Shown here in pieces: positions 1 through 64,000 of a stretch of 64,000 nucleotides of DNA; within the stretch, counting starts at the first letter, position 1; each line of letters starts with the position of its first letter. The translations under genes and the position numbers were made by a program. The stretch covers positions 2,232,001 through 2,296,000 of the forward strand of contig CM039003.1 of the NCBI GenBank assembly GCA_017499595.2, in the 5' to 3' direction. The stretch comes from Psilocybe cubensis (lineage: Eukaryota). The notes below the pieces were generated by a model that saw only the letters and a program-made list of their open reading frames with translations, had not been told where the DNA came from and did no database searches.

Positions 1-620
1 AGCGTACAATTGGGCATCTTCCGAGGCATCCCTGGGCGAAGGCAAAAGTTGGACGTCGAAAGGAATGGACTTTGCATTAATCGCTGTTCCGAAGGGAGCC
101 ATTGAGAAAAAGTGCCTTCGAATTAATCCAAAACGCCAGAGGAGTAATTATGGGGGAAAGACAAGTTCAACTCCTTCTTTCAGCCAGACATGCCAGACCA
201 TCATTCCTCGGTGCCCAAGTTGCCGAGAGTCCGAGATATCTCACGCGATGTGAGGTGAGTTCTCGAAGTAGTCATTGATACACTGATGAGAAACGATGTC
301 GGTCTGGGTCTGGTCGAGTAGGATGCCATGAGCACCGTTGGATCCAAGCTGGATCGTTGGTGGTAAATAACAAGCAGCGTGAATGCCCAATGGTGCTAAT
401 AAATGGATCGGCATCCATTCGGCTTTATGATGACAGCTCTGTAATTACTTGACTAGATTACGGCTGCGTGTAGAGACTAGCATTTTTTGCCAGCATTGTC
501 TTCTCTTCCCATCTCTCATGTGTTAACCTGTCGTTTATCACTATCTGTATTTCATGACTATACGAATTCTCCCTTTTATAACGAATCTTTGCATTTGCCT
601 TAATTGATACGAAACTCGAA

Positions 621-2130
621 ATGGCACCTCGAAGAACCCGAGGGCCATTGGTGACCTTTTCAGACTTGGAATTGCAGTCGGTGGAGTCATCTATAGGGTT
701 CAGCTCACAGACTATCAACATTGATAAGGACGATAAACGGTGGTACCATTATATCCCTCTGTGCGGTGAGTCGACAAGTAACCTCGGAAGGCATCAAGAC
801 AAATTTCTTGAACTAATTCCTGTCGACAATAGGAACTATAATATTTATACTGGCACCTCAACCTTCTTGGCTTTATGTTCTGGTCGATTTTCACCTCCAA
901 ACCATGCACCAACCTGTCATATTTTTAACTCATCTCGTGGCGACCTACACGCTTACGTTTATGGCGTTCTCTTCTCTCATTGTCTGCTTGGCTCGCGATC
1001 CTGGTCCTGCAAACGCACCCCCGTCACGCGTGAAAAATGCCAATGGAGAAGAAGCTGAAATGAGCTTAACAGAAGCCTTAATGCCTGATAGAGACTTCTC
1101 TGCCCCTGATAAATGGTGTCGAAAGTGTTGGGTATGCACTATTCGTATCTACCAATGAATTCCGATATGCTCAAATAGACTCTACAGGCTCCTAAAGCAG
1201 AAAGAACGCATCATTGTTCCATATGCAACAGATGCGTTTTGAAAATGGGTGCGCATATTCTCGAAAATTTCGATAATCAACAGTGACTGAACTAATGGCC
1301 TATAGACCACCATTGTCCTTGGATCGGCGCCAAATGCATCGTGCGTTTCTTCTAGCTACCACGCGATAAAGTGTATACTTATAATGAATCAGGGACATCG
1401 AACCTACCCTGCTTTTGTCCACTTTTTGCTATCTGTTACACTCCTATCCATGTATATATCATCAGTATCCTTTAGAGCGCTTTGGTTTGCATTTCATCAT
1501 CCGTTTGTTGTTGTAAGTTCGTCCACTTTAGTGAATTGTCAACCATCTTATCTCCTCTCCTCTCTCAGCATGAATTTACCCCCGTGCACGAACTTGGATT
1601 GGCGTTTGCAGGGGCTGTGTTTACCCTGGTAGTCGGGTCTTTCGCTGCCTACCATATCTACCTTATCTTGTATGCATCATCTATATCTCATGCTTCCCTC
1701 CTTCAAGAAGTCTGATCTTGTCTGTTTAGCACTAATCAAACAACTGTTGAAAACATTGCACCCTTTATGCTCCTTCGGCATCTTCCACCCCTTCCCCGTA
1801 CTGGACATTCCCTTTCTGATCCTCCTTTAGAACCCGAATTATCTTCGGTGCAAAGGAGGATTGTTAAAGATGCTCATGGTCAAATTCTCATATATGATCT
1901 TGGCTGGAAAAAAAACTTCGCGCAAGTATTTGGATGGAACCGGAAATATGGTTGGCTATTCCGCCTCTGGTGTGGGGGTGCATCGTAGGTCATCTTCTGC
2001 ATGTATTCTTTTCACATATTAATCTTCTGTTAGACCAGGTGATGGGAAACACTTCCCGAGGAACCCTCGGGCAGATGAAATGTTAGCAAAGCTGGCACAT
2101 GAGCTAGTAAAAGCTGATCTGAACACCTGA
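621..2130 (+). CDS. DHHC-family palmitoyltransferase (multi-exon)
   Basis: Spliced exons give KWCRKCW-APKAERTHHCSICNRCVLKM-DHHCPWIGAKCI-GHRTYPAF, flanked by hydrophobic TM segments and a TNQTTVE (TTxE-like) motif. Start codon tentative. Confidence 0.9.
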
Positions 2131-3096
2131 CAGTCTCAACTAGATGTTAAATTATTGATACCCTTTCTATCTTATATCTCGTCCAACTCGTTAATCTCAA
2201 CACTTTTCTATCACAGGATGCTTTACCTGTCCTCATCATTGCACGAAAGGAGCCTTTTCAATTTTAACCATCTTGCTTCCTGATGTTCCACACTGTCCCT
2301 AATACCGCTTAATGATCATCAGGGCCTGTTCACTATTTATCTCAACTCATTCATATCACGTTCCTTGCAGTCTTCCAGGCCCTCTTTTTATGTGTACATC
2401 GGAATGGAACGTTAGTTGGTTCTACTCCGAGTTCTTCACAGGTGCCAGACCAGTGCCTTGATCCCCAAATTTTGAAACTAGCCTGTTGAGAAAAAAGGGG
2501 TAGATGTAAGATTCTCGTTCGGGAAACTACCGTCTGCAGATTCTCACCGTATGGTTTTTAGAGTAGATGAACTTTGCTGCTGTAGCGACTTTCCAGACCC
2601 AATTGGTGGAGCAATTGCTAACATTTACCCAAGAGTCTCCACGTTGTGAGTGGCCGTTTGCGGCAAATGCTTGATTTTGAAATTGGAAGGCCCTATGAGT
2701 AAGTCATTACCCAAACATGCGTTCATACATGCTATGTAAATCTCACCTTTTTTTGTCGAGGTGTTTCCATTGAGATCCGACTATGCGATTGTGCCACACA
2801 AATTCGCGCATACGCGACGGTGCCTATATATATAGCGCCGCGACCAGTTCGAGATGAGAAAGTTAGTGAATTTATGCAATTTCTTACTGTTTCGGCCATC
2901 GAACCCTCCAAAAGAGGACTCGTCTCTGGCGCAGGACAAGGAAGAATGATGACATCATCCGAAACTCGAGAATGACCTAGGGAACAGTCCCTAACGGGCA
3001 GTCCACCAACTTGGTCCGTATAAAAACAAGGTGTAAAATGGCCACTGCATTTTCAAACGCGATCTCAAGCTACACTGCTCTATCTTCCAAAATACC

Positions 3097-6000
3097 ATGC
3101 CAGCTGAAATCATCGACGTTCACTCTCTCAGCGCCGAGGGTTTTCCCATTGCAGACATCCCGACGCAAATCATGAACGGTCTTTCTCGGCCTTTTGGACA
3201 CAAACAACTCCCCACTATGCTCCTCTACGATGAACAGGGGCTCCAGCTGTACGACGACATTACCACTGCTGCTCCAGAGTACTACCTCTTTGCAGCAGAG
3301 GAGGAAATCCTTAAAAACAATGCCCACCATATCGTTCAAGCCATGCATAGAGGAGCTCAGATTTCCCCAGACGAAGTCATTGTTGAGCTTGGCGCGGGGT
3401 ACGTCAAACCTTAATTACCTATTCATTACAAAACACCTCGCCACTTTCGCCCGATTTTCTACATCAGGGAACCCAGGATGGGATTATACCTTCCTTTTGC
3501 GGTTTCGCATAACTCTATGGGTTTAAACCTGATCTAATATTATAACATTGCCACAGATCTTTGCGAAAAACATCGCATATACTACTAGGACTTTCTCATT
3601 TTGTCGGCAAAGAGGCGCCTTCATCGGCCATTACTTACTATGCTCTTGACCTCGACAAGCACGAGTTGGAACGGACCCTTGGAGACATTTCAAGATCCGA
3701 AGTCGGCAAAAAGCTGGTCGGCAAAGTCAAGACGAAAGGAATGTGGGGCACGTACGAGGATGGTCTTAGATTTATAGAACATGGCGGTCTATTTGCTCGC
3801 CGCCTCCCATCGGTGGATTACCAATTTTCTTCTCGAGAACGCTCTCCAATTTCACCCATTTCAAGTGCTTCGTCCACCAGTAATGCCTCCTTGACCTCCA
3901 TGTCAGAGTCAGGCTCGTCTATGCCCTCAACCCCTGAAGGCTCAAAGCCGCCCCTTCATGTTGTATTTTTGGGTTCGTCATTGGGCAATTTTTCGAGGAC
4001 AGACGCCGTGTCTTTTCTTTTATCGCTGCCGTTACGCGCTGGTAGCGGAGACACTCTTCTTATTGGCCTGGACCATGACAATGATGCTGCGCTCATCGAA
4101 GAAGCATATAACGACAGCCAGGGCTATACCAGACGTTTCATCTTTAATGGCTTGAGGGCAGCTGGTCGGAACTTAGGCGACGAGAATCTGTTCGATGAAA
4201 GCAAATGGGAATATGTCAACACCTACAATTCGGTGCGAACAATCGTTATTTTTTACCCATTCTAGATTCTAATAAAGAGACAAATAGGATGAACGTATGT
4301 GCAATCGCTGTTTTTATTCGCCTAGCCTAATTATATTCATTGAAGGCTGCCACGAGGCCTTTTTTAGGTCCAAATGCCCCCAAATTATTCGAGAACCTAG
4401 AACCGGCAAAGTCATTCGATTTTCAAAAGGCGAATTGCTGAAAATTGAGGAATCAATCAAGGTGTGTTTTGTTGGCAGACCATTTGGGACCGCAATATTC
4501 ACGGAGCTTATACTATATGTCAGTTTTCCGATGTGGACGCATATTCCTTGTTTACCGCCAGCAACCTGAGGCCAGTTCAGCGCTGGACTGACAAGAAATC
4601 ACAGTACTCGTTATGGCTATTAGAAAGGCCTCCTTTCAGCTTTCCATTACTCGTTTCCCCATCCCACCCTTCGACAAAAGGTACTAGGCTTTCTTATTCT
4701 CCCTTTGGAGTACCATCTCGAGAAGAATGGAACGAACTTTGGTCCTGCTGGGATTTTATTACAAGGCAGATGATACCCTCGAGTATGTTATATCAGAAGC
4801 CAATCGACCTACGACATATTTGCTTGTTTTACTTGGGCCATATTCCTACATTTTTGGACATTCACCTCTCAAAGTTACTTCAACAGCCCCATACTGAACC
4901 AGAATCGTTTAAGGTAAGCTAAAATATCAGGCATTACTAAAACTGTCGACTTATTTCTATCTACAGTACATCTTTGAGGTCGGATTGCACATATTCTTGA
5001 AGGAAAGTTTTTTCGTTGACAATTGCTAAACAGCGTGGGATTGACCCAGACGTAGATGATCCTACCGAATGCCATGTGAGTATCCGTTTTAGAGTTCATG
5101 GGAGTTATCATTAATAATGGCATGGAATCTGTCCAGCCTCATTCTGAAGTACCGATCAAAGATGAAGACTGGCCAAGTCCCATTAATATTGTGAAGTTCC
5201 AGGCATCGGTTCGAGCAAGATTAATGCGTCTGTATGATGACATTGATTCTGGGCGAATCACCTTGACTCGCAAGATAGGACGCGTTTTGTTCATGACCCT
5301 TGAACATGAAGCCATGCACGCAGAAACCTTGCTGTACATGCTAATTCAACGAGCGGGGAGCGGAACAATACCTCCTCCTGGTTTCGTTGCTCCTCCCTGG
5401 GAATCACTGGCTGTCACCTGGCAAGAAATTCCAGCACCAGCGTCGAGTACTGTTACTTTAGGGCCTGCAACTGTGAGCCTTGGGCATATGGATTTCGAAT
5501 CAGATGATGAGACAAATTCCGACGTCGAAACCCACGAATTTGGATGGGATAACGAAACCCCGAGGCGAGACGTCTATGTAAATCAATTCAGAATTGAATG
5601 GAGGCCCGTCACAAATGGAGAATTCCACCAATTTTTTTTCGGAGAAGGGAAAGGGAAAGTAGAGTTCCCAGCGAGTTGGGTTGAAGACGACGAAGGAATC
5701 AAAGTGAGTATTCCCAGTATCAGAAATGACATGTTCTGAAATACATTCGAAGGTCCGGACGTTGTATGGGCCTATTTCCATTGATATTGCTCGTAACTGG
5801 CCTATTGTAACCTCTTACAATAACCTTTCAACCTATGCCATGGTTAAAGGGGGGCGCCTTCCTACAGAATCGGAGCTTGCTCTATTTTACGACAAATATG
5901 AAGCGGGATATGAAGGTGGTGCTAATGTTGGTTTTCGGAATTGGCACCCTGTCCCGTAAGTTTGAACCTTGATTCATCGGGGTTTAAGCTAACATTACGC

Positions 6001-6401
6001 CCATTCAGTGCAACAACCGGCGGAGAGCGAGCTGGTGGAAAAGGTATCAATGGTGGAGTCTGGGAATGGACCTCCACTGTTTTTGATGCTGTTGACGGTT
6101 TTGAACCCTCGAAATTATACCCTGGGTGCTTATTAAATCACCTTTCAAACGCGATGAAGCTAATTTCTCTTTGTCCAGGTATTCTATGGACTTCTTTGAT
6201 GGAAAACATCAAGTTGTAGTGAGTGTCTTCCCGATTTTTCCATCGTGGTTTGTCATTTATCACTCATTTTACAAACAGCTTGGAGGTTCATACGCTACTA
6301 TTCCACGGATTGCCGGTAGGCGTAGTTTCAGGAATTGGTATCAACGAAACTACCCTTACACCTGGGCTGGTGCTCGCGTCGTCTATGACGTTTCCGTTTG
6401 A
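3097..6401 (+). CDS. EGT1: Ergothioneine biosynthesis protein 1 (EgtD-like histidine methyltransferase fused to EgtB-like sulfoxide synthase)
   Basis: KQLPTMLLYDEQGLQLYDDIT/VELGAG/FLGSSLGNF methyltransferase motifs, DLRHICLFYLGH and HEAMHAETL iron-binding motifs, and a C-terminal FGE-sulfatase-like GGVWEWT...RNWYQRNYPY. Confidence 0.95.
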
Positions 6402-6567
6402 ACGACGCTCTTTTTTCATCTAAAGGAAATTCCCACTCGTTAGGGTGTAAAGATTAAGGGCCGACTAATAAATTAAATTCTTGGTATCAAATCCCATAAA
6501 ATAGATCTCAATACAAAACTCTTCAACAATTCTTCGTATATACATTGGTTTCACCTTTACATAGCTG

Positions 6568-8006
6568 TTAGAAAACTTCCATAAATTCATCAGTTTCTTC
6601 TCCTTCTTGCATCTTGACAACGGGTATAGCGACTCGAACACTTTCTGAAGCGGATTTGATTTTTTTGTCGTATAGATAGCGTTGAGCGTACTGTATCGAC
6701 AGGCGCCTCTCATTTAAGGAAGCATTTCGGCCTATCCAGACATATATTGCAGGATAAGAAGCGCCGTCGGAGTGGTCAAGTAGAAAGGCATCTTCGGATG
6801 ACAAAGAATCCTTTGAGACAGGTGCTACTTTTTCAAAAACAAGGGTTCCTGTGGCATCAGAGATGCGATATAGGATTGGGTGTACTTCGGTGAGGTTCAT
6901 TGAGTGCAAATCGGCTGGTTTGAGCTTCGTCTGTTCACCAAATTCGTGCAGAAATATTCCTGCCCCAGATCCACCTTCGTCTAGAGAATGTGATTGTTAG
7001 GCTGAAGGTTCCAAGGGTAGAAGTAGAAACTGTTTACCGTAGACCACAACATCGGCTTGACTCTTCCGTTCGTTGAGCAAACTTTGAACAAATTCTGCAG
7101 CTTTAAATCTCTCCTGTCCTGCGCTCCCATTCGTATTAAATTGCATGATGTTATCTCCCTTATCCAAAATGTAGACATCGCCGGCAACGAGGCTATCAGC
7201 AGTCGCAGGTACCTCTCGAACCACAAGACTGGACCGTCCTTCTCTACTCTTAAACAAACTAACACGATAAAGCTTTCGAATATTCGGGGGTAAAGTGTCG
7301 GAGACATGGTGAAAACCCGTCTCAACCCCTCCTTTAAGGCAAAGGAATTGATGGAAATAAGATAGGAATCGAGGAGATTCAAATCCTTGAACCTCTCTGA
7401 ATTGTACAGGCCTCCCGTGCAGATCTAGAAATAGAGAGCATACAGTAAGTTGGCTGGCCTTAAAGTCAAAGAAGAAGACACGAACAGTCGTCTAGCTCAA
7501 CAGTCTTGTAGGCGGCCGTTCCAGCTTCGTCCTGAGTAGTATTTTGCCCAAGCCAAAAGTGAAGATCATATGAAAATGATTTTGCCTCCGGGGATTTCTT
7601 AAATGTCTATGGCCAACAATGACAACCTATAAAGACTTGTCACTGGAAGAATAAAAAAGAGACTTACATGAAGGATTATATACGAATCGCCATCATAGAA
7701 CGAGCCATTACGCTCTTTCGGCCATGGGACCACTTTGAACTTTTCAATCCGCCATATCTGAAGACCGGCAGATTTCCCTGCATCCTCCCATGCGCTCTCC
7801 CCTTCTCCGGCTTCCTCTCTAACGTGCTTTTCAATCTACATGAACGATTGCAGTAGTTTAGTTAGGCCATCTCGACGATATGGGTCCCAAGAGTTCGAAA
7901 CTGTAGAGTGGTGGCAGGGTTAATAATGGATACTCACGTTGGATCCTAAAAGCGCGATATTAGAATCTTCGATGTTATACACAGTTGTCCGGGTAAGATA
8001 TGCCAT
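6568..8006 (-). CDS. Gelsolin/severin/fragmin-like actin-binding protein (multi-exon)
   Basis: [50 protein letters not shown] gelsolin-repeat motifs. Confidence 0.92.
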
Positions 8007-8371
8007 GAGATTAGGCAAGCACAGTTCACCAGCGTAAACTTAGGAGAGAGATCAGTGGGAAGGAACCTTAACCTCAAAAATAGGGGTATCGCTAGCTGCC
8101 TTGGTCCCTGTTAAACAGCAACTTGCTGCCATAATTGTTCAACCTGCTGCCATAATTGTTGTATAGTCGAACTTCGCCATACAAAATCATCGAATTAGAA
8201 TCAGCAATACCTTTGAAGGAAGTAGTGCTACTCAATTCTCTGTATAAACATAGTTAAAAGGATAATTATTTTTGGGATTTTAAAAAACATTATCAAAGTG
8301 CAGCATTACAGAGTTTTTCTTTTTGTACAACTAGATGGCAAGGTTGGAGAGCTATTACTTGCCCGAAAAGT

Positions 8372-10120
8372 CTAATTCCTGGATACCCCAGACAAGTTGC
8401 CAGCCTGATTATTTCAAATTGTGAACCCTTCGAGTCGCCGTCAGAAATCAAGGAATAACATACCGCCCTCATTTCACCCTCATTTGCCATATCTGTGTTC
8501 CCAGTCATCTTCCCAGTGATCTTTTCGGCGCCACCTTATAGAGAAGAGAGATTATAAAAATGTGAACAAGGATTGAATGTTAAAGCGCACCTAGAATCTT
8601 ATCAGTCATTGACGGACGTCCACCTTGCATTTGCTGCGCGCTGATGTCAGAGCCGACTGGCCCTTTGGAAGGGTGTTGATATTTCATCCCTTCAGCACTC
8701 TGATACCTATTATCAAGACTGTTTCCAGAGGTGCCATAGCTAGACGATAATCCTTCCCCCTGAGTACGTGACCCACCAATACCAGAACTAGTAGTGGATG
8801 GACCGAATTTGCCCATGGAGTCACCTGAACACATGACAAGAATTGACACTAAGTATCAAATGAAAATATAATGGCATTACCCATGTTCATTCTCTCTTGG
8901 CCAGTTGAACCACCCATACCAGTATAGGATGAAGTTTCGTACTTGCCCATTGATCCACCTGAAAAAGATATTGGAACAATTTCACTGAAAGTGTATAACA
9001 AACATACCACTCATTTCCGTCCTTTCGTGACCTTTCAACGACGGCATCGAAGCCGCTGAAGGGAATGATGAGAAAGAGACGAAATCAGGACAGATGAATT
9101 GTATACATACTGTTCGAGCTCGAATCCTGGACATAGTCTACAAAAGAGGTCAATTATCATTATGTTTGCCATAGACTTTGTATACATACAATGACCAGGA
9201 TGGCATTTGCTACAGTGCGCTTCCATGTTGCCGGTTCCGCTCTGTCCGTGAAGGTGATGCTCATCTTTAAGGTCTTTCATGTGCCCCGTGGCAAGACTAG
9301 CTCCGGCCATGGCAGGAATACCACTCAAAGACTCGTTATATTGATGTGCGTGAATTCCTGCGCCAGAATTTAGGCCAGTGCGAGTGGAGTCGGTCCTGAG
9401 GCGACTATCGGCATCAACGATTTGATGAAGAGAGTCGCTCCCTGTGAGAGTTCCACCAGCTCTTCCAAGATCCGAGAAATCCATCCCAGCAGATGCATTC
9501 ATGCCTGAACCTTGGTTCAGATTACGGCGAACTTGGTCACGATCATTACTCATGGAGTAATCATGAGTTCCTCCCACTAAAATCATGAAATGCATTGTAA
9601 GATAATTAGCATACGATTTTGCAGTGAGGCTTACTATTTGCACTGCTTTTACCATATGTCTCACTGTTAGTGGTATCACGGCCATAGTTATCACTGGCGG
9701 GGTTGTGGCCACCAAAACCGCTGTGAGAGCTGTCTCGATTGAAAGCATAAGCATTGGGGGATTCCATGTTGCTCATACCACCAGATCGAGAAGGCATTGA
9801 AGGTACGTTCGATCCCAGAGCCGAGGATGCTGCTGCTCCTAATAATTGAGTCAGTTAATTCTAATGTTTTAAACTTTATAACCAACCTCCTGGACCGCCC
9901 ATACCGCCCATGCCCATCATGCCAGCAGCATGGCTCTCAGGTGCTGCCAGGTTCTTGAGTTTATCGGTAACGCCTACGCAGAGTCCAATGTCTAGATTAG
10001 GCTAAAGTTCACCAAGACCAACAAAGGAATGTACTTACCAGAGTCGCCTTGTTCGCCAGAGGATTTAGTCCCTCTGTCGTTTTTAGAGCCGGACATAAGA
10101 TTCGAAGCAATGTTTGACAT
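8372..10120 (-). CDS. Gly/Ser/Met-rich hydrophilin/stress-type protein, many short exons (possibly two genes)
   Basis: Low-complexity exons with GT-AG introns; C-terminal PSMTDKILG-GAEKITGKMTGNTDMANEGEMR resembles fungal CsbD/LEA-like repeats; TATA-like TATATAAA upstream (about 10207-10214). Confidence 0.6.
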
Positions 10121-10775
10121 GTTGGTGCTTTTAGATTTAGGATTTTAAAGCAAAGAAGTATGGGCTGAGAGGTGGGATATTAGGTGTGGGGTACCGACAA
10201 CAACTCTTTATATACGATGCCCTTCTTATTCAATGACGGAGTACGTCAGGTTATGACGCGCCATGTGAAGTAGGATTGTCTCAGTATTCACTGAGGTTTC
10301 CAAACAGTCCTGAGGCGGAAACAAATCTACCGAGTCTAGCTGATACTGCGGACTGAATATGCGCGACAAAATAATTTAATATTGAACCAATACGAACCTG
10401 ATCGAACCCATCTCCAAAACGGGGGTATCCTGATAGTGCGTTTTTGAGTCCTTAGTATTCGCTTGTCTGGTGAATTGGTTGTCGTCTCCACGGTAGAGAG
10501 ATTTCAGTTGCATTAGGTCAAATAAAAGCTTTGTAACCTGTAAAGAACCACGCGAGCAGCAAATAAGAAAGAATGTGAAGACGCGTTCTTGACGCGTTCA
10601 GTTTAAAAGACGAAAAAGGTCCAGGTGTGTGATTGATTTCTGATTATGTAATTTAAGATAAGATAAGATCGTGAAAGACGACTGCACAGCTCTCCAGCCA
10701 ACAACTCCGATACTTTTGCAATTGCCAATTATTTTCTTCTTCTTTTCACCACCTTGGCCATCTGTATTCTTTTAA

Positions 10776-11380
10776 ATGGAATCTCATTCATCTGTAAGCA
10801 TAGTGATATTGCATTTGATAAGGTTGTACTTATTTCCGTTTTCCTCTCAGTATCCGATTCTATCTAGTTTGCTTGCCAAATATCCACGCGCTTCATCTAG
10901 CCTTTTCCAAACTTACAACGATATTGTATACGGTACACCTTCTCTTTACCTGTCGAAGGATCTGGTAGGCTGAAGACTTTATTAGCTCAGCAATGGAACG
11001 ATGTGAAAGTGATAGATCTCGAGTACTGTTCGCGAGGAGCCATAGCGGGCAGGAAGCGTGATACGGTGTGTGCTACAGACTTTCGACATTGATGCAATAT
11101 CTCATTGTTTCCTTCAATCAGGAAGAGAATCTCTATGTTGTTCCCTGTGCTCTGTCTGAGACTCTTAGTTTCGCTTGGTGAGTCAATTACTCTCAATTGC
11201 GGTCACCCTACTTGAATACCATAAAGGATTCGGGATGCATTCTCCCAGCTATTCCCCAACTTGGAAAAGACCCATGAAGCGGTATCCAACCCTCCATATA
11301 TTTTTCTCGCCATAACCTCAACCGACGCTTCTATTGTATATTACAAACTCAGTTACGGAATTGTCAAACCGCTTGTCTGA
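10776..11380 (+). CDS. SEN15: tRNA-splicing endonuclease subunit Sen15-like
   Basis: Spliced product ...LFQTYNDIVY-AQQWNDVKVIDL...YVVPCALSE...IFLAITSTDASIVYYKLSYGIVKP matches the Sen15 C-terminal signature. Confidence 0.8.
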
Positions 11381-11764
11381 AAAACTACAACCAAACCCGG
11401 ACAACCTACAGGAAACTACTTTCATGGTCTCTTAATCTCCATCAACTACGATGGCGTATTTTGAACTTTTTAGCGGTTCATTCAGACTCGACGATCCAAA
11501 TAGGCTTAACGTATCCCTAACACCCCTCGTGGTCTGGCAGAGAGATAACGAAGAATACAGCCGGCCTTTGTCACCTTCTGGATAGATTCCGATCTTCTTA
11601 AGCAAGACAAGGAAATGTAGCGTTTCATCGATCACTATACCCTATCAAAGTAGTTCATTACTCAAATGCCGCTCGACGTGCGTCAAACTTCAATCATATT
11701 CGATTTATAAGAACTATTGGCATATAGTGGTGCGATTCCAGAACGAATCAAAGCAAGGTTGTAT

Positions 11765-12454
11765 CTAGCAGCACATTTCGCAAGGGCAACCTGGTAGTGG
11801 TTTGAGGTATGAGTTTCTATTGACATGAAGCACGCAGTTTTCGGAGACTTACAGATGATATCCGCAGCGCACTCGCAGCATCCCTGAAAGATAGTTGACA
11901 TGTGGAAAGCACTAGCGATGGCATGAAAGCGTTGCCTACCTCGCAGCATTCTGTTCAAATTGGCTTGCTTTAGTGCGCTGATTCATTCGTTTGGGGATGA
12001 CTTACCGAAGCAAAGGAAACATCCGACGAGTCCCAAGAAGCAGTCCTGTGAAATATTCGCATGTCAGACTATAGCCGCACCCGAGGAAACAACGTGTAAA
12101 CAAGGAGGCAAGAAAATGCCCGATAATCAAATTCGACGGTTCACCTCCGGAGAACTATATTTCAATGGAAAAGAACACAAAAACTCTTACTAACCTTTCC
12201 AGCTCCTCCACCACGAAGACGGGACGCCTTTTGCTTCTGGTGCTCACAGTTCTGATGTTGGTGGTTCTCGGAGGTCTCTCCAGAGACTTTCATGACCTCT
12301 GTTCGTAATCATCGTAATTTTGGTCAGCCTTCAACTATCGGGTTACACTTCAACAACATCGAGGAGTGGTGTATGAAGGTCAAAAAGCAGTTATATGCTC
12401 ACTCATCTCAGTTGCAGCTTGAGGCTGGCTGGTCTTGGCGGTAGTAGATTCCAT
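11765..12454 (-). CDS. 87-aa Cys-rich (CYSTM-like) small protein, paralog A, 6 exons
   Basis: Exons 12454-12403, 12298-12195, 12045-12006, 11950-11940, 11883-11853, 11790-11765, all GT-AG, give MESTTAKTSQPQAATEMKVMKVSGETSENHQHQNCEHQKQKASRLRGGGAGKDCFLGLVGCFLCFECCEGCCECAADIICCPCEMCC. Confidence 0.88.
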
Positions 12455-13032
12455 TCTCGCAAGATATAAACGTAAGCCTTGAGAAAGTGAGAAAAAAACC
12501 AAATTGACTGGTAAAGGGCGAAGGAAGGGATGTGGGTAAACAGAGAGCTGTTTATATAGGTGGAGATGAGTCTAAATGCGGCCATGATGCCCTCCACGGA
12601 CAACGCTGTCTGCCTATTTTTGGATTTACTACGTAGTAACCTATTTATTTATAGCTTTGGGCGTTGTGCAGCCTTTCGTCCGACCGATTTAACCAAACGT
12701 TGATGACATGATGCCTACTGGCTTAATGGGGTGAAAAGGCCCCCGAGTAGCACCAAGGGCAGAAATAACGCTTCGAGGGATTGATGATAATCATGGAACT
12801 GAGACAAAATCCAACGATTACTTCGAAACCCGAGGCGAAGAACAATTGAGGCATCTATGTGCGCGGAACGAGGGCATCATCCCACCGTACATTTAGGCCG
12901 GTGTTATTAACATGTTGCAAAACTTTCATAAAACCAAGCAATCTGCGTAGTTAAGAAATAATTATAAGAATCGTCATTGAAATGAATGAAAAAATATAAT
13001 TGTCCAGATCAAACATGAAATTTGGGATCTGT

Positions 13033-13579
13033 TCAACAACACATTTCACAAGGGCAGCCTACCCGTCTACAGTTGAGTATAGTTCTAGTGAATTCAGAAC
13101 GAGAACTCACAGAGACAATCTCCTACGCATCCGCAGCAAATCTGTAGCAGAGGAGCGGTCAATCAATAATCTGCCAATTGGCCTAGACATGGTGACGAGG
13201 CTGCGAAAGCGCACCTCACAGCATTCTTCCGAAATCATTGATATTAGTAGAAAATCAAAAACTCACGAAGGTCACTCACCAAAGCACAGGAAACAGCTGA
13301 CGCATACAATGAAACACTCCTATAGATAATTTGAGTTAAAGCACAAAAAGGTGATACTATTGATGAAGACCTCACCTTTGCAGCACCACCTCCTCGAATC
13401 CTAGTGGTACCGGACCCAACAGATTCTCTCGTTGATTGATTATGATGCTTTGTGGGGCCGGTAGGATTACTGATAATTTCTGGGTCACATCAGATACAGC
13501 GAGGTTATCTTGATGAATAAGACGCACGCATCTCAACTGAAGGTCTAAGTTGTTCGGAGCGCTTTTTTGATGCTTCCAT
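13033..13579 (-). CDS. 87-aa Cys-rich (CYSTM-like) small protein, paralog B, 6 exons
   Basis: Exons 13579-13528, 13479-13376, 13319-13280, 13225-13215, 13141-13111, 13058-13033 give MEASKKRSEQLRPSVEMQIISNPTGPTKHHNQSTRESVGSGTTRIRGGGAAKECFIVCVSCFLCFECCEICCGCVGDCLCCPCEMCC; exon sizes identical to paralog A. Confidence 0.88.
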
Positions 13580-15334
13580 CGATGTCACAAATGCAAAAGG
13601 GTATGGGGAAAAGATGGCTATGTGGAATGCGAGAAAATTATGCACATTCTTATACTACAAGTGATATCAGCAAACAACACATTTGCATTCCTTAAGTGAC
13701 ACCAACAACTAACCTGACCCCAACTATTTGGCCCAACCTCATCGTTTCTTTTTACAGTGGTCTGCGTTAGCCAGTGCATGTCTAGTGACCGAATAGAGAA
13801 AAAGACTAAGCAAGTGGTTGATCGACGTGGACTGTGTCTCAGACTCCTCAGCGTATAGCTAGCCAGCGACTTTGGATATTAAAATCCGAATGTTATGGTG
13901 TGCATGGATGCGGTAACCTGATACGACGTCGGTCTGCAAAAATGAAATAGATAGATGAAGCTTTGGTACGGGTTGATGTCTTGTATACGCCACATTCCAA
14001 TGTTGAATGAATGTCCAAAAAAGCAAAAGTGATCATGCAATGAACCGTAAGTTTTGGGAAGGAAAACTGAGAATGACAAGGCGATATGCAAGTAAAACTT
14101 CCTGGTACAAGACCTGAGGTCGAAGACGGGAAAGAACGATCGCCCAAACACTATCTGATAGATTGATATCAACGTCAACGTTCCAAGAGGCATTGTTATA
14201 TGAAAGGAGTCTAGTGCATACCTCTACAGCATGAAAGAACGCAGACACAAGCACCATACGATTGAATGCGCATATTATTCTCAACGAATTGGCAGGGAAA
14301 TATTCGCATCGGCCTCAGCTGGGGTTTTCTTCCCATGCATGCACTAGAAAGTAGAGCCCAACGCCATGCAAAATTTGAGGAGGATGTGTTCCCCTTGGGC
14401 CTTGGATCAGATAACGACGATAAACCTCATTGTCCCATTTGTTGTGCGTCCGCCGGATTGCAGGTTGTAGCGAAGCTGGCTGATCGAGAAAGGTGAGTTT
14501 GATACCCACTCCACTAACTTGTGAGATTGCTACAGTCGTTTGTAAAATGAAATCCAGCTTGTGTTGCAGCACTCCTTAATAAAAAAGGTAGTTTGTAGAC
14601 AGTGAGGTGTGGTGGTTTAATGAGTGACTTAGGTGCTACGGCCCGGCGATATTCCCCGACGCCTGGGAATACAAGTTGCATTTGGTTCAACTTGGCACAT
14701 CTACTTTCAACTTAGATCTCATGTCCACATATAACACGTCTCGACATGATAATACTGGCTACTCTACAAAAGGCTATGGTCCATACGATCCAATACTTTG
14801 ATAACACAGAGACGCACGGAACACGGTAGATCACCGTTTAGGATGCACACAAAGAAGCCTGTCTATCTCAGAAGTCCCGAGCTCCCTTGACATTTCCCAA
14901 TGGTGTCGGTAAGAGTCGGTATGCTGGGACAAAAGTGTCACAAAATGTCCACGTTGGTGGGTATGTATTGCTGGGAAGACCTAAGGGAAATTACACGACA
15001 ATTTAGATATAACCACGACACGATACAATATTGCAGATAGGCCCATCCCCAACACTCTTTCGCTACCCCACAACACAGAGACTTCAACCCCTATTGTCGA
15101 AGCTACATCCCAATTCGTTGACCCATACTTTTTACCGATGCCACCAAGGTCAACAATAATGCTCCAACAGATATCAAGTGTCGCAAGTCGTCAAATCTCC
15201 CAGATCTTGCGTCTTCCTCTACAAACCATCTGTTGCGCAAAAAGGATCACTCTATTGCGCCTTTATTTCCTCTTTCTCTCTTTCCTTTTAAAGTGAAGGC
15301 AAACCCATCGCACATTGCAGATGAATTCATACCA

Positions 15335-16675
15335 TCAAAATTCTTCGAGTACTGGCAAGGGACCGTTATTTACTACCAATGGTGTCAATTTTTCCGAAAA
15401 TCCGTCATCGTTACGCGCCTTAACAACTTTCTCCTTTGCTTTGGCTTTCGGACCCCACCCCACCCTTCCTTCTTGCCATGGACCCGCTCCACTCAACGCG
15501 CATCCTCCTTCCTCTGCACATTTGCAAGTGCCTCCCAGAAAGTCAGGCAAATTCTCCGCATATATTAGGTCCAAAAGGACATCTTTATAGTCGCTTCCAA
15601 GCACGTCGACTTTCTGCGCAGTTTCTTTGGATAACCAAGGCTTTATCGCATTCCATATAATCGTGAATGAAGAAGGAGCATTGATGATGGCCAACTGGCC
15701 CATACTGGAGATACACCAAACCTAAACAGAGATATTGGCGAGGAAGAGGGAGCACGCACGTTTCTGGATAATAGTCTTGCGACATTTGGAAGGAACTTCT
15801 CACCAAGGATTTCATCTGCCAAAATGCACCTATCCTTTAACAACAAGTTCAGATTTCTCCGACATTATAATTCCCGCAGTGAACATACCCAAATCCTTTC
15901 AAATCAACTATCACAAATGTCGTTCCAATCGGTTTTCCTGCAGCTCTCGACGAAGCAGGGAGGATTTCCCTGGTGAGCTATGAAAAGCATTAGCCGTAAA
16001 TACACCTCTGTATAACCCATGATTCGACTAACACATTCGGCATTAACGATCATGGTTTCCCAGTGTCTCTCTGGTGTGCACACTTTATATAGCTTTGTAA
16101 GGTCCATGCCGCCGAATACGTGAACATTCAGAGGGCGTCCTTGCTACAGACGATGTCAGTCATTTGCCAAAAAATGATTCTTTCATTGCTGACTTTGTCG
16201 GTCTAAAGGATTAATGATTTAGGGCATAAATAGACTCAAAGGAAGTTACAAGCGAACCTTGTGGAACCATAGTGGCCAACATTCAAATACTGCCTCACGT
16301 TCAGGATACTGTTAGACGTTCATCATTCTTTCCGATATCTCAAGAGAATCACAGAGCTCTGCTTACATCAAAGGGATCTGTTCTCTTGTAAAGCTCGTCT
16401 ACTCCAACGCTGCCTACGGTCTTCCGCCAGTTTTGACATTCTCTAAACATCTTTTTCGAATGGGCTAAATCAAATTTGCGTGCTCTCAGAAATCGGCTGT
16501 CAAAATATATTGCAGAAAGAAAATAAGTATGACACCCTCTGTAGGATTTGGGGTTTAGTACTTACAGTAGGGTTTCATCGTCTGACCCTATGCTGTCCCC
16601 GTTGTGTAAGATGCCTTCTGCATACAGGCTCTCCCGGAAAGCTCTCAGGATTTCTAATTGTTTTGAATTCGACAT
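15335..16675 (-). CDS. Sec14/CRAL-TRIO lipid transfer protein (multi-exon)
   Basis: DDETLL-RFLRARKFD, QDYYPET-MGQLAIINAPSSFTIIWNAIKPWL, ENLPDFLGGTCKC. Confidence 0.92.
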
Positions 16676-19105
16676 TTCCTAATCGTGTAGGTGCAGATGG
16701 TAAAGCGTTGTCGGGTTTAACCTTCGTGTACGCTTGATTGTTAACGCAGATTAGTCGATTTGAACAATGCTTAATTGCCAGTACAGTACAAGAGGGAATC
16801 AAAGGGAACGGAGTATATGCCTCGAGTCCTGACACCGGGTACTGTAAAACGGCAGTCACCATTCGATTCGCCGTAATCATCGTTGCGATATCTGTGGGGC
16901 GTCATCACAATTGTGTCGAGATGACCGTTTGATGACAAATGATTTGATTCCGCCGGACCCTCCTGATCACGATCCTTGCTGGGGTCATCAACTGGTCATC
17001 AGATATCCAAATTATGGGACTTCCAGTTAAAGCCGTGTCTGTCCAGGAAGCAAAACCAGCATCGACCTTTTAGGGTCTTACATTGATAATCATCAAATGC
17101 TTGCATTCGATTTCATGTGCATCACAGTGATTTGTGACCTGAGATTCGCGGCAAGTTGCACGAGGCGGGAAAGGTACTTGCAGCATATTTGCATGTTTGT
17201 CTGGAAGTTTGGAAAGGTGCTTTACGTATTATTTCTGTCTCACAAGGATCAGGCTCTGCGGTCGCTCAACTAAAAACTTCCAAAGTATACAATAATGACC
17301 GGACAGCTCCGAGCCAAGTGTCGGGGACAACGCTTTCCTTCCAATGCCTAATGTTGCATTTAACACGCTATTATTATTATTGAGATCTTAAGCTGAGCGA
17401 CTGTTGTAATTAAAGCAGGAATCGGAGGAAAGAAAAAAGAAGTCCGGACACCAGATCATTTCGTCGATCTCGGGCGTCTGGTTCAAGGTAAACACGTATA
17501 ATTTAATAGGCGCTGGGCTTAATGATGCTTTAAATGTTCTCCAGCGTTTATTTCACTGAATCAAACGTCATAGTTTGGCACTACACGTTTAATTGAAATG
17601 GACCGAGAGGCACTTGATCATCCATCAATTGATTGTTAGTACGCCACACAATAATTGACGGACTAGTACTTAGGACAAACTTAGGACACCTATTCGTTCG
17701 TATCGAAGACAAATATTCTGCTGTTTTCTTCGACATAAGTGAGAGTGCGGCAGTGTAGTATACTGCGAGATGATGCAAACTCCAGTACAGAACGATTGTT
17801 CTGATTTACTATTCAAACTAGTACTAGTACTACTACCCAACATCTTTTCTGTTATGATCCGACATTTAATCTTCACTACAGTGGAAAGCTCATACAATTA
17901 TAAATACAGCTGATACATAGATAGTTCGAAGTTTTCGGGAAGGAATTACAGAAGTATACATCAATGACGGTGGACAAGTGAAATGATTCGGAATACTTGT
18001 AGTTGACCCTACTACAGGAATCTGTTACCGGAGTGACCCCAGTACTGGCAGTGCCAGTAGTGGTGAATGATGTTGAAGAACTTCAGAATGAAATCAAGTT
18101 ATCGGATTTTTTTTCTGAAAATCGCAGGTATTTCTTATCTTCTGAAGCTTGTTTAGCATTAGTCGAAGCGGAAGCTTTACAGGGCCTGGTCAGAAGCGAC
18201 CGAAGCAGTCAGAACAGTCAGTCTAGCTCTGTGTAGCCCCATCAGGATTTCGTCACAGTGGCTGTGTAATGAAGACCCTCATTATTTGGCGCTTGCTTTG
18301 GCCTATAACACAGTATCGTAATACTTTACAAGCCAAGGTATCCTTGCTTTGCTTTGCCCCTGACCAACCAAAGCACATGTGCGCTACCAGATTCAGACAA
18401 AAAGCCGTTTACTCAGGCTCTGAAAGACAATGGTTAGATATCAGCAATTCAGGCCTCGAGAGCCAGACTCGGAGCAACCACGGAGGTCCTCCCCGGATAG
18501 AACGACTACCTTGGCAAAAATAGTGTATGATTCCGAAACGATTCCTTACTTCACAGGTCTACTTACAGTGATGATCAAGAAGCTTCGCCTCAAGTTTTGG
18601 TTTGAATAGGAAACTTGTAGACTTGTAGAGGGTTTGCAGTTTTGTCTGCATGTGGCGACAAACTTTGTTTGGCCGTAGGGTTTCGCACGATGGCGACATG
18701 GTCCTGCTCCAGGTGCGGGGGCTTGGGGGACTGCCCTTCCCTAGTCTATACTTGGCGGCCAGACAGAAGCCTGAAAGGCCAAAGGCACGCTGCAGGATCG
18801 GAATCAAGGTATAAGCGCATTTTGACGAAAATATGTAACGGGACGTAACTGGACTAGCCTCCAGGAGAGATCTTGGTCCGAATCGTCGATATGCGATCTC
18901 GTATACCCCAGTGGGTTCATACATAAGCATATCAATTTCATTTGAAATCCCCAGATCCCATTTGGTCTTTCTTTCCTTTCACCCTCTCGTAGCATCAGGA
19001 TTCAAATTAGTGGTAAGTTCGTTTGCTCTGCGACCTTTTGAATCGTATGCATTATTCTCTACTGTTACTAGAGCTTTAACACCTCGCGAAAGTACCGTCT
19101 ATGTT

Positions 19106-20712
19106 ATGGGATTACTTTACTGTGGTTTCCATTGTCTTCCTATGGATGTTCTCCTCGAAATCGTAGGACATCTCTCTGTCGAGGATATAGTCAAGACGCG
19201 ACAGGTAAAGTTGTGGATGCTGCTCGTCATTTTTTCAAGTATAATTCATTCTTACCTAGGTATCTCGAAAATTTGCATTTGTGTCCTATCAATGGAGCAC
19301 ATGGGCTCGCGCGTACGAGCGCTCAAAATTTCTCCTACCAGAAGGACCTCTCTCGTCACAGAGCTCTGTTCAGCTCGAGAATCTTTTGATCCAAGCGGCG
19401 AAGATTCACAGGAATTGGACGTCTTCCACAACCACAGTATTCAAGCAACGTCGATTTATCCGAGAGCTCCCTACCTACGACTTTGATGCAAACGTTATAT
19501 CAGGACGATTTCTTCAGCTAGCGTTACACGATGGCATTTCGTGGTACGACCTTGACTCTGATGATATGAACACACCCATCTTAACGTACCCGTGCCGTAC
19601 TGTTTTGCCGATGTCTGGGTATTTGAATCATCAAGACAACGCCAATGGGGAGGGCTCTGATTCGGTATGGGTAACATTCGCTTGTCAAAGGCCAAAAAGA
19701 ATGTGAGATTTTGTCCTTTCTTCTTTTATCTATATTTTCCCTATTAATTGGTTGTAACTTGATTGTAACTGAAGTTCTTCCGTGCTTTTAGAATAGTCCT
19801 GAAACTAAACTTTGGAAAGTCGGGGTATAAGGTCAAACTCCATGCGGAAATATCAGCAGGTAACATAACGAGCGTAAAGATGGCCCACGACTGGATTTTA
19901 CCGATTAGAGAATTCGCATCTCCCGACGACCCTATGGATTTATACCATATACCCTCTCGGTCTACATTTTATTTCCCAATGCATGTAAGTAAACATCCAC
20001 TTCCAATTCCATCTGTAACACTGTGCCTGAGATAAAGCTTATTGTGCTCTAGGAAAATGTCCAGCATCTTTCTGACCTGAGTACTATGAATTACGCGATA
20101 ACATCTCGACATTTATTCCTATTGTTTTCCTTGAGGGATGAAACACTCGTCGACGTGTATACACTCCCAAAGCGGCTGGATAATACACCCTCTATGTTAC
20201 TACACCCACGGCGCCTTACTCGGTCGCATTCAGGTGTATACCCCCACGCCATCTCGAAAATCCAATTTCTCGATAGGCCTCGCCTCTCCAATGTTGCGTT
20301 GAAAGGTGATGATATACGAGTGTCTTTTCTGGCATTGGTGTACGCCAACCACTCGCGCACAAGTTGGACCTCGAAGATCGCGCTTCATGTTATCGAGGCA
20401 CATTTAAATCGAACGGGCTTGTTATCCTTCATTACGCAGTCAGGGCGTACTTTGAACGTGGGCATGACGAATACGATGCTTGCTCTCAGTACACGTTCTG
20501 GGAGATGCCTGGCGGTGACGCATTCTATGCCTGGCTCTGTTTTATTGGCACACACTATCACATTGGAAGACAGTGGCTGCACTATGAACGTCAAGGCCAT
20601 CAGCCTTCCGAAGGGATTCCAAAGTCGGGATGTGTTGGCATTCGATGGATTCCGAGGTCGGCTCTGTTTAATTAATGGTTGGACTAAAATCGATATATTA
20701 GACTGTGCTTAA
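19106..20712 (+). CDS. F-box domain protein (multi-exon)
   Basis: N-terminal LPMDVLLEIVGHLSVEDIVKTRQ-VSRK F-box; C-terminal LAFDGFRGRLCL..IDILD typical of agaricomycete F-box proteins. Confidence 0.75.
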
Positions 20713-20752
20713 TGAATGCATAGATTTACTATTACGGTAATATATCAAACAA

Positions 20753-22088
20753 TCACAGACGAGAAGAAACATTGGTATCTTTTGTTACATCCTCTTCATT
20801 GTCTATAGATGGCTTTTCAAGAGAATCGTCAGAAGATTGCAAATGTGTTGTTGGAGAAGATGCCATCCCCAGATCCAACTGCACTTCGAGCACGACAGCT
20901 TTTAAGTCATCTTCCGTATGACCCTCTAAGAATTTTAAGACTCCTTCTTCTCCACCCAATCTATTCCTCACTTCGTCCATGATCTTCTTTACGCCTATCC
21001 AATGACCGCCCAGTCCTGTCCAATTGCGTACATGGGTTCCAGAAAACAAGTCGTTTAATCGCGTCTTAGCTGCCCGTAATTTAGCGAGATCTTCATACTC
21101 TTTCTTCTTGTTAAAGAATCGCAAAGCGTCTTCCCGAATTCGATCGAATCTTTCCTGGCGAGGTAATTGATTGTATGGATGCGAGCTAGGCTTTGTTGCC
21201 TTCACCCATTCAACGAATTCTGCGTACATTTTTCGTTCTGGTTTGACCTTTGTAAACCCAGGTCCTGTGCTTGTGAACTTGCTCGAGTCGAAGTACTTCA
21301 TAGAGGCTGCCCAGTCGAAAGCTTCTTGTTTCGTCTGAAAACCTTCATAAAAAGGCTCTAACGGGAGTTCGTAAAATTTGGTGATAGCGTGGAACGAATC
21401 ACTGAGTTCGAAAGGAGGGTTTGGAGGATTAGGAATCTAGGCGTTTATAAGAATTTGGGATAGCTGAAAGGTAAGTTGGTGTCAACATATTCGACAACTC
21501 ACCTTCATGCCCTTTTCTCCCCAGAGCAATCCGTTATTCCTCGAAATAACGCCCAAAATCATTCCAAGGTCTCCATATGAATGAAAGAATAGGATCCGGT
21601 CCCATTCTGCTTTATCCAAACACACATGTACGTCAACCTGAGTTACGAAGCGACGCATTATGATTATTGCCGCTGTCGTTTGATGATTGGGGTACACACA
21701 CCTGATAATAAATTTCCCCGTTATTTGCAAGCTCTCTCTTTTGCGCCTCGTCAGCTGCATACCCCAGAGGATCCCATTCACCACGTTGTATGGGAACCGC
21801 GTAATTAGATGTGCGGTTACCGTCCATTGGGACGACGTAATCTGCATGCAAAGTTCTCTTCACGACATCGTGAGGGACATATGTGCCATACTGCGACTTG
21901 GGTTCACAGACAAGAAGGTCTAAATCCCCGTGGTCTTTCTTTTCTGGTGCTTCGATGGGTACGGCTACGAGCCCATATAATTCTTGAAGTCTGGGGACGA
22001 GACGTGTTTTAAGAGCACGGTAGACGGGAGGTGAAATGCGAGGAAAGGATGTGGCTGCTAATATGGCATTGAAAGCACTTCCACCCAT
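20753..22088 (-). CDS. Conserved hypothetical protein, putative Pol-beta-type nucleotidyltransferase fold
   Basis: MGGSAF start, APEKKDHGDLDLLV, spliced YYQVDVHVC and SYGDLGMILG; about three exons. Confidence 0.65.
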
Positions 22089-22415
22089 TTTCTGATTTGA
22101 TTGGGTTCTTTTTGGGAGAGAAAGACTGTGCGTATTAAATCTTTGGCGAAGAATCAGTTGGAGAAACGTAGCCTTTAAGAATCGACAGCTTTTGTACTTG
22201 AGACATGTACATGACTTGGACCCTGAGCGCTTTGAATGCAATTCGAGTCATAGTTTGACGTCGTGAACTTGTAAAGTCACAAACCAGTACGTTTTGGAAA
22301 TGACATGTCCCCTAAGTCCAGCTTTGGTGAACGTTCACACGCTAAGAGCTGTGTCATGTAAGGCAGCAAGGCTTGAAGCGCGCTGAGCTTTGTTGTAACG
22401 ACAACAATCATTACC

Positions 22416-23167
22416 ATGTCAAAATATGCTCCCCATGGCGGCCGTTCTTCCAACCAACCAAGAGCGACTGCAAATACCGTCTGTCAAAAGTGTTTGGGCC
22501 GAGGTAGGTTTACATGGCGCACTAAGAGGTGGTGGGAAGACAGCTGATGTTTGTTGTATTCAGGACATTACATCTACGAATGCAAGGGCAACCGGCCGTA
22601 TGTCTCTCGGCCGTCTCGTACACAGCAACTCGAAAACCCCCGTTTGCTGGCCAAACTGAAGGCGGATGGGCAACCGTCCGTTGAAGTTCCTGAAGAATTT
22701 AAGAAACCGTTCGTTCTTTCTGAAGATCGCATATATATATTAACTAATGAACATGTTATTATTCTTAGCGCTGGCACAGCAAACAAGATTTTGGAGGCCA
22801 AAGAAAAGGAGAGATTGAAGGAGGATAGCAAAGAAAAGGGAAAAGAAAAAGCAGCGGCGAGTCCATCGCGAAAAAAGAGAAGGAGACGGTACGCTGGTCT
22901 TATTCTTTCTATCCAGCTGTTGTGTATTAATTAATGCACCGCAGCTCACGCTCTTCTTCGAGCTCAGGGTCCTCGGATTCTGATTCTGACTCCGAAAGCA
23001 GCTCATCAAGTAGCTCGACCAGTTCGTCATCTTCTGGTTCCGATTCTGAGTCATCTTCAGGATCAGAATCAGAGTCATCCAGGTCGAGAGAAAGGGATCG
23101 AAAGCGCCGTGTCCCTCGCCGTCGAAGCAACTCAGTTTCCGACGACTCCCGCGGTCGAAAGCCTTGA
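22416..23167 (+). CDS. Zinc-knuckle protein (ZCCHC10-like) with Ser/Arg-rich tail
   Basis: CQKCLGR-GHYIYECK...YVSRPSRTQQL followed by a poly-Ser/Asp and RS tail. Confidence 0.85.
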
Positions 23168-23342
23168 TTGGTTGCAACAATCATTATCTGCCTTCCAACA
23201 CCTACATTGCACCTGTATTTTTCGAATTATCTTGAATTCCCATTCTCGTGTGTGTATGTGGAAATTGTCCTCTGTTTTTAAATTACATCGATGGCATGCG
23301 AAGGCAAATAGTGGAGGTATATTGATTATAGTATGGATACCA

Positions 23343-24171
23343 TTATGAGCATACTGATTTGGTCACTTTGCTGTTCATAATCAGAGCGACAATGAGCCTG
23401 GAAATTCGGCATTTAGATTGATACCTACATAAAAAAAATGAGTTGCTTGCTTACCCGTATAGACCCAAAACCTCGGCAAAAATTAGGATGAGTACCATCG
23501 TCACAAAGACTTTGGATTCATGAACATATGCGCGAACGCACTAAATCGGTGATTAGCAGGGTGCATATTCGAAGTGCTAGCCTTGGCTTACTGAGTCCCC
23601 AACGAAGCCAATGGCATATCCTGCTGCCAGACCAGTGAAACCGCAGGCAACGCCAGCCCCGAGGTGGGTAAACCCGGCGAACAGAGAGTACTCTGTGTGC
23701 TTTACTATAATTTACACGTTTGAAAACAAGGAGTGAAAACATAGAACCAAGGAACGTACATGACCCAGCAATAAGAACGGAAACCACAAGTCCATATACA
23801 GCAATAATTCCCGACATGACGACGGGAATGAGGGACTGGTTAAAGGTGCCTTGAACTCCCGAATTGAAAATGACGCCATGAGGAAAAACGAACCTTCATG
23901 ATGAGTTCAGGTTTGAACGTTCCAAGTCCTGCAATGCCAATGCCTGACTTTGAAGTCCCAAGTGCAGCTCCAATGGCTGTTAAATATTACGAGTTAGATT
24001 ATTGTTGTTTGAGGGCACTGGATAGTGGTAATGCTGAACGCACTGCTGAAGACCATCTATGTGTCGTAGATTATATAAGTGAATTGGCCACGTATAAGCG
24101 TATGCAGTACATACGGCTGATGCTACACCCGCAAACCCAAAGAAAGGAGCAAATGGTGGACAGAGAGACAT
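23343..24171 (-). CDS. VMA11: V-type ATPase proteolipid subunit c'
   Basis: [66 protein letters not shown]. Confidence 0.9.
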
Positions 24172-24419
24172 AGCGAATGAGAATAGAGCTCGTCGTTCCA
24201 AAAGTTGAGCATCGTAAGTTGCCCGCGACTTCGGATACGTCACGTGAAGCACAGTCGAACCCCTTTTTTGGCGACAAATATCCGACAAACTAAGATGTGC
24301 TCAGCAACGTTCAAGAGACTCCCATAACACGCGGCTTGCAACAAGCTTTGATACAAAAACGGCCTTTGCGCAGTGTCTGGTAACATTCTGTAGCTCGGGA
24401 CTCTTTATACTTCTCAAAA

Positions 24420-25575
24420 ATGGTCGTGCAACTTCTGGTAATGTCGGCGATCTTGGGCGCCTCAACCTTTGCTGTAGGGATGCTTCCACTGTCGTACGCG
24501 TTTTCAAGTTCGTCGTATCTCTCGGTTTCTGGGATCGCTCTCATGTTTTGGTAGAGGGGCATCTGGAACGACTCGCTGCTCTGGGAACGGGTCTACTTCT
24601 TGGGGCGGCGTTGGGCGTCATCATACCAGAGTGAGTCTACGAACGCTTGTTCTCGTGAACATTCAATTTACATGACAAACATTGTCACAAAGAGGAATAG
24701 AAACGGTTGTTGAAGCCAACCCTGGAGACGTGCCCACCGAACGCATATCTCTGTCATTGATTATTGGCTTTATTCTTATGCTCATCATCGAGCAATTGAT
24801 ATCACCAAATGCCCATACACTGGATGACATGCCTATGTCTCTGCAGTCAAAATCGAATGGGTCCAACCTAGCGACTGCAGCTTCTGTTGAATTTGATGCA
24901 GAATTGGGTGACCTTGATCCAGTAAATGGGCGTCATAATTCTGGAGGCGATGCAGTAGTAGGAGGAGGGGGGCGAGAACGCGCGTTTACTTTGATGCTTG
25001 GCCTGGTTTTCCATGGATGCGCGGATGGACTTGCTCTGGGTGTTGCCAATCTTGCGAAGACGGCTCCTGGAGCCACAAATACAGTCTCGTTTGTCGTATT
25101 CTTGGCTTTGATTCTTCACAAGGGTAGGCAGACACTGTTAAATGGTTTTGAATAATATTGACATACTATCACAAAATATAGCGCCCACGTCACTGGCATT
25201 TACTACTTCATTACTGTCAACAAATCTTCCCCGTCCAGACTGCAAGAAATATCTAGCCATCTTCAGTCTTTCTACCCCAGTCATAGCCATTGTGTCATAT
25301 CTCTTGTTTTCTTTTTTCGGTGCAAGCGACGAAACAAATCTCATCGGTACTGCTCTTTTAATTTCGGTAAGCTTTACAAAATTTCATACATCCGTCAATC
25401 CGTTCACTATCTTTGACAGGGTGGGACATTCCTTTACGTTGCGACCGTCCTCCAACCAGTGTCACATCATGCACCTGTTTCCGGAGACCTCCGCCCTATC
25501 TCACGAATCTTCTTTATTGCGCTTGGGATGTTCATTCCCGTAACACTGAGCTCTCTCATTGGACATGGACATTAA
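24420..25575 (+). CDS. ZIP-family metal transporter (ZIP9/Atx2-like)
   Basis: LGLVFHGCADGLALG and LALILHK-APTSLA ZIP signature motifs; several TM segments. Confidence 0.9.
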
Positions 25576-25843
25576 TAGATCGGAATCGTAAATTATAGAA
25601 AGCTATTTGTTGTAAAAAAGCACATGCTTGTACATTTTATTATTCGGTCAAACTACACAGTTTCAGAGAAGTAATTTTCCAATAAAATTGGGTGTCACTT
25701 TTTTTTCTATCCTTTGTCCATGTAAAAGCAGAAACGACTTATGCCAACATTTTGGTTAGGGGGCTGACTAAGCTTGCACTAAAGGCGCCGAACCTTTTTA
25801 AAGTGATCCTAGATTTATTCCCCTCAGTGCATCCACCGTTGAA

Positions 25844-27737
25844 ATGTCTCTTTCCTCGCTGCTTCTCGGGCAAACCAAAACTTTAATTGACAAAGAATTG
25901 GATAGTCTATTTCAAAACCCAGTGAGTATACAATTGCTGACGTTGTTAAACATTCGTACTCACCTGTACTCAAGGTTGTCAAACCTGCTATCCCTGGTCC
26001 ATCAAAAAGTACACCCACACCGGTAAAGAAACGAAAACTAGATGATGTGAAGGAGGAACTAGATTCCTCGGTAAAACGCGTAAAGTCTTCGATAAAGACA
26101 TCAGACTCAAATACGAACGATGTGGAGAAACCTAAACCTGAAGCTAAGGTTGTGAAGATCCAAAAACCCAAAAAAGCCGGGAAAGGAAAGGCGAAGGAGA
26201 TTGAACCAGACGCAACAGATTCAGAGGATGATGAAAAACTGGAGGCCGCATATTTGAAAGGTCAAGCTGCTTCTAAAACGGGAGACAAGGAAGTAGTCTC
26301 GGAAGAAGAAGACGAGGAGGACGTCGATCCATCTACATTGGTTCACGAATCAATCAAAAAGTCGAACAAAAAATCTCGAGCACCAAAAGTTAAATATGCC
26401 CCTTCTGAAGAGACACCCGAACTCAGGGACCAACGCACTGTCTTTGTTGGTAATCTACCACTCGATGTCGCTTCTAAAAAGGTGAATAGCCGATTGCCCC
26501 ACTGTTGTCAACGCTTGCTCAATTTTTTTTGACCCAGCCCTTGAGTAAACAACTCCAACGTCATATTCTTTCATTCCTCCCCACCGCTAAAATCGAGTCT
26601 ATCCGCTTCCGTTCAATACCCTTCCAAGCACCAACAACAAAACTTCCTACCTCCGACGATGAAAGCAATATTTCCAAACCAAAATCCGCCGCCAAAAAAG
26701 AGACAAGACAACACATTAAAGATCGTACTTCTACCTGGCGGTCGACACTGGACGAAAAAGATGAAGATGGTTTGCAGAAAGATGAAAAGCGCTTCCTCAA
26801 TCCCTCCCAGAAGAAGAAAATCGCGTTTATTAACCATGAATTCCATTCGACGGCCGATAGCGTCAATGCCTACATCGTCTTTGCGCACCCCCCAAATCTA
26901 GAAGGACGTCCTGCTAATTTGCCTCCACCTCCACCTACAATGGATCCGTACGAGGCCGCACGCCTCGCAGCGAAGAAATGCAACAATACCCTTTTTATGA
27001 AGCGCATGCTCCGGGTAGACTTGGTTGGCGAGAATGCGCATGGCAAAGCCGATAATGAGGCTGTTAAGGCACCAGCCAATTTGGGCACGGACCCGCGACT
27101 TTCTGTATTTGTCGGTAATCTGGACTTCGCGAGCAAGGAAGAAGACCTCCGAGTCTTCTTTGAAGGGGTCGTTAGCACTGAGCGAGGACCACCGCCTCCT
27201 TTGCAGGAACAAGACGGCGAGGATACTGCATCGAAGAAACCGGCAACCTGGGTTACGGGAGTGCGTATAGTAAGAGACAAAGATTCACAGCTTGGAAAGG
27301 GGTTTGCTTATGTGCAGTTTGCGGTATGTTTTTCATCCGTATCTCAAAATAATTTTAATCTCATAGTATTCAATGAATTATAGGATAGAGAATGCGTTGA
27401 TGAAATACTAGCGCTTGAAGAAACAAAACTCAAGTTTGCGAAACGCAAACTACGCGTTCAGCGTTGTAAAATCGGTGGAAAACAAGCTCCCCAGTCGAAA
27501 GCATTTTCTACCGCTACTGCAATCGAAATCCCCAAAGGCGATCCACGACTGGGCGAAAGACTTCATGGACTGCCTAAAGAAGAACGCAAGCAGCTCAAGT
27601 CGTCGGACGCTGATCGTGTAGCAAGGAGGTTGGCAAAAAAGAAGGCGAGGAATGCCATGAAGCCTTCTGTCGGGAAAATGGCGAAAAGAAAAGGTGGAAA
27701 GGATCGGAAGGATCGGAAAAGGGTGCGCTCTTCGTAG
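25844..27737 (+). CDS. NOP12: Nucleolar RRM protein Nop12-like
   Basis: RTVFVGNLP, IESIRFRS, SVNAYIVF, SVFVGNLDF, GKGFAYVQF. Confidence 0.88.
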
Positions 27738-27805
27738 GATGCCCGCATATAATTTGAAGAGCCTATTATCGTGACTTGTGCACACATAACAATTGATTCT
27801 TGTGA

Positions 27806-28296
27806 TCAAACGCCCTTTATCTCCTTGAAGGTATTTCAGCTTCTGGGCTCTTGCATCCTGGTGAGAAATTTAGAGTCGTATGAAGTAACTCGAAGTTGTT
27901 TGCTGTTACTATGCAACGTACTTCACCCCCGGTAGTCATATCATGGGTCTTAATTGATCATCATGAACGAGTGAGTATGTGGACATACAAAATTTCCGTT
28001 CGAAGAGGGTTAGCGCAAGTCAGGAGGCTAGCTACAGTATTGGTCACCATTCGAGTCAACTCAAATACCGGGAAATTCGACTGTTTGAATCTGTCATCCA
28101 CCATAGTAACTTCGGGTTTTATGCCTTGCTCTCTGGAGATCGTGAACTCAGGGCGTACCCATGGCGTTCTGGTTGATGCGACGCCTTCTTTCGTGAGAAA
28201 CTGAGAAGCATCCAACAGAAGTTCCATTTTGATAAAATCTTCAATGTCGCGGACAGAGATAATGGGCATTAGTGTTATTGAGTTCTCATTGCCCAA
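27806..28296 (-). CDS. Small hypothetical protein (possible spliced gene)
   Basis: 111-codon open frame followed by GT-AG-like short exons; no recognisable motif; boundaries uncertain. Confidence 0.3.
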
Positions 28297-28525
28297 GCTT
28301 CATTTCGTGCATTAGTTGCTCTACGTAGCATTAACTACTACAATCCAAGTAGGGTCCTAACCGGTATAATAATGTACCTCCGTTTCAAATCCAGTACTGC
28401 TTAAACCAGGCAAGTAGCGTACACAAGGAACTTTCCATCCACATGGAGTCGAGGAGGTGAACAAGCCTTGAATGCCAATCGGTCCGATAATGAATAATCA
28501 ATGGCTTGTTACAATCTCCGGAGAT

Positions 28526-30386
28526 TTATCTCCCCTGAGGGTTAAGGAGATCTTGGCCTGTGTTTCTGAACTTGCCCAGCTCCTTTCGCCATGGTTCCCA
28601 GATCTGCCCGTATTTCTTCAGGAGTCCTACGAGCTCCTGTCTTTGCTCTTTCTGTGAGACGAGTATTGAATAAGTCAAAAGGGATACCTGAGATTTGTAA
28701 GTAAAGAACTGACAATATTCCATGGCTCTTCTCCACCATACACATCGGTAAAAAGTTGTCCAAGCTCTGGGCGCTTGAGGGAGTCGGCTTTCTTGAAGGC
28801 TTTCATGACATCCGCCTTAAGACGCGCTTTCAACTCAGTCTCTGCGTCTGCATCCCACCAACCCTGAGATTCCATGAAAAGACGGAATCTTGTAATAGGG
28901 TTGTCGATACGTTTTTTGTCTTCCACCTCTGACCTTGCACGATACGCAAAAGAGTCATCGGAAGTAGAATGATGGCCAACGCTAGAAAATGATAGCCGTA
29001 TTAATAAATTATGCAATGGCGAGGTTGGTGATATAAGTAGTCAGCTTACCGATACGACATGGATTCAACGAGAACAGCGCGACCTTGCTCCAAGCAACGT
29101 CTCCTAGCCTCCCTTACAGCAGTCAGGACGGCAAGTACGTCATTACCATCTACTCGGATAGTATCAATACCATACCCAGGACCCCGGCTAGCAATACCAT
29201 CTCCGTTGTACTGCTCTGAACTGGGTGTGCTGATAGCAAACCCGTTGTTGCGTGCTATATAAAGCACTGGAGATGGAATGGTAGATGCCAGCATAAATCC
29301 TGCATGGAAGTCTGCAAAAAAAATATCAGGGTATTAATATAAAATAAACAACTTGTTTATTTAGATTGCATCCGGACATACCTCCCTCGGAAGCAGCGCC
29401 CTCTCCAAAATAGCATGCAGCGATATTTTGTGAGCGTCGGTTCGGCATTCGACGGAGAGCATACGCTACGCCAGCTGCTTGGGGTATCTGTGTTGCGAGG
29501 GGAGAAGATATTGTGTGAAAGTGGTGTTCCGGAGATCCAAAGTGCTGATTTTCGTTGAGATGAGTAAGGCCAAAGGGATATCTAGATAGGTTTCCAAGAC
29601 TTACGACGGGCATTTGCCTGCCTTTGCCCGAGGTATCGTTTTCGTTTCCAAAGACCTGGGCCATGATGTTATCTATGGTAAAACCTCGCCATAGAAGGAC
29701 TCCCATTTCACGATATTGACCTTGTTTTCAAAGTTTGAGCTTTCATTTTAAACCGATGCGAATACTTATGTACAAACCAAGTACTCTGCAGAGAATATTG
29801 CTTGTGTAAGTTTGCTAAGCGATGCTTGTGTAAAAAGGCTTACTCGTCGTCCTTTTCCAGGGCAGCAGCCGAGCCGATAATAGTGGCTTCTTCGCCGTAC
29901 TATCAGGGCGTTCGAGACCAGACATAGATATCATTCAACAATTACTCACAGCAGTCATCTATAAGCATTTAAGGTTTAGCAGTAGTTACGCGGAGCCATT
30001 GAAAAACATACGTAGAAGGATATCTTTCCCTGGCGCTGGACATTATATAGTACATTGTCCAAAGTTGGCAGAAGTTGCATGTGCTCGTACAATTTTCGAG
30101 CATAATCTTTGTCGATCTAAAAAAGAATACTCAAAACGCATCTCGAAGGGTCCAATGATGCTAGACCCACATCAGGTAGCTGGGCTCCTTGTAGTGGTTT
30201 ACCAACACCATCTATGAGACGATAGGTAGGTATTGGGTTATCTTTACCTCCAACCGAGTTGAAAAAATCGAGTTTTGTGATGATTGGAGACTGTGTGGTC
30301 GGAAGAAGGTCCCTTCGACTTGTATAACTTCGAGAAAAGGCCCTAGAGAACGCTGGGGTCGACCTTGTAAGCTCTGTCCGGATCAT
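28526..30386 (-). CDS. BCKDHA: Branched-chain alpha-keto acid dehydrogenase E1 alpha subunit
   Basis: [58 protein letters not shown]-terminal mitochondrial-type presequence. Confidence 0.95.
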
Positions 30387-30730
30387 GGTCAAGAGTGAGA
30401 GGTATGATGTCACGTGGGATTTACAACTCGATCGTAAATGGGGCAGTCGTAAATGAGATCGATCATCGGAGGAATGGCAATCACAAGTTTCCTAATCAGG
30501 ATACGGCGGTTGTTGGAGATTTCTTCTTTTTTCTGTTCCGTCGTTGCGAACCATGTGAACTTGGGCCAAGAACTGAGTAGTCTGCCAGTGAGAAAACATA
30601 TCAGGGCCGCCCCTGCTCTCTGAGCAAAATGGCAACTTGGACAGTCCCACATCGTTCCTTCCTTTTTCTTGTTTTTTTTTTTTCATTTATTCGTTCTGGC
30701 TAGTCCGGCGCCTGTGCTTCAAGGTTCATT

Positions 30731-32439
30731 ATGTTGATCCTTGCTGGTTTGCTTTTGTGGGTTATAGCCCTTGGAATGCAGGTCGTTCCTACTAGCGGCC
30801 TTAGATTCAACTTTTCGGAGGTTCAGCAGTGCCAACAGTTCACCGTTTCTTTCGCTGGGTCCAACCTCCCGAACACCAGTATCCCGGCGTCTCTATCGTT
30901 TCTCCCGATAAACTCCACTGCATTATCTGTTCAACTGCCTAACCCCTCTCTTGTCTCTAATGGCATTCTACTTTCAGCCGTTCCTTTCCCCGCAGGTTCC
31001 AATTTTCTTACTTCTCTTGACGATGCAACTGGGGAGAACCTCATTTTTGTATCTGACCTTATTCGAGTATTGCCTTCAACGGAAAAGGAAAGCAACTCTT
31101 GTCTTCCAGTGGGCAATTCAGATGCACCGAGGAGGTTTACAATATCTAGCGAAGTTACACAATGCGAGGAGTTGACGATCAATTACGACACCTCTGTTGT
31201 TTCCAAAGCCCCTATCGTTCGCCTTTTCAACCCTAAAGGTCCTTCGCGACTCCTAAACATGACCTCGGATGACAATACCCACGGTTCCGCAAAGTACCTC
31301 ATGAATTTTTCTCGAGGGAAGGAGATCTTGCTACTCATGGAGGGGGGTGGTTTCCGAGAAACATCTGCCATCATCACCAGTAAGAAATTTTTGATCCCTT
31401 TTTTCTAGCACTAAACGTTACTTTGTAACAGTTGGAGGTGACGCCGCCAGCAGTTCTGCTTGTCTGCGGAGACCGATCAATATGTCCAAGGTCGGCAGCT
31501 CCAATGGCGATGGAAACGAAGAGAAGTCGGAGTCTTCGCCAATACCATCAAAGTTCGTTAACCAGGCTGCCCAAAAACTTTAAAGTTGGTTGCTAACAGT
31601 ACGATAGAGCTATAATCATAGGCAGCGCCATTGGAGGGAGTGTTGTTGCATTAGTTGCACTCTCAATAATCATTTTCATAATTCGGGATCGTCAACGACG
31701 CAGGAAAATGATAGCAGCGGACGTAGAAACTTCGCAGTGGAAAAAAAAAATATCGGAGGAATGGAAGACGCAGCAAATATCCAACTCCAAAAGAAATTCA
31801 CCTATCCAGGGAGGAATTGTTGCTAATCCGATCTATGCGGTCCACTCGTCTTTCTTGTCGCCGACCAATTCCAAATTCCAAAGAATTAGCAGTGATTCTT
31901 GGGTGCAGGTTGCATCGGTAGATCGTCGGCTCCCTGAGTCTAATCAACATGGTTCACCTCAACCATCGTCACGAATATTGGTTCAATCACCACGATCAGA
32001 GGACCGCGTTTCGTTACAATCTCTAGACATTGAAGGGATGTTGAACATGGCAACTCTTCAATCTGAGAACAACCAGAGCAGGAAAAATTCGGTCGGCACA
32101 GTTCAGCTCCTATCCAACCTTCCCTCTTCTCCATCTCTAGCAGTTCCAGTGCCGACATACCTTTCGACGGAAACTTCAAGTTTTCACAGGCGAGATCCTT
32201 CAGATGTCCCAGCAGGGCCGGTTTCAATGTCATTTTCAGGCTACTCAGTAAATCCATTCGACCCAGAACGAAATTCCGTCACGCCTCCTGGCCTGGAAAA
32301 TACTTTACGTTCCAGTAGACCTATTGGTGGCGTTGGTCTTCCAGGTAATCCTCGAGATGTAGGAAAGTCAAGCAAGGGCCGTGCAGCATCTACATATAGT
32401 GGTAGAAGCAGCTCGGATTGGTATGGAATTGCCCGGTAG
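30731..32439 (+). CDS. Type I membrane protein (signal peptide, two Cys-containing ectodomain repeats, one TM, Ser-rich tail)
   Basis: Hydrophobic N-terminus, QQCQQFTVSF / TQCEELTINY repeats, AIIIGSAIGGSVVALVALSIIIFII TM followed by RDRQRRRK. Confidence 0.75.
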
Positions 32440-33274
32440 CCTGCTTCTATTATTTAGTTGTGTTTTCGATCTTTTGGATTGATGACTCGTTGTATTCATG
32501 GACATTTTAGCCCCCCTTTCCTCATTGTATTTTGTAGCTTTTGGCCCCTCCTTTTTGCCTTTACTTTGTCAACGACGCAGACAATTTCCTTTCCATTTAT
32601 TGTTAGTAATAAGGCCATGCTGTTTACTTGCTTGATTCTTGCAGCCAGGAGTTCTTTATTGGAAATGCTTGTCGTCCAGCACACTGAGCAGGACCTATCC
32701 ACCTGAGATATCGCGACGATGGTACATAATGACTTCCCTGGCACATCTAGGAATATACATGTAGCCATCAATGCCTTAAATCTGGGAGGACGGCATGCAA
32801 GGGTTGAAGCAACAGTCGTCCTTGAAAAAAATTTGCCAGTGTGGTTACAAGATATTTCAGATTCTGGGTCGATGGATGCCATAAGCTTGCAAAGGTCTTC
32901 ATAATTTTACGTTGAAGATCTGCCCCTAAAATTCAGATAGGGACAGATATTTTATCGGACCCTTCGATCCAAACTCAGGTGCTACGCGACCCAAAGTCGT
33001 ATAAGAAAGTTAAGGTGAGACCGGATGAGATGTGCCACAATCCTATGCGCTTCGTAATGCAGGTCAAAGAATCAAATACGTCACTAACATTTCCTGCCAT
33101 TGACTACAGTGTCAGGCAAGAGGTTATCAACCAACAGCTGTCATGGAGCGTCCTGGGTCGGCCAAATGATTCGAATTCAAATCGGTAAAAGAATGGCAAC
33201 GTACTAAACCAACGTAGGGTAAAAACCCTGGGACAATCATAAACTCTGCTCCGATACAGTTGTATGCAGAGTTT

Positions 33275-33627
33275 TCATGAATCGATGGCCATTTTGGCGT
33301 CGTCTTTGGGAAGTTTTTTAGCTTCTTCTGCGATCTTCTTGCGAGACCCTGTCAATAGCGCCAGGTAGTCCGCTCCTCCAAGAACACCGCCTTCTTTTGA
33401 GCTTGATGACCCTTTCCCCTTTCCAGCCTTTTCTTTGAGAGCGGAGTGCTTCTTGGACGCCTGAATTTGGGTGCGTGAGGATGCAGATGGCGTTGACGTG
33501 ACTGCGGTTGTTGCACTTGATTTCGCCTTCTTCGGCTAGATCGCATAGGTACTTCAAATTTTCGATATTGTGACAGAGAGAGGAGGATACATACAATTCG
33601 CTTGTGAACTTTGGCACTTTTCCCCAT
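33275..33627 (-). CDS. Small basic hypothetical protein (2 exons)
   Basis: MGKSAKVHKRI|PKKAKSS...GGVLGGADYLALLTGSRKKIAEEAKKLP with one GT-AG intron. Confidence 0.7.
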
Positions 33628-33751
33628 AGAGGACGCCAACGACAATGTTATATGCTGGGATTTGTGGTGGCGGTTTTCTTCAATAATCGTGACGGACTCA
33701 ATTGAATTAGACAACCATTTCCAAAAATAGAACAGACACCAAAAGTTTTTA

Positions 33752-34488
33752 GGCCCTGTTCGGTAGCAACTCACGCTGTGAGTTACTAACTCACGATTTC
33801 CATATTTGGTGCTTTGTGACAACATTTACCACTGGCTGAGCATGGTCACCCATCAGTCACATCGCCCAATATGTACATCTTCGCCATTTATAGAAATCGT
33901 GAGTTTATAACTCACGACCGTGACTTGCTACCGAACACACGGCGGGCAAAAGTGCTGACTAGTCAGCCTGGGAGTTGGTCTGACCAGTCACCTGACCAGT
34001 GTGCTGACTAGTCACCTGACTAGTCATGTAGCTGTCACGCATTTATTGTCACGCTGCTAAGTTTCTGTAATTCCGCTCATTGATTGTAGAACAGAGGATT
34101 TCTTTTCTATGCCCCAGACTTACACAGGGCGGGCATCGTGTACCTTCTAAACAACGTCGGGTGACCGTGCACAAGTACTCTGAAAGCGTGATTAGTTATC
34201 CATTTGTTTGAATAATGACCGAATTTCAACCAAACACAAGAAATATCCAATTCCGAGTCATTCATTACTTTTCCTCAGTGACAGTGCTTCGGAAGACAAT
34301 GGTTTATTCCCATTTAATCTTATGTTACTGAACTCATTTACCAATACTAACCAGCGTGACAACATTTGTGTGACCTCTCCTGACTGGTCAGTTGATTCGT
34401 CACGGAACGCGTCACGATATGGTCACGTGACTGGTCAGACCAACTCCCAGGCTGACTAGTCAGCACTTTTGCCCGCCGTGACAGGGCC
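33752..34488. mobile_element. About 190-bp MITE (outer) with GGCCCTGTTCGG termini, interrupted in its right TIR by a second MITE
   Basis: About 54-bp imperfect TIR GGCCCTGTTCGGTAGCAACTCACG... / ...CGTGACTTGCTACCGAACA|GGGCC; TA on both flanks. Confidence 0.8.
33938..34480. mobile_element. 543-bp MITE (inner), CAC...GTG termini, 3-bp TSD (CACTA/CMC-like)
   Basis: Perfect 54-bp TIR CACGGCGGGCAAAAGTGCTGACTAGTCAGCC...; TSD ACA at 33935-33937 and 34481-34483; subterminal TGACTAGTCA repeats. Confidence 0.92.
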
Positions 34489-35068
34489 TAAAAGGATGCA
34501 CGATGAAGGCTACCAATGTCGTGACAATCAGTGGACATCAAGGACAGGTTTTCCTATTAATCGAGTTTAGATAATGTTTATTTACACAAGTCTAATCACG
34601 CCGAAGACCCGCTCGTTTCAGGGAGCCTCACCTCTCTGACCGCTTCCAGTTCAACAAACACCAACATTCAAGGGTGGGCTCCCCCCAGTTGTCGACCCAA
34701 CATGTACCACCTGACATGAATGTTTGAGCTTTGTCTGAACAGGAGAACCGCGCTCGCATGCTTTGCAGCCTTTTCTCCGACACGTCTTGTCTCTGCAACA
34801 AGAAGTGCATCTCGACGCACCTCAGCATAAAAGACCGCCTGGAGAATCTGGTTCTCGCACTTTTGCGTCCCCCGCTCTCCAGGTAAGCTTTTACTGCTCG
34901 AAACTCGCTCGACTTCATCACCGCTGATCTCTGTTTTGCGTCCCCCGCTCTCCAGATCACGGTCACCCGAGTCTCTCTGCTCTCTACTTTAACTCGTATC
35001 GTGTCTATACTCGCATCCTCGTTCTCGCGAACCGGCCATCCTCGAACTCGTCATTCTTTTGTACTCTT

Positions 35069-36307
35069 ATGAGTGACCTTTCGGAGCACGAAGCCACACC
35101 CGAACAACGTCTAACCCCCTCCTTCGTTCTATCGGAAGAAACTTCGGCGGAGTGCGATAAGCACGTCGAGAATTACAAGAACGGTTCAGTTGAGAAGGCA
35201 GACACGCTCATTCTTATTCAGTCGACCCTCGCCAATGTTTATCCCGACGACCATTCGCAACACGTTATCGAAGCCATACATTCTTATCTAGCGATACTTG
35301 ACAACTTCGATGGATTACGCAAAGACGCATTACGACGAGGCGGAGGAGCTACTAAGTCAAGTGCAGGAAGTATCGAAGGAGAATCGGAGGAAGAGGGAGA
35401 CGATGAACCGGAATCATCTCATACCATCGAGACCCCTATCGACTGCGCGTCCAAGCGGGCGAGATCTCCTGTTGAGGATTTCTTCGCCGACCAGGAGCTA
35501 CCGCCGCGAAAACGACACGTTGAGGGAGGCGCGTTTCCGTGGGAGATCCAGGAGGCGCTCACACCTTCCAACCTTTCCCCCGAACTACTCCAGACCCAGG
35601 CCATACTCGCTACCATCGCGAAGGACTACAAGGCTGCCGAGGCGTCGCTCCTTAACTCCGCGAAGAGACCTGGGCTCACCGTTGAGCAGTGGAAACGAAT
35701 ATTACTTTCGAAATGCGCGGACTTCGACGCGATATTCAGCTCCCTGTACACAGTCACCATCGACGAGGAGAGGAAGGAGAAGATCGGTTCCCTTGAGGTC
35801 GTTGTCGGAGCGGCCACACCATCAAAGTCAGTCCGCGAACACTCTGATTGGACAATCGCGTGGAACCAATACGCGAGAGCGGTACTGTTCGTGTTCCCCC
35901 ACAGACACCGCGAGCTCAGCGCATACGGAGATTTCATCCTTCAACTGTTTCGTTCAACCCCCTCTTACCTCCACGAGAACGTCATCAACTACGACAAAGC
36001 GGTCCGACTTAGAGCCTCAAACCGACGGGACCTGCTCCTCGACGACCACGCCAGCTACACGGACCTCGGCGTCCTCTGGCTTCAACACGGAGGTGCTCAC
36101 AGCTCTGCGACCGCGAAGAATTCCAGGGAAAGCAGGTCGCGCTCAGTTGGTGCCCCAGGTTCGCACACCTCTAGGGCAAGACGAGAGGCATGTCGTCGCT
36201 ACAACGCCGGAAACTGTCCCAACACACAGGCAACATGCAACTACGCCCACATCTGTAGCGCCTGTAGGACAACAGGACATGTGGCCGACAAGTGTACCCG
36301 CAAATGA
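35069..36307 (+). CDS. Ngaro ORF1 Gag-like protein
   Basis: 412 aa ending in CRRYNAGNCPNTQATCNYAHICSACRTTGHVADKC (CCCH plus CCHC fingers). Confidence 0.88.
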   Translation: MSDLSEHEATPEQRLTPSFVLSEETSAECDKHVENYKNGSVEKADTLILIQSTLANVYPDDHSQHVIEAIHSYLAILDNFDGLRKDALRRGGGATKSSAGSIEGESEEEGDDEPESSHTIETPIDCASKRARSPVEDFFADQELPPRKRHVEGGAFPWEIQEALTPSNLSPELLQTQAILATIAKDYKAAEASLLNSAKRPGLTVEQWKRILLSKCADFDAIFSSLYTVTIDEERKEKIGSLEVVVGAATPSKSVREHSDWTIAWNQYARAVLFVFPHRHRELSAYGDFILQLFRSTPSYLHENVINYDKAVRLRASNRRDLLLDDHASYTDLGVLWLQHGGAHSSATAKNSRESRSRSVGAPGSHTSRARREACRRYNAGNCPNTQATCNYAHICSACRTTGHVADKCTRK

Positions 36308-38166
36308 TGTACGACGTTTCGTCACCAATCCCTTCGCCCCTGTGTATCGTTTCTCGCACCTTTCTTCGCGCCCTCTTTTCTTACGCTCACTCTATTGGTC
36401 CGAGGATAACACTTCTGCACATGTTTCTCTTGCCCGTTTCACCGAGACTGCCCAACCTCTGCCCCCTGTCCCCATCAACGAACTTAGGAATAGCGTTGCT
36501 CTCGACACTATTGCGTGTTATGGTCATTTTTTCAACATCACCACGCCCATTAATGCTGTCCGTCTGCACGCCTACCTCTTGCAACACCCGAATCCCGACT
36601 ACGTGAATTCTGTCATCGATGGCATCCAGAATGGGTTCTGGCCGTGGGCCGACACGGCTCGCACCCACTTGCCTCCGACCCTCGACGTCACCGAATACCT
36701 CACCGAGGAACGCCACATCACCTTCGCCAGCGAGCAGCGCGACATCGAAATCTCAAAGGGGCGTTTTTCTCAATCCTTCAGTTCCTTGCTTCCCGGGATG
36801 CTTGCAGTTCCAGTAGGGGTTGTACCCAAGCCTCACTCCCACAAACTCCGACTCGTTGTCAACCATAGCGCTGAACCTTTCGCACGAAACTCGTTGATCG
36901 ACAAAACACTGGTTTCTGTACCTCTCGACAGCGTTCAGTCACTCGGTAGTGTCATCCTTCGGCTGCGTCGGGAGGCCGGTCCACACGCTGAGCTCGTCCT
37001 CTTCAAGAGCGATGTGTCCGAAGCTTACAGACTCTGTCCTATGGCCCCTTTGTGGCAGATCAAGCAGGTTGTCAAGATCAACGGCCTTTTCAACATTGAC
37101 CGTTGCAACAACTTTGGTAGCAGAGCAGGAGGGGGCGTGTGGGGCGTCATTTTCAGCCTCATCTTGTGGATCGCTACCTCGATCTTGCTCATCCCTGATC
37201 TCTTTGATTACGTCGACGACGTTTTCTCAGTCACCCTAGCTGGCAACACTCTTTGGTACGCCCCGTACAATAAGATTCTGTCCGAACCTCAAGCCCGACT
37301 CCTCATGCTCTGGGACGAGCTGGGCGTTCCGCATGCCGAAGACAAACAGCTCTCCGGCACAGCCCTGACTATCATCGGGTTTTTACGTCGACACCGTGGC
37401 CATGACAATCACCATGCCCCTCGACTCCCTCCTCAATCTCATTCATGCGATCCGCGAGTTTGCCGTGATGGGTCGCCGTCCAACACTAGCTGATTACCAA
37501 GCAATCGCAGGGTGGATCAACTGGGCGTTAAACACCTATCCCCTCCTACGCCCCTGCCTGTCTAGCGTTTACGCAAAGATGGCAGGCAAGCACATTTCCT
37601 CTGCCAAAATCTACGTCAATAAGCGCGTCTGCCAGGAACTCATCTGGGCGGCAAACCACCTTGAGACATGCAATGGCGTGCTGTTCCTGGAGTCCTTGGA
37701 CTGGGACCTGGCTGAGGCCGACTACATCCTTCTGACGGACGCTTGTCTGTTCGGGATGGGCTTCTGGTCTCCATGTCATGACTACGGTTTCCAATATCGC
37801 ATCGTGTCCGCCTCACGCCCAATCTTCTACTGGGAGGCTTACACTGTCCTCTCCGCATTTGCTTGGATCCTCTCCTCCTGTTCTCCCCCACCCAAGCGCG
37901 TCGTCATCTACTGCGACAATACCAACACCGTAAATCTTTTCAGCACACTTCGCGCCACTCCGGACTACAACCCCATTGTCCTCACTGCCGCCGACCTCAT
38001 GCTACGTTTCAACTGCCAGCTGCGAGTGGTGCATATCGCAGGCGGTCAGAACACAGTTGCAGACTCCATTTCACGCTTCGACAATCAAGTCGCCCTCTCC
38101 TTCCGTCCCAATCTCCTGATTCGGAATTTTTTACCCCCACAGTTGATGCTGGGGGCAGATCTTTGA
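35298..38166 (+). pseudogene. Ngaro RT-RNase H, frameshifted in copy 1
   Basis: KSDVSEAYR, YVDD, TDAC, CDNTNTV, NTVADSISR; GGGTTTTTAC at about 37377-37386 has one more T than the other copies (GGGTTTTAC). Confidence 0.88.
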
Positions 38167-39164
38167 TGGCCCCACTGTCCCGCCCCAGGCAACCCGCAAG
38201 GATTGCCTGGTCGCTCGAGCGCTTACACCATGAACGAGCTATAGCTCTTGGATTTGCGCTCGAGCCCTCCTCCATTGCCGCCTACTCTTCCGCCCTCCAC
38301 TCTTACATCGCTTTTTGCAACCTCCACGCTTTCCCTATCAAACCTACCGCTGATACTCTCAGTTTTTTCATCGTGTTTATGTCCCACCACATCAAACCCT
38401 CTTCCGTGGCTGCCTACCTTTCCGGCATCTGCAGCCAGCTGGAGGCTTTTTATCCATCCATCCGCTCAACCCGTCAGTCACAACTCGTTCGCCGTACCCT
38501 CACAGGCTGCATCAAACTCCGTTCTGTCCCCACCACACGCCAGATGGCTGTTTCCTCAGAACAGATGCTAAGCCTCCACTCTCGCCTCATTCACTCCAAT
38601 GACTACGACACGCTGCTCTTCCTGGCCATTTGCACCGCCGCATTCAACGGTCTCCTGCGCATGGGTGAGTGCGTGTGGCCGGACTCTCACCACCTGCGTG
38701 ACTACCGTAAGGTTACCCGCCGCGCCACAGTGGAATCTACGCCATCCTCCTTCTCCTTCTTGCTACCTTCGCACAAGGCAGATCGCCTTTACGAGGGAAA
38801 TAAGGTGGTGATTCACGCCTCTAACGCAGGACAGGAAGCCCTTCTGGCTCTGCAGTTATACCTCGCACGCCGTGACAATGCTTTCCCTTTGAAACCCGAG
38901 TTATGGCTCCGTAGCGACGGCTCAGTCCCAACTCGTCGTTGGATGACATCCTTGCTCAAGTCATCCTTCCCAGGCCTCGGAATCTCAGGACACTCGTTTC
39001 GCCCCGGCGGCGCCACCTACCTGGCATTGCGCCGTGTCCCTTCCCATATCATCCAGGCGATGGGCCGTTGGAAGTCTGACACCTTCCAAACCTACATCCG
39101 AGAACACCCCGCCCTGTTGGCGGCACTTCTCTACACCTCCGTTGACCCTCGCACCACCCCATAG
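38166..39164 (+). CDS. Tyrosine recombinase (Ngaro ORF3)
   Basis: GLLRMGE, SHKAD, GHSFRPGGAT, GRWKSDTFQTYIR; ATG overlaps the RT stop (TGATG). Confidence 0.92.
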   Translation: MAPLSRPRQPARIAWSLERLHHERAIALGFALEPSSIAAYSSALHSYIAFCNLHAFPIKPTADTLSFFIVFMSHHIKPSSVAAYLSGICSQLEAFYPSIRSTRQSQLVRRTLTGCIKLRSVPTTRQMAVSSEQMLSLHSRLIHSNDYDTLLFLAICTAAFNGLLRMGECVWPDSHHLRDYRKVTRRATVESTPSSFSFLLPSHKADRLYEGNKVVIHASNAGQEALLALQLYLARRDNAFPLKPELWLRSDGSVPTRRWMTSLLKSSFPGLGISGHSFRPGGATYLALRRVPSHIIQAMGRWKSDTFQTYIREHPALLAALLYTSVDPRTTP

Positions 39165-39227
39165 ATGCTTGTTTTTTCTGTCCTTCTTGACTCCCCTTTC
39201 CTGCACCCTTTCCCCAGGGCGTGTCTC

Positions 39228-40810
39228 TGTTAGGAATCGACTTAAGTCAAGAGAGAAGAGTGCCCAAAGACCAAGTTGATATCGAAGCTGGGGTCTGACT
39301 ACTGACCCCAGGACCCTATATATACATGGAGACCGGAGTAACTACTTCCCGGACCAGAGTACTCGACATATGACAACTATCAATAGATGAAACAGGAGAA
39401 CGATAGACGTGGGACCGAACACAAAGATAGAACAAGGCATGACAGCGTGGGACCGTAACAGATAACGATAACGGATAGGGGTGGCACCAATACGTACCCT
39501 GACATCACCTCCCCTCTAAAGGTCGGTGTCCCAACGACCTGGTCTTCACCGTGGACGGTTTGCACCAAAGACACGAGGCGGTCCACCGCCACGACGCGCG
39601 GTCTGAATTCCCTCCCTAGGCTGAACAGGCCCGGGGCGAGAGTAACCGTCAGAGTGTTGCTGCGGAGCCCTGAGAGCATCCACCTCCATAGGCGAACCAG
39701 GGGCGAGCGACGAGGATGGGCTGGAGCGAGTGTCGACAGCCGTAGGAGTGGGCAAATGCGGAGAAGCCGTCCCGGAACGGGATGTCCGCGTAGTTGGGGT
39801 AGAGCTCGAGGTTGGAGTAGGAGAAGGAGGTTCAACGACGAGGGTAGGAGGGGCGGCAGTGGGCGCAGGAGGCTGTTTAGGCTTCTTGGACCTAGGGTTG
39901 CGGATGCGACGACGGGCAATCCGCTTGCCGATAGCAGAAAGAGCATCACCAACTTCACGAGCGGTGCCCCTAATAGTGACGGCACGCAAACCGGAGGTGA
40001 CGACGGGGGAGACCGAGATCTTTGCGTGCGAGATGTCGTGGATTTGGCGTAAGCCAGTTCCCGCGCGCCCTATGACATGGCCAGCCTGTTCGTCCGCAAT
40101 AGACAGGGTAGCGACGATCTTCTCGAGGGCGGCTTTGGTAGTAGTAGAGCGGATGGATTGGGGGTGCGGGGGCCCTGTAGTAGGGGTAGAGGTAGGTGCA
40201 GCCGGGCGTTCCTTCCTAGAGGTGCGTCGAGCGCGAGATGCGCGAGCAGAGGGAGTGGGAGCGGCAGGCGGTTTGGGTAGGGAGGCTGTGAGGCGTTCAA
40301 GTTTAGACTCGATGGCAGACAGTCGGTCATCAACCTTTTTATCGGCGTCAAACCGGACTTGCTGCGCCCTAAAGAGAAGGGCGAAACGGTCCTCAAGGGA
40401 CATCGTCATGAACCCATCGTAAGGCGAAGGAGGGTCGGCCATAGAGTATAGTAGGTGGGGGCAAGGTAGAGTGGAGTAGACAAGCGCTGCAGTGGATAGA
40501 GTACCAGGGCAACGTTGGGTAGCTTCGATATGCTGTTAGGAATCGACTTAAGTCAAGAGAGAAGAGTGCCCAAAGACCAAGTTGATATCGAAGCTGGGGT
40601 CTAACTACTGACCCCAGGACCCTATATATACATGGAGACCGGAGTAACTACTTCCCGGACCAGAGTACTCGACATATGACAACTATCAATAGATGAAACA
40701 GGAGAACGATAGACGTGGGACCGAACACAAAGATAGAACAAGGCATGACAGCGTGGGACCGTAACAGATAACGATAACGGATAGGGGTGGCACCAATACG
40801 TACCCTGACA
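39228..40810 (-). mobile_element. Non-autonomous LTR retroelement (1583 bp) encoding a KH-domain protein
   Basis: 277-bp LTRs 39228-39504 and 40534-40810 (TG...CA, one mismatch seen); 5-bp TSD GTCTC; PPT AGAGGGGAGGTGA; empty site present in the other Ngaro copies. Confidence 0.95.
39546..40442 (-). CDS. 298-aa coiled-coil + type I KH domain + PMEVD protein
   Basis: LSIADEQAGHVIGRAGTGLRQIHDISHAKISVS...RAVTIRGTAREVGDALSAI is a canonical KH domain with a GxxG loop. Confidence 0.88.
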   Translation of the reverse strand: MADPPSPYDGFMTMSLEDRFALLFRAQQVRFDADKKVDDRLSAIESKLERLTASLPKPPAAPTPSARASRARRTSRKERPAAPTSTPTTGPPHPQSIRSTTTKAALEKIVATLSIADEQAGHVIGRAGTGLRQIHDISHAKISVSPVVTSGLRAVTIRGTAREVGDALSAIGKRIARRRIRNPRSKKPKQPPAPTAAPPTLVVEPPSPTPTSSSTPTTRTSRSGTASPHLPTPTAVDTRSSPSSSLAPGSPMEVDALRAPQQHSDGYSRPGPVQPREGIQTARRGGGPPRVFGANRPR

Positions 40811-41000
40811 GTCTCCGTACGTCCGCTGTTGTCTGCTTATTGTCTCATAACTTCCCTGGTTTTCGCTGTTATCACCGACCTCAGGCATCCCTCAACGTTA
40901 GATGTCGTCGGATGTACTGTGTCGCGCGTTTCCGTGTGTTTCTCAAATTTATGCTTTCATGCCACCTTCAAATCTTTTCTTCAACCATCATACCTCCTTA

Positions 41001-43330
41001 CCGCTTTTTTGTACCTCCCGCAGTCGTTACACATTTTTTAGAGTACAAACTGCGCAAATACATCTCTTTTCTTTTTGCAGACGCCGCTGCTGATCACAGG
41101 GCGGGCGTCGTGCACCATCTACACAACATCGGGTGACCGTGCTTGAGAACATCTGAAAGCGTGATTAGTCGAGTTTAGATAATGTTTATTTACACAAGTC
41201 TAATCACGCCGAAGACCCGCTCGTTTCAGGGAGCCTCACCTCTCTGACCGCTTCCAGTTCAACAAACACCAACATTCAAGGGTGGGCTCCCCCCAGTTGT
41301 CGACCCAACATGTACCACCCGACATGAATGTTTGAGCTTTGTCTGAACAGGAGAACCGCGCTCGCATGCTTTGCAGCCTTTTCTCCGACACGTCTTGTCT
41401 CTGCAACAAGAAGTGCATCTCGACGCACCTCAGCATAAAAGACCGCCTGGAGAATCTGGTTCTCGCACTTTTGCGTCCCCCGCTCTCCAGGTAAGCTTTT
41501 ACTGCTCGAAACTCGCTCGACTTCATCACCGCTGACCTCTGTTTTGCGTCCCCCGCTCTCCAGATCACGGTCACCCGAGTCTCTCTGCTCTCTACCCACC
41601 ATCCATCCCTACAGTCACCACCTCTCTCAAACAATCATGGCTTTGCCCGCTAGCGCTTACAGTGTCTCTCAAGACACCCGGATGCCCAAGTGCTCACCAC
41701 GTCCCACATCCGTTCGGGCATCTCCCGCGTTCAGCTACGATTTACCTACACCCAACAATTCCGTCATACACCGTTACGGGCAGCGCACACCAACAGCGGG
41801 CGAACTCCTCGTACTACGCGAAGAACTAGAGGAGCAATTTAGGGACATGCCTGACATGGAGCTATTGGTTTACCTATTCGATTCCGTGTTATCGTGCCAC
41901 TCAGAGTGGGGTTGGCGCGGTCGTTTCATTCGCCAGTTCTTTTATGACCTATTCTACGAAATGCGTCGCCTAGGCTACTCCGAGTACGAATTGCTACGCT
42001 CTCTATTCCTGGCGCCCTGACGTACCCCAGATTTGCATGCGTTTCTTAGTACACACTGTCCCTTCACGCGTGCTACTCTTTTGTCCCGCTTTTTTGTACC
42101 TCCCGCAGTCGTTACACATTTTTTAGAGTACAAACTGCGCAAATACATCTCTTTTCTTTTTGCAGACGCCGCTGCTGATCACAGGGCGGGCGTCGTGCAC
42201 CATCTACACAACATCGGGTGACCGTGCTTGAGAACATCTGAAAGCGTGATTAGTCGAGTTTAGATAATGTTTATTTACACAAGTCTAATCACGCCGAAGA
42301 CCCGCTCGTTTCAGGGAGCCTCACCTCTCTGACCGCTTCCAGTTCAACAAACACCAACATTCAAGGGTGGGCTCCCCCCAGTTGTCGACCCAACATGTAC
42401 CACCCGACATGAATGTTTGAGCTTTGTCTGAACAGGAGAACCGCGCTCGCATGCTTTGCAGCCTTTTCTCCGACACGTCTTGTCTCTGCAACAAGAAGTG
42501 CATCTCGACGCACCTCAGCATAAAAGACCGCCTGGAGAATCTGGTTCTCGCACTTTTGCGTCCCCCGCTCTCCAGGTAAGCTTTTACTGCTCGAAACTCG
42601 CTCGACTTCATCACCGCTGACCTCTGTTTTGCGTCCCCCGCTCTCCAGATCACGGTCACCCGAGTCTCTCTGCTCTCTACCCACCATCCATCCCTACAGT
42701 CACCACCTCTCTCAAACAATCATGGCTTTGCCCGCTAGCGCTTACAGTGTCTCTCAAGACACCCGGATGCCCAAGTGCTCACCACGTCCCACATCCGTTC
42801 GGGCATCTCCCGCGTTCAGCTACGATTTACCTACACCCAACAATTCCGTCATACACCGTTACGGGCAGCGCACACCAACAGCGGGCAAACTCCTCGTACT
42901 ACGCGAAGAACTAGAGGAGCAATTTAGGGACATGCCTGACATGGAGCTATTGGTTTACCTATTCGATTCCGTGTTATCGTGCCACTCAGAGTGGGGTTGG
43001 CGCGGTCGTTTCATTCGCCAGTTCTTTTATGACCTATTCTACGAAATGCGTCGCCTAGGCTACTCCGAGTACGAATTGCTACGCTCTCTATTCCTGGCGC
43101 CCTGACGTACCCCAGATTTGCATGCGTTTCTTAGTACACACTGTCCCTTCACGCGTGCTACTCTTTTGTCCCGCTTTTTTGTACCTCCCGCAGTCGTTAC
43201 ACATTTTTTAGAGTACAAACTGCGCAAATACATCTCTGTTCTTTTTGCAGACGCCGCTGCTGATCACAGGGCGGGCGTCGTGCACCATCTACACAACATC
43301 GGGTGACCGTGCTTGAGAACATCTGAAAGC
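41001..43330 (+). repeat. Tandem 1085-bp B-A-X units (about 2.1 copies)
   Basis: Near-identical ORFs offset by exactly 1085 bp (41544 vs 42629). Confidence 0.92.
41637..42020 (+). CDS. 127-aa accessory ORF X in the Ngaro terminal repeat (other copies 42722-43105, 46976-47359, 48082-48465 minus, 62891-63274)
   Basis: Intact in all five copies, good ATG context (ACAATCATGG), helical-looking C-terminus. Confidence 0.6.
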   Translation: MALPASAYSVSQDTRMPKCSPRPTSVRASPAFSYDLPTPNNSVIHRYGQRTPTAGELLVLREELEEQFRDMPDMELLVYLFDSVLSCHSEWGWRGRFIRQFFYDLFYEMRRLGYSEYELLRSLFLAP

Positions 43331-43370
43331 CATCCCTTATTGTCTTTTCGCCACATCGGGGGTTCCCACG

Positions 43371-46300
43371 CGAGACTGCCCAACCTCTGCCCCCTGTCCC
43401 CATCAACGAACTTAGGAATAGCGTTGCTCTCGACACTATTGCGTGTTATGGTCATTTTTTCAACATCACCACGCCCATTAATGCTGTCCGTCTGCACGCC
43501 TACCTCTTGCAACACCCGAATCCCGACTACGTGAATTCTGTCATCGATGGCATCCAGAATGGGTTCTGGCCGTGGGCCGACACGGCTCGCACCCACTTGC
43601 CTCCGACCCTCGACGTCACCGAATACCTCACCGAGGAACGCCACATCACCTTCGCCAGCGAGCAGCGCGACATCAAAATCTCAAAGGGGCGTTTTTCTCA
43701 ATCCTTCAGTTCCTTGCTTCCCGGGATGCTTGCAGTTCCAGTAGGGGTTGTACCCAAGCCTCACTCCCACAAACTCCGACTCGTTGTCAACCATAGCGCT
43801 GAACCTTTCGCACGAAACTCGTTGATCGACAAAACACTGGTTTCTGTACCTCTCGACAGCGTTCAGTCACTCGGTAGTGTCATCCTTCAGCTGCGTCGGG
43901 AGGCCGGTCCACACGCTGAGCTCGTCCTCTTCAAGAGTGATGTGTCCGAAGCTTACAGACTCTGTCCTATGGCCCCTTTGTGGCAGATCAAGCAGGTTGT
44001 CAAGATCAACGGCCTTTTCAACGTTGACCGTTGCAACAACTTTGGTAGCAGAGCAGGAGGGGGCGTGTGGGGTGCCATTTTCAGCCTCATCTTGTGGATC
44101 GCTACCTCGATCTTGCTCATCCCTGATCTCTTTGGTTACGTCGACGACGTTTTCTCAGTCACCCTAGCTGGCAACACTCTTTGGTACGCTCCGTACAATA
44201 AGATTCTGCCCGAACCTCAAGCCCGACTCCTCATGCTCTGGGACGAGCTGGGCGTTCCGCATGCCGAAGACAAACAGCTCTCCGGCACAGCCCTGACTAT
44301 CATCGGGTTTTACGTCGACACCGTGGCCATGACAATCACCATGCCCCTCGACTCCCTCCTCAACCTCATTCATGCGATCCGCGAGTTTGCCGTGATGGGT
44401 CGCCGTCCAACACTAGCTGATTACCAAGCAATCGCAGGGTGGATCAACTGGGCGTTAAACACCTATCCCCTCCTACGCCCCTGCCTGTCTAGCGTTTACG
44501 CAAAGATGGCAGGCAAGCACATTTCCTCTGCCAAAATCTACGTCAATAAGCGCGTCTGCCAGGAACTCATCTGGGCGGCAAACCACCTTGAGACATGCAA
44601 TGGCGTGCTGTTCCTGGAGTCCTTGGACTGGGACCTGGCTGAGGCCGACTACATCCTTCTGACGGACGCTTGTCTGTTTGGGATGGGCTTCTGGTCTCCA
44701 TGTCATGACTACGGTTTCCAATATCGCATCGTGTCCGCCTCACGCCCAATCTTCTACTGGGAGGCTTACACTGTCCTCTCCGCATTTGCTTGGATCCTCT
44801 CCTCCTGTTCTCCCCCACCCAAGCGCGTCGTCATCTACTGCGACAATACCAACACCGTAAATCTTTTCAGCACACTTCGCGCCACTCCGGACTACAACCC
44901 CATTGTCCTCACTGCCGCCGACCTCATGCTACGTTTCAACTGCCAGCTGCGAGTGGTGCATATCGCAGGCGGTCAGAACACAGTTGCAGACTCCATTTCA
45001 CGCTTCGACAATCAAGTCGCCCTCTCCTTCCGTCCCAATCTCCTGATTCGGAATTTTTTACCCCCACAGTTGATGCTGGGGGCAGATCTTTGATGGCCCC
45101 ACTGTCCCGCCCCAGGCAACCCGCAAGGATTGCCTGGTCGCTCGAGCGCTTACACCATGAACAAGCTATAGCTCTTGGATTTGCGCTCGAGCCCTCCTCC
45201 ATTGCCGCCTACTCTTCCGCCCTCCACTCTTACATCGCTTTTTGCAACCTCCACGCTTTCCCTATCGAACCTACCGCTGATACTCTCAGTTTTTTCATCG
45301 TGTTTATGTCCCACCACATCAAACCCTCTTCCGTGGCTGCCTACCTTTCCGGCATCTGCAGCCAGCTGGAGGCTTTTTACCCATCCATCCGCTCAACCCG
45401 TCAGTCACAACTCGTTCGCCGTACCCTCACAGGCTGCATCAAACTCCGTTCTGTCCCCACCACACGCCAGACGGCTGTTTCCTCAGAACAGATGCTAAGC
45501 CTCCACTCTCGCCTCATTCACTCCAATGACTACGACACGCTGCTCTTCCTGGCCATTTGCACCGCCGCATTCAACGGTCTCCTGCGCATGGGTGAGTGCG
45601 TGTGGCCGGACTCTCACCACCTGCGTGACTACCGTAAGGTTACCCGCCGCGCCACAGTGGAATCTACGCCATCCTCCTTCTCCTTCTTGCTACCTTCGCA
45701 CAAGGCAGATCGCCTTTACGAGGGAAATAAGGTGGTGATTCACGCCTCTAACGCAGGACAGGAAGCCCTTCTGGCTCTGCAGTTATACCTCGCACGCCGT
45801 GACAATGCTTTCCCTTTGAAACCCGAGTTATGGCTCCGTAGCGACGGCTCAGTCCCAACTCGTCGTTGGATGACATCCTTGCTCAAGTCATCCTTCCCAG
45901 GCCTCAGAATCTCAGGACACTCGTTTTGCCCCGGCGGCGCCACCTACCTGGCATTGCGCCGTGTCCCTTCCCATATCATCCAGGCGATGGGCCGTTGGAA
46001 GTCTGACACCTTCCAAACCTACATCCGAGAACACCCCGCCCTGTTGGCGGCACTTCTCTACACCTCCGTTGACCCTCGCACCACCCCATAGATGCTTGTT
46101 TTTTCTGTCCTTCTTGACTCCCCTTTCCTGCACCCTTTCCCCAGGGCGTGTCTCCGTACGTCCGCTGTTGTCTGCTTATTGTCTCATAACTTCCCTGGTT
46201 TTCGCTGTTATCACCGACCTCAGGCATCCCTCAACGTTAGATGTCGTCGGATGTACTGTGTCGCGCGTTTCCGTGTGTTTCTCAAATTTATGCTTTCATG

Positions 46301-48008
46301 CCACCTTCAAATCTTTTCTTCAACCATCATACCTCCTTACCGCTTTTTTGTACCTCCCGCAGTCGTTACACATTTTTTAGAGTACAAACTGCGCAAATAC
46401 ATCTCTTTTCTTTTTGCAGACGCCGCTGCTGATCACAGGGCGGGCGTCGTGCACCATCTACACAACATCGGGTGACCGTGCTTGAGAACATCTGAAAGCG
46501 TGATTAGTCGAGTTTAGATAATGTTTATTTACACAAGTCTAATCACGCCGAAGACCCGCTCGTTTCAGGGAGCCTCACCTCTCTGACCGCTTCCAGTTCA
46601 ACAAACACCAACATTCAAGGGTGGGCTCCCCCCAGTTGTCGACCCAACATGTACCACCCGACATGAATGTTTGAGCTTTGTCTGAACAGGAGAACCGCGC
46701 TCGCATGCTTTGCAGCCTTTTCTCCGACACGTCTTGTCTCTGCAACAAGAAGTGCATCTCGACGCACCTCAGCATAAAAGACCGCCTGGAGAATCTGGTT
46801 CTCGCACTTTTGCGTCCCCCGCTCTCCAGGTAAGCTTTTACTGCTCGAAACTCGCTCGACTTCATCACCGCTGACCTCTGTTTTGCGTCCCCCGCTCTCC
46901 AGATCACGGTCACCCGAGTCTCTCTGCTCTCTACCCACCATCCATCCCTACAGTCACCACCTCTCTCAAACAATCATGGCTTTGCCCGCTAGCGCTTACA
47001 GTGTCTCTCAAGACACCCGGATGCCCAAGTGCTCACCACGTCCCACATCCGTTCGGGCATCTCCCGCGTTCAGCTACGATTTACCTACACCCAACAATTC
47101 CGTCATACACCGTTACGGGCAGCGCACACCAACAGCGGGCGAACTCCTCGTACTACGCGAAGAACTAGAGGAGCAATTTAGGGACATGCCTGACATGGAG
47201 CTATTGGTTTACCTATTCGATTCCGTGTTATCGTGCCACTCAGAGTGGGGTTGGCGCGGTCGTTTCATTCGCCAGTTCTTTTATGACCTATTCTACGAAA
47301 TGCGTCGCCTAGGCTACTCCGAGTACGAATTGCTACGCTCTCTATTCCTGGCGCCCTGACGTACCCCAGATTTGCATGCGTTTCTTAGTACACACTGTCC
47401 CTTCACGCGTGCTACTCTTTTGTCCCGCTTTTTTGTACCTCCCGCAGTCGTTACACATTTTTTAGAGTACAAACTGCGCAAATACATCTCTTTTCTTTTT
47501 GCAGACGCCGCTGCTGATCACAGGGCGGGCGTCGTGCACCATCTACACAACATCGGGTGACCGTGCTTGAGAACATCTGAAAGCGTGATTAGTCGAGTTT
47601 AGATAATGTTTATTTACACAAGTCTAATCACGCCGAAGACCCGCTCGTTTCAGGGAGCCTCACCTCTCTGACCGCTTCCAGTTCAACAAACACCAACATT
47701 CAAGGGTGGGCTCCCCCCAGTTGTCGACCCAACATGTACCACCCGACATGAATGTTTGAGCTTTGTCTGAACAGGAGAACCGCGCTCGCATGCTTTGCAG
47801 CCTTTTTTCCGACACGTCTTGTCTCTGCAACAAGAAGTGCATCTCGACGCACCTCAGCATAAAAGACCGCCTGGAGAATCTGGTTCTCGCACTTTTGCGT
47901 CCCCCGCTCTCCAGGTAAGCTTTTACTGCTCGAAACTCGCTCGACTTCATCACCGCTGACCTCTGTTTTGCGTCCCCCGCTCTCCAGATCACGGTCACCC
48001 GAGTCTCT
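43371..48008 (+). mobile_element. Ngaro copy 2, 5'-truncated (RT/RH-YR-B-A-X-B-A)
   Basis: Near-identical to copy 1 from about 36443; RT frame open to 45093; YR 45093-46091 has HSFR changed to HSFC. Confidence 0.92.
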
Positions 48009-51000
48009 AAAAGCGGGACAAAAGAGTAGCACGCGTGAAGGGACAGTGTGTACTAAGAAACGCATGCAAATCTGGGGTACGTCAGGGCGCCAGGAATAGA
48101 GAGCGTAGCAATTCGTACTCGGAGTAGCCTAGGCGACGCATTTCGTAGAATAGGTCATAAAAGAACTGGCGAATGAAACGACCGCGCCAACCCCACTCTG
48201 AGTGGCACGATAACACGGAATCGAATAGGTAAACCAATAGCTCCATGTCAGGCATGTCCCTAAATTGCTCCTCTAGTTCTTCGCGTAGTACGAGGAGTTC
48301 GCCCGCTGTTGGTGTGCGCTGCCCGTAACGGTGTATGACGGAATTGTTGGGTGTAGGTAAATCGTAGCTGAACGCGGGAGATGCCCGAACGGATGTGGGA
48401 CGTGGTGAGCACTTGGGCATCCGGGTGTCTTGAGAGACACTGTAAGCGCTAGCGGGCAAAGCCATGATTGTTTGAGAGAGGTGGTGACTGTAGGGATGGA
48501 TGGTGGGTAGAGAGCAGAGAGACTTGGGTGACCGTGATCTGGAGAGCGGGGGACGCAAAACAGAGGTCAGCGGTGATGAAGTCGAGCGAGTTTCGAGCAG
48601 TAAAAGCTTACCTGGAGAGCGGGGGACGCAAAAGTGCGAGAACCAGATTCTCCAGGCGGTCTTTTATGCTGAGGTGCGTCGAGATGCACTTCTTGTTGCA
48701 GAGACAAGACGTGTCGGAGAAAAGGCTGCAAAGCATGCGAGCGCGGTTCTCCTGTTCAGACAAAGCTCAAACATTCATGTCGGGTGGTACATGTTGGGTC
48801 GACAACTGGGGGGAGCCCACCCTTGAATGTTGGTGTTTGTTGAACTGGAAGCGGTCAGAGAGGTGAGGCTCCCTGAAACGAGCGGGTCTTCGGCGTGATT
48901 AGACTTGTGTAAATAAACATTATCTAAACTCGACTAATCACGCTTTCAGATGTTCTCAAGCACGGTCACCCGATGTTGTGTAGATGGTGCACGACGCCCG
49001 CCCTGTGATCAGCAGCGGCGTCTGCAAAAAGAAAAGAGATGTATTTGCGCAGTTTGTACTCTAAAAAATGTGTAACGACTGCGGGAGGTACAAAAAAGCG
49101 GTAAGGAGGTATGATGGTTGAAGAAAAGATTTGAAGGTGGCATGAAAGCATAAATTTGAGAAACACACGGAAACGCGCGACACAGTACATCCGACGACAT
49201 CTAACGTTGAGGGATGCCTGAGGTCGGTGATAACAGCGAAAACCAGGGAAGTTATGAGACAATAAGCAGACAACAGCGGACGTACGGAGACACGCCCTGG
49301 GGAAAGGGTGCAGGAAAGGGGAGTCAAGAAGGACAGAAAAAACAAGCATCTATGGGGTGGTGCGAGGGTCAACGGAGGTGTAGAGAAGTGCCGCCAACAG
49401 GGCGGGGTGTTCTCGGATGTAGGTTTGGAAGGTGTCAGACTTCCAACGGCCCATCGCCTGGATGATATGGGAAGGGACACGGCGCAATGCCAGGTAGGTG
49501 GCGCCGCCGGGGCGAAACGAGTGTCCTGAGATTCCGAGGCCTGGGAAGGATGACTTGAGCAAGGATGTCATCCAACGACGAGTTGGGACTGAGCCGTCGC
49601 TACGGAGCCATAACTCGGGTTTCAAAGGGAAAGCATTGTCACGGCGTGCGAGGTATAACTGCAGAGCCAGAAGGGCTTCCTGTCCTGCGTTAGAGGTGTG
49701 AATCACCACCTTATTTCCCTCGTAAAGGCGATCTGCCTTGTGCGAAGGTAGCAAGAAGGAGAAGGAGGATGGCGTAGATTCCACTGTGGCGCGGCGGGTA
49801 ACCTTACGGTAGTCACGCAGGTGGTGAGAGTCCGGCCACACGCACTCACCCATGCGCAGGAGACCGTTGAATGCGGCGGTGCAAATGGCCAGGAAGAGCA
49901 GCGTGTCGTAGTCATTGGAGTGAATGAGGCGAGAGTGGAGGCTTAGCATCTGTTCTGAGGAAACAGCCGTCTGGCGTGTGGTGGGGACAGAACGGAGTTT
50001 GATGCAGCCTGTGAGGGTACGGCGAACGAGTTGTGACTGACGGGTTGAGCGGATGGATGGGTAAAAAGCCTCCAGCTGGCTGCAGATGCCGGAAAGGTAG
50101 GCAGCCACGGAAGAGGGTTTGATGTGGTGGGACATAAACACGATGAAAAAACTGAGAGTATCAGCGGTAGGTTCGATAGGGAAAGCGTGGAGGTTGCAAA
50201 AAGCGATGTAAGAGTGGAGGGCGGAAGAGTAGGCGGCAATGGAGGAGGGCTCGAGCGCAAATCCAAGAGCTATAGCTTGTTCATGGTGTAAGCGCTCGAG
50301 CGACCAGGCAATCCTTGCGGGTTGCCTGGGGCGGGACAGTGGGGCCATCAAAGATCTGCCCCCAGCATCAACTGTGGGGGTAAAAAATTCCGAATCAGGA
50401 GATTGGGACGGAAGGAGAGGGCAACTTGATTGTCGAAGCGTGAAATGGAGTCTGCAACTGTGTTCTGACCGCCTGCGATATGCACCACTCGCAGCTGGCA
50501 GTTGAAACGTAGCATGAGGTCGGCGGCAGTGAGGACAATGGGGTTGTAGTCCGGAGTGGCGCGAAGTGTGCTGAAAAGATTTACGGTGTTGGTATTGTCG
50601 CAGTAGATGACGACGCGCTTGGGTGGGGGAGAACAGGAGGAGAGGATCCAAGCAAATGCGGAGAGGACAGTGTAAGCCTCCCAGTAGAAGATTGGGTGTG
50701 AGGCGGACACGATGCGATATTGGAAACCGTAGTCATGACATGGAGACCAGAAGCCCATCCCGAACAGACAAGCGTCCGTCAGAAGGATGTAGTCGGCCTC
50801 AGCCAGGTCCCAGTCCAAGGACTCCAGGAACAGCACGCCATTGCATGTCTCAAGGTGGTTTGCCGCCCAGATGAGTTCCTGGCAGACGCGCTTATTGACG
50901 TAGATTTTGGCAGAGGAAATGTGCTTGCCTGCCATCTTTGCGTAAACGCTAGACAGGCAGGGGCGTAGGAGGGGATAGGTGTTTAACGCCCAGTTGATCC

Positions 51001-52300
51001 ACCCTGCGATTGCTTGGTAATCAGCTAGTGTTGGACGGCAACCCATCACGGCAAACTCGCGGATCGCATGAATGAGGTTGAGGAGGGAGTCGAGGGGCAT
51101 GGTGATTGTCATAGCCACGGTGTCGACGTAAAACCCGATGATAGTCAGGGCTGTGCCGGAGAGCTGTTTGTCTTCGGCATGCGGAACGCCCAGCTCGTCC
51201 CAGAGCATGAGGAGTCGGGCTTGAGGTTCGGGCAGAATCTTATTGTACGGGGCGTACCAAAGAGTGTTGCCAGCTAGGGTGACTGAGAAAACGTCGTCGA
51301 CGTAACCAAAGAGATCAGGGATGAGCAAGATCGAGGTAGCGATCCACAAGATGAGGCTGAAAATGGCGCCCCACACGCCCCCTCCTGCTCTGCTTCCCAA
51401 AGTTGTTGCAACGGTCAATGTTGAAAAGGCCGTTGATCTTGACAACCTGCTTGATCTGCCACAAAGGGGCCATAGGACAGAGTCTGTAAGCTTCGGACAC
51501 ATCGCTCTTGAAGAGGACGAGCTCAGCGTGTGGACCGGCCTCCCGACGCAGCCGAAGGATGACACTACCGAGTGACTGAACGCTGTCGAGAGGTACAGAA
51601 ACCAGTGTTTTGTTGATCAACGAGTTTCGTGCGAAAGGTTCAGCGCTATGGTTGACAACGAGTCGGAGTTTGTGGGAGTGAGGCTTGGGTACAACCCCTA
51701 CTGGAACTGCAAGCATCCCGGGAAGCAAGGAACTGAAGGATTGAGAAAAACGCCCCTTTGAGATTTTGATGTCGCGCTGCTCGCTGGCGAAGGTGATGTG
51801 GCGTTCCTCGGTGAGGTATTCGGTGACGTCGAGGGTCGGAGGCAAGTGGGTGTCAGGGCAACACTATAATCAGTGTGACAAGGCCACCAACAAAGATTAA
51901 GCAAGAGAGAAAGAGAGAGAGCAGAGGGAGAGTAAGAGAGCAAAGAGAGAATAAGAGAGTGAGAGAGATTCAATGGTTCTAAGAGATCACACCAATGATA
52001 GTGGATATCCTAAGAGATTGAAGCTGAAGCTACAGCTACCTACAAGTCCAGTATTTATACTCTACAGCTATGCTAGAATATTCTCTACATTACATCATAA
52101 AGAAAGGTTAAAGAATAAAAGTGACATCATATAGAAAAAGGATGAGTAAGACTAGGAATGATATAGAATTTACTAGAAAGAAGTGGAGCAAGAAGGCTGT
52201 GATGAAAGAAATAAACTATCTAATCAGATAATTGATAAGATAATGAAAGGATAAGATAATTCTGTGAAGATAAAGAGGGGAAACTGGAGAAACCCTGACA

Positions 52301-55300
52301 TCACCCCCTCTCTAAGGCACATTTTCCACAATGTGCACATGGATGGGTTAGTTTAGAGGGTTTAAGAAGAGGAGGAGGTTCAGTAAAGTTAATAATAGGA
52401 GTGAAAGAAAGTCTATCAAAGGTCATAGCAGAAATCCTTCTAGGTGCTGAAGGATGTTTGGCATGGAAGTCCTTGATAGCCTTAGAAGCATTTTTCAAAT
52501 GCTCTGCAGGCTCCCAAGTGCATTCTTCATTAGGATAGTTCTTCCACTTGACCAAATATTGAAGTTTGTTTCTAAAAAGTCTGCTGTCCTTGATAAATTC
52601 AACTTCCCACTCAGGATTTTCTCCTTGAATGACAGGAGGTGGTCTAGAAGCAGGCTTTCTTCCTACAATATCTGGGTGATAAGGTAGAAGTTTAACCACA
52701 TTGAACACTGGATGGATTTTCATGGTAGATGGCAGCTTAAGCTCATAGGCATTAGGGCTAATAATTTTGGTAATTTTGTAAGGCCCATATCTTTTATCAT
52801 CCAATTTCTTGGAGGGCCTATCAGTTTTGAGGTCCTTGCCATCCAACCATACCAAATCCCCAACTTTGTACTGAGTTGGAGTACCTCTGTGTCTATTATA
52901 GAATTTAGCCATATCATCAGCAGCTTTTCTAAGTGCAGACTCTGCTTCTTTCCTGGCTTCTTCCATATTTTTCACAAAGGTATCCACAGTGTCCATTTTA
53001 CTATCTCTAAGGGGTTCAGTGCCCATTCTGGGATGTCTGCCATTATTGAGCATGAATGGTGTCTGTCTGGTTGAAGCCTGAACTCTATTGTTATAAGAGA
53101 ATTCAGCTAGAGCTAACCATTCAACCCAATCATCTTGTCTATGGTTTATAAAGAGTCTAAGATACTGCTCAATTTCTTGGTTAACTCTTTCAGTCTGACC
53201 ATCAGTTTGGGGATGGTAGGCTGTAGATGAGGCTGTCTGGATACCAAGTATTGAGTTGAGTTCTTTCATAAACCTTGAGACAAACTGTGGACCTCTATCA
53301 CACAGAATTTTAATGGGTAAGCCATGGTGTTTCCAGACATAATCTCTGTATAGTCTGGCTGTCCCTTCAGAAGTGACTTCATCTGTAGTAGGGATAATGT
53401 GGATCATTTTACTAAGTCTATCCACAACCACCATAATGGCATTATACCCTTGACATTCTGGTAACCCCATAATAAAGTCCACAGAGATGCATTGCCAGAC
53501 ATCAGAGGGAATCTCAGTAGGAATTAAAAGGCCAAGAGGTTTGGCTGGAAAGGTTTTGGTTCTGTTGCATCTATCACAACCTCTGGTATAGGCTGCAATA
53601 AAATGTGACATTCCTGGCCACCAATAATTCCTAGAGACTAGCTCAATTGTCTTCCATTTCCCTGGATGTCCAGCAATGAAGGCATCATGGTGCAGTTCCA
53701 CAATCTTTCTTCTAAGATCTTTGTCCTTGGGAACATACACCTTCCCCCTGTAGAGAATAAGGCCTTGTTCTTCTGACCATTCCTGTCCTTCAATCTTCTT
53801 GGTAGAAGATTTCTTGAGCTCCTGAACTGCCTTGACCACCTTTTCATCCATCTCCTTAGCTTCTCTAATCTTCTTAAGAAGATCATTTTCTGCACCAGTA
53901 ATGGTAGCATGACCCTGCTTGAGAGCCTGGATTTTAAAGTAGGAAGGTTTGAGGAGAACTACATTTTGGTTATCATTCTCTCCCTTTTTATGATCTGGTC
54001 TCCTAGACAAAGCATCTGGCTTAAGAGATCTTTTACCAGGCCTATGATGAAGAGTAAAATCAAATCTGGACAGGAAGAGTGACCATCTGGCTTGCCTTCT
54101 GCTGAGCTTTTGGGCAACCATAAAGTACTCTAAGTTTTTGTGGTCTGTCCAAATCTCAAAGGAATGTTGGGTTCCTTCAAGATAATGTCTCCATTCATCT
54201 AGTGCTCTGATAATAGCCAGCATCTCTTTGTCATGGATCTCATAATTCCTTTCTACTTCAGATAGACTCTTAGACATAAAGGCTACAGGATGCCATTTCC
54301 CATCTGATCCTTCCTGAGATAAAACAGCCCCAGTAGCATAATCTGAACTGTCTGCTTCAACTTTATATGGCTTGTTATCATCAGGGAAAATCAAGACAGG
54401 TGAAGAAGTGACTTTCTTCTTTAACTGGTCAAAGGCTTCCTGCTGTCTAAGACTCCATCTCCAGACTGTTCCTTTCTTTGTCAATTCATGAAGGGGCTTA
54501 GCAATGTCTGCAAAATCCTCTATGAACCTTCTATAAAAATTAACAAATCCCAAGAATGATTGGACATCCTTGACATTTTCAGGTTCAGGCCATTTAGAAA
54601 CTCCCTCTACCTTGACAGGATCCATCTCAATCCTGCCTTGTGAAATGATTAGTCCAAGATATTCAATCTTTTTCTTTTCAAATTCACATTTCTCTGCTTT
54701 AAGGTAGAGTTTGTTCTGTTCTAAGATTTGCAGAACTTGCTTGACTACCTCTCTATGATGATCAAGAGTCTCAGTGAAAATTAAAATGTCATCCATGTAG
54801 ACAATGACAACATTTCCATCAATGAGCTCAATAAAGATATCATTCATCATAGTTTGGAAGGTAGCAGGACTATTGGTTAAACCAAAGAACATGACCAATG
54901 GTTCAAACAGCCCTCTATTGGTTCTAAAGGCTGCTTTCCATTCATCTCCTTTTTTGATTCTGACATTGTTAAATCCCCACCTAACATCAAGTTTGGTGAA
55001 GTATTTGGCTTTGCTGAGTTTGGTGATAATGTCAGAAATCAATGGAAGGGGGTAGGAGTTCTTGATGGTCATTTCATTCAGTTTCCTATAGTCCTGGACA
55101 AGCCTAAGAGATCCATCCTTCTTCTTGACAAAAAATACAGGGGAGGCCATAGGTGACTTGGAGGGTCTAATCCTGCCAGACTTCAGATTTTCCTCTAAAA
55201 AGGCATCAAGTTCCTTTTGTTCATTGGGAGAAAGAGGATAAATCTTGGATCTGTAAGGTTCAGAACCAGGTTTCAGCTCAATAGCATGATCCCAAGGCTT

Positions 55301-56187
55301 TCTGTCTGGTAGCCTATCAAAAGATTCCTTTGAAAAAACACCTTTAAACTGATGATAGTGCTTAGGAACAGTTTCTTCAAAGGTTTTCTTAGGGGAATCA
55401 GCTTGCTGATGAGACTCTTCTGCTAATCTTTGAGACATAGTAGAAGTAGCATTAATAGACTGCTTCTGAGGATGAAGGTATGAAATAAAAATTCTATCCT
55501 CAGGCTCAATCTCAGAATCAGAAGAATCTTCAATAGAATCATCTTCTTCTTCATCAAATTGAGGGAGTTTCCTCCTTTTGACTGCAGCTATTCTCTGCCT
55601 CTTTCTTCTGGCTCTTTTGGCTTCCATTTGGCAGTCAGAGGGACATCTAATAAACTGGACATCCCCTGTCTTCCAATCAACATCTGGATTATGGTGCCAA
55701 AGCCAAGTATGTCCAATGATAGCAGATTTGTCTCCCAAGTCACAAACAGCAAAGGTGGCCCTTTCTGTATGGTTTTTGTGTACCATAATTAAGTCTACTT
55801 CCTCATGGATAGAGCCACTCTTGTTGAGGGTACCATCAACATTATAGACTGGAATGGCTCTAGGAAGTTTCCTTGTGTTGAGATTATGATACTTCACAAA
55901 CCAGAATGCAGAAAGAGGCCAGTAGCTCCAGAATCAAGCAAAGCATCAACAGATAACCTTTTCTCTGTGTCCATTGTCTTTAAGATGACAGACAAATGGG
56001 TAGAGGTTTTAGGATTATGGTTGAGGATGTAGATCTTTTCAGGGAAGGTAGAAAGAGAGGAAGAAGAAGACATGATTTCTGCACCAGAATCTGAAGACTG
56101 AGGATCAAGTCTGTCAATTTCATTTTCTAGTACATTAAATCTATTCCATTGGGACATGTCTTTCACCAATGGTGCTTCTAAAAATTT
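52301..56187 (-). CDS. pol: Gypsy Pol (PR-RT-RH-IN-chromodomain), with a 1-nt frameshift near 55900
   Basis: LLDSGAT protease, YMDD RT, ADSS RNase H, HHCC and DRG integrase, GPY, C-terminal WEVEFIKDSR..YLVKWKNY..TWEP chromodomain. Confidence 0.95.
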
Positions 56188-57287
56188 TTCTTTTCCTCAT
56201 CTTTCTGCTCCTTGCCTTCCAAGATTAATTTCCCAAAGTAGTCAGCCAGTTCTTCATGGGTCATAGCATTGATGTTAACTGATGACCTGCAGTTTACAGC
56301 CTTATGACCAGGCTTTCTGCACTTGAAGCAAACAATTGGCCTGACTGACTTCCATCCAGAGTCAACCTCCATGGGAACTACATCTGGTTGCTTTGCCTGA
56401 GCACCAAAGGTCCTTGAGCTGCTGTTGGAAAAGACTGGAGGATTTGGAGTAGGCTTAGGAACAGCCTTGGGAGTTGGGGCTTTAAGGAAGGGAGAAGAAG
56501 AGGAGGAGGAAAGAGACTTGGTAAAGGCCTCACTCTGTCTCCACTGCCTATCTAGCCTAGTACTCCATTTAATCCATCCATCCAAGGTTTTGGGCATGTC
56601 AGGAACATAGTAGACTGCATTCCTGAGATTTTCATTAAGCCCAGCCTTGAATTGGTCTACCAAAGCAGCATCATTATACCCAGTATCTGAGATCAGAGCC
56701 CTGAAGCTAGCAACATACTCATCAGCAGTCTGTCTGCCTTGCTTGAGCATGTGCATTTTATGCTTAGCTGTGTTGGAGGGGTCTGGATCTGCAAACACTT
56801 CCCTAAATTCATAAACAAAGTCAGCCCAAAGACCTTCTTGGGACTGAGCATTGTCTATTACTTTAGTCTTCTCATATGCCCACTTCCCAGCAGTACCTCC
56901 TTTCATATGAGATAGAGCACAAATAACTTTCTGAAAGTCATCTGTAATCCCTTTCCCATAGAAATATAATTTAAGCTGACTGAGGAAGTTTTCTGCCTTC
57001 TCCATAGAACCATCAAATGGATCTGGAGGTGAGACTTTAATGGCAGAGTGTGAACAGGAAGGGGCAACATGAGGGGTAGGGAAAGAGTGAATATCTAGAG
57101 CAGCAGGTGGTGGTGGTGGTGGTGGTGATGGTGACTGACTGACTGGTTGCTGAGGGTGTGGTGGAGTGGATAATGACTGCTGCTGCTGTCTAAGAAAATT
57201 CAACTCTTGGGTAAGGAGCTGGACCTGATGCATGAGCTCTTCCACAGAAGGAGTGGTGGGAGGCAATTGGGAGGGGTCCATGTCCAT
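56178..57287 (-). CDS. gag: Gypsy Gag
   Basis: PDPFDG, LKQGRQTADEYVASF, PMEVD, CFKCRKPGHKAVNC zinc knuckle. Confidence 0.95.
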   Translation of the reverse strand: MDMDPSQLPPTTPSVEELMHQVQLLTQELNFLRQQQQSLSTPPHPQQPVSQSPSPPPPPPPAALDIHSFPTPHVAPSCSHSAIKVSPPDPFDGSMEKAENFLSQLKLYFYGKGITDDFQKVICALSHMKGGTAGKWAYEKTKVIDNAQSQEGLWADFVYEFREVFADPDPSNTAKHKMHMLKQGRQTADEYVASFRALISDTGYNDAALVDQFKAGLNENLRNAVYYVPDMPKTLDGWIKWSTRLDRQWRQSEAFTKSLSSSSSSPFLKAPTPKAVPKPTPNPPVFSNSSSRTFGAQAKQPDVVPMEVDSGWKSVRPIVCFKCRKPGHKAVNCRSSVNINAMTHEELADYFGKLILEGKEQKDEEKKNF

Positions 57288-59995
57288 GGGTAGGGGTAGG
57301 TAGGCTCTCTGATGTGTGTGTGGGAGAAGCTATCTACTGAAAGTGCCCTTGAAACTATACTAAGTATTCTAAAAAAATATCTATCTACTGGATACCCAGT
57401 TGTCACACCACTCAGGGCTCTAAACCTAGGATCACAGGGTTACTGGATATTTCCTAGACCACCAAAAACAGAACACTAGTAGGACTGTGTCTGCCCCAAC
57501 AGTTGGTATCCCTATCTACTAAGTTCACACACAGCACACAACAGAGAGTAGGAAAGATGATGAGCCAAAGGTCTTGAGGAAAGGTCTTGAGGAGGATGTT
57601 GAAGATTGGTGGAGATGTAGAGATTGGTAAGAAGATTGGTGAAGAGGTTGATGAAGAGGTTGGTGGGTTGGAAGTGGAGGAAGAAGGTTGAGGTAATGGT
57701 GTTGAAGAGGTTGAAGAGGTGAAGAGTTTGGTGTTGAAAGAGAGATGGTGGAGTTGTCTTGAGAGAGCTTCAATCTTCTGTCAGGGCAACACTATAATCA
57801 GTGTGACAAGGCCACCAACAAAGATTAAGCAAGAGAGAAAGAGAGAGAGCAGAGGGAGAGTAAGAGAGCAAAGAGAGAATAAGAGAGTGAGAGAGATTCA
57901 ATGGTTCTAAGAGATCACACCAATGATAGTGGATATCCTAAGAGATTGAAGCTGAAGCTACAGCTACCTACAAGTCCAGTATTTATACTCTACAGCTATG
58001 CTAGAATATTCTCTACATTACATCATAAAGGAAGGTTAAAGAATAAAAGTGACATCATATAGAAAAAGGATGAGTAAGACTAGGAATGATATAGAATTTA
58101 CTAGAAAGAAGTGGAGCAAGAAGGCTGTGATGAAAGAAATAAACTATCTAATCAGATAATTGATAAGATAATGAAAGGATAAGATAATTCTGTGAAGATA
58201 AAGAGGGGAAACTGGAGAAACCCTGACAGTGGGTGCGAGCCGTGTCGGCCCACGGCCAGAACCCATTCTGGATGCCATCGATGACAGAATTCACGTAGTC
58301 GGGATTCGGGTGTTGCAAGAGGTAGGCGTGCAGACGGACAGCATTAATGGGCGTGGTGATGTTGAAAAAATGACCATAACACGCAATAGTGTCGAGAGCA
58401 ACGCTATTCCTAAGTTCGTTGATGGGGACAGGGGGCAGAGGTTGGGCAGTCTCGGTGAAACGGGCAAGAGAAACATGTGCAGAAGTGTTATCCTCGGACC
58501 AATAGAGTGAGCGTAAGAAAAGAGGGCGCGAAGAAAGGTGCGAGAAACGATACACAGGGGCGAAGGGATTGGTGACGAAACGTCGTACATCATTTGCGGG
58601 TACACTTGTCGGCCACATGTCCTGTTGTCCTACAGGCGCTACAGATGTGGGCGTAGTTGCATGTTGCCTGTGTGTTGGGACAGTTTCCGGCGTTGTAGCG
58701 ACGACATGCCTCTCGTCTTGCCCTAGAGGTGTGCGAACCTGGGGCACCAACTGAGCGCGACCTGCTTTCCCTGGAATTCTTCGCGGTCGCAGAGCTGTGA
58801 GCACCTCCGTGTTGAAGCCAGAGGACGCCGAGGTCCGTGTAGCTGGCGTGGTCGTCGAGGAGCAGGTCCCGTCGGTTTGAGGCTCTAAGTCGGACCGCTT
58901 TGTCGTAGTTGATGACGTTCTCGTGGAGGTAAGAGGGGGTTGAACGAAACAGTTGAAGGATGAAATCTCCGTATGCGCTGAGCTCGCGGTGTCTGTGGGG
59001 GAACACGAACAGTACCGCTCTCGCGTATTGGTTCCACGCGATTGTCCAATCAGAGTGTTCGCGGACTGACTTTGATGGTGTGGCCGCTCCGACAACGACC
59101 TCAAGGGAACCGATCTTCTCCTTCCTCTCCTCGTCGATGGTGACTGTGTACAGGGAGCTGAATATCGCGTCGAAGTCCGCGCATTTCGAAAGTAATATTC
59201 GTTTCCACTGCTCAACGGTGAGCCCAGGTCTCTTCGCGGAGTTAAGGAGCGACGCCTCGGCAGCCTTGTAGTCCTTCGCGATGGTAGCGAGTATGGCCTG
59301 GGTCTGGAGTAGTTCGGGGGAAAGGTTGGAAGGTGTGAGCGCCTCCTGGATCTCCCACGGAAACGTGCCTCCCTCAACGTGTCGTTTTCGCGGCGGTAGC
59401 TCCTGGTCGGCGAAGAAATCCTCAACAGGAGATCTCGCCCGCTTGGACGCGCAGTCGATAGGGGTCTCGATGGTATGAGATGATTCCGGTTCATCGTCTC
59501 CCTCTTCCTCCGATTCTCCTTCGATACTTCCTGCACTTGACTTAGTAGCTCCTCCGCCTCGTCGTAATGCGTCTTTGCGTAATCCATCGAAGTTGTCAAG
59601 TATCGCTAGATAAGAATGTATGGCTTCGATAACGTGTTGCGAATGGTCGTCGGGATAAACATTGGCGAGGGTCGACTGAATAAGAATGAGCGTGTCTGCC
59701 TTCTCAACTGAACCGTTCTTGTAATTCTCGACGTGCTTATCGCACTCCGCCGAAGTTTCTTCCGATAGAACGAAGGAGGGGGTTAGACGTTGTTCGGGTG
59801 TGGCTTCGTGCTCCGAAAGGTCACTCATAAGAGTACAAAAGAATGACAAGTTCGAGGATGGCCGGTTCGCGAGAACGAGGATGCGAGTATAGACACGATA
59901 CGAGTTAAAGTAGAGAGCAGAGAGACTCGGGTGACCGTGATCGGGACAGTGTGTACTAAGAAACGCATGCAAATCTGGGGTACGTCAGGGCGCCA

Positions 59996-62900
59996 GCAGC
60001 CTCATCTTGTGGATCGCTACCTCGATCTTGCTCATCCCTGATCTCTTTGGTTACGTCGACGACGTTTTCTCAGTCACCCTAGCTGGCAACACTCTTTGGT
60101 ACGCCCCGTACAATAAGATTCTGCCCGAACCTCAAGCCCGACTCCTCATGCTCTGGGACGAGCTGGGCGTTCCGCATGCCGAAGACAAACAGCTCTCCGG
60201 CACAGCCCTGACTATCATCGGGTTTTACGTCGACACCGTGGCCATGACAATCACCATGCCCCTCGACTCCCTCCTCAACCTCATTCATGCGATCCGCGAG
60301 TTTGCCGTGATGGGTCGCCGTCCAACACTAGCTGATTACCAAGCAATCGCAGGGTGGATCAACTGGGCGTTAAACACCTATCCCCTCCTACGCCCCTGCC
60401 TGTCTAGCGTTTACGCAAAGATGGCAGGCAAGCACATTTCCTCTGCCGAAATCTACGTCAATAAGCGCGTCTGCCAGGAACTCATCTGGGCGGCAAACCA
60501 CCTTGAGACATGCAATGGCGTGCTGTTCCTGGAGTCCTTGGACTGGGACCTGGCTGAGGCCGACTACATCCTTCTGACGGACGCTTGTCTGTTCGGGATG
60601 GGCTTCTGGTCTCCATGTCATGACTACGGTTTCCAATATCGCATCGTGTCCGCCTCACACCCAATCTTCTACTGGGAGGCTTACACTGTCCTCTCCGCAT
60701 TTGCTTGGATCCTCTCCTCCTGTTCTCCCCCACCCAAGCGCGTCGTCATCTACTGCGACAATACCAACACCGTAAATCTTTTCAGCACACTTCGCGCCAC
60801 TCCGGACTACAACCCCATTGTCCTCACTGCCGCCGACCTCATGCTACGTTTCAACTGCCAGCTGCGAGTGGTGCATATCGCAGGCGGTCAGAACACAGTT
60901 GCAGACTCCATTTCACGCTTCGACAATCAAGTTGCCCTCTCCTTCCGTCCCAATCTCCTGATTCGGAATTTTTTACCCCCACAGTTGATGCTGGGGGCAG
61001 ATCTTTGATGGCCCCACTGTCCCGCCCCAGGCAACCCGCAAGGATTGCCTGGTCGCTCGAGCGCTTACACCATGAACAAGCTATAGCTCTTGGATTTGCG
61101 CTCGAGCCCTCCTCCATTGCCGCCTACTCTTCCGCCCTCCACTCTTACATCGCTTTTTGCAACCTCCACGCTTTCCCTATCGAACCTACCGCTGATACTC
61201 TCAGTTTTTTCATCGTGTTTATGTCCCACCACATCAAACCCTCTTCCGTGGCTGCCTACCTTTCCGGCATCTGCAGCCAGCTGGAGGCTTTTTACCCATC
61301 CATCCGCTCAACCCGTCAGTCACAACTCGTTCGCCGTACCCTCACAGGCTGCATCAAACTCCGTTCTGTCCCCACCACACGCCAGACGGCTGTTTCCTCA
61401 GAACAGATGCTAAGCCTCCACTCTCGCCTCATTCACTCCAATGACTACGACACGCTGCTCTTCCTGGCCATTTGCACCGCCGCATTCAACGGTCTCCTGC
61501 GCATGGGTGAGTGCGTGTGGCCGGACTCTCACCACCTGCGTGACTACCGTAAGGTTACCCGCCGCGCCACAGTGGAATCTACGCCATCCTCCTTCTCCTT
61601 CTTGCTACCTTCGCACAAGGCAGATCGCCTTTACGAGGGAAATAAGGTGGTGATTCACGCCTCTAACGCAGGACAGGAAGCCCTTCTGGCTCTGCAGTTA
61701 TACCTCGCACGCCGTGACAATGCTTTCCCTTTGAAACCCGAGTTATGGCTCCGTAGCGACGGCTCAGTCCCAACTCGTCGTTGGATGACATCCTTGCTCA
61801 AGTCATCCTTCCCAGGCCTCGGAATCTCAGGACACTCGTTTCGCCCCGGCGGCGCCACCTACCTGGCATTGCGCCGTGTCCCTTCCCATATCATCCAGGC
61901 GATGGGCCGTTGGAAGTCTGACACCTTCCAAACCTACATCCGAGAACACCCCGCCCTGTTGGCGGCACTTCTCTACACCTCCGTTGACCCTCGCACCACC
62001 CCATAGATGCTTGTTTTTTCTGTCCTTCTTGACTCCCCTTTCCTGCACCCTTTCCCCAGGGCGTGTCTCCGTACGTCCGCTGTTGTCTGCTTATTGTCTC
62101 ATAACTTCCCTGGTTTTCGCTGTTATCACCGACCTCAGGCATCCCTCAACGTTAGATGTCGTCGGATGTACTGTGTCGCGCGTTTCCGTGTGTTTCTCAA
62201 ATTTATGCTTTCATGCCACCTTCAAATCTTTTCTTCAACCATCATACCTCCTTACCGCTTTTTTGTACCTCCCGCAGTCGTTACACATTTTTTAGAGTAC
62301 AAACTGCGCAAATACATCTCTTTTCTTTTTGCAGACGCCGCTGCTGATCACAGGGCGGGCGTCGTGCACCATCTACACAACATCGGGTGACCGTGCTTGA
62401 GAACATCTGAAAGCGTGATTAGTCGAGTTTAGATAATGTTTATTTACACAAGTCTAATCACGCCGAAGACCCGCTCGTTTCAGGGAGCCTCACCTCTCTG
62501 ACCGCTTCCAGTTCAACAAACACCAACATTCAAGGGTGGGCTCCCCCCAGTTGTCGACCCAACATGTACCACCCGACATGAATGTTTGAGCTTTGTCTGA
62601 ACAGGAGAACCGCGCTCGCATGCTTTGCAGCCTTTTCTCCGACACGTCTTGTCTCTGCAACAAGAAGTGCATCTCGACGCACCTCAGCATAAAAGACCGC
62701 CTGGAGAATCTGGTTCTCGCACTTTTGCGTCCCCCGCTCTCCAGGTAAGCTTTTACTGCTCGAAACTCGCTCGACTTCATCACCGCTGACCTCTGTTTTG
62801 CGTCCCCCGCTCTCCAGATCACGGTCACCCGAGTCTCTCTGCTCTCTACCTACCATCCATCCCTACAGTCACCACCTCTCTCAAACAATCATGGCTTTGC

Positions 62901-63930
62901 CCGCTAGCGCTTACAGTGTCTCTCAAGACACCCGGATGCCCAAGTGCTCACCACGTCCCACATCCGTTCGGGCATCTCCCGCGTTCAGCTACGATTTACC
63001 TACACCCAACAATTCCGTCATACACCGTTACGGGCAGCGCACACCAACAGCGGGCGAACTCCTCGTACTACGCGAAGAACTAGAGGAGCAATTTAGGGAC
63101 ATGCCTGACATGGAGCTATTGGTTTACCTATTCGATTCCGTGTTATCGTGCCACTCAGAGTGGGGTTGGCGCGGTCGTTTCATTCGCCAGTTCTTTTATG
63201 ACCTATTCTACGAAATGCGTCGCCTAGGCTACTCCGAGTACGAATTGCTACGCTCTCTATTCCTGGCGCCCTGACGTACCCCAGATTTGCATGCGTTTCT
63301 TAGTACACACTGTCCCTTCACGCGTGCTACTCTTTTGTCCCGCTTTTTTGTACCTCCCGCAGTCGTTACACATTTTTTAGAGTACAAACTGCGCAAATAC
63401 ATCTCTTTTCTTTTTGCAGACGCCGCTGCTGATCACAGGGCGGGCGTCGTGCACCATCTACACAACATCGGGTGACCGTGCTTGAGAACATCTGAAAGCG
63501 TGATTAGTCGAGTTTAGATAATGTTTATTTACACAAGTCTAATCACGCCGAAGACCCGCTCGTTTCAGGGAGCCTCACCTCTCTGACCGCTTCCAGTTCA
63601 ACAAACACCAACATTCAAGGGTGGGCTCCCCCCAGTTGTCGACCCAACATGTACCACCCGACATGAATGTTTGAGCTTTGTCTGAACAGGAGAACCGCGC
63701 TCGCATGCTTTGCAGCCTTTTCTCCGACACGTCTTGTCTCTGCAACAAGAAGTGCATCTCGACGCACCTCAGCATAAAAGACCGCCTGGAGAATCTGGTT
63801 CTCGCACTTTTGCGTCCCCCGCTCTCCAGGTAAGCTTTTACTGCTCGAAACTCGCTCGACTTCATCACCGCTGACCTCTGTTTTGCGTCCCCCGCTCTCC
63901 AGATCACGGTCACCCGAGTCTCTCTGCTCT
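59996..63930 (+). mobile_element. Ngaro copy 4, 5'-truncated (partial RT/RH-YR-B-A-X-B-A)
   Basis: Starts mid-RT; RT to 61008, YR 61008-62006, repeats to about 63930. Confidence 0.92.
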
Positions 63931-64000
63931 CTTCAAGCAGAAACTCAAGATACATGCTACACAGTAAATAGAGTAATTTCCTCATTATCCAGGTTCAAAC

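Follow-up and report, generated by a model that had tools for sequence, protein, structure and literature searches.

Two six-exon genes lie in tandem on the minus strand of the window (the whole 64-kb stretch of Psilocybe cubensis DNA analyzed here), and both are real and expressed. Comparative analysis leads us to view them, on balance, as members of a CYSTM-like "LRGGG-CFECC" family that spans the Dikarya; they encode small cytosolic proteins, which most likely remain uncleaved and would be anchored to membranes by S-acylated cysteines. Genes of this kind, with micro-exons of 11–40 nt, elude both ORF tracks and gene callers, and the pair provides an example.

Two spliced micro-exon genes in tandem

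An exhaustive search of both stretches for models starting with ATG and built from exons of 52, 104, 40, 11, 31 and 26 nt, with GT/GC..AG introns permitted, returned exactly one open six-exon model per stretch. As the first-pass annotation had proposed, the two models agree in every exon size and in protein length (87 aa). Each of the ten introns runs from GT to AG. The absence of the pair from the ORF track, which had also been noted, is plausible because only fragments of the genes appear among ATG-started ORFs of at least 40 aa. The features are as follows.

Gene A, 11765..12454, minus strand: six exons, 87 aa, the standard family copy
Gene A exons, minus strand: 12454-12403, 12298-12195, 12045-12006, 11950-11940, 11883-11853, 11790-11765
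Gene A motif RLRGGGAGK (residues 44-52), 12195..12221, minus strand: last nine codons of exon 2, with a phase-0 intron next
Gene A tail, 11765..12045, minus strand: exons 3-6 (40/11/31/26 nt), encoding a 12-residue apolar Cys/Phe/Leu segment, then an acidic Cys-rich extension ending in CCPCEMCC
Gene A micro-exon 4 (11 nt), 11940..11950, minus strand: supplies the end of a Glu codon, then Cys-Cys-Glu
Gene B, 13033..13579, minus strand: six exons, 87 aa, a divergent paralogue in tandem with gene A, 578 bp upstream of it
Gene B exons, minus strand: 13579-13528, 13479-13376, 13319-13280, 13225-13215, 13141-13111, 13058-13033
Gene B motif RIRGGGAAK (residues 44-52), 13376..13402, minus strand: end of exon 2
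Gene B micro-exon 4 (11 nt), 13215..13225, minus strand: retained in the X1 and X2 contigs
Gene B 5' leader intron (59 nt, GT..AG), 13655..13713, minus strand: joint 13654/13714 in X1 and X2

Splicing was assessed in contigs from two runs (X1 and X2) of a single study, presumed to be RNA, from a related strain that is about 97% alike; the window stretch makes up a small share of these runs, and the contigs inform on junctions rather than on expression level, transcript ends or strand. All five introns of gene A and all five introns of gene B are spliced out in them. Both 11-nt micro-exons are kept, each being represented by nine letters between the flanking exons, at the joint 11885/12006 in gene A and at the joint 13143/13280 in gene B. 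The leader intron of gene B has the ends GTTAGT..TTGTAG. Two other runs (X3 and X4) contain the unspliced DNA.

Pseudogenes or chance ORFs were ruled out by the spliced contigs, the intact reading frames and the synonymous-only exonic differences between strains (3 of 3 listed for gene A, where intronic differences are many). Codons differ between A and B at five of the seven motif residues common to both, and the motif is therefore kept at the protein level. The synonymous-only changes in gene A and the retention of motif residues despite codon changes suggest that the genes are under purifying selection. Genes A and B are tandem paralogues, and a tblastn search detected no third copy in the 64-kb window. 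Their N-terminal halves, which had been described as divergent, have 7 of 43 residues in common, and their C-terminal halves 31 of 44. Among the 16 neighboring ORFs, 15 have no Pfam match; the sole match, to CRAL/TRIO (15335-15721, minus strand), gives no hint of a functional connection with the pair.

A Basidiomycota family and its Eurotiales sister family

Pfam, fold and database searches used close intronless homologues from metagenome loci in place of the spliced A and B proteins. A profile built from five such intronless, metatranscript-like ORFs matched 218 database proteins at E<=1e-3, of which 120 were listed, and 98 cluster representatives among 1.84 billion proteins match the family. 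By blastp, both spliced proteins show full-length similarity to this Basidiomycota family, which is characterized by R-x-R-GGG and CCPCEMCC. For example, gene A shares 74% identity over 88 residues with a Galerina marginata protein (P0022, E 4e-51), and the best family match of gene B (P0018) shares 49% identity (E 1e-32; both local blastp). Gene A is the standard copy and probably the conserved one, with gene B a probable fast-evolving tandem duplicate.

Both genes also have the gene structure typical of the family, with tail exons of 40/11/31/26 nt and, directly behind the motif, an intron in phase 0. We were able to rebuild 47 of 68 metagenome loci with these same tail exons, and in 44 of the 47 the motif (..R.RGGG..[KR]) lies immediately 5' of the GT donor. 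Five other loci have no introns, and for 16 no model could be built, these being truncated contigs or, for L004, L048 and L051, apparent chance matches.

The exon-2 stop-to-stop frame (48 aa), used as a query, matched only one protein, a mis-predicted one from Psilocybe cyanescens. In this closest database entry the entire Cys-rich tail is in the wrong frame, and the protein has no Pfam match. Many of the 98 cluster representatives also consist of a correct head fused to a nonsense tail.

Profile-profile alignment (hhalign) relates the Basidiomycota family to a set of "LRGGG-CFECCEECC" proteins from Eurotiales (Aspergillus, Penicillium; P0198, P0207, P0212, P0215-P0330), with a probability of 98.1% and an E-value of 7.6e-14 over 33 columns that start exactly at (R)LRGGG. 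The two groups share a homologous module running from hRGGG through CFECCE, a QP motif in the head and a similar size (77-90 aa in Eurotiales). Unlike the Basidiomycota members, the Eurotiales proteins end directly after CFECCE(E/C)CC, without the CCPCEMCC extension, the Cys module being terminal. Only about 10 residues separate their QP from the RGGG motif that follows it, and they have a single Arg: [LMIV]RGGG occurs in 114 of 120 sister proteins and R.RGG in 4 of 120, the first Arg being absent otherwise. Sequence comparison thus places the pair in a Basidiomycota-wide family with a sister family in Eurotiales; our literature search found no study of either family, and no experiment on any member.

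The cysteine-rich tail and its probable membrane attachment

The likeness of the tail to CYSTM proteins, suggested in the first-pass annotation, is borne out by several lines of evidence. About 20 of the 120 listed family proteins (218 matches at E<=1e-3) carry a CYSTM name in UniRef, the nearest ESM Atlas cluster is likewise CYSTM-named (score 0.96), and the tail resembles the founding CYSTM alignment. Pfam CYSTM (PF12734) matches one of the five intronless ORFs near threshold (24.2 bits, E 3.6e-5; gathering cut-off 25.2 bits), with residues 35-71 aligned to profile positions 2-37 of 37, RIRGGG included. One of 105 Basidiomycota members matches this profile at E<=0.01 (24.2 bits, below the 25.2 cut-off). 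None of 54 Eurotiales members and none of 12 distant matches does so.

Like the CYSTM/CYSPD superfamily (PF12734; Venancio & Aravind 2010; yeast Cpp1-3), the family consists of proteins of <150 aa with a polar, disordered, non-globular head (87 aa in the pair, with no head structure in the AlphaFold2 model) that apparently carries a comparable conserved Q/P-rich element. Next come a conserved basic residue (within R.RGG in 112 of 120 listed proteins) and a Gly-rich stretch, and then a Cys-rich apolar helix that acidic residues follow. Unlike the superfamily, the family falls below the Pfam threshold, has an invariant R-x-R-G-G-G and carries CC pairs in place of a patch of 3-4 Cys. Gene A lacks the helix of 5-6 Cys with 3-4 consecutive Cys: its segment C54-C68 has five Cys and only one CC pair, with Glu on each side of the pair. 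Nor does the module stand at the extreme C-terminus in Basidiomycota members, where an acidic, Cys-rich extension of 18-19 further residues (...CCPCEMCC) follows it. The canonical CYSTM genes that the founding alignment takes from Laccaria and Agaricus are separate from the genes of this family (PMC2804304). Thus, the vague label "CYSTM domain-containing" can be replaced by testable features, namely the invariant R-x-R-G-G-G hinge or site, the QP motif and the cysteine string.

Based on these comparisons, we propose a layout in which a polar, disordered head with a conserved QP leads through an invariant hinge, R-x-R-G-G-G-A-G-K-D, to a short apolar Cys/Phe/Leu helix, to which Basidiomycota members add the acidic Cys-rich extension ending in CCPCEMCC. 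The cysteine string would be multiply S-acylated (palmitoylated) and keep the protein bound to a membrane from its cytosolic side, in the way shown for yeast CYSTM/CYSPD Cpp1-3 (PMC10840359); by that account, yeast CYSTM proteins bind membranes via palmitoylation, without a transmembrane helix and in dependence on Akr1 and Erf2. The Arg and Lys residues would contact the acidic head groups of the lipids, with the Gly run serving as a flexible link from head to anchor. By analogy with other CYSTM proteins, the likely role would be in stress or metal tolerance at the membrane. If this acylation model is true, fungi would have in this family their own counterpart of the cysteine-string anchors.

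The N-terminal head carries a possible link to the acylation machinery. Q10, P11 and M17 (QPQ...M.VM) are at least 90% conserved in the family alignment, which was pre-filtered on the Gly run. This element resembles the consensus ..ps.Yh.p (e.g., QQPVYVQQ) of the extended CYSTM N-terminal element, in which hydrophobic residues are conserved; AlphaFold2 predicts no strand there, and gene B has no QP. The ankyrin-binding motif of zDHHC17, (VIAP)(VIT)xxQP, is reported from SNAP25 and cysteine-string protein (PMC5655499). It fits 47 of the 120 Basidiomycota proteins and 89 of the 120 from Eurotiales, against shuffle means of 8.0 and 8.9 in a control that ignores relatedness. Across the family, the QP motif frequently conforms to the docking motif of ankyrin-repeat S-acyltransferases. 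The strict motif is absent from the genes of the window: gene A has AKTSQP, with K at the second position, in addition to the missing QP of gene B. The palmitoyl anchors CSP-alpha and SNAP25 (PMC7247313, PMC5655499) are alike in their dense cysteine string beside apolar residues, their zDHHC17-type QP motif and the flexible linker before the cysteines. They differ in that they have no sequence homology to the family, whose acylation is a prediction and whose two members in the window miss the strict motif.

The tail could instead act, although we consider this unlikely, as a membrane-near, metallothionein-like thiolate binder of Cu, Zn, Cd or Mn, chiefly through the acidic CC/CxC/CPC extension, buffering or excluding metals while acylation played a minor part. 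The tails are indeed Cys-rich, although not with the 12-14 Cys first counted: 13 (A) and 15 (B) follow the GG in tails of 39 residues, with Glu/Asp between them. Against metal binding as the main function, no metallothionein Pfam match was found among the intronless ORFs and 105 family members. The conserved Phe/Leu residues and the apolar helix are also atypical of metallothioneins. In its favor, chelation was put forward when CYSTM was first defined, and tolerance to Cd and Cu is conferred by plant CDT1 (PMC2804304). Moreover, a Pneumocystis murina CYSTM gene is listed among those over-expressed after copper treatment (PMC11133566), and yeast YDR034W-B and MNC1 are reportedly tied to manganese stress (PMC10217909). 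Palmitoylation or metal binding of the tail, both raised in the first-pass annotation, is plausible with or without cleavage.

It is improbable that A and B are classical tail-anchored transmembrane proteins, in which the Cys/Phe/Leu segment would span the bilayer and the acidic extension would be lumenal or outside, as in the original CYSTM model (PMC2804304). Kyte-Doolittle hydropathy in a 19-residue window peaks at residues 54-72, reaching 1.75 in A and 2.2 in B, and given these values a membrane-inserted segment may be present. The AlphaFold2 model of an intronless ORF (L018) contains a helix at residues 52-65, and because this model is poor (mean pLDDT 50.7) the tail helix is only tentatively placed. 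Contrary to a bilayer-spanning segment, the longest apolar, uncharged run is just 12 residues, with Glu at both ends, and two Glu fall within the best window. In yeast, hydroxylamine releases CYSTM proteins and GET/EMC insertion is not needed (PMC10840359). Secreted Cys-knot peptides were rejected: the N-termini of A and B are polar, and neither has a signal-peptide-like segment.

The R-x-R-G-G-G motif and its resemblance to the ubiquitin tail

In both proteins residues 44-48 read R(L/I)RGG; GA(G/A)K comes next, and the tail closes with CCPCEMCC, the arrangement first described. RLRGG is the C-terminus of ubiquitin, and it had been proposed that cleavage of precursors after GG releases a Cys-rich peptide of about 39 aa with an N-terminal Gly. 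Under this model, a protease that reads ubiquitin tails would cut behind R-x-R-G-G and would also leave a disordered, GG-ended fragment of about 48 aa. We regard such cleavage as very improbable, even though the site itself is well conserved, with R.RGG in 112 of 120 listed Basidiomycota proteins (unfiltered list) and 44 of 47 rebuilt genomic loci, and LRGGG in 114 of 120 Eurotiales relatives. In the family alignment (pre-filtered on the Gly run), R46, R48 and two Gly are invariant columns. The boundary between variable head and conserved tail falls exactly at the motif, as expected of a boundary between pro-region and mature peptide. In addition, the bare peptide RLRGG-AMC is a substrate of deubiquitinases of the ZUFSP family, fungal Mug105 among them, and these enzymes bind ubiquitin mainly via R-x-R (PMC8776766), so a ubiquitin fold is not strictly required for cleavage. 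The first-pass annotation would have given up the proposal had spliced transcripts or conservation of the GG-G site been lacking; because both were found, it does not fall on either ground.

No support was found for a relation to ubiquitin beyond these five residues. What recalls ubiquitin-fusion precursors is R-L-R-G-G that continues into another residue, as it does in natural fusions; the differences are the lack of an upstream beta-grasp domain and the variability of the Leu and second Gly positions. No ubiquitin-family Pfam match was found at E<=10 for the five intronless ORFs or at E<=0.01 for 105 family members, and no relative of solved structure at E<=1. The 43 residues preceding the motif are polar, and in the AlphaFold2 model of the closest intronless ORF residues 1-50 have no secondary structure (pLDDT mostly <50). 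Thus, Pfam, solved structures and the AlphaFold2 model are alike in giving no beta-grasp domain that ends in a di-glycine tail. A five-residue match to ubiquitin is estimated to occur by chance several times per proteome.

The pattern of variation also argues against cleavage. Natural variants include RPRGGG, RGRGGG and RxRGAG; at the site equivalent to ubiquitin Leu73, 5 metagenome loci have Pro and 2 have Gly, and some proteins have Thr or Ala. Ala replaces the second Gly in 7 of the 120 listed Basidiomycota proteins. The Eurotiales family lacks the first Arg, and the N-terminal half has a conserved QP...M motif of its own. Myristoylation of the proposed N-termini, GAGKDC and GAAKEC, was rejected, as they do not appear to fit the PROSITE N-myristoylation pattern. 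No protein-level record of cleavage after Gly-Gly was found in the literature. Canonical CYSTM proteins, which are also basic-plus-Gly, keep an N-terminal GFP at the yeast plasma membrane (PMC10840359). In the founding CYSTM alignment, a "+" column at 80% consensus and then a Gly/Ser-rich stretch precede the Cys helix, and Aspergillus members have "RGG...GGG" ahead of it (PMC2804304). Because this basic residue and Gly/Ser-rich stretch were already present there, the motif can be explained without cleavage.

The near-invariant R-x-R-G-G-G is conserved more tightly than a mere hinge would call for, and its position at the boundary would also suit a processing site. As a long shot, h-R-G-G-G, which is conserved from Eurotiales to Agaricomycetes, might be a true processing site for a peptide-active protease that reads ubiquitin tails, such as one of the ZUFSP/Mug105 type. 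The family would then consist of fold-less "ubiquitin-tail" precursors, and the products would be a multiply acylated or metal-loaded Cys-rich peptide of about 39 aa and a disordered Gly-Gly fragment of about 48 aa, conjugable like the disordered bacterial modifier Pup. Cleavage, if true, would make these proteins a new kind of ubiquitin-tail substrate.

Structure and splicing of the tandem genes

At 11765-13579 we ran an exhaustive scan of both gene stretches for an ATG leading into exons of 52, 104, 40, 11, 31 and 26 nt, with GT/GC..AG introns of 30-250 nt and an open frame to a stop. A single solution was obtained per stretch, in agreement with the first-pass annotation, which had described two six-exon genes with equal exon sizes encoding 87 residues each:

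Gene A, minus strand, exons 12454-12403, 12298-12195, 12045-12006, 11950-11940, 11883-11853 and 11790-11765; six-exon small-protein gene from the exhaustive exon-size search
Gene B, minus strand, exons 13579-13528, 13479-13376, 13319-13280, 13225-13215, 13141-13111 and 13058-13033; tandem six-exon small-protein gene from the same search

All 10 introns are GT..AG and measure 48-149 nt. In both proteins R(L/I)RGG occupies residues 44-48 and is followed by GA(G/A)K and a Cys-rich tail. The N-terminal halves are as divergent as had been claimed (7 of 43 residues identical, versus 31 of 44 in the C-terminal halves), and five of the seven motif residues common to A and B use different codons. The CCPCEMCC ending was also as described, but the reported 12-14 Cys were slightly off, with 13 in A and 15 in B after GG. 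No third copy was detected in the window by tblastn with proteins A and B.

Both genes are spliced. Splice junctions had been named as a check on the models, and assembled contigs from two runs of one study (X1 and X2, guessed to be RNA, from a strain about 97% alike) join over 5/5 introns of A and 5/5 of B where the models place them, and the two 11-nt micro-exons show up as letters bridging joints 11885/12006 and 13143/13280. The same stretch is unspliced in long contigs from two runs of a second study (X3 and X4). Between-strain differences listed for gene A comprise three in exons, all synonymous, and about fourteen in introns.

A 59-nt intron (13655-13713) is removed from the gene B leader in contigs. 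After this splicing, an upstream ATG (13777-13779, minus strand) shares the reading frame of the main gene B ATG, uninterrupted by a stop, and a start there would give 47 extra codons without family likeness. The gene B contig (guessed RNA) extends about 630 nt past 13900, beyond the leader region (13580-13900, minus strand). The spliced gene A contig covers 11500-11765 and runs about 570 nt further, which points to a long 3' UTR or, alternatively, to overlap with the terminal part of a plus-strand convergent gene, the last ORF of which ends near 11380.

Relatives and the R-x-R-G-G-G motif

The stop-to-stop frame around gene A exon 2 matched one database protein, from Psilocybe cyanescens (86% identity), in which the head is correct and the tail is a frame-shifted misprediction. 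A degenerate last-exon pattern (CPCEMCC plus stop) matched 68 metagenome loci. Five are intronless, with complete ORFs of 81-90 aa that all carry R(L/I)RGGG(A/V)(G/A)K, and 47 are genomic and were rebuilt with tail exons of 40/11/31/26 nt as in A and B; the remaining 16 gave no model, some being on truncated contigs and L004, L048 and L051 resembling chance matches. An in-frame ..R.RGGG..[KR] abuts the GT donor in 44 of the 47 genomic loci; two of the three exceptions have too little upstream sequence, and in the third, locus L063, the motif is genuinely missing.

A profile of the five intronless ORFs retrieved 218 proteins at E<=1e-3, and an exhaustive search of protein databases yielded 98 cluster representatives, many of which combine a correct head with a nonsense tail. 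Mis-annotation is widespread in the family (P0002 and many of P0123-P0214): predicted models preserve the head as far as the motif, beyond which the tail is read in a wrong frame or runs into introns, and the Psilocybe cyanescens entry is a case in point. Gene A shares 74% identity with a Galerina marginata protein; the best match of gene B reaches only 49%, so gene B is a divergent duplicate.

Same-contig pairs recur (L044/L045, L062/L063), with adjacent locus tags in Athelia and Amanita. L063 adjoins L062 on one metagenome contig and is a divergent tandem paralogue with a gene B-like tail (..DC.CCPCEMCC). R-x-R-G-G-G is absent from the 900 nt upstream of it in all frames, exon 2 likely ending ..HHLK; if L063 is expressed, this copy can do without the motif.

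The motif is real and old. Its conservation, another check proposed earlier, was borne out among the 120 Basidiomycota proteins listed of the 218: 112 have R.RGG, seven R.RGAG and one HVRGGG. Across the family proteins and metagenome loci the middle residue is mostly L, I or M, otherwise V, F, T, A, P or G. Starting from the weakest matches of the exhaustive protein search, we reached a sister family of 168 proteins (E<=1e-3) from Aspergillus, Penicillium and allies. Among the 120 matches listed from these Eurotiales, [LMIV]RGGG occurs in 114, CFECC in 112 and R.RGG in only four, and the proteins stop directly after CFECCE(E/C)CC. The two families align by hhalign over 33 columns (98.1%, E 7.6e-14), the first column lying at the motif. 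Thus, their common core is hydrophobic-R-G-G-G followed by the Cys helix. The founding CYSTM alignment shows, at the same place, a column of conserved basic residues and then Gly/Ser-rich positions, which read RGG...GGG in the Aspergillus members (PMC2804304). The simplest reading of these sequences is that the motif would be this family's version of the CYSTM pre-helix hinge.

Relation to CYSTM and candidate mode of action

Formally, the family is not CYSTM; in kind, it is. The CYSTM-like tail suggested by the first-pass annotation holds as a likeness but falls short of the Pfam cut-off: PF12734 matches one of 105 members, at 24.2 bits against 25.2, over a stretch that takes in RIRGGG. Under the founding definition, a CYSTM protein is small and its head polar; an N-terminal element in extended form and a variable linker precede a C-terminal helix in which 3-4 of the 5-6 Cys are consecutive, an acidic residue follows the helix, and the module occupies the extreme C-terminus (PMC2804304). 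The A/B family has the polar head. It also has a QPQ...M element, a basic residue joined to a stretch rich in Gly, and a Cys helix accompanied by acidic residues. Its Cys occur in CC pairs only, and an acidic, Cys-rich extension of 18-19 residues continues after the module. The founding alignment includes canonical CYSTM genes from Laccaria and Agaricus, and those are different genes (PMC2804304). In the ESM Atlas the family lies beside clusters of the same name, and a PF12734 plant cluster appears first at rank 11 (score 0.82), a lead only. Family proteins are already in public databases, some under the CYSTM name. No paper was found that names both CYSTM and Agaricomycetes, and those listed for CYSTM with Aspergillus do not, by title and abstract, treat the family. 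Hence A and B count as new, unannotated examples of a kind already known but uncharacterised.

We lean slightly towards an uncleaved protein: by analogy, fatty acylation of the tail Cys would anchor the full-length product to the membrane, R-x-R...K would rest on lipid head groups, and GGG would serve as a joint. This choice follows from a yeast precedent, the length of the uncharged run and a lead in the head. One study reports that yeast CYSTM proteins are released by hydroxylamine, are GET- and EMC-independent and require Akr1 and Erf2 (PMC10840359). Two others give (VIAP)(VIT)xxQP, present in SNAP25 and cysteine-string protein, as the sequence through which substrates dock on zDHHC17, an S-acyltransferase with ankyrin repeats (PMC5655499; PMC7247313). 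Of the listed members, 47 of 120 in Basidiomycota and 89 of 120 in Eurotiales fit it (for example, VVTEQP and ATTSQP); shuffled controls, which take no account of relatedness, average 8.0 and 8.9. The QP motif lies at residues ~5-12 in Basidiomycota members (P0003-P0122) and ~41-47 in Eurotiales (P0215-P0330); gene A has AKTSQP, one residue off, and gene B lacks QP. The near-invariant head QP is a lead, as a possible zDHHC17/Akr1-type docking motif; it and the strict conservation of R-x-R-G-G-G are the features that merit bench work.

The same Cys-rich tail might instead bind metal, which we consider improbable. A true tail anchor is quite unlikely, since the longest uncharged run in A and B spans just 12 residues with Glu at either side, and fits anchoring through a cysteine string more readily than insertion across the membrane.

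Least likely is the proposal of the first-pass annotation that the protein is cut after R(L/I)RGG like ubiquitin. The border between variable head and conserved tail does coincide with the motif, and one study describes cleavage of the peptide RLRGG-AMC by ZUFSP deubiquitinases, fungal Mug105 among them, which grip ubiquitin mainly via R-x-R (PMC8776766). Against this, the supposed relation to the ubiquitin tail found no counterpart upstream of the motif: only 43 residues, all of a polar stretch, precede it, the Pfam search returned no ubiquitin family, and no solved-structure relative was found at E<=1. An AlphaFold2 model from 105 sequences (mean pLDDT 50.7) leaves residues 1-50 without structure and places helices only at 52-65 and 74-81. 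The proposed new N-termini presumably also do not fit the N-myristoylation pattern.

Other features of the window

Among 16 ORFs near A and B, the only Pfam match is a CRAL/TRIO (Sec14-like lipid-binding) domain in an ORF piece at 15335-15721 (minus strand, E 1.7e-12). At 34556-63000, kilobase-scale repeats of 99-100% identity, both direct and inverted, form a nest that may stem from a recent duplication, from clustered mobile elements or from faulty assembly; it includes units at 1085-nt spacing and two 3392-nt arms (44041-47432 and 48009-51400) separated by 576 nt.

Follow-up and report, generated by a model that had tools for sequence, protein, structure and literature searches.

The locus examined here raises the question of what kind of element carries, between near-identical LTRs and in the absence of pol, a single gene for a KH-domain protein, and how such an element is copied. 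The window is the whole stretch of Psilocybe cubensis DNA analysed, 64,000 nucleotides, and all positions refer to it. Non-autonomous LTR elements are usually described either as non-coding (TRIM and LARD, which have no coding capacity) or as gag-only elements that have kept a true Gag, such as BARE-2. The KH element resembles them in being small, in having kept LTRs, a primer binding site (PBS) and a polypurine tract, and in its presumed mobilisation in trans, and differs in that its selected ORF is not a Gag. The family fits neither class, since it combines a selected, non-Gag, putatively RNA-binding KH gene with a full set of self-priming cis signals. We propose that the element is a recent copy of an old satellite LTR family of mushroom-forming fungi, copied by a helper and keeping a KH gene selected for RNA handling, a reading to which we assign a probability of about 0.7.

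Structure of the element and its insertion site

The KH element is an LTR retroelement of 1583 bp on the minus strand (39228-40810). Its features are the following.

39223-39227, no strand: target-site duplication (TSD) GTCTC, left copy, present once in two empty sister sites
39228-39504, minus: 3' LTR, 277 bp (the sense of the element is the minus strand)
39505-39517, minus: polypurine tract, sense AGAGGGGAGGTGA, adjoining the 3' LTR; near-identical in the chromovirus at 52301-52316
39546-40442, minus: sole ORF, 298 aa, KH protein (P0001)
39576-39605, minus: conserved basic tail motif QTARRGGGPP, residues 280-289; a QTARR-like tail occurs in 33/82 family members
39678-39692, minus: PMEVD motif, residues 251-255, common to the chromovirus Gag family
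39930-40109, minus: type I KH domain, Pfam residues 112-171, GRAG loop at 40059-40070
40281-40397, minus: long N-terminal helix, residues 16-54, predicted with pLDDT about 95
40521-40531, minus: PBS, sense ATATCGAAGCT, 2 nt past the 5' LTR
40534-40810, minus: 5' LTR, 277 bp
40585-40595, minus: 5' LTR self-primer site, sense AGCTTCGATAT, complementary to the PBS at every position; second copy in the 3' LTR at 39279-39289
40596-40615, minus: 20-nt hairpin adjoining the self-primer, stem GGGGTC/GACCCC, hairpin found in 20/24 elements
40622-40630, minus: TATA box, TATATATAG, about 34-35 nt before the self-primer
40811-40815, no strand: target-site duplication GTCTC, right copy

The two LTRs, both with TG..CA ends, differ by one mismatch (99.64% identity). 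GTCTC stands on both sides of the element, and because the host repeat has two sister copies, at ~46150 and ~62065, that run through a single uninterrupted GTCTC, the empty site is exact. The internal region of 1029 bp, which has no second occurrence inside the window, contains one ORF with KH_1 as its sole Pfam match, and pol is absent from it. The recent insertion without pol that the earlier note had recognised in the sequence is thereby confirmed. LTRs, TG..CA ends, TSD, PBS and polypurine tract are all those of an LTR retrotransposon; the gene set of an autonomous Ty3/gypsy element (gag together with PR, RT, RNase H and IN) is lacking, and the conserved 298-aa ORF under purifying selection separates the element from TRIM and LARD, whose interior is non-coding.

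Overlapping same-strand ORFs of 185-191 aa (39380-39946 in the window) differ in their position relative to the KH ORF between the window and a metagenome subgroup, and were set aside as a by-product of the GC- and Pro/Ser/Thr-rich coding sequence. Pfam returned zero matches for the ORFs of the host repeat and for two host ORFs. Two assemblies presumed to be of RNA (X16 and X17) have no contig over 39175-41000, yet contain spliced host genes at 30.0-33.7 kb, and are uninformative on whether the element is silent.

The KH protein

The KH_1 profile matches residues 112-171 of the protein with E 7.5e-9 and a score of 35.7 bits, above the curated cut-off of 21.5. The GRAG loop at residues 125-128 is intact, and its two glycines, G125 and G128, are invariant across 23 sequences, GxxG conservation being one of the checks that the earlier note had proposed. 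AlphaFold2 predicts a helix (residues 16-54) and a beta-alpha-alpha-beta-beta-alpha KH fold (109-175) with pLDDT 90-97, the remainder being disordered; profile score, GxxG loop and predicted topology are all those of a type I KH domain. The best matches among solved structures are PCBP2 (2jzx, E 6.5e-4) and PCBP1 (1wvn, E 7.5e-4). PCBP and hnRNP K share the GxxG loop and the fold, and have three KH domains, in contrast to the one KH domain of the element's protein, which is flanked by the helix and by conserved motifs (AAPTSTP, PMxVD and QTARRGGGPP) lying outside the PDB matches. The layout first read from the translation is upheld, the analysis giving a predicted N-terminal helix, KH with GRAG, and a disordered tail with PMEVD at 251-255 and QTARRGGGPP at 280-289.

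The protein has no Ty3_capsid or Retrotrans_gag Pfam match, no capsid-like fold and no CCHC. When 67 KH proteins were compared with 37 Gags by hhalign, the N-terminal helices alone were aligned, with 1% probability, and descent of the KH protein from Gag is unsupported. The earlier description of the protein as a "Gag-like scaffold" is thus an analogy only. A complex prediction of the full Gag with residues 1-62 of the KH protein, run without controls, ended with no answer at scores of 0.00 and 0.00; it counts neither for nor against binding.

LINE-1 ORF1p consists of a coiled coil, which is trimeric, an RRM and a C-terminal domain. The KH protein would resemble it in its long N-terminal helix, its single-strand RNA-binding domain and its basic tail, and in being encoded by the RNA that it would bind. 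The likeness is an analogy only, because the RNA-binding fold is KH and not RRM; moreover, the two belong to different classes of retroelement, and only a long helix is predicted in the KH protein.

A multicopy family under purifying selection

The read depth of the internal region, relative to neighbouring single-copy depth, is about 12x in run X14 and about 8x in run X15, so the genome holds about 8-12 copies of the KH element. Reads exit the LTR edge into many differing flanks, and 11 distinct intact 298-aa proteins fall into one 90% cluster of the named database. The element is thus multicopy, a point on which the earlier interpretation depended. The KH family is broad in Basidiomycota, the search for it matching 1298 clusters at E<=1e-3, 285 at 1e-10 and 71 at 1e-30; its named members are from Psilocybe, Agrocybe, Dendrothele and Termitomyces. 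These relatives form a distinct single-KH family that shares one layout with the element's protein. Ten longer family members, among which fused forms were sought, have KH_1 as their only Pfam domain and zero gag or pol domains.

The search for KH ORFs flanked by LTRs, suggested in the earlier note for fungal genomes, recovered divergent family members between LTRs in many metagenome contigs. A direct repeat brackets the KH match in 19/36 metagenome loci, and LTR-flanked KH-ORF units recur at protein identity down to about 30-45%. One locus (L031) is a complete element of 1970 bp whose LTRs measure 387 bp and whose TSD, TTTCC, is perfect; in a second (L019) the TSD matches at 4/5 positions, and in a third (L013) a TSD was looked for and none was found. 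Terminal repeats of 127, 77, 63, 123, 99 and 40 nt at contig ends were rejected as LTRs and read as circular assembly paths through LTR and interior. An Atlas search returned Basidiomycota KH clusters only, with scores of 0.81-0.85, and serves as a lead only.

dN/dS is below 1 in all 54 of the 54 pairs compared (median 0.44), is lower in the KH part, and falls to 0.06-0.27 in the KH part of close pairs. Among the 14 best-supported read variants within the ORF, 12 are synonymous and 2 non-synonymous. The ORF is therefore not simply decaying. Across the 11 intact proteins, changes confined to one copy affect the KH domain (12/80 positions) as often as the rest of the sequence (31/218), which implies that individual copies drift after insertion.

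Putative self-priming signals and the neighbouring chromovirus

The 11-nt PBS, 2 nt past the LTR, has its exact complement in the LTR, about 34-35 nt after the TATA box. The same PBS/self-primer layout was found in 23/36 metagenome KH loci, with nine distinct primer sequences, each paired with its own PBS, that is, in covariation. The spacing from TATA to primer is 33-36 nt in 23/24 elements, and the stems of the adjoining hairpin covary among the elements that carry it (20/24). Tf1 is described as priming with the first 11 bases of its own RNA (PMC7175516). From these signals we infer that the KH element would self-prime in the manner of Tf1, a mode newly proposed for it here, and that its transcription would start at the primer. 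In the accounts given of the Tf1/sushi group (Tf1, Tf2, Tcn1), the PBS has its complement not in a tRNA but in ~11 nt of LTR-derived sequence from the 5' region of the element itself (PMC7175516, PMC6317226); complementarity to its own LTR is what the KH element shows as well. The 5-bp TSD and the TG..CA LTRs are further points of likeness, as is, from Pfam domains only, the neighbouring chromovirus with its Tf2-type SH3 domain and chromodomain. Unlike the Tf1/sushi elements, the KH element is without gag, protease, RT, RNase H and integrase, and the KH protein is its sole gene.

The chromovirus lies 11 kb from the KH element.

51851-58228, minus: candidate helper, self-priming chromovirus, 6378 bp, 450-bp LTRs, TSD GTGGG
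52301-55933, minus: chromovirus pol frame
56178-57287, minus: chromovirus gag

Its pol matches RVT_1, RNase H, rve, SH3_Tf2-1 and Chromo in Pfam, and its Gag matches Ty3_capsid, Retrotrans_gag and zf-CCHC. The two elements have in common a TSD length of 5 bp, the LTR start TGTCAGGGT, similar LTR ends (CCTAACA and CCTGACA) and polypurine tracts (TTAGAGGGGAGGTGA and TTAGAGAGGGGGTGA), a spacer of 2 nt, a self-primer of 11 nt and an identical TATA-to-primer spacing. The conserved hairpin adjoining the primer is present in KH elements and absent from the chromovirus. The LTR bodies are unrelated, the match being confined to the 9-nt tips, and the CpG observed/expected ratio, 1.0 for the KH element, is 0.00 for the chromovirus. 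Given this sharp contrast and the unrelated LTR bodies, the chromovirus family in the window may not be the real helper. The protease region of the chromovirus spans an extra reading frame; hence this copy may be non-functional.

The PMEVD motif

The true Gag encoded at 56178-57287, which has the capsid and CCHC profiles that the KH protein lacks, does share PMEVD with it, as had been noticed earlier. In this Gag the motif occupies residues 305-309, 15 residues ahead of the first Cys, and it stands 14-17 residues ahead of the first Cys in 115/118 CCHC-bearing Gag homologues. In the KH family, counted over 82 proteins of at least 240 aa and within the last 45% of their length, the motif is present in 43; in the other 39 PMxVD was not recognisable under the search pattern used. 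Being near-fixed in the Gag family and recurrent in the KH proteins, the match goes beyond chance.

Proposed mode of propagation and alternatives

The observation of a KH-encoding LTR element is confirmed, and its earlier interpretation as a satellite retroelement is supported, since none of the three refuting outcomes named in the earlier note was found. We propose that the element retains all the signals needed in cis, namely an LTR promoter with a TATA box, the Tf1-type self-primer with its PBS, the polypurine tract and LTR tips recognisable by an integrase. Lacking genes for a capsid, protease, reverse transcriptase, RNase H and integrase, it would have to rely on the proteins of an autonomous element, and a self-priming chromovirus, of which the one 11 kb away is of a suitable type, would carry out its reverse transcription and integration. 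Through its KH domain and basic stretches the protein may bind the element's own RNA, which it may deliver to helper particles, or to the helper reverse transcriptase and integrase. Selection preserves the KH gene in those lineages that still copy themselves. The helper machinery may handle the KH protein through PM(E/Q/D)(V/I)D, which is found at the capsid-nucleocapsid junction of Gag; a protease may cleave at this motif, which would release a basic C-terminal peptide. A bolder version, which we hold only tentatively and think somewhat less probable than its negation, is that of an Agaricomycete LTR lineage that has lost capsid and nucleocapsid and whose KH ribonucleoprotein tags its own RNA, gains entry to helper particles by mimicking the capsid-nucleocapsid junction (PMEVD) of helper Gag and is cut there like Gag by the helper protease.

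The sharing of PMEVD with helper Gag by a protein without a capsid fold also suits an antagonist, in which mimicry of the motif would damp or divert helper Gag assembly or protease, or the protein would shield the element's RNA from silencing by the host. The satellite would benefit without the KH protein being needed for its own packaging, and a mostly disordered protein with short conserved motifs is typical of binding-site competitors. We consider such a role unlikely: harm to the helper is harm to the satellite itself, and the strongest constraint falls on the KH core, which agrees more closely with RNA handling than with mimicry of Gag alone.

Neither element RNA nor a new insertion was observed here, and fission yeast offers a precedent for ORFs that lie between Tf LTRs without known mobility (PMC7175516). 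The wtf genes, ~1-kb ORFs between LTRs of a self-priming family, are an example, and the account consulted reports no evidence of mobility for these units (PMC7175516). By this comparison the KH genes would be a host-beneficial multigene family using LTRs as promoters, and not a retrotransposing unit. This is improbable, for the KH unit, unlike wtf, carries a conserved PBS and polypurine tract, and its copy in the window has near-identical LTRs, a perfect TSD and an empty site that is exact. The TSD and empty site, the primer and PBS that covary across nine variants, the many differing read flanks and the perfect TSD of L031 are hallmarks of a unit that retrotransposes as a whole. Least probable of all, and hardly credible, is that a host KH mRNA was recently and passively transduced into a decaying LTR element and that the protein has no function. 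LTR elements do capture pieces of host genes, as described for Bs1 of maize (PMC7264820), which likewise has a cellular-type domain in sense orientation inside an LTR element, and the GC content of the KH ORF (0.61) departs from that of the chromovirus (0.40-0.46). Transductions of the Bs1 type are lineage-specific fragments, however, whereas the KH element belongs to a complete, conserved family with added motifs of its own in many fungi. The LTR and KH-ORF unit recurs at ~30-45% protein identity, dN/dS is below 1, and the closest hits outside this single-KH family are multi-KH proteins, from about E 1e-22, that match the KH stretch alone. The passive copying of a host KH mRNA that the earlier note named as a counter-explanation is thus not what was found.

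Significance

A search that covered full-text papers found none on such an element. If the KH protein steers satellite RNA into helper particles, the family would offer a compact natural system for studying how retroelement RNA is chosen for packaging, the evolution of transposon parasites and the function of the PMEVD junction in chromovirus Gag. Should the KH protein in addition mimic that junction, it would represent a convergent, LINE-ORF1p-like solution among LTR elements and a natural instance of molecular mimicry, with a hyperparasite imitating its retroelement. Dozens of fungal annotations reading "K Homology domain-containing protein" or "hypothetical protein" probably denote genes of transposons, with consequences for gene counts and annotation.

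Anatomy of the KH element

Our data support the interpretation of the KH element (39228-40810, minus strand, 1583 bp) as a non-autonomous LTR retrotransposon carrying an unprecedented, conserved non-Gag gene with a putative mimic of a Gag junction. A full-text literature search, with subscription journals outside its coverage, found no LTR element with a KH gene described.

Features of the KH element and of the chromovirus in the window
39228-39504 and 40534-40810: KH-element LTRs, direct repeats of 277 nt each, 1 position different
39546-40442, minus strand: sole long ORF of the KH element, 298 aa
Immediately 5' of the 3' LTR, minus strand: polypurine tract of the KH element, AGAGGGGAGGTGA
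51851-58228, minus strand: chromovirus, an intact-looking LTR element of 6378 bp; LTRs of 450 bp, 2 mismatches at most; target-site duplication (TSD) GTGGG

The KH-element LTRs start with TG and end with CA whichever strand is read, GTCTC stands on both flanks as the TSD, and the 1029-bp interior has no second copy within the window. The insertion lies in a repeated element with 3 copies in the window; the other two carry the uninterrupted sequence ...GGGCGTGTCTCCGTACG... with one GTCTC, and thus provide an exact empty site. Direct-repeat comparison, the sister copies and the ORF therefore bear out the LTRs, duplication, empty site and 298-aa ORF as the earlier note had described them.

Copy number and distribution

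The closest protein relatives of the KH protein are named Psilocybe cubensis proteins. Of the 14 members of one 90% cluster, 11 are distinct intact 298-aa sequences across several large contigs; besides these, there are two proteins of 275 aa and several truncated or fused ones. Copy number was assessed with two raw DNA read sets bearing the same species label, aligned to positions 30000-41000.

Read depth in two raw DNA runs
X14: single-copy host part about 30; KH-element interior 344-376; ratio about 12x
X15: single-copy host part about 34; KH-element interior 251-291; ratio about 8x

Past the LTR edge (39227/39228), reads leaving the element diverge into mixed sequence with an agreement of 0.38-0.42, which implies many different insertion sites. 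A single copy is excluded by the interior depth, the 11 distinct intact proteins and the mixed flanks.

Outside the species, named relatives occur in Agrocybe pediades (75% identity), Psilocybe cf. subviscida (~53%), Dendrothele bispora (48%) and Termitomyces, with further ones on many unnamed contigs. Searching 1.84 billion representatives with a profile gave 1298 clusters at E<=1e-3, 285 at 1e-10 and 71 at 1e-30, headed by single-KH proteins of 250-400 aa matching end to end. Passive transduction of a host KH mRNA, the alternative raised by the earlier note, does not agree with this distinct single-KH family, since multi-KH cellular proteins first appear at ~1e-22, matched in the KH stretch alone. 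In the alignment, the family layout runs from an N-terminal helix and RK..AAPTSTP through a highly conserved KH core, GKR(I/L)ARRR(I/V)RxPK and a Pro/Ser/Thr linker to SPMxVD and the tail motif QTARRGGGPP.

The search for LTR-flanked KH ORFs was positive: direct repeats bracket the KH match in 19 of 36 metagenome loci, 10 with internal LTR pairs and 7 with repeats at the exact contig ends, the latter being read as circular assembly paths. L031 is a complete element of 1970 bp whose LTRs measure 387 bp and whose TSD, TTTCC, is perfect; in L019 (1977 bp) the TSD matches at 4/5 positions, and L013 (1535 bp, LTRs ~90% alike) has no TSD. The KH elements are thus supported as an old, widespread family, no local accident.

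Selection and copy decay

Constraint on the ORF was estimated by the Nei-Gojobori method from 16 intact ORFs (15 loci and the window copy). All 54 pairs with dS 0.03-1.5 have dN/dS below 1 (median 0.44, range 0.25-0.66), with the lowest values in the KH part (0.06-0.27 in close pairs, against ~0.3-0.8 in the remainder of the ORF). Within the species, the best-supported 14 read variants inside the ORF (338 further variant places lie beyond these) comprise 12 synonymous third-position changes and two non-synonymous ones, S69P and P94S, both in the first disordered linker. The 11 intact proteins differ at 43 positions, mostly by changes of one copy, evenly distributed (12/80 in KH, 31/218 elsewhere) and many of CpG-transition type, e.g. 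R to C or H. An active transposon family would be expected to look like this, with the copying lineages constrained and each copy drifting after landing. Among repeated copies in 30000-41000, C>T (~102) and G>A (~130) predominate in ~337 variant places and degenerate protein copies show many R-to-C/H changes; such an excess is the mark left on repeats by RIP-like mutation or by CpG deamination.

Putative self-priming signals

Two bases past the 5' LTR of the KH element lies an 11-mer, ATATCGAAGCT, taken as the primer-binding site (PBS), for which no complementary tRNA end was recognised. It is the exact complement of the LTR-internal AGCTTCGATAT, located 35 nt downstream of TATATATAG, and this complementarity is, at sequence level, the signature of self-primed reverse transcription. 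PMC6317226 regards this mode of priming as typical of Tf1/sushi and Tcn1 chromoviruses.

In the 36 metagenome loci, which encode relatives of the KH protein, the pattern sought was an LTR end and, 2 nt further on, a PBS whose exact complement lies elsewhere in the locus. This arrangement was found beside the KH ORF in 23 loci; 13 gave no hit, many of them short contigs. Hits in L027, L029 and L031 that lay elsewhere in the contigs, unrelated or of another element, were dropped. Including the window copy, nine distinct primer sequences (e.g. ACCTTGATAT, ATCTTTGCAA, ACCTTAGAAT and AGCTTGTTAT) are each matched by their own PBS. Upstream sequence suffices in 24 elements (22 loci plus the KH element and the chromovirus of the window), and 23 of them have a TATA-like box 33-36 nt upstream of the primer, the lone exception being the deletion-bearing 5' copy in L019. 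Because both partners change together across the divergence of the family, the compensatory changes are strong evidence that the primer-PBS pairing would be functional. No KH-element RNA was seen in two assemblies presumed to be RNA, X16 and X17, which carry spliced host genes at 30.0-33.7 kb. The proposal of a satellite LTR retroelement with a sole KH gene in the gag position is supported, and extends to a widespread, selected and probably self-priming family.

A short hairpin abuts the self-primer in 20 of the 24 elements (window KH copies at 40596-40615 and 39290-39309) and is absent from the window chromovirus. Its stems covary (among them GGGGTC/GACCCC, GGGGTATC/GATACCTC and GTCGTC/GACGGC), with a C-rich 3' arm, and the hairpin may act as a signal for packaging or for binding by the KH protein.

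The KH protein

KH_1 is the only Pfam match of the 298-aa protein (residues 112-171, E 7.5e-9, 35.7 bits, cut-off 21.5), and the closest solved structures are the KH domains of PCBP2 (E 6.5e-4) and PCBP1 (E 7.5e-4), followed by hnRNP K. The AlphaFold2 model, built from an alignment of 67 sequences, has a single long helix (residues 16-54, pLDDT ~95) and a beta-alpha-alpha-beta-beta-alpha KH fold (residues 109-175, pLDDT 90-96); nothing else in it is folded, so the protein lacks a capsid-like domain. Kinship with Gag was rejected, as profile-profile comparison of 67 KH-family members with 37 chromovirus Gags gave 1% probability and aligned only the N-terminal helices. The "Gag-like" of the earlier note stands as an analogy: judged by these comparisons, the protein occupies the gag position yet is no Gag homologue.

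A subfamily of ~770 aa (P0137, P0146, P0149) shares the N-terminal helix and single KH domain and adds a long linker and, at the C-terminus, a conserved block, with KH_1 as its sole Pfam match. The KH ORF is overlapped on its own strand, out of frame, by ORFs of 185-191 aa in the window (39380-39946, minus strand) and in L015, L017, L018, L019, L021, L028, L029 and L032; they are probably a composition artefact.

A motif common to the KH protein and Gag

The sharing of PMEVD by the KH protein and Gag was confirmed. Among 120 homologues of the chromovirus Gag, 118 have a CCHC knuckle, and 115 of these carry [PAST]M[EDQH][VIL][DGS] at a distance of 14-17 residues N-terminal to the first Cys, as PMEVD in 75; P305, M306 and D309 of the chromovirus Gag are invariant in a 37-sequence alignment. 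Among KH-family proteins no shorter than 240 aa, 43 of 82 show the same pattern within their last 45%, the rough chance expectation being under ~1% of proteins of this length, and 33 of the 82 have a QTARR-type tail. In Gag the motif follows the capsid domain and precedes the zinc knuckle, an interval in which cleavage by retroelement proteases is common; in HIV-1 a similar distance separates the N-terminus of nucleocapsid from its first Cys. Because of this position, we infer that the motif may be a protease or docking site of the helper, which the KH protein would imitate.

The chromovirus as candidate helper

A self-priming chromovirus could provide the protease, RT/RNase H and integrase missing from the KH element, and the chromovirus family of the window is a candidate. 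Its gag (56178-57287) matches Ty3_capsid, Retrotrans_gag and CCHC, and its pol RVT_1, RNase H, rve, SH3_Tf2-1 and Chromo. The self-priming layout matches that of the KH element, with a 2-nt spacer, an 11-nt PBS (AGATTGAAGCT) and a primer (AGCTTCAATCT) 34 nt downstream of TATAAATA. Both elements share the LTR start TGTCAGGGT, similar LTR ends (CCTGACA in the chromovirus versus CCTAACA), similar polypurine tracts (TTAGAGAGGGGGTGA versus TTAGAGGGGAGGTGA) and a 5-bp TSD; past the tips, their LTRs show no relatedness.

This family may not be the real helper, given its protease region spread over an additional frame and its radically different composition. The chromovirus has 0 CpG in 6378 bp versus ~267 expected (GpC 218) and the KH element 114 versus 118.5 expected, and by CpG content the two clearly have separate histories. 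The CpG-free stretch, 51837-58236, coincides with the chromovirus and is the only one above 600 bp in the window. Since the chromovirus LTRs are near-identical, the CpG-free state is implied to predate the insertion, and it looks like evolved CpG avoidance. The protease region (55894-56196) between gag and pol occupies a third frame, 100 codons long, that overlaps both the gag and the pol frame; the cause is either a pair of programmed frameshifts or a mutation that shifted the frame in the window copy.

Surrounding repeats

The host repeat at 34771-39174 has depth 0 in both raw DNA runs, with the KH element inside at 8-12x; either those strains lack the repeat at a likeness of 90% or above, or its reads were filtered out. 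By its motifs the repeat is read as a putative tyrosine-recombinase (DIRS-like) element; Pfam gave no match in it. Tandem 1085-bp units follow each host-repeat copy (41001-43470, 46340-47724 and 62255-63639). Another repeat, 33670-34770, has a depth of 4-13x, and a 742-bp skip joint from 33750 to 34493, present in both DNA runs, suggests a polymorphic insertion or deletion.

Follow-up and report, generated by a model that had tools for sequence, protein, structure and literature searches.

A small KH-protein-encoding LTR element of Psilocybe cubensis with a Tf1-like self-priming layout

In Tf1/sushi retrotransposons the primer-binding site (PBS), which lies just past the 5' LTR, complements a stretch of 10–11 nt after the TATA box (PMC7175516; bioRxiv 10.1101/2022.12.06.519325; PMC4600332), and in Tf1 itself pairing with the PBS involves the first 11 bases, with RNase H cleavage falling between bases 11 and 12 (PMC7175516). 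The primer region of Tf1 has been described as a three-duplex 'pretzel' structure (bioRxiv 10.1101/2022.12.06.519325), and self-priming has also been predicted for a plant Copia lineage (PMC6317226). Non-autonomous LTR elements include the TRIMs, defined as being under 1,000 bp and encoding no protein (PMC10886601), and the plant TR-GAG elements, shorter than 4 kb, with LTRs, one ORF and no enzymes, and apparently still mobile (PMC4350172).

The element described here lies in a 64,000-nucleotide stretch of Psilocybe cubensis DNA (the window) and encodes a KH-domain protein. Like Tf1 of S. pombe and Tf1/sushi elements generally, this KH element has a PBS that complements part of the LTR immediately past the TATA box and not a tRNA; unlike them, it lacks a Gag capsid, protease, reverse transcriptase (RT), RNase H and integrase, and the flanking duplexes of the Tf1 'pretzel' are not detectable across its relatives. 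KH elements also have an apparently covarying U3-R hairpin, whereas the accessible sections of PMC7175516, bioRxiv 10.1101/2022.12.06.519325 and PMC4600332 mention none for Tf1. The design is that of TR-GAG elements, but the ORF encodes a KH-domain protein without a Gag family in Pfam, the host is a fungus and the layout is a self-priming one. With TRIMs, including the fungal Helenus, the element has in common its non-autonomy, two LTRs, a PBS, a polypurine tract (PPT), a 5-bp target site duplication (TSD) and a long-lived, helper-dependent lineage (PMC10886601); it differs from them in its length of 1,583 bp, its conserved 298-aa frame, the TATA box in its LTR and the absence of a tRNA-type PBS. 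The KH element is thus Tf1-like at the priming step and TR-GAG-like in design, and a member of neither group. We found no publication on the family in the literature searched, and an existing repeat-library entry is possible; the main texts of PMC10886601 and PMC3248453 contain no KH terms. The priming mechanism is thus a known one, whereas the kind of non-autonomous element in which it occurs is apparently undescribed.

Copies and relatives of the KH element

The features of the element are listed in Table 1, together with those of the candidate helper in the window. KH_1 is the sole Pfam family inside the KH element, its enzyme and gag content being nil, and no Rfam match was found within it. 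The encoded protein has, in order, a helix, a low-complexity linker, the KH domain, a basic patch, a P/S/T-rich tail, the PMEVD motif and RRGGG.

Table 1. Coordinates of the KH element and of chromovirus family A in the window
Feature	Position	Strand	Remarks
Non-autonomous LTR element, whole	39228..40810	-	1,583 bp; two 277-bp LTRs, differing at 1 site; TG..CA ends
TSD GAGAC, 5' copy	40811..40815	-	5 bp; a further host-repeat copy at ~46150 has GAGAC once
TSD GAGAC, 3' copy	39223..39227	-	Matches 5' copy
KH element 5' LTR	40534..40810	-	U3 is 215 nt if R begins at 40595
KH element TATA box TATATATA	40623..40630	-	27 nt between TATA box and 40595
KH element U3-R hairpin CTGGGGTC..GACCCCAG, 5' LTR copy	40594..40617	-	-15.4 kcal/mol, z -3.4; reaches first self-primer bases
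Predicted self-primer AGCTTCGATAT	40585..40595	-	First 11 nt of RNA if the inferred start holds; exact PBS complement
KH element PBS ATATCGAAGCT	40521..40531	-	2 nt (GC) downstream of 5' LTR end
KH element coding frame, 298 aa from first ATG (40442)	39546..40442	-	Sole long frame on coding strand
Long N-terminal helix, residues 47-84 of stop-to-stop frame	40284..40397	-	pLDDT ~90-95
Type I KH domain, GxxG loop intact (GRAG)	39930..40109	-	Pfam KH_1 E 8.9e-9
PMEVD motif of KH protein	39678..39692	-	Also just before zinc knuckle in several Gags of the genome
KH element polypurine tract + TGA	39505..39517	-	Adjoins 3' LTR
KH element 3' LTR	39228..39504	-	U3-R hairpin copy at 39288-39311 is the one expected in RNA
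Candidate helper, chromovirus family A	51851..58228	-	450-bp LTRs, TSD CCCAC; gag, RT, RNase H, integrase, chromodomain
Family A predicted self-primer AGCTTCAATCT	57943..57953	-	Complement of family A PBS
Family A PBS AGATTGAAGCT	57766..57776	-	2 nt past LTR; 9/11 identical to KH element PBS

A DNA search of the genome returned at least 32 matches to the element, at least 15 of them full length. An exact 5-bp TSD was found by a strict pattern at 14 of 17 insertions, the paired LTRs differ at 0–2 of 277 sites in ten of 15 copies (at 5–22 in the other five), and the KH coding frame is intact in 11 of the 15. Two copies are apparently split by later insertions of about 25 kb (halves L017 and L018, G000:C7) and about 18 kb (L016 and L019, G000:C9); the TSD ACTAT is common to both C7 halves, and a family C RT motif sits between the C9 halves. 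DNA contigs of two other sequencing runs cover the KH element, and one contig per run skips positions 39205 to 40823, although this is not proof of a polymorphic insertion because the host is a multi-copy repeat.

Psilocybe cubensis itself is the source of the closest named protein, which is 98% identical to the KH protein. Searching with the protein produced 55 matches, with Psilocybe, Agrocybe, Dendrothele, Lentinula and Sphaerobolus as the named hosts and many contigs of only 1–2.6 kb, while a profile, at E up to 1e-30, retrieved 70 clusters. Sixteen profile matches were scanned for families: ten contained KH_1 only, one had no family and five were multi-KH proteins of host type, and no Gag or Pol family was found in any of the 16. 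A metagenome scan for relatives yielded 55 loci. Alignment of both LTR starts or both LTR ends, where feasible, gives lengths of about 1.5–2.0 kb for the relatives, with one of 3.7 kb, and Pol matches at these loci fall outside the LTR pairs. A weak search among 7,999 candidates of 577–2000 aa found no longer KH homologue. Three relatives of 759–781 aa (P0129, P0140 and P0141, on contigs of 3–6.5 kb) have the same outline of a helix and a single KH domain, KH_1 as their only family, long low-complexity tails and a common short C-terminal segment without Pfam match; these possibly represent a larger KH-element subfamily.

Both the KH element and the chromovirus of the window are embedded in a tyrosine-recombinase retroelement that is present as a cluster of near-identical copies (approximately 34900–51850 and 58230–64000). 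This host retroelement, which we take to be Ngaro/DIRS-like, has a CCCH-type gag, a YVDD RT motif, the recombinase motifs GHSFRPGGATY and MGRWKS..YIR and 1,085-bp split repeats, and the frames tested gave no significant Pfam or PDB match. At 33938–34480 the window also contains a MITE-like pair of 61-bp inverted repeats 421 bp apart, within which a 48-bp stretch is 90% like the host repeat, and at 3546–5739 exons matching histidine methyltransferase, DinB_2 and FGE-sulfatase, a layout that is presumably that of the ergothioneine gene EGT1.

Priming and the U3-R hairpin

The original prediction, made from the window alone, placed the PBS 2 nt from the LTR as the exact complement of an LTR 11-mer lying 27 nt past the TATA box, and on re-reading the strings, coordinates and spacing were all correct. 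The primer (predicted RNA sequence AGCUUCGAUAU) and PBS form a duplex of exactly 11 bp with no extension at either side (-14.1 kcal/mol), and an 11-mer complementary to the PBS arises in 5 of 100,000 shuffled LTRs. To the 55 metagenome loci we applied a self-priming rule comprising ACA, a spacer and an exact 10-mer complement no more than 200 nt upstream. With a 2-nt spacer the rule holds at 36 of the 55 loci, or 35 once an AT-rich false hit (L069) is removed, compared to 4, 5, 13, 2, 1 and 2 of 55 at spacers of 0, 1, 3, 4, 5 and 6 nt, the spacer-3 set being mostly the same 11-mers (L071 satisfies the rule at this spacer) and the loci not being independent since many come from few samples. The 19 of 55 loci without an exact hit comprise six with less than 150 nt upstream, two near-matches (L108 and L110), eight without the layout, the false L069, and two (L105 and L107) in which the duplex is exact but the context of the LTR end is altered.

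Together with the window copy (n = 37), the 35 loci and L071 contain 19 distinct duplexes, the window's included, and the 18 distinct 3' 10-mers among these differ at a mean of 4.3 positions and a maximum of 8. That primer and PBS change together across relatives makes self-priming likely, and the Tf1-like priming originally proposed is upheld by this covariation, given 35 of 55 exact relatives at the 2-nt spacer against 1–5 of 55 at spacers 0, 1, 4, 5 and 6. We conclude from the sequence comparison that the KH element very probably primes by self-priming, from a putative start site placed by its position relative to the TATA box and duplex. We gave no weight to the apparently compensatory changes in PBS and LTR within the genome (L012, L015): both are CpG transitions, which can coincide by decay.

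Flanking duplexes of the Tf1 type were detected in none of the 37 sequences at p < 0.05 for either flank, using a crude test on short duplexes; the window copy has an 8-bp candidate duplex with the sequence following the PBS (-7.1 kcal/mol, p 0.105). Nor was an R-U5 stem detected, the R-U5 loop being no more structured than shuffles (mean z +0.6), and the predicted 5' 106 nt of the KH RNA fold slightly better than shuffles (z -1.3). Directly 3' of the primer KH elements carry a conserved word, mostly C[AG]A[CT]TTGG (window 40571–40584; relatives L059–L113), which is missing from nine autonomous self-priming types and is a candidate cleavage context or protein-binding site.

Priming by a host tRNA, through its 3' end or an anticodon half and with the LTR match incidental, would be in keeping with fungal TRIMs, in which the anticodon loop of spliced tRNAs is often used as primer (PMC10886601). 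The string CTTCGA does look like an anticodon loop, tRNA-Ser(CGA) matches the PBS at 8 of 11 positions, and our tRNA comparison covered 30 of 63 scored loci and 15 anticodon types. However, no TGG directly follows the KH LTR, the 8/11 match, which is the best among 25 distinct sequences, mispairs at the priming end, and of 75 exact genomic copies of the 11-mer the 31 lying outside the element include none in a tRNA. The PBS moreover varies freely among relatives in step with the LTR copy, and a conserved tRNA could not follow such changes. Comparison with tRNAs had been proposed as a check on the original prediction, and no tRNA examined in these 30 loci fits as well as the LTR does; tRNA priming of the KH element is largely refuted, and we consider it most improbable. 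A search with a loose tRNA-Arg pattern returned background numbers (232 matches compared to 186 in the control) and pointed only to tRNA-Ser(CGA).

Between the TATA box and the primer, and ending in the first bases of the latter, lies a hairpin on which the original prediction was silent. Of 30 sequences, 23 have z below -1 for the hairpin and 15 have z below -2, the set including two autonomous elements that are both near 0; F is the one type among the nine autonomous self-priming ones with z < -1 at this site. The first three primer bases are all paired in the minimum-energy fold of 22 of 28 distinct KH-element sequences, a stricter 6-bp hairpin rule holds in 16 of 28, and primer position +2 is represented by four pair types (G-C 13, C-G 8, A-T 2, T-A 1) and position +3 by two, counts for which pairs were chosen by folding among relatives that are not independent, with no tree correction. 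These substitutions provide strong evidence, at the level of sequence, that the U3-R hairpin covaries among KH elements. If R starts at the primer the hairpin would be present only at the 3' end of the RNA, where it may hide the beginning of the primer sequence in its second copy, or mark the site of strand transfer.

The hairpin is also the main argument for a different start site, being the strongest conserved structure outside the duplex and overlapping the first 2–3 primer bases. Were transcription to begin some 20–28 nt further upstream, it would form a 5' leader gating the primer, a switch between hairpin and primer-PBS pairing. Such a start would fall almost directly past the TATA box, and the geometry of the relatives argues against it: the start of a TATA-like box lies 32–36 nt before the duplex in 33 of 36 (one at 23, two truncated), and the duplex mostly starts at an A after a pyrimidine run. 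An A after pyrimidines at such a distance from the TATA box is the usual geometry of a pol II start. We consider the upstream start improbable, and retain a start at the first base of the primer.

Selection on the KH protein and its likely role

The predicted model of the protein shows a type I KH domain and a single long helix; confidence in the remainder is low. The best Foldseek matches are KH3 of hnRNP K and of PCBP2 (E 6e-7 to 2e-6, rmsd ~1.4 A), all matches listed being KH-type, and the best sequence matches to solved domains are hnRNP K KH3 and PCBP1/2 KH (E 3e-5 to 2e-3, 20–33% identity). As in hnRNP K KH3 and PCBP1/2 the protein has the type I fold and a GxxG loop, but it differs from these in having only one KH domain, flanked by a long helix and disordered tails, and in being carried by a mobile element; with an identity of only 20–33%, the base preference of hnRNP K/PCBP is not transferable to it.

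The KH frame is under purifying selection and is not a relic. The GxxG glycines are invariant in 43 aligned sequences, dN/dS is 0.25–0.42 for pairs of KH cores with pS of 0.05–0.7 (50 cores; a single closer pair gave 1.07), and it is about 0.1 between young subfamilies within the genome (e.g. changes at 19 of 248 synonymous compared to 5 of 646 non-synonymous sites). As the element is unable to move alone, selection on its frame suggests that the protein helps its own copy, and most likely it would bind the element's own RNA in cis for stabilisation or packaging.

An alternative is that the protein does not act on its own RNA at all, but is a captured host domain directed against silencing or host RNA handling, or a passenger. 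The N-terminal helix is without significant Gag homology and the closest solved domains are general C-rich RNA/ssDNA binders, both of which are compatible with this. However, dN/dS near 0.1–0.4 and invariant GxxG residues are unexpected for a passenger, and a purely trans benefit would reach copies lacking the frame, weakening selection. We regard this alternative as rather unlikely and binding of the element's own RNA in cis as the better account.

The motif PM[EDQ][VILM][DEG] occurs in 17 of 43 KH proteins (mean 0.05 in shuffles) and in six of 13 Gags of the genome, family A's included, 15–31 aa before the zinc knuckle. Since disordered proteins often contain MEVD-like words, the occurrence of PMEVD in both KH proteins and Gags is a lead to a Gag origin rather than proof of one. 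A Gag origin of the N-terminal helix was examined separately and found no support: comparison of 63 KH with 25 Gag N-termini by hhalign gave a probability of 3.4% (2.2% for the reversed control), and the best HMM score was 11.3 bits compared to 8.0 for reversed proteins. A more speculative reading, which we hold only tentatively and think rather unlikely, is that an old fungal lineage swapped the chromovirus Gag capsid for a host-type KH domain while keeping the outline of Gag (N-terminal helix, linker, PMEVD, basic tail), the protein being a cis-preferring adaptor that loads its own RNA into particles of self-priming chromoviruses, with the self-primer and a dedicated U3-R hairpin allowing copying by more than one helper family. 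If true, this would be a satellite strategy that works via an encoded packaging adaptor and not by mimicry of the helper's packaging signal.

Candidate helpers and proposed mechanism

Lacking gag and pol, the KH element needs a helper. An autonomous element with the same LTRs, for which the original prediction proposed a search, was not found among the 32 DNA matches (20 opened) or 22 protein matches. The suggestion in that prediction of mobilisation in trans by a self-priming chromovirus is borne out by the element's missing gag/pol, its TG..CA ends and 5-bp TSDs, and its type of PPT, and on this sequence evidence we consider such mobilisation likely. The Gypsy element of the window (family A) has the self-priming layout of the KH element, a likeness that the original prediction does not mention. 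With the domain order of Ty3/Gypsy and a C-terminal chromodomain, family A is a chromovirus (Pfam RVT_1, RT_RNaseH, Integrase_H2C2, rve, SH3_Tf2-1 and Chromo, and a gag with Ty3_capsid and zf-CCHC); fungal chromovirus clades have been named MarY1, Tcn2 and Laccy (PMC2864245). The pol frame of the window copy is broken in the protease region. At least 21 near-full copies of family A are 99–100% identical (21 scored of 86 candidates).

Our survey of helpers covered Gypsy-type RT motifs of one pattern only. The pattern has 87 matches in the genome, approximately 40 of them A, 12 C, 7 D, 4 E, 3 B and the rest singles; 30 non-A, non-B matches were opened and 13 Gypsy types compared, of which nine have the self-priming layout. 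It had been claimed that the KH element shares cis signals with the window chromovirus, that their PPT-LTR junctions nearly match and that their LTR bodies differ. The junctions do read TTAGAGGGGAGGTGA-TGTCAGGGT in the KH element and TTAGAGAGGGGGTGA-TGTCAGGGT in family A, and the LTR bodies are unrelated, with a best BLAST match of E 0.05 over 16 nt. The claim of common cis signals stands in part: family A ranks first of the 13 types at U3 (9-nt run), PPT (13/15) and PBS (9/11), but family C is better at the U5 end (8-nt run compared to 3 for A) and the junction is not specific to A. Families A, B, C, C2 and F all have a purine tract ending in TGA, and TGT[CTA]AGGG is likewise the opening of KH relatives from other samples, so part of the end match between the KH element and A is inherited and not recently tuned.

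With nine of 13 types self-priming, C better at U5 and the junction present in relatives elsewhere, the helper is not narrowed to family A. That A is nonetheless the helper, the common ends reflecting co-adaptation to its RT and integrase, has a probability that we put a little below one half. In addition to its first rank at U3, PPT and PBS, A is the most abundant family, a frame from the protease motif through RT is present in three of five copies read, and its Gag contains PMEVD, the strict motif being missing from the Gags of C, C2, F and E; eight purines followed by TGATGTCA have 77 exact matches, 39 with the commonest junction of A and 16 with that of the KH element. Against this, its U5 match is the 3-nt one, KH relatives in other samples start TGTCAGGG, TGTTAGGG or TGTAAGGG, and KH insertions differ somewhat from those of A in the first base of the target site (p 0.06 by chi-square and 0.047 by a purine test, with n doubled through symmetrising the counts). 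The age of copies does not discriminate among helpers, since copies of B, C, D and E likewise have LTR pairs that are 99–100% identical. The other reading, to which we give a chance just short of even, is that the helper is the C group, or that several self-priming chromoviruses are interchangeable, as a self-primer removes the need to match the tRNA of any one helper. The nine self-priming types are consistent with interchangeable helpers, and the persistence of the KH lineage from Agaricales to Sphaerobolus suggests tolerance of helper change. Family C itself has TCCTAACA at U5 and CCTTTA..GGTGA at the PPT in common with the KH element, primer-PBS complementarity is kept in all 13 C-group copies read, and target-site first bases do not differ between KH and C (p 0.40, at low power); but its U3 match is 3 nt, its PBS matches at 5 of 11 positions, its Gag is without the strict PMEVD and it has 12 RT-motif matches compared to approximately 40 for A. 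Target-site composition does not choose between A and C.

Target-site composition does rule out family D, a chromodomain Gypsy (L167, L168, L177, L192) that prefers G at position -2 of the target (13/16 vs 3/28). Its PBS is a T run followed by GA, for which no self-complement was found. SM-Tcn1 also has a T-rich, unexplained PBS (PMC2864245), which that of family D recalls, and D could be primed by a poly(A) tail. Past the LTR of the 8.3-kb Gypsy elements of family I (L185, L186) comes TATTTTTGAC, in which TGG is missing and for which no self-complement was found.

Taken as a whole, we think it probable that the window contains a recent copy of a small non-autonomous LTR lineage of mushroom-forming fungi, with Tf1-style priming, a self-priming chromovirus as helper and a KH protein under selection. 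Transcription by pol II would start at or beside 40595, and the first 11 nt would fold back onto the PBS, a pairing suggested by covariation in a layout that is itself observed. RNase H of the helper would cut after nucleotide 11, as in Tf1, and its RT would extend the primer; the PPT would prime the plus strand and the helper integrase insert the copy, with the 5-bp TSDs that are observed. RNase H cleavage, PPT priming and integrase action are established steps. The helper would be a self-priming chromovirus of the genome, family A being the best single candidate, at somewhat under an even chance, and the C group the next, and the KH protein would bind its own RNA in cis.

Self-priming has been worked out mainly in Tf1, and the KH lineage adds a natural covariation set of 19 primer/PBS duplexes. 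What travels with self-priming in this set is the 10–11-bp duplex, the 2-nt spacer and the U3-R hairpin, the flanking duplexes of Tf1 not being detectable. The lineage also provides a handle on how non-autonomous LTR elements enter the particle of a helper, in the form of a single conserved predicted RNA-binding protein, open to mutation and assay. Finally, copies of the element carry annotations of host proteins, 'hypothetical' or 'K Homology domain-containing', which inflates counts of KH genes in mushroom genomes.

What the first reader, a model, noticed from the sequence alone, without database searches (positions are those of the whole stretch)
51851..58228. A 6.4-kb retrotransposon with apparently zero CpG dinucleotides
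Seen: reading every line I found no CG in the LTRs, leader, gag or pol, while GC, CC and GG are common and CG resumes at once in the flanking Ngaro sequence. The ORFs are long, the catalytic motifs intact and the LTRs nearly identical, so this is not decay of this copy after insertion. Inference: a lineage purged of CpG that escapes CpG methylation and deamination while using a chromodomain to insert into methylated repeats.
Basis: partly seen in the sequence, partly recalled or inferred. Interest (0 to 1): 0.85.

Follow-up and report, generated by a model that had tools for sequence, protein, structure and literature searches.

The report
Retrotransposon family with no CpG
A young, multi-copy, essentially intact Ty3/gypsy retrotransposon in a Psilocybe genome contains not a single CG dinucleotide, so it offers nothing to the CG-only DNA methylation that mushroom-forming fungi use against transposons.

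Summary
Confirmed. There is no CpG between 51837 and 58236 (6,399 bp). About 267 are expected, and the next longest CpG-free gap in the window is 173 bp.

The element, 51851-58228 on the minus strand, is a complete chromovirus:
- 450-bp LTRs, 449/450 identical, with a 5-bp target duplication
- gag, a -1 frameshift site, PR-RT-RNaseH-IN-chromodomain
- Tf1-like self-priming

The avoidance is built into the coding:
- All 92 Arg codons are AGR and there are no NCG codons.
- C-ending codons are 0 of 229 before G, against 321 of 712 elsewhere.

TpG/CpA is barely raised and conserved Arg residues are kept, so this copy did not decay. Raw reads from another run show a high-depth family and rule out an assembly artefact. 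93% of reads lack the window copy's one frameshift.

The flanking young repeat keeps normal CpG, but its copies differ mainly by C>T at CpG. Among 93 relatives with DNA, low CpG goes with stop codons, and none is both intact and CpG-free.

Best reading: CpG-directed methylation and deamination of repeats, plus lineage selection, purged this lineage, and it is now unmethylatable at CG. Host methylation, the element's expression and the DNA of close relatives could not be examined. New variant of a known kind.

The parts
51846..51850 (.). Target-site duplication GTGGG (left copy)
   Evidence: the same 5 bases flank both LTR ends
51851..52300 (-). 3' LTR (450 bp, TG..CA), 0 CpG
   Evidence: 449/450 identical to the other LTR; 13.2 CpG expected, 0 seen
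52301..52315 (-). Polypurine tract overlapping the pol stop codon, directly upstream of the 3' LTR
   Evidence: purine run ending at the LTR edge
52301..55933 (-). pol frame (1,210 codons, no stop): C-terminal part of protease, RT, RNase H, integrase, SH3-like domain, chromodomain
52460..52609 (-). Chromodomain (pol residues 1109-1158)
   Evidence: PF00385, E 2.3e-15
53210..53725 (-). Integrase zinc-binding and catalytic core domains (residues 737-908)
   Evidence: PF17921 6.5e-20, PF00665 3.3e-10
54062..54382 (-). RNase H domain (residues 518-624)
   Evidence: PF17917 4.9e-39
54644..55129 (-). Reverse transcriptase domain (residues 269-430)
   Evidence: PF00078 1e-37
55894..56196 (-). N-terminal part of the pol/protease frame with the D-S-G active-site motif. 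It is cut off from the rest of pol in this copy by a 1-base loss at 55897/55898.
   Evidence: relatives have one continuous frame; 1,316 of 1,414 X19 reads carry one more base
56181..56187 (-). Candidate -1 ribosomal frameshift heptamer (A AAT TTT in the gag frame), directly before the gag stop
   Evidence: the frames of gag and the PR ORF differ by -1. Inferred, not tested.
56178..57287 (-). gag (369 codons from ATG): Ty3-type capsid plus CCHC zinc knuckle
57330..57778 (-). Untranslated leader, 0 CpG (18.8 expected)
57766..57776 (-). Primer-binding site of the self-priming type (11 nt), 2 nt downstream of the 5' LTR
   Evidence: perfect complement of 57943-57953; paired in both the MFE and the centroid fold
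57779..58228 (-). 5' LTR, 0 CpG
57943..57953 (-). Predicted first 11 nt of the transcript (start of R), complementary to the PBS
   Evidence: it lies 34 nt downstream of a TATAAA box (57980-57987)
58229..58233 (.). Target-site duplication GTGGG (right copy)

Best explanation
This is a recently inserted copy of an active, multi-copy Ty3/gypsy chromovirus of a Psilocybe genome. Its whole lineage has been recoded to contain no CpG. Shown: the anatomy, the total absence of CpG in coding and non-coding parts, its realisation through context-dependent synonymous codon choice, and its presence across the family. Also shown: CpG-targeted C>T mutation acts on neighbouring repeats of the same genome. 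Inferred: in Agaricomycetes, repeats are methylated almost only at CG, and methylated CGs mutate fast. Every CpG in a transposon is therefore both a handle for silencing and a hypermutable site that kills daughter copies (CGN Arg changes to stop, Cys, Trp, His or Gln). Over many rounds of copying, only sublineages that had replaced CpGs by harmless alternatives (AGR for Arg, T instead of C before G) kept producing functional copies. The end state is an element that cannot carry CG methylation in its promoter or body and has no CpG hotspots left. The chromodomain probably still steers integration into heterochromatic repeats.
For: 1. Absolute zero: 0 of about 267 expected CpGs over 6,399 bp. 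The neighbours are at o/e 0.9-1.0.
2. Built-in avoidance: 92 of 92 Arg codons are AGR. TCG, CCG, ACG and GCG do not occur. C-ending pyrimidine-synonymous codons are 0 of 229 before a G-starting codon and 321 of 712 before other codons (Fisher P 5e-50). Non-coding parts hold 0 against about 45 expected.
3. Not decay of this copy: the pol frame of 1,210 codons is open. Invariant Arg columns of the 26-sequence alignment are kept. The LTRs are 449/450 identical and the TSD is intact. TpG+CpA o/e is 1.18, against 1.12 and 1.08 in the two flanks.
4. Family trait:
- X19 raw reads give about 1,300-1,700x depth.
- Hundreds of loose ends at the LTR edges have about 0.38 consensus agreement, which indicates many insertion sites.
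- 58% of laid reads are 99% or more identical.
- The intact protease frame is in 93% of reads.
- None of the 40 differences shown creates a CpG.
- In the roughly 87%-identical X13 family, 0 of 20 new C/G letters forms CpG (4.9 expected, P 0.003).
5. The host mutates CpG in repeats. Among copies of the flanking repeat that are 99% or more identical, 20-24 of 41 variable sites are CpG transitions (5.7-8.4-fold per site, P 2e-7 or less) and 38 of 41 are C>T-type.
6. The element is an outlier among relatives. In 93 relatives with DNA, CpG o/e correlates with fewer stop codons (Spearman -0.68). All 35 stop-free ones have o/e 0.41 or more, and all 21 below 0.41 carry 3-17 stops.
7. Literature (passages read): Basidiomycota methylate mainly CG on transposons via DNMT1-RFD and DNMT5 (PMC13297926). 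Gypsy families in Pleurotus are 26-59% methylated and repressed (PMC6191308). CpG-biased C>T is seen in Agaricomycotina transposons (PMC3318451, PMC6980582).
Against: 1. No methylome, chromatin or RNA data for this host were examined, so both methylation of the neighbours and expression of the element are unshown.
2. The CpG-rich flanking repeat has also multiplied recently (5 or more copies, 99% or more identical, in 30 kb). Losing CpG is therefore not needed for success in this genome.
3. The family still accumulates mostly C>T-type changes at non-CpG sites (178 of 272 listed places in X19), so it is not shielded from cytosine mutation in general.
4. Selection against the last few CpGs should be weak, so an exact zero is not easily explained by silencing evasion alone.
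5. Dead fragments in other fungal contigs also reach 0-1 CpG over 1.3-2.8 kb. Mutation alone can therefore reach the end state where function does not matter.
6. The DNA of the close relatives (62-89% protein identity) could not be fetched, and only 40 of 370 read differences were displayed. Family-wide absence and the age of the purge rest on partial data.
Confidence: 0.6

Rival explanations
1. Passive mutational exhaustion only. The lineage has simply lived long under CpG-directed mutation of repeats. Purifying selection on the proteins did the rest, and being CpG-free brings no benefit in expression or spread.
For: CpG-targeted C>T acts in the flanking repeat. Dead gypsy fragments in other contigs reach 0-1 CpG over 1.3-2.8 kb. 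A CpG-rich family thrives next door.
Against: All 21 relatives with o/e below 0.41 are riddled with stops. This one is intact, young and abundant. Replacing 92 of 92 Arg codons by AGR needs transversions that CpG deamination does not supply, so sorting among sublineages took place. A 6-8-fold CpG bias gives an equilibrium well above zero.
Confidence: 0.25
2. CpG is avoided because of a defence acting on the RNA or cDNA: a CpG-sensing RNA-binding factor like vertebrate ZAP, or a CpG-preferring deaminase acting during retrotransposition. DNA methylation would not be the cause.
For: Variants in the family are strand-asymmetric. Element-sense C>T occurs at 123 places against 55 for G>A, and T>C at 45 against 23 for A>G. 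The flanking retroelement-like repeat shows the same direction, 11 against 3. This points to mutation on a single-stranded intermediate.
Against: No such CpG-specific factor is known in fungi (my recall; none appeared in the 8 literature searches). U3, which matters as DNA promoter, is as CpG-free as the transcribed part. The asymmetric changes seen are at non-CpG sites.
Confidence: 0.08
3. Recent horizontal arrival from a donor whose genome or transposons are extremely CpG-poor, so that the composition says nothing about this host.
For: The element's GC (41%) differs from that of the flanks (52-56%). Near-identical copies occur in runs carrying at least five organism codes.
Against: The closest proteins are from Psilocybe and other Agaricales, the same order as the host. 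No relative with DNA is below o/e 0.11. A donor explanation only moves the question elsewhere.
Confidence: 0.05
4. Artefact of assembly, base calling at methylated CpG, or chemical conversion.
For: None found.
Against: Independent Illumina reads match at 99% or more, with only three near-fixed substitutions among the differences shown and none at a would-be CpG. Other cytosines are untouched (GpC o/e 0.82, CC 1.21). The zero starts and stops exactly at the LTR ends.
Confidence: 0.01

Closest known systems
Chromoviruses of the Tf1/sushi type (Ty3/gypsy, Metaviridae) of fungi, such as Tf1 of fission yeast, MAGGY and MarY1 (names recalled, not from a call)
   Same: LTRs with TG..CA, a 5-bp duplication, gag with a CCHC knuckle, the order PR-RT-RNaseH-IN, and a C-terminal chromodomain. 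An 11-nt self-primer complementary to the PBS.
   Different: Total absence of CpG. 93 relatives with DNA have CpG o/e 0.15-1.28 in pol, and the intact ones 0.41 or more.
CpG-depleted, methylated transposons of Agaricomycetes (CpG-biased C>T; PMC3318451, PMC6980582, PMC6191308, passages read)
   Same: Same host group and the same presumed pressure. CpG-targeted C>T is seen here in the flanking repeat.
   Different: Those are decaying copies with partial depletion and stop codons. This one is intact, young, multi-copy and at exactly zero, achieved by synonymous recoding.
Paucity of the RIP-like target TpCpG at non-synonymous positions in Microbotryum transposons (mentioned in PMC3318451, passage read)
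   Same: A transposon lineage shaped to lack the sequence that the host defence mutates.
   Different: There it is a partial bias at one trinucleotide in another subphylum. Here every CpG is removed in all contexts, including non-coding DNA.
CpG suppression in small DNA viruses and RNA viruses of vertebrates (PMC2396429 and PMC11670115 seen in search listings only; ZAP recalled)
   Same: A parasite genome that avoids CpG in response to a host system that reads CpG.
   Different: Those are depleted, not CpG-free. The host factors differ, and none is known in fungi.
Engineered CpG-free transgenes and vectors for durable expression (PMC8819515 seen in a search listing only; otherwise recalled)
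   Same: Complete removal of CpG by synonymous recoding to avoid silencing.
   Different: Those are man-made. This is a natural, autonomous element.

Membership tests
Ty3/gypsy LTR retrotransposon (Metaviridae) | Two LTRs ending TG..CA, flanked by a short target duplication | tested here: met
   450-bp LTRs, 449/450 identical, 5-bp GTGGG duplication
Ty3/gypsy LTR retrotransposon (Metaviridae) | Domain order PR-RT-RNaseH-IN (integrase after RT) | tested here: met
   D-S-G protease motif upstream; RVT_1 at residues 269-430, RNase H at 518-624, integrase at 737-908
Ty3/gypsy LTR retrotransposon (Metaviridae) | gag with capsid domain and CCHC zinc knuckle | tested here: met
   PF19259 3.3e-10, PF03732 3.7e-09, PF00098 3.5e-04
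Chromovirus | Chromodomain at the C-terminus of integrase | tested here: met
   PF00385 at residues 1109-1158, E 2.3e-15
Chromovirus | Chromodomain directs integration to H3K9-methylated chromatin | not testable with these tools
   Only one insertion seen, inside a repeat cluster. The flanks of other copies are visible only as mixed loose ends.
Tf1/sushi-type self-priming elements | The first bases of the transcript are complementary to the PBS next to the 5' LTR; no tRNA-type PBS | tested here: met
   11/11 complement. It starts 34 nt after a TATAAA box and is paired in both the MFE and the centroid fold. The transcript start itself was not mapped.
Neurospora-type RIP product | Excess TpA, loss of CpA/TpG, and many stop codons | tested here: not met
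   TpA o/e 0.69, CpA 1.22, TpG 1.15; pol frame open
Copy decayed by 5mC deamination after insertion | CpG replaced by TpG/CpA, Arg changed to Cys/Trp/His/Gln/stop, LTRs diverged at former CpGs | tested here: not met
   the one LTR difference is A/G outside any CpG-derived pair; conserved Arg kept as AGR; TpG+CpA o/e 1.18
Unmethylated, transcriptionally active element | No 5mC on the element and RNA present | not testable with these tools
   No methylome was available. Absence of CG methylation follows from the absence of CG. Non-CG methylation and expression were not examined.

The most novel reading that the evidence does not exclude
A retrotransposon lineage has won a round of the arms race with its host by deleting from its entire 6.4-kb genome the only dinucleotide that the host's DNA-methylation defence can mark. 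This is natural whole-genome synonymous recoding. It lets the element sit in heterochromatic repeats, stay transcribable and produce undamaged daughter copies. Such CpG-free lineages may be spreading among Psilocybe and related agarics.
Probability: 0.4. Interest if true: 0.85.

Novelty: new variant of a known kind. Interest (0 to 1): 0.72.

Why it matters
CpG depletion of transposons is usually read as a scar of silencing on dead copies. Here the extreme end state is found in a young, abundant and essentially intact element. That turns the scar into a possible counter-defence.

It gives a clean natural experiment on three questions:
- Is CG methylation needed to silence transposons in basidiomycetes?
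- Can non-CG marks or H3K9 methylation substitute for it?
- How strongly does CpG hypermutability limit a transposon's lifespan?

It also offers a natural CpG-free promoter and coding unit for expression tools in mushrooms. Surveys that use CpG o/e as a proxy for transposon age or methylation would misjudge such families.

Tried and rejected
- Whole genome: none is held for this window, so family copies could not be counted or compared directly.
Two viral-contig scans and the prokaryote-genome scan, which picks up contaminant contigs, gave 58% or less. The clade at 62-89% identity stayed protein-only.
- Arg-exchange test as a proxy for codon use in that clade. In 5 close pairs, R/K made up 43 of 63 exchanges, with H 1, C 0 and W 0. 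In 236 control pairs of CpG-bearing relatives the shares were K 20%, Q 16%, H 10%, C 9%, W 8% and stop 11% (AGR-type against CGN-type partners 46:10 versus 167:267, P 7e-10). I give it little weight, because the close clade consists of intact predicted proteins and the controls are decaying copies, so selection confounds it. A column-wise version was uninformative.
- Expression: no RNA holder was listed for the element. Run X14 is only guessed to be RNA, so nothing is concluded.
- Read laying showed only 40 of 370 substitutions, so the full test of whether variants ever create CpG could not be done.
- Other copies or other gypsy elements in the window: none.
- Flank identity: no significant Pfam family on 12 repeat-region ORFs. 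A 13th ORF scanned, 39546-40535, matched a KH domain and looks like a host gene. The atlas gave only weak RT leads (0.85-0.88). There were 3 unnamed homologues.
- Earlier notes of this scan: 4 look-ups, nothing relevant.
- Literature: 8 searches found no report of an intact CpG-free retrotransposon in fungi. Subscription journals and supplements were not searchable.
Full report
**1. The observation**

A direct count finds no CG between the CpG at 51837 and the one at 58236, a gap of 6,399 bp.
- The reported interval 51851-58228 (6,378 bp; 1,211 C, 1,405 G) should hold about 267 CpGs by base composition.
- GpC occurs 218 times (o/e 0.82).
- The window as a whole has 3,135 CpGs (o/e 0.86), and its next longest CpG-free gap is 173 bp.
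- The 2-kb bins outside the element range from o/e 0.65 to 1.18. The sequences touching the element are at 0.91 and 1.00.
- The zero begins and ends at the LTR edges.
- Even at the strongest depletion seen in any relative (o/e 0.11), the probability of zero is about 2e-13.

**2. What the element is**

It lies on the minus strand and is a complete Ty3/gypsy chromovirus.
- The LTRs (51851-52300 and 57779-58228) are 450 bp, start TG and end CA, and are 449/450 identical.
- A 5-bp duplication, GTGGG, flanks them.
- gag (56178-57287) has a Ty3-type capsid domain and a CCHC knuckle.
- The pol frame (52301-55933, 1,210 codons without a stop) has RT, RNase H, the integrase zinc-binding and core domains, the Tf2-type SH3 domain and a C-terminal chromodomain.
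- The protease active-site motif lies in a short frame (55894-56196) that overlaps the end of gag in the -1 frame.
- A heptamer of the classical slippery form sits in the right register directly before the gag stop. I infer -1 frameshifting from this.
- A purine tract abuts the 3' LTR.
- There is no tRNA-type primer site. Instead, 11 nt placed two bases after the 5' LTR (57766-57776) are perfectly complementary to 11 nt inside the LTR (57943-57953).
- That LTR segment begins 34 nt after a TATAAA box. Both the MFE and the centroid fold of the predicted 5' RNA pair the two segments. This is the self-priming arrangement known from Tf1 (recalled).

In this copy the protease is split by a 1-base loss in a short homopolymer at 55897/55898.
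- Relatives have one continuous frame.
- 1,316 of 1,414 reads of an independent run carry the extra base.
- The family is therefore intact, and the break is private to this copy or to its assembly.

**3. Host**

An exon of the ergothioneine synthase gene at 5080-5739 is 99% identical to the Psilocybe cubensis protein. The nearest named pol relatives are seven proteins of Psilocybe cf. subviscida. They sit in a cluster whose representative is 89% identical to this pol.

**4. How the absence is achieved**

Counts:
- All 92 Arg codons are AGA or AGG.
- TCG, CCG, ACG and GCG do not occur.
- Codons that could end in C or T end in C in 321 of 712 cases when the next codon does not start with G, and in 0 of 229 cases when it does (P 5e-50).
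- Non-coding DNA is equally clean: 13.3, 18.8 and 13.2 CpGs are expected in the 5' LTR, the leader and the 3' LTR, and none is seen.

TpG+CpA is only slightly raised: o/e 1.18, against 1.12 and 1.08 in the two flanks. Arg is retained at the invariant Arg columns of a 26-sequence alignment. The sequence is therefore not a CpG-rich element that recently deaminated. It is a long-adapted CpG-free coding.

**5. It is a family trait and not an artefact**

The element's words are held by 16 listed runs from 8 studies, and 11 runs hold half of them or more. I laid raw Illumina reads of X19 and contigs of three other runs on the element.

Results for X19:
- 70,876 reads were laid. 41,209 are 99% or more identical and 26,628 are 95-99% identical.
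- Summed depth is roughly 1,300-1,700x along the interior.
- Several hundred loose ends at each LTR edge have a consensus agreement of only about 0.38, which indicates many different insertion sites.
- No single-copy stretch was laid, so copy number is uncalibrated.

Only 40 of 370 substitutions were displayed. None of them creates a CpG.

Thirty-eight of the 40 belong to a high-depth sister family in run X13 that is about 87% identical.
- At the 20 shown positions where that family has a new C or G, about 4.9 CpGs are expected by chance and none is formed (P 0.003).
- One adjacent double change turns CA into TG. That is the path expected if a transient CpG is quickly removed, but it is a single case.

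An artefact from miscalled methylated CpGs is excluded. Among the best-supported differences shown, the Illumina reads carry only three near-fixed substitutions.

**6. What the host does to repeats**

From 34.5 kb onward the window is a nest of copies of another repeat that are 99% or more identical. The element is inserted into one of them.
- Across 6.4 kb of that family, 41 sites vary.
- 20 are CpG to TpG/CpA, and 4 more are the same change with opposite polarity.
- 14 are other C>T or G>A changes, and 3 are transversions.
- CpG positions are 14% of the sequence, so the excess is 5.7-8.4-fold per site (P 2e-7 or less).
- That family still has CpG o/e near 1 because it is very young.

CpG-directed cytosine mutation of repeats is thus active in this genome. 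This matches what is reported for Agaricomycotina transposons (PMC3318451 and PMC6980582, passages read). It also matches the CG-specific methylation of transposons by DNMT1-RFD and DNMT5 in Basidiomycota (PMC13297926 and PMC6191308, passages read). Methylation in this host was not measured.

**7. Relatives**

Proteins up to 89% identical are numerous: 3,643 hits among the 8,000 candidates scored. Most lie on 5-6-kb contigs, but their DNA could not be fetched. DNA was obtained only for relatives at 60% identity or less.

In the 93 loci with a pol match of 900 residues or more:
- CpG o/e ranges from 0.15 to 1.28 and correlates with fewer in-frame stops (Spearman -0.68, P 6e-14).
- All 35 stop-free relatives have o/e 0.41 or more.
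- All 21 relatives below 0.41 carry 3-17 stops.

Four of the kb-scale CpG-free stretches in these contigs (L055, L063, L012, L004) are dead gypsy fragments with 2-22 stops. Three others (L027, L032, L123) had no gag or pol match. Mutation can therefore drive corpses to zero CpG. The window's element is the only one that combines zero CpG with an open pol frame.

**8. Mechanism**

The best-supported account:
- Repeats in these fungi are methylated at CG, and methylated CGs mutate fast.
- Each CpG is then a handle for silencing and a site that ruins daughter copies.
- Sublineages that had swapped CpGs for harmless alternatives out-reproduced the rest until none was left.
- The element now cannot be CG-methylated and has no CpG hotspots.

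Steps shown:
- the zero and its codon-level realisation
- its presence across the family
- CpG-biased mutation in neighbouring repeats
- the contrast with relatives

Steps inferred:
- methylation of repeats in this host
- the benefit in expression
- the role of the chromodomain

Points against, or left open:
- The CpG-rich neighbour has also multiplied recently.
- The family still accumulates mostly C>T-type changes (178 of 272 listed places).
- Selection on the last few CpGs should be weak.

**9. Rivals**

| Explanation | Weight |
|---|---|
| Best account (section 8) | 0.60 |
| Purely passive exhaustion | 0.25 |
| CpG-directed RNA or cDNA defence | 0.08 |
| Horizontal arrival | 0.05 |
| Artefact | 0.01 |

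The strand-asymmetric variant spectrum suggests the RNA or cDNA rival.

**10. Comparison and novelty**

By every structural criterion tested, the element is a member of the chromoviruses, with Tf1-like priming. What is new is the complete and evidently functional absence of CpG.

Eight full-text searches found CpG-biased decay of fungal transposons, target paucity in Microbotryum, and CpG suppression in vertebrate viruses. They found no intact CpG-free retrotransposon. Subscription journals and supplements were outside the search.

I rate it a new variant of a known kind, with interest 0.72.

Noticed in passing
window 34556-51850 and 58229-63932: A nest of at least five copies of a GC-rich (52-56%), CpG-normal repeat, 99% or more identical and partly inverted. 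A 432-bp unit recurs 8 times. Twelve of its ORFs gave no significant Pfam family, the largest ORF has only 3 unnamed homologues, and the atlas gave only weak RT leads. Its class is not established.
   Followed up: partly
window 51801-58278 (reads of run X19) and 43367-48008: Variants are strand-asymmetric. In the gypsy family, element-sense C>T occurs at 123 places against 55 for G>A, and T>C at 45 against 23 for A>G. In the flanking repeat, non-CpG C>T is 11 against 3 for G>A on its sense strand. This suggests cytosine damage or copying errors on a single-stranded sense intermediate. Overall, GC>AT changes outnumber AT>GC 178 to 68.
   Followed up: no
runs X1-X16 (coded), element 51851-58228: Three quarters or more of the element's sampled words are held by runs carrying five different organism codes, and smaller shares by five more. 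Either the family is shared by close relatives or strains, or it has moved between species.
   Followed up: no
run X13, e.g. window 53129-53184, 54554-54635, 54815-55007: A sister family about 87% identical appears at very high word depth (about 3,000) in one run of another organism code. It is also without CpG at the positions shown.
   Followed up: partly
L055:7973-10785, L063:3451-5526, L012:5381-6717, L004:5696-7031: Metagenome contigs of other agaric-like genomes hold dead gypsy fragments at 34-35% GC with 0-1 CpG over 1.3-2.8 kb and 2-22 stop codons. Complete CpG exhaustion of old repeats seems common in this group of fungi.
   Followed up: partly
window 57566, 57370, 57719 and 57831-57838 (leader and LTR): Family copies differ by small indels in the leader and LTR. 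Examples are a 13-base insertion after 57566 in 345 of 1,644 reads and a 1-base insertion after 57370 in 585 of 1,374 reads. There are also several internal deletion joints at low read counts. This points to subfamilies and deleted copies.
   Followed up: no
window 3546-5739: Exons of an ergothioneine biosynthesis gene (Egt1-type, methyltransferase plus sulfatase-modifying-factor-like domain), 99% identical to the Psilocybe cubensis protein. The left 34 kb of the window is ordinary gene space at 44-46% GC with CpG o/e about 0.9.
   Followed up: partly
L090-L169 (prokaryote genome collection): Ninety stretches in bacterial and archaeal assemblies and MAGs encode fungal- or plant-type gypsy pol genes, on short, mostly low-coverage contigs. 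These are almost certainly eukaryotic contamination of those records.
   Followed up: no
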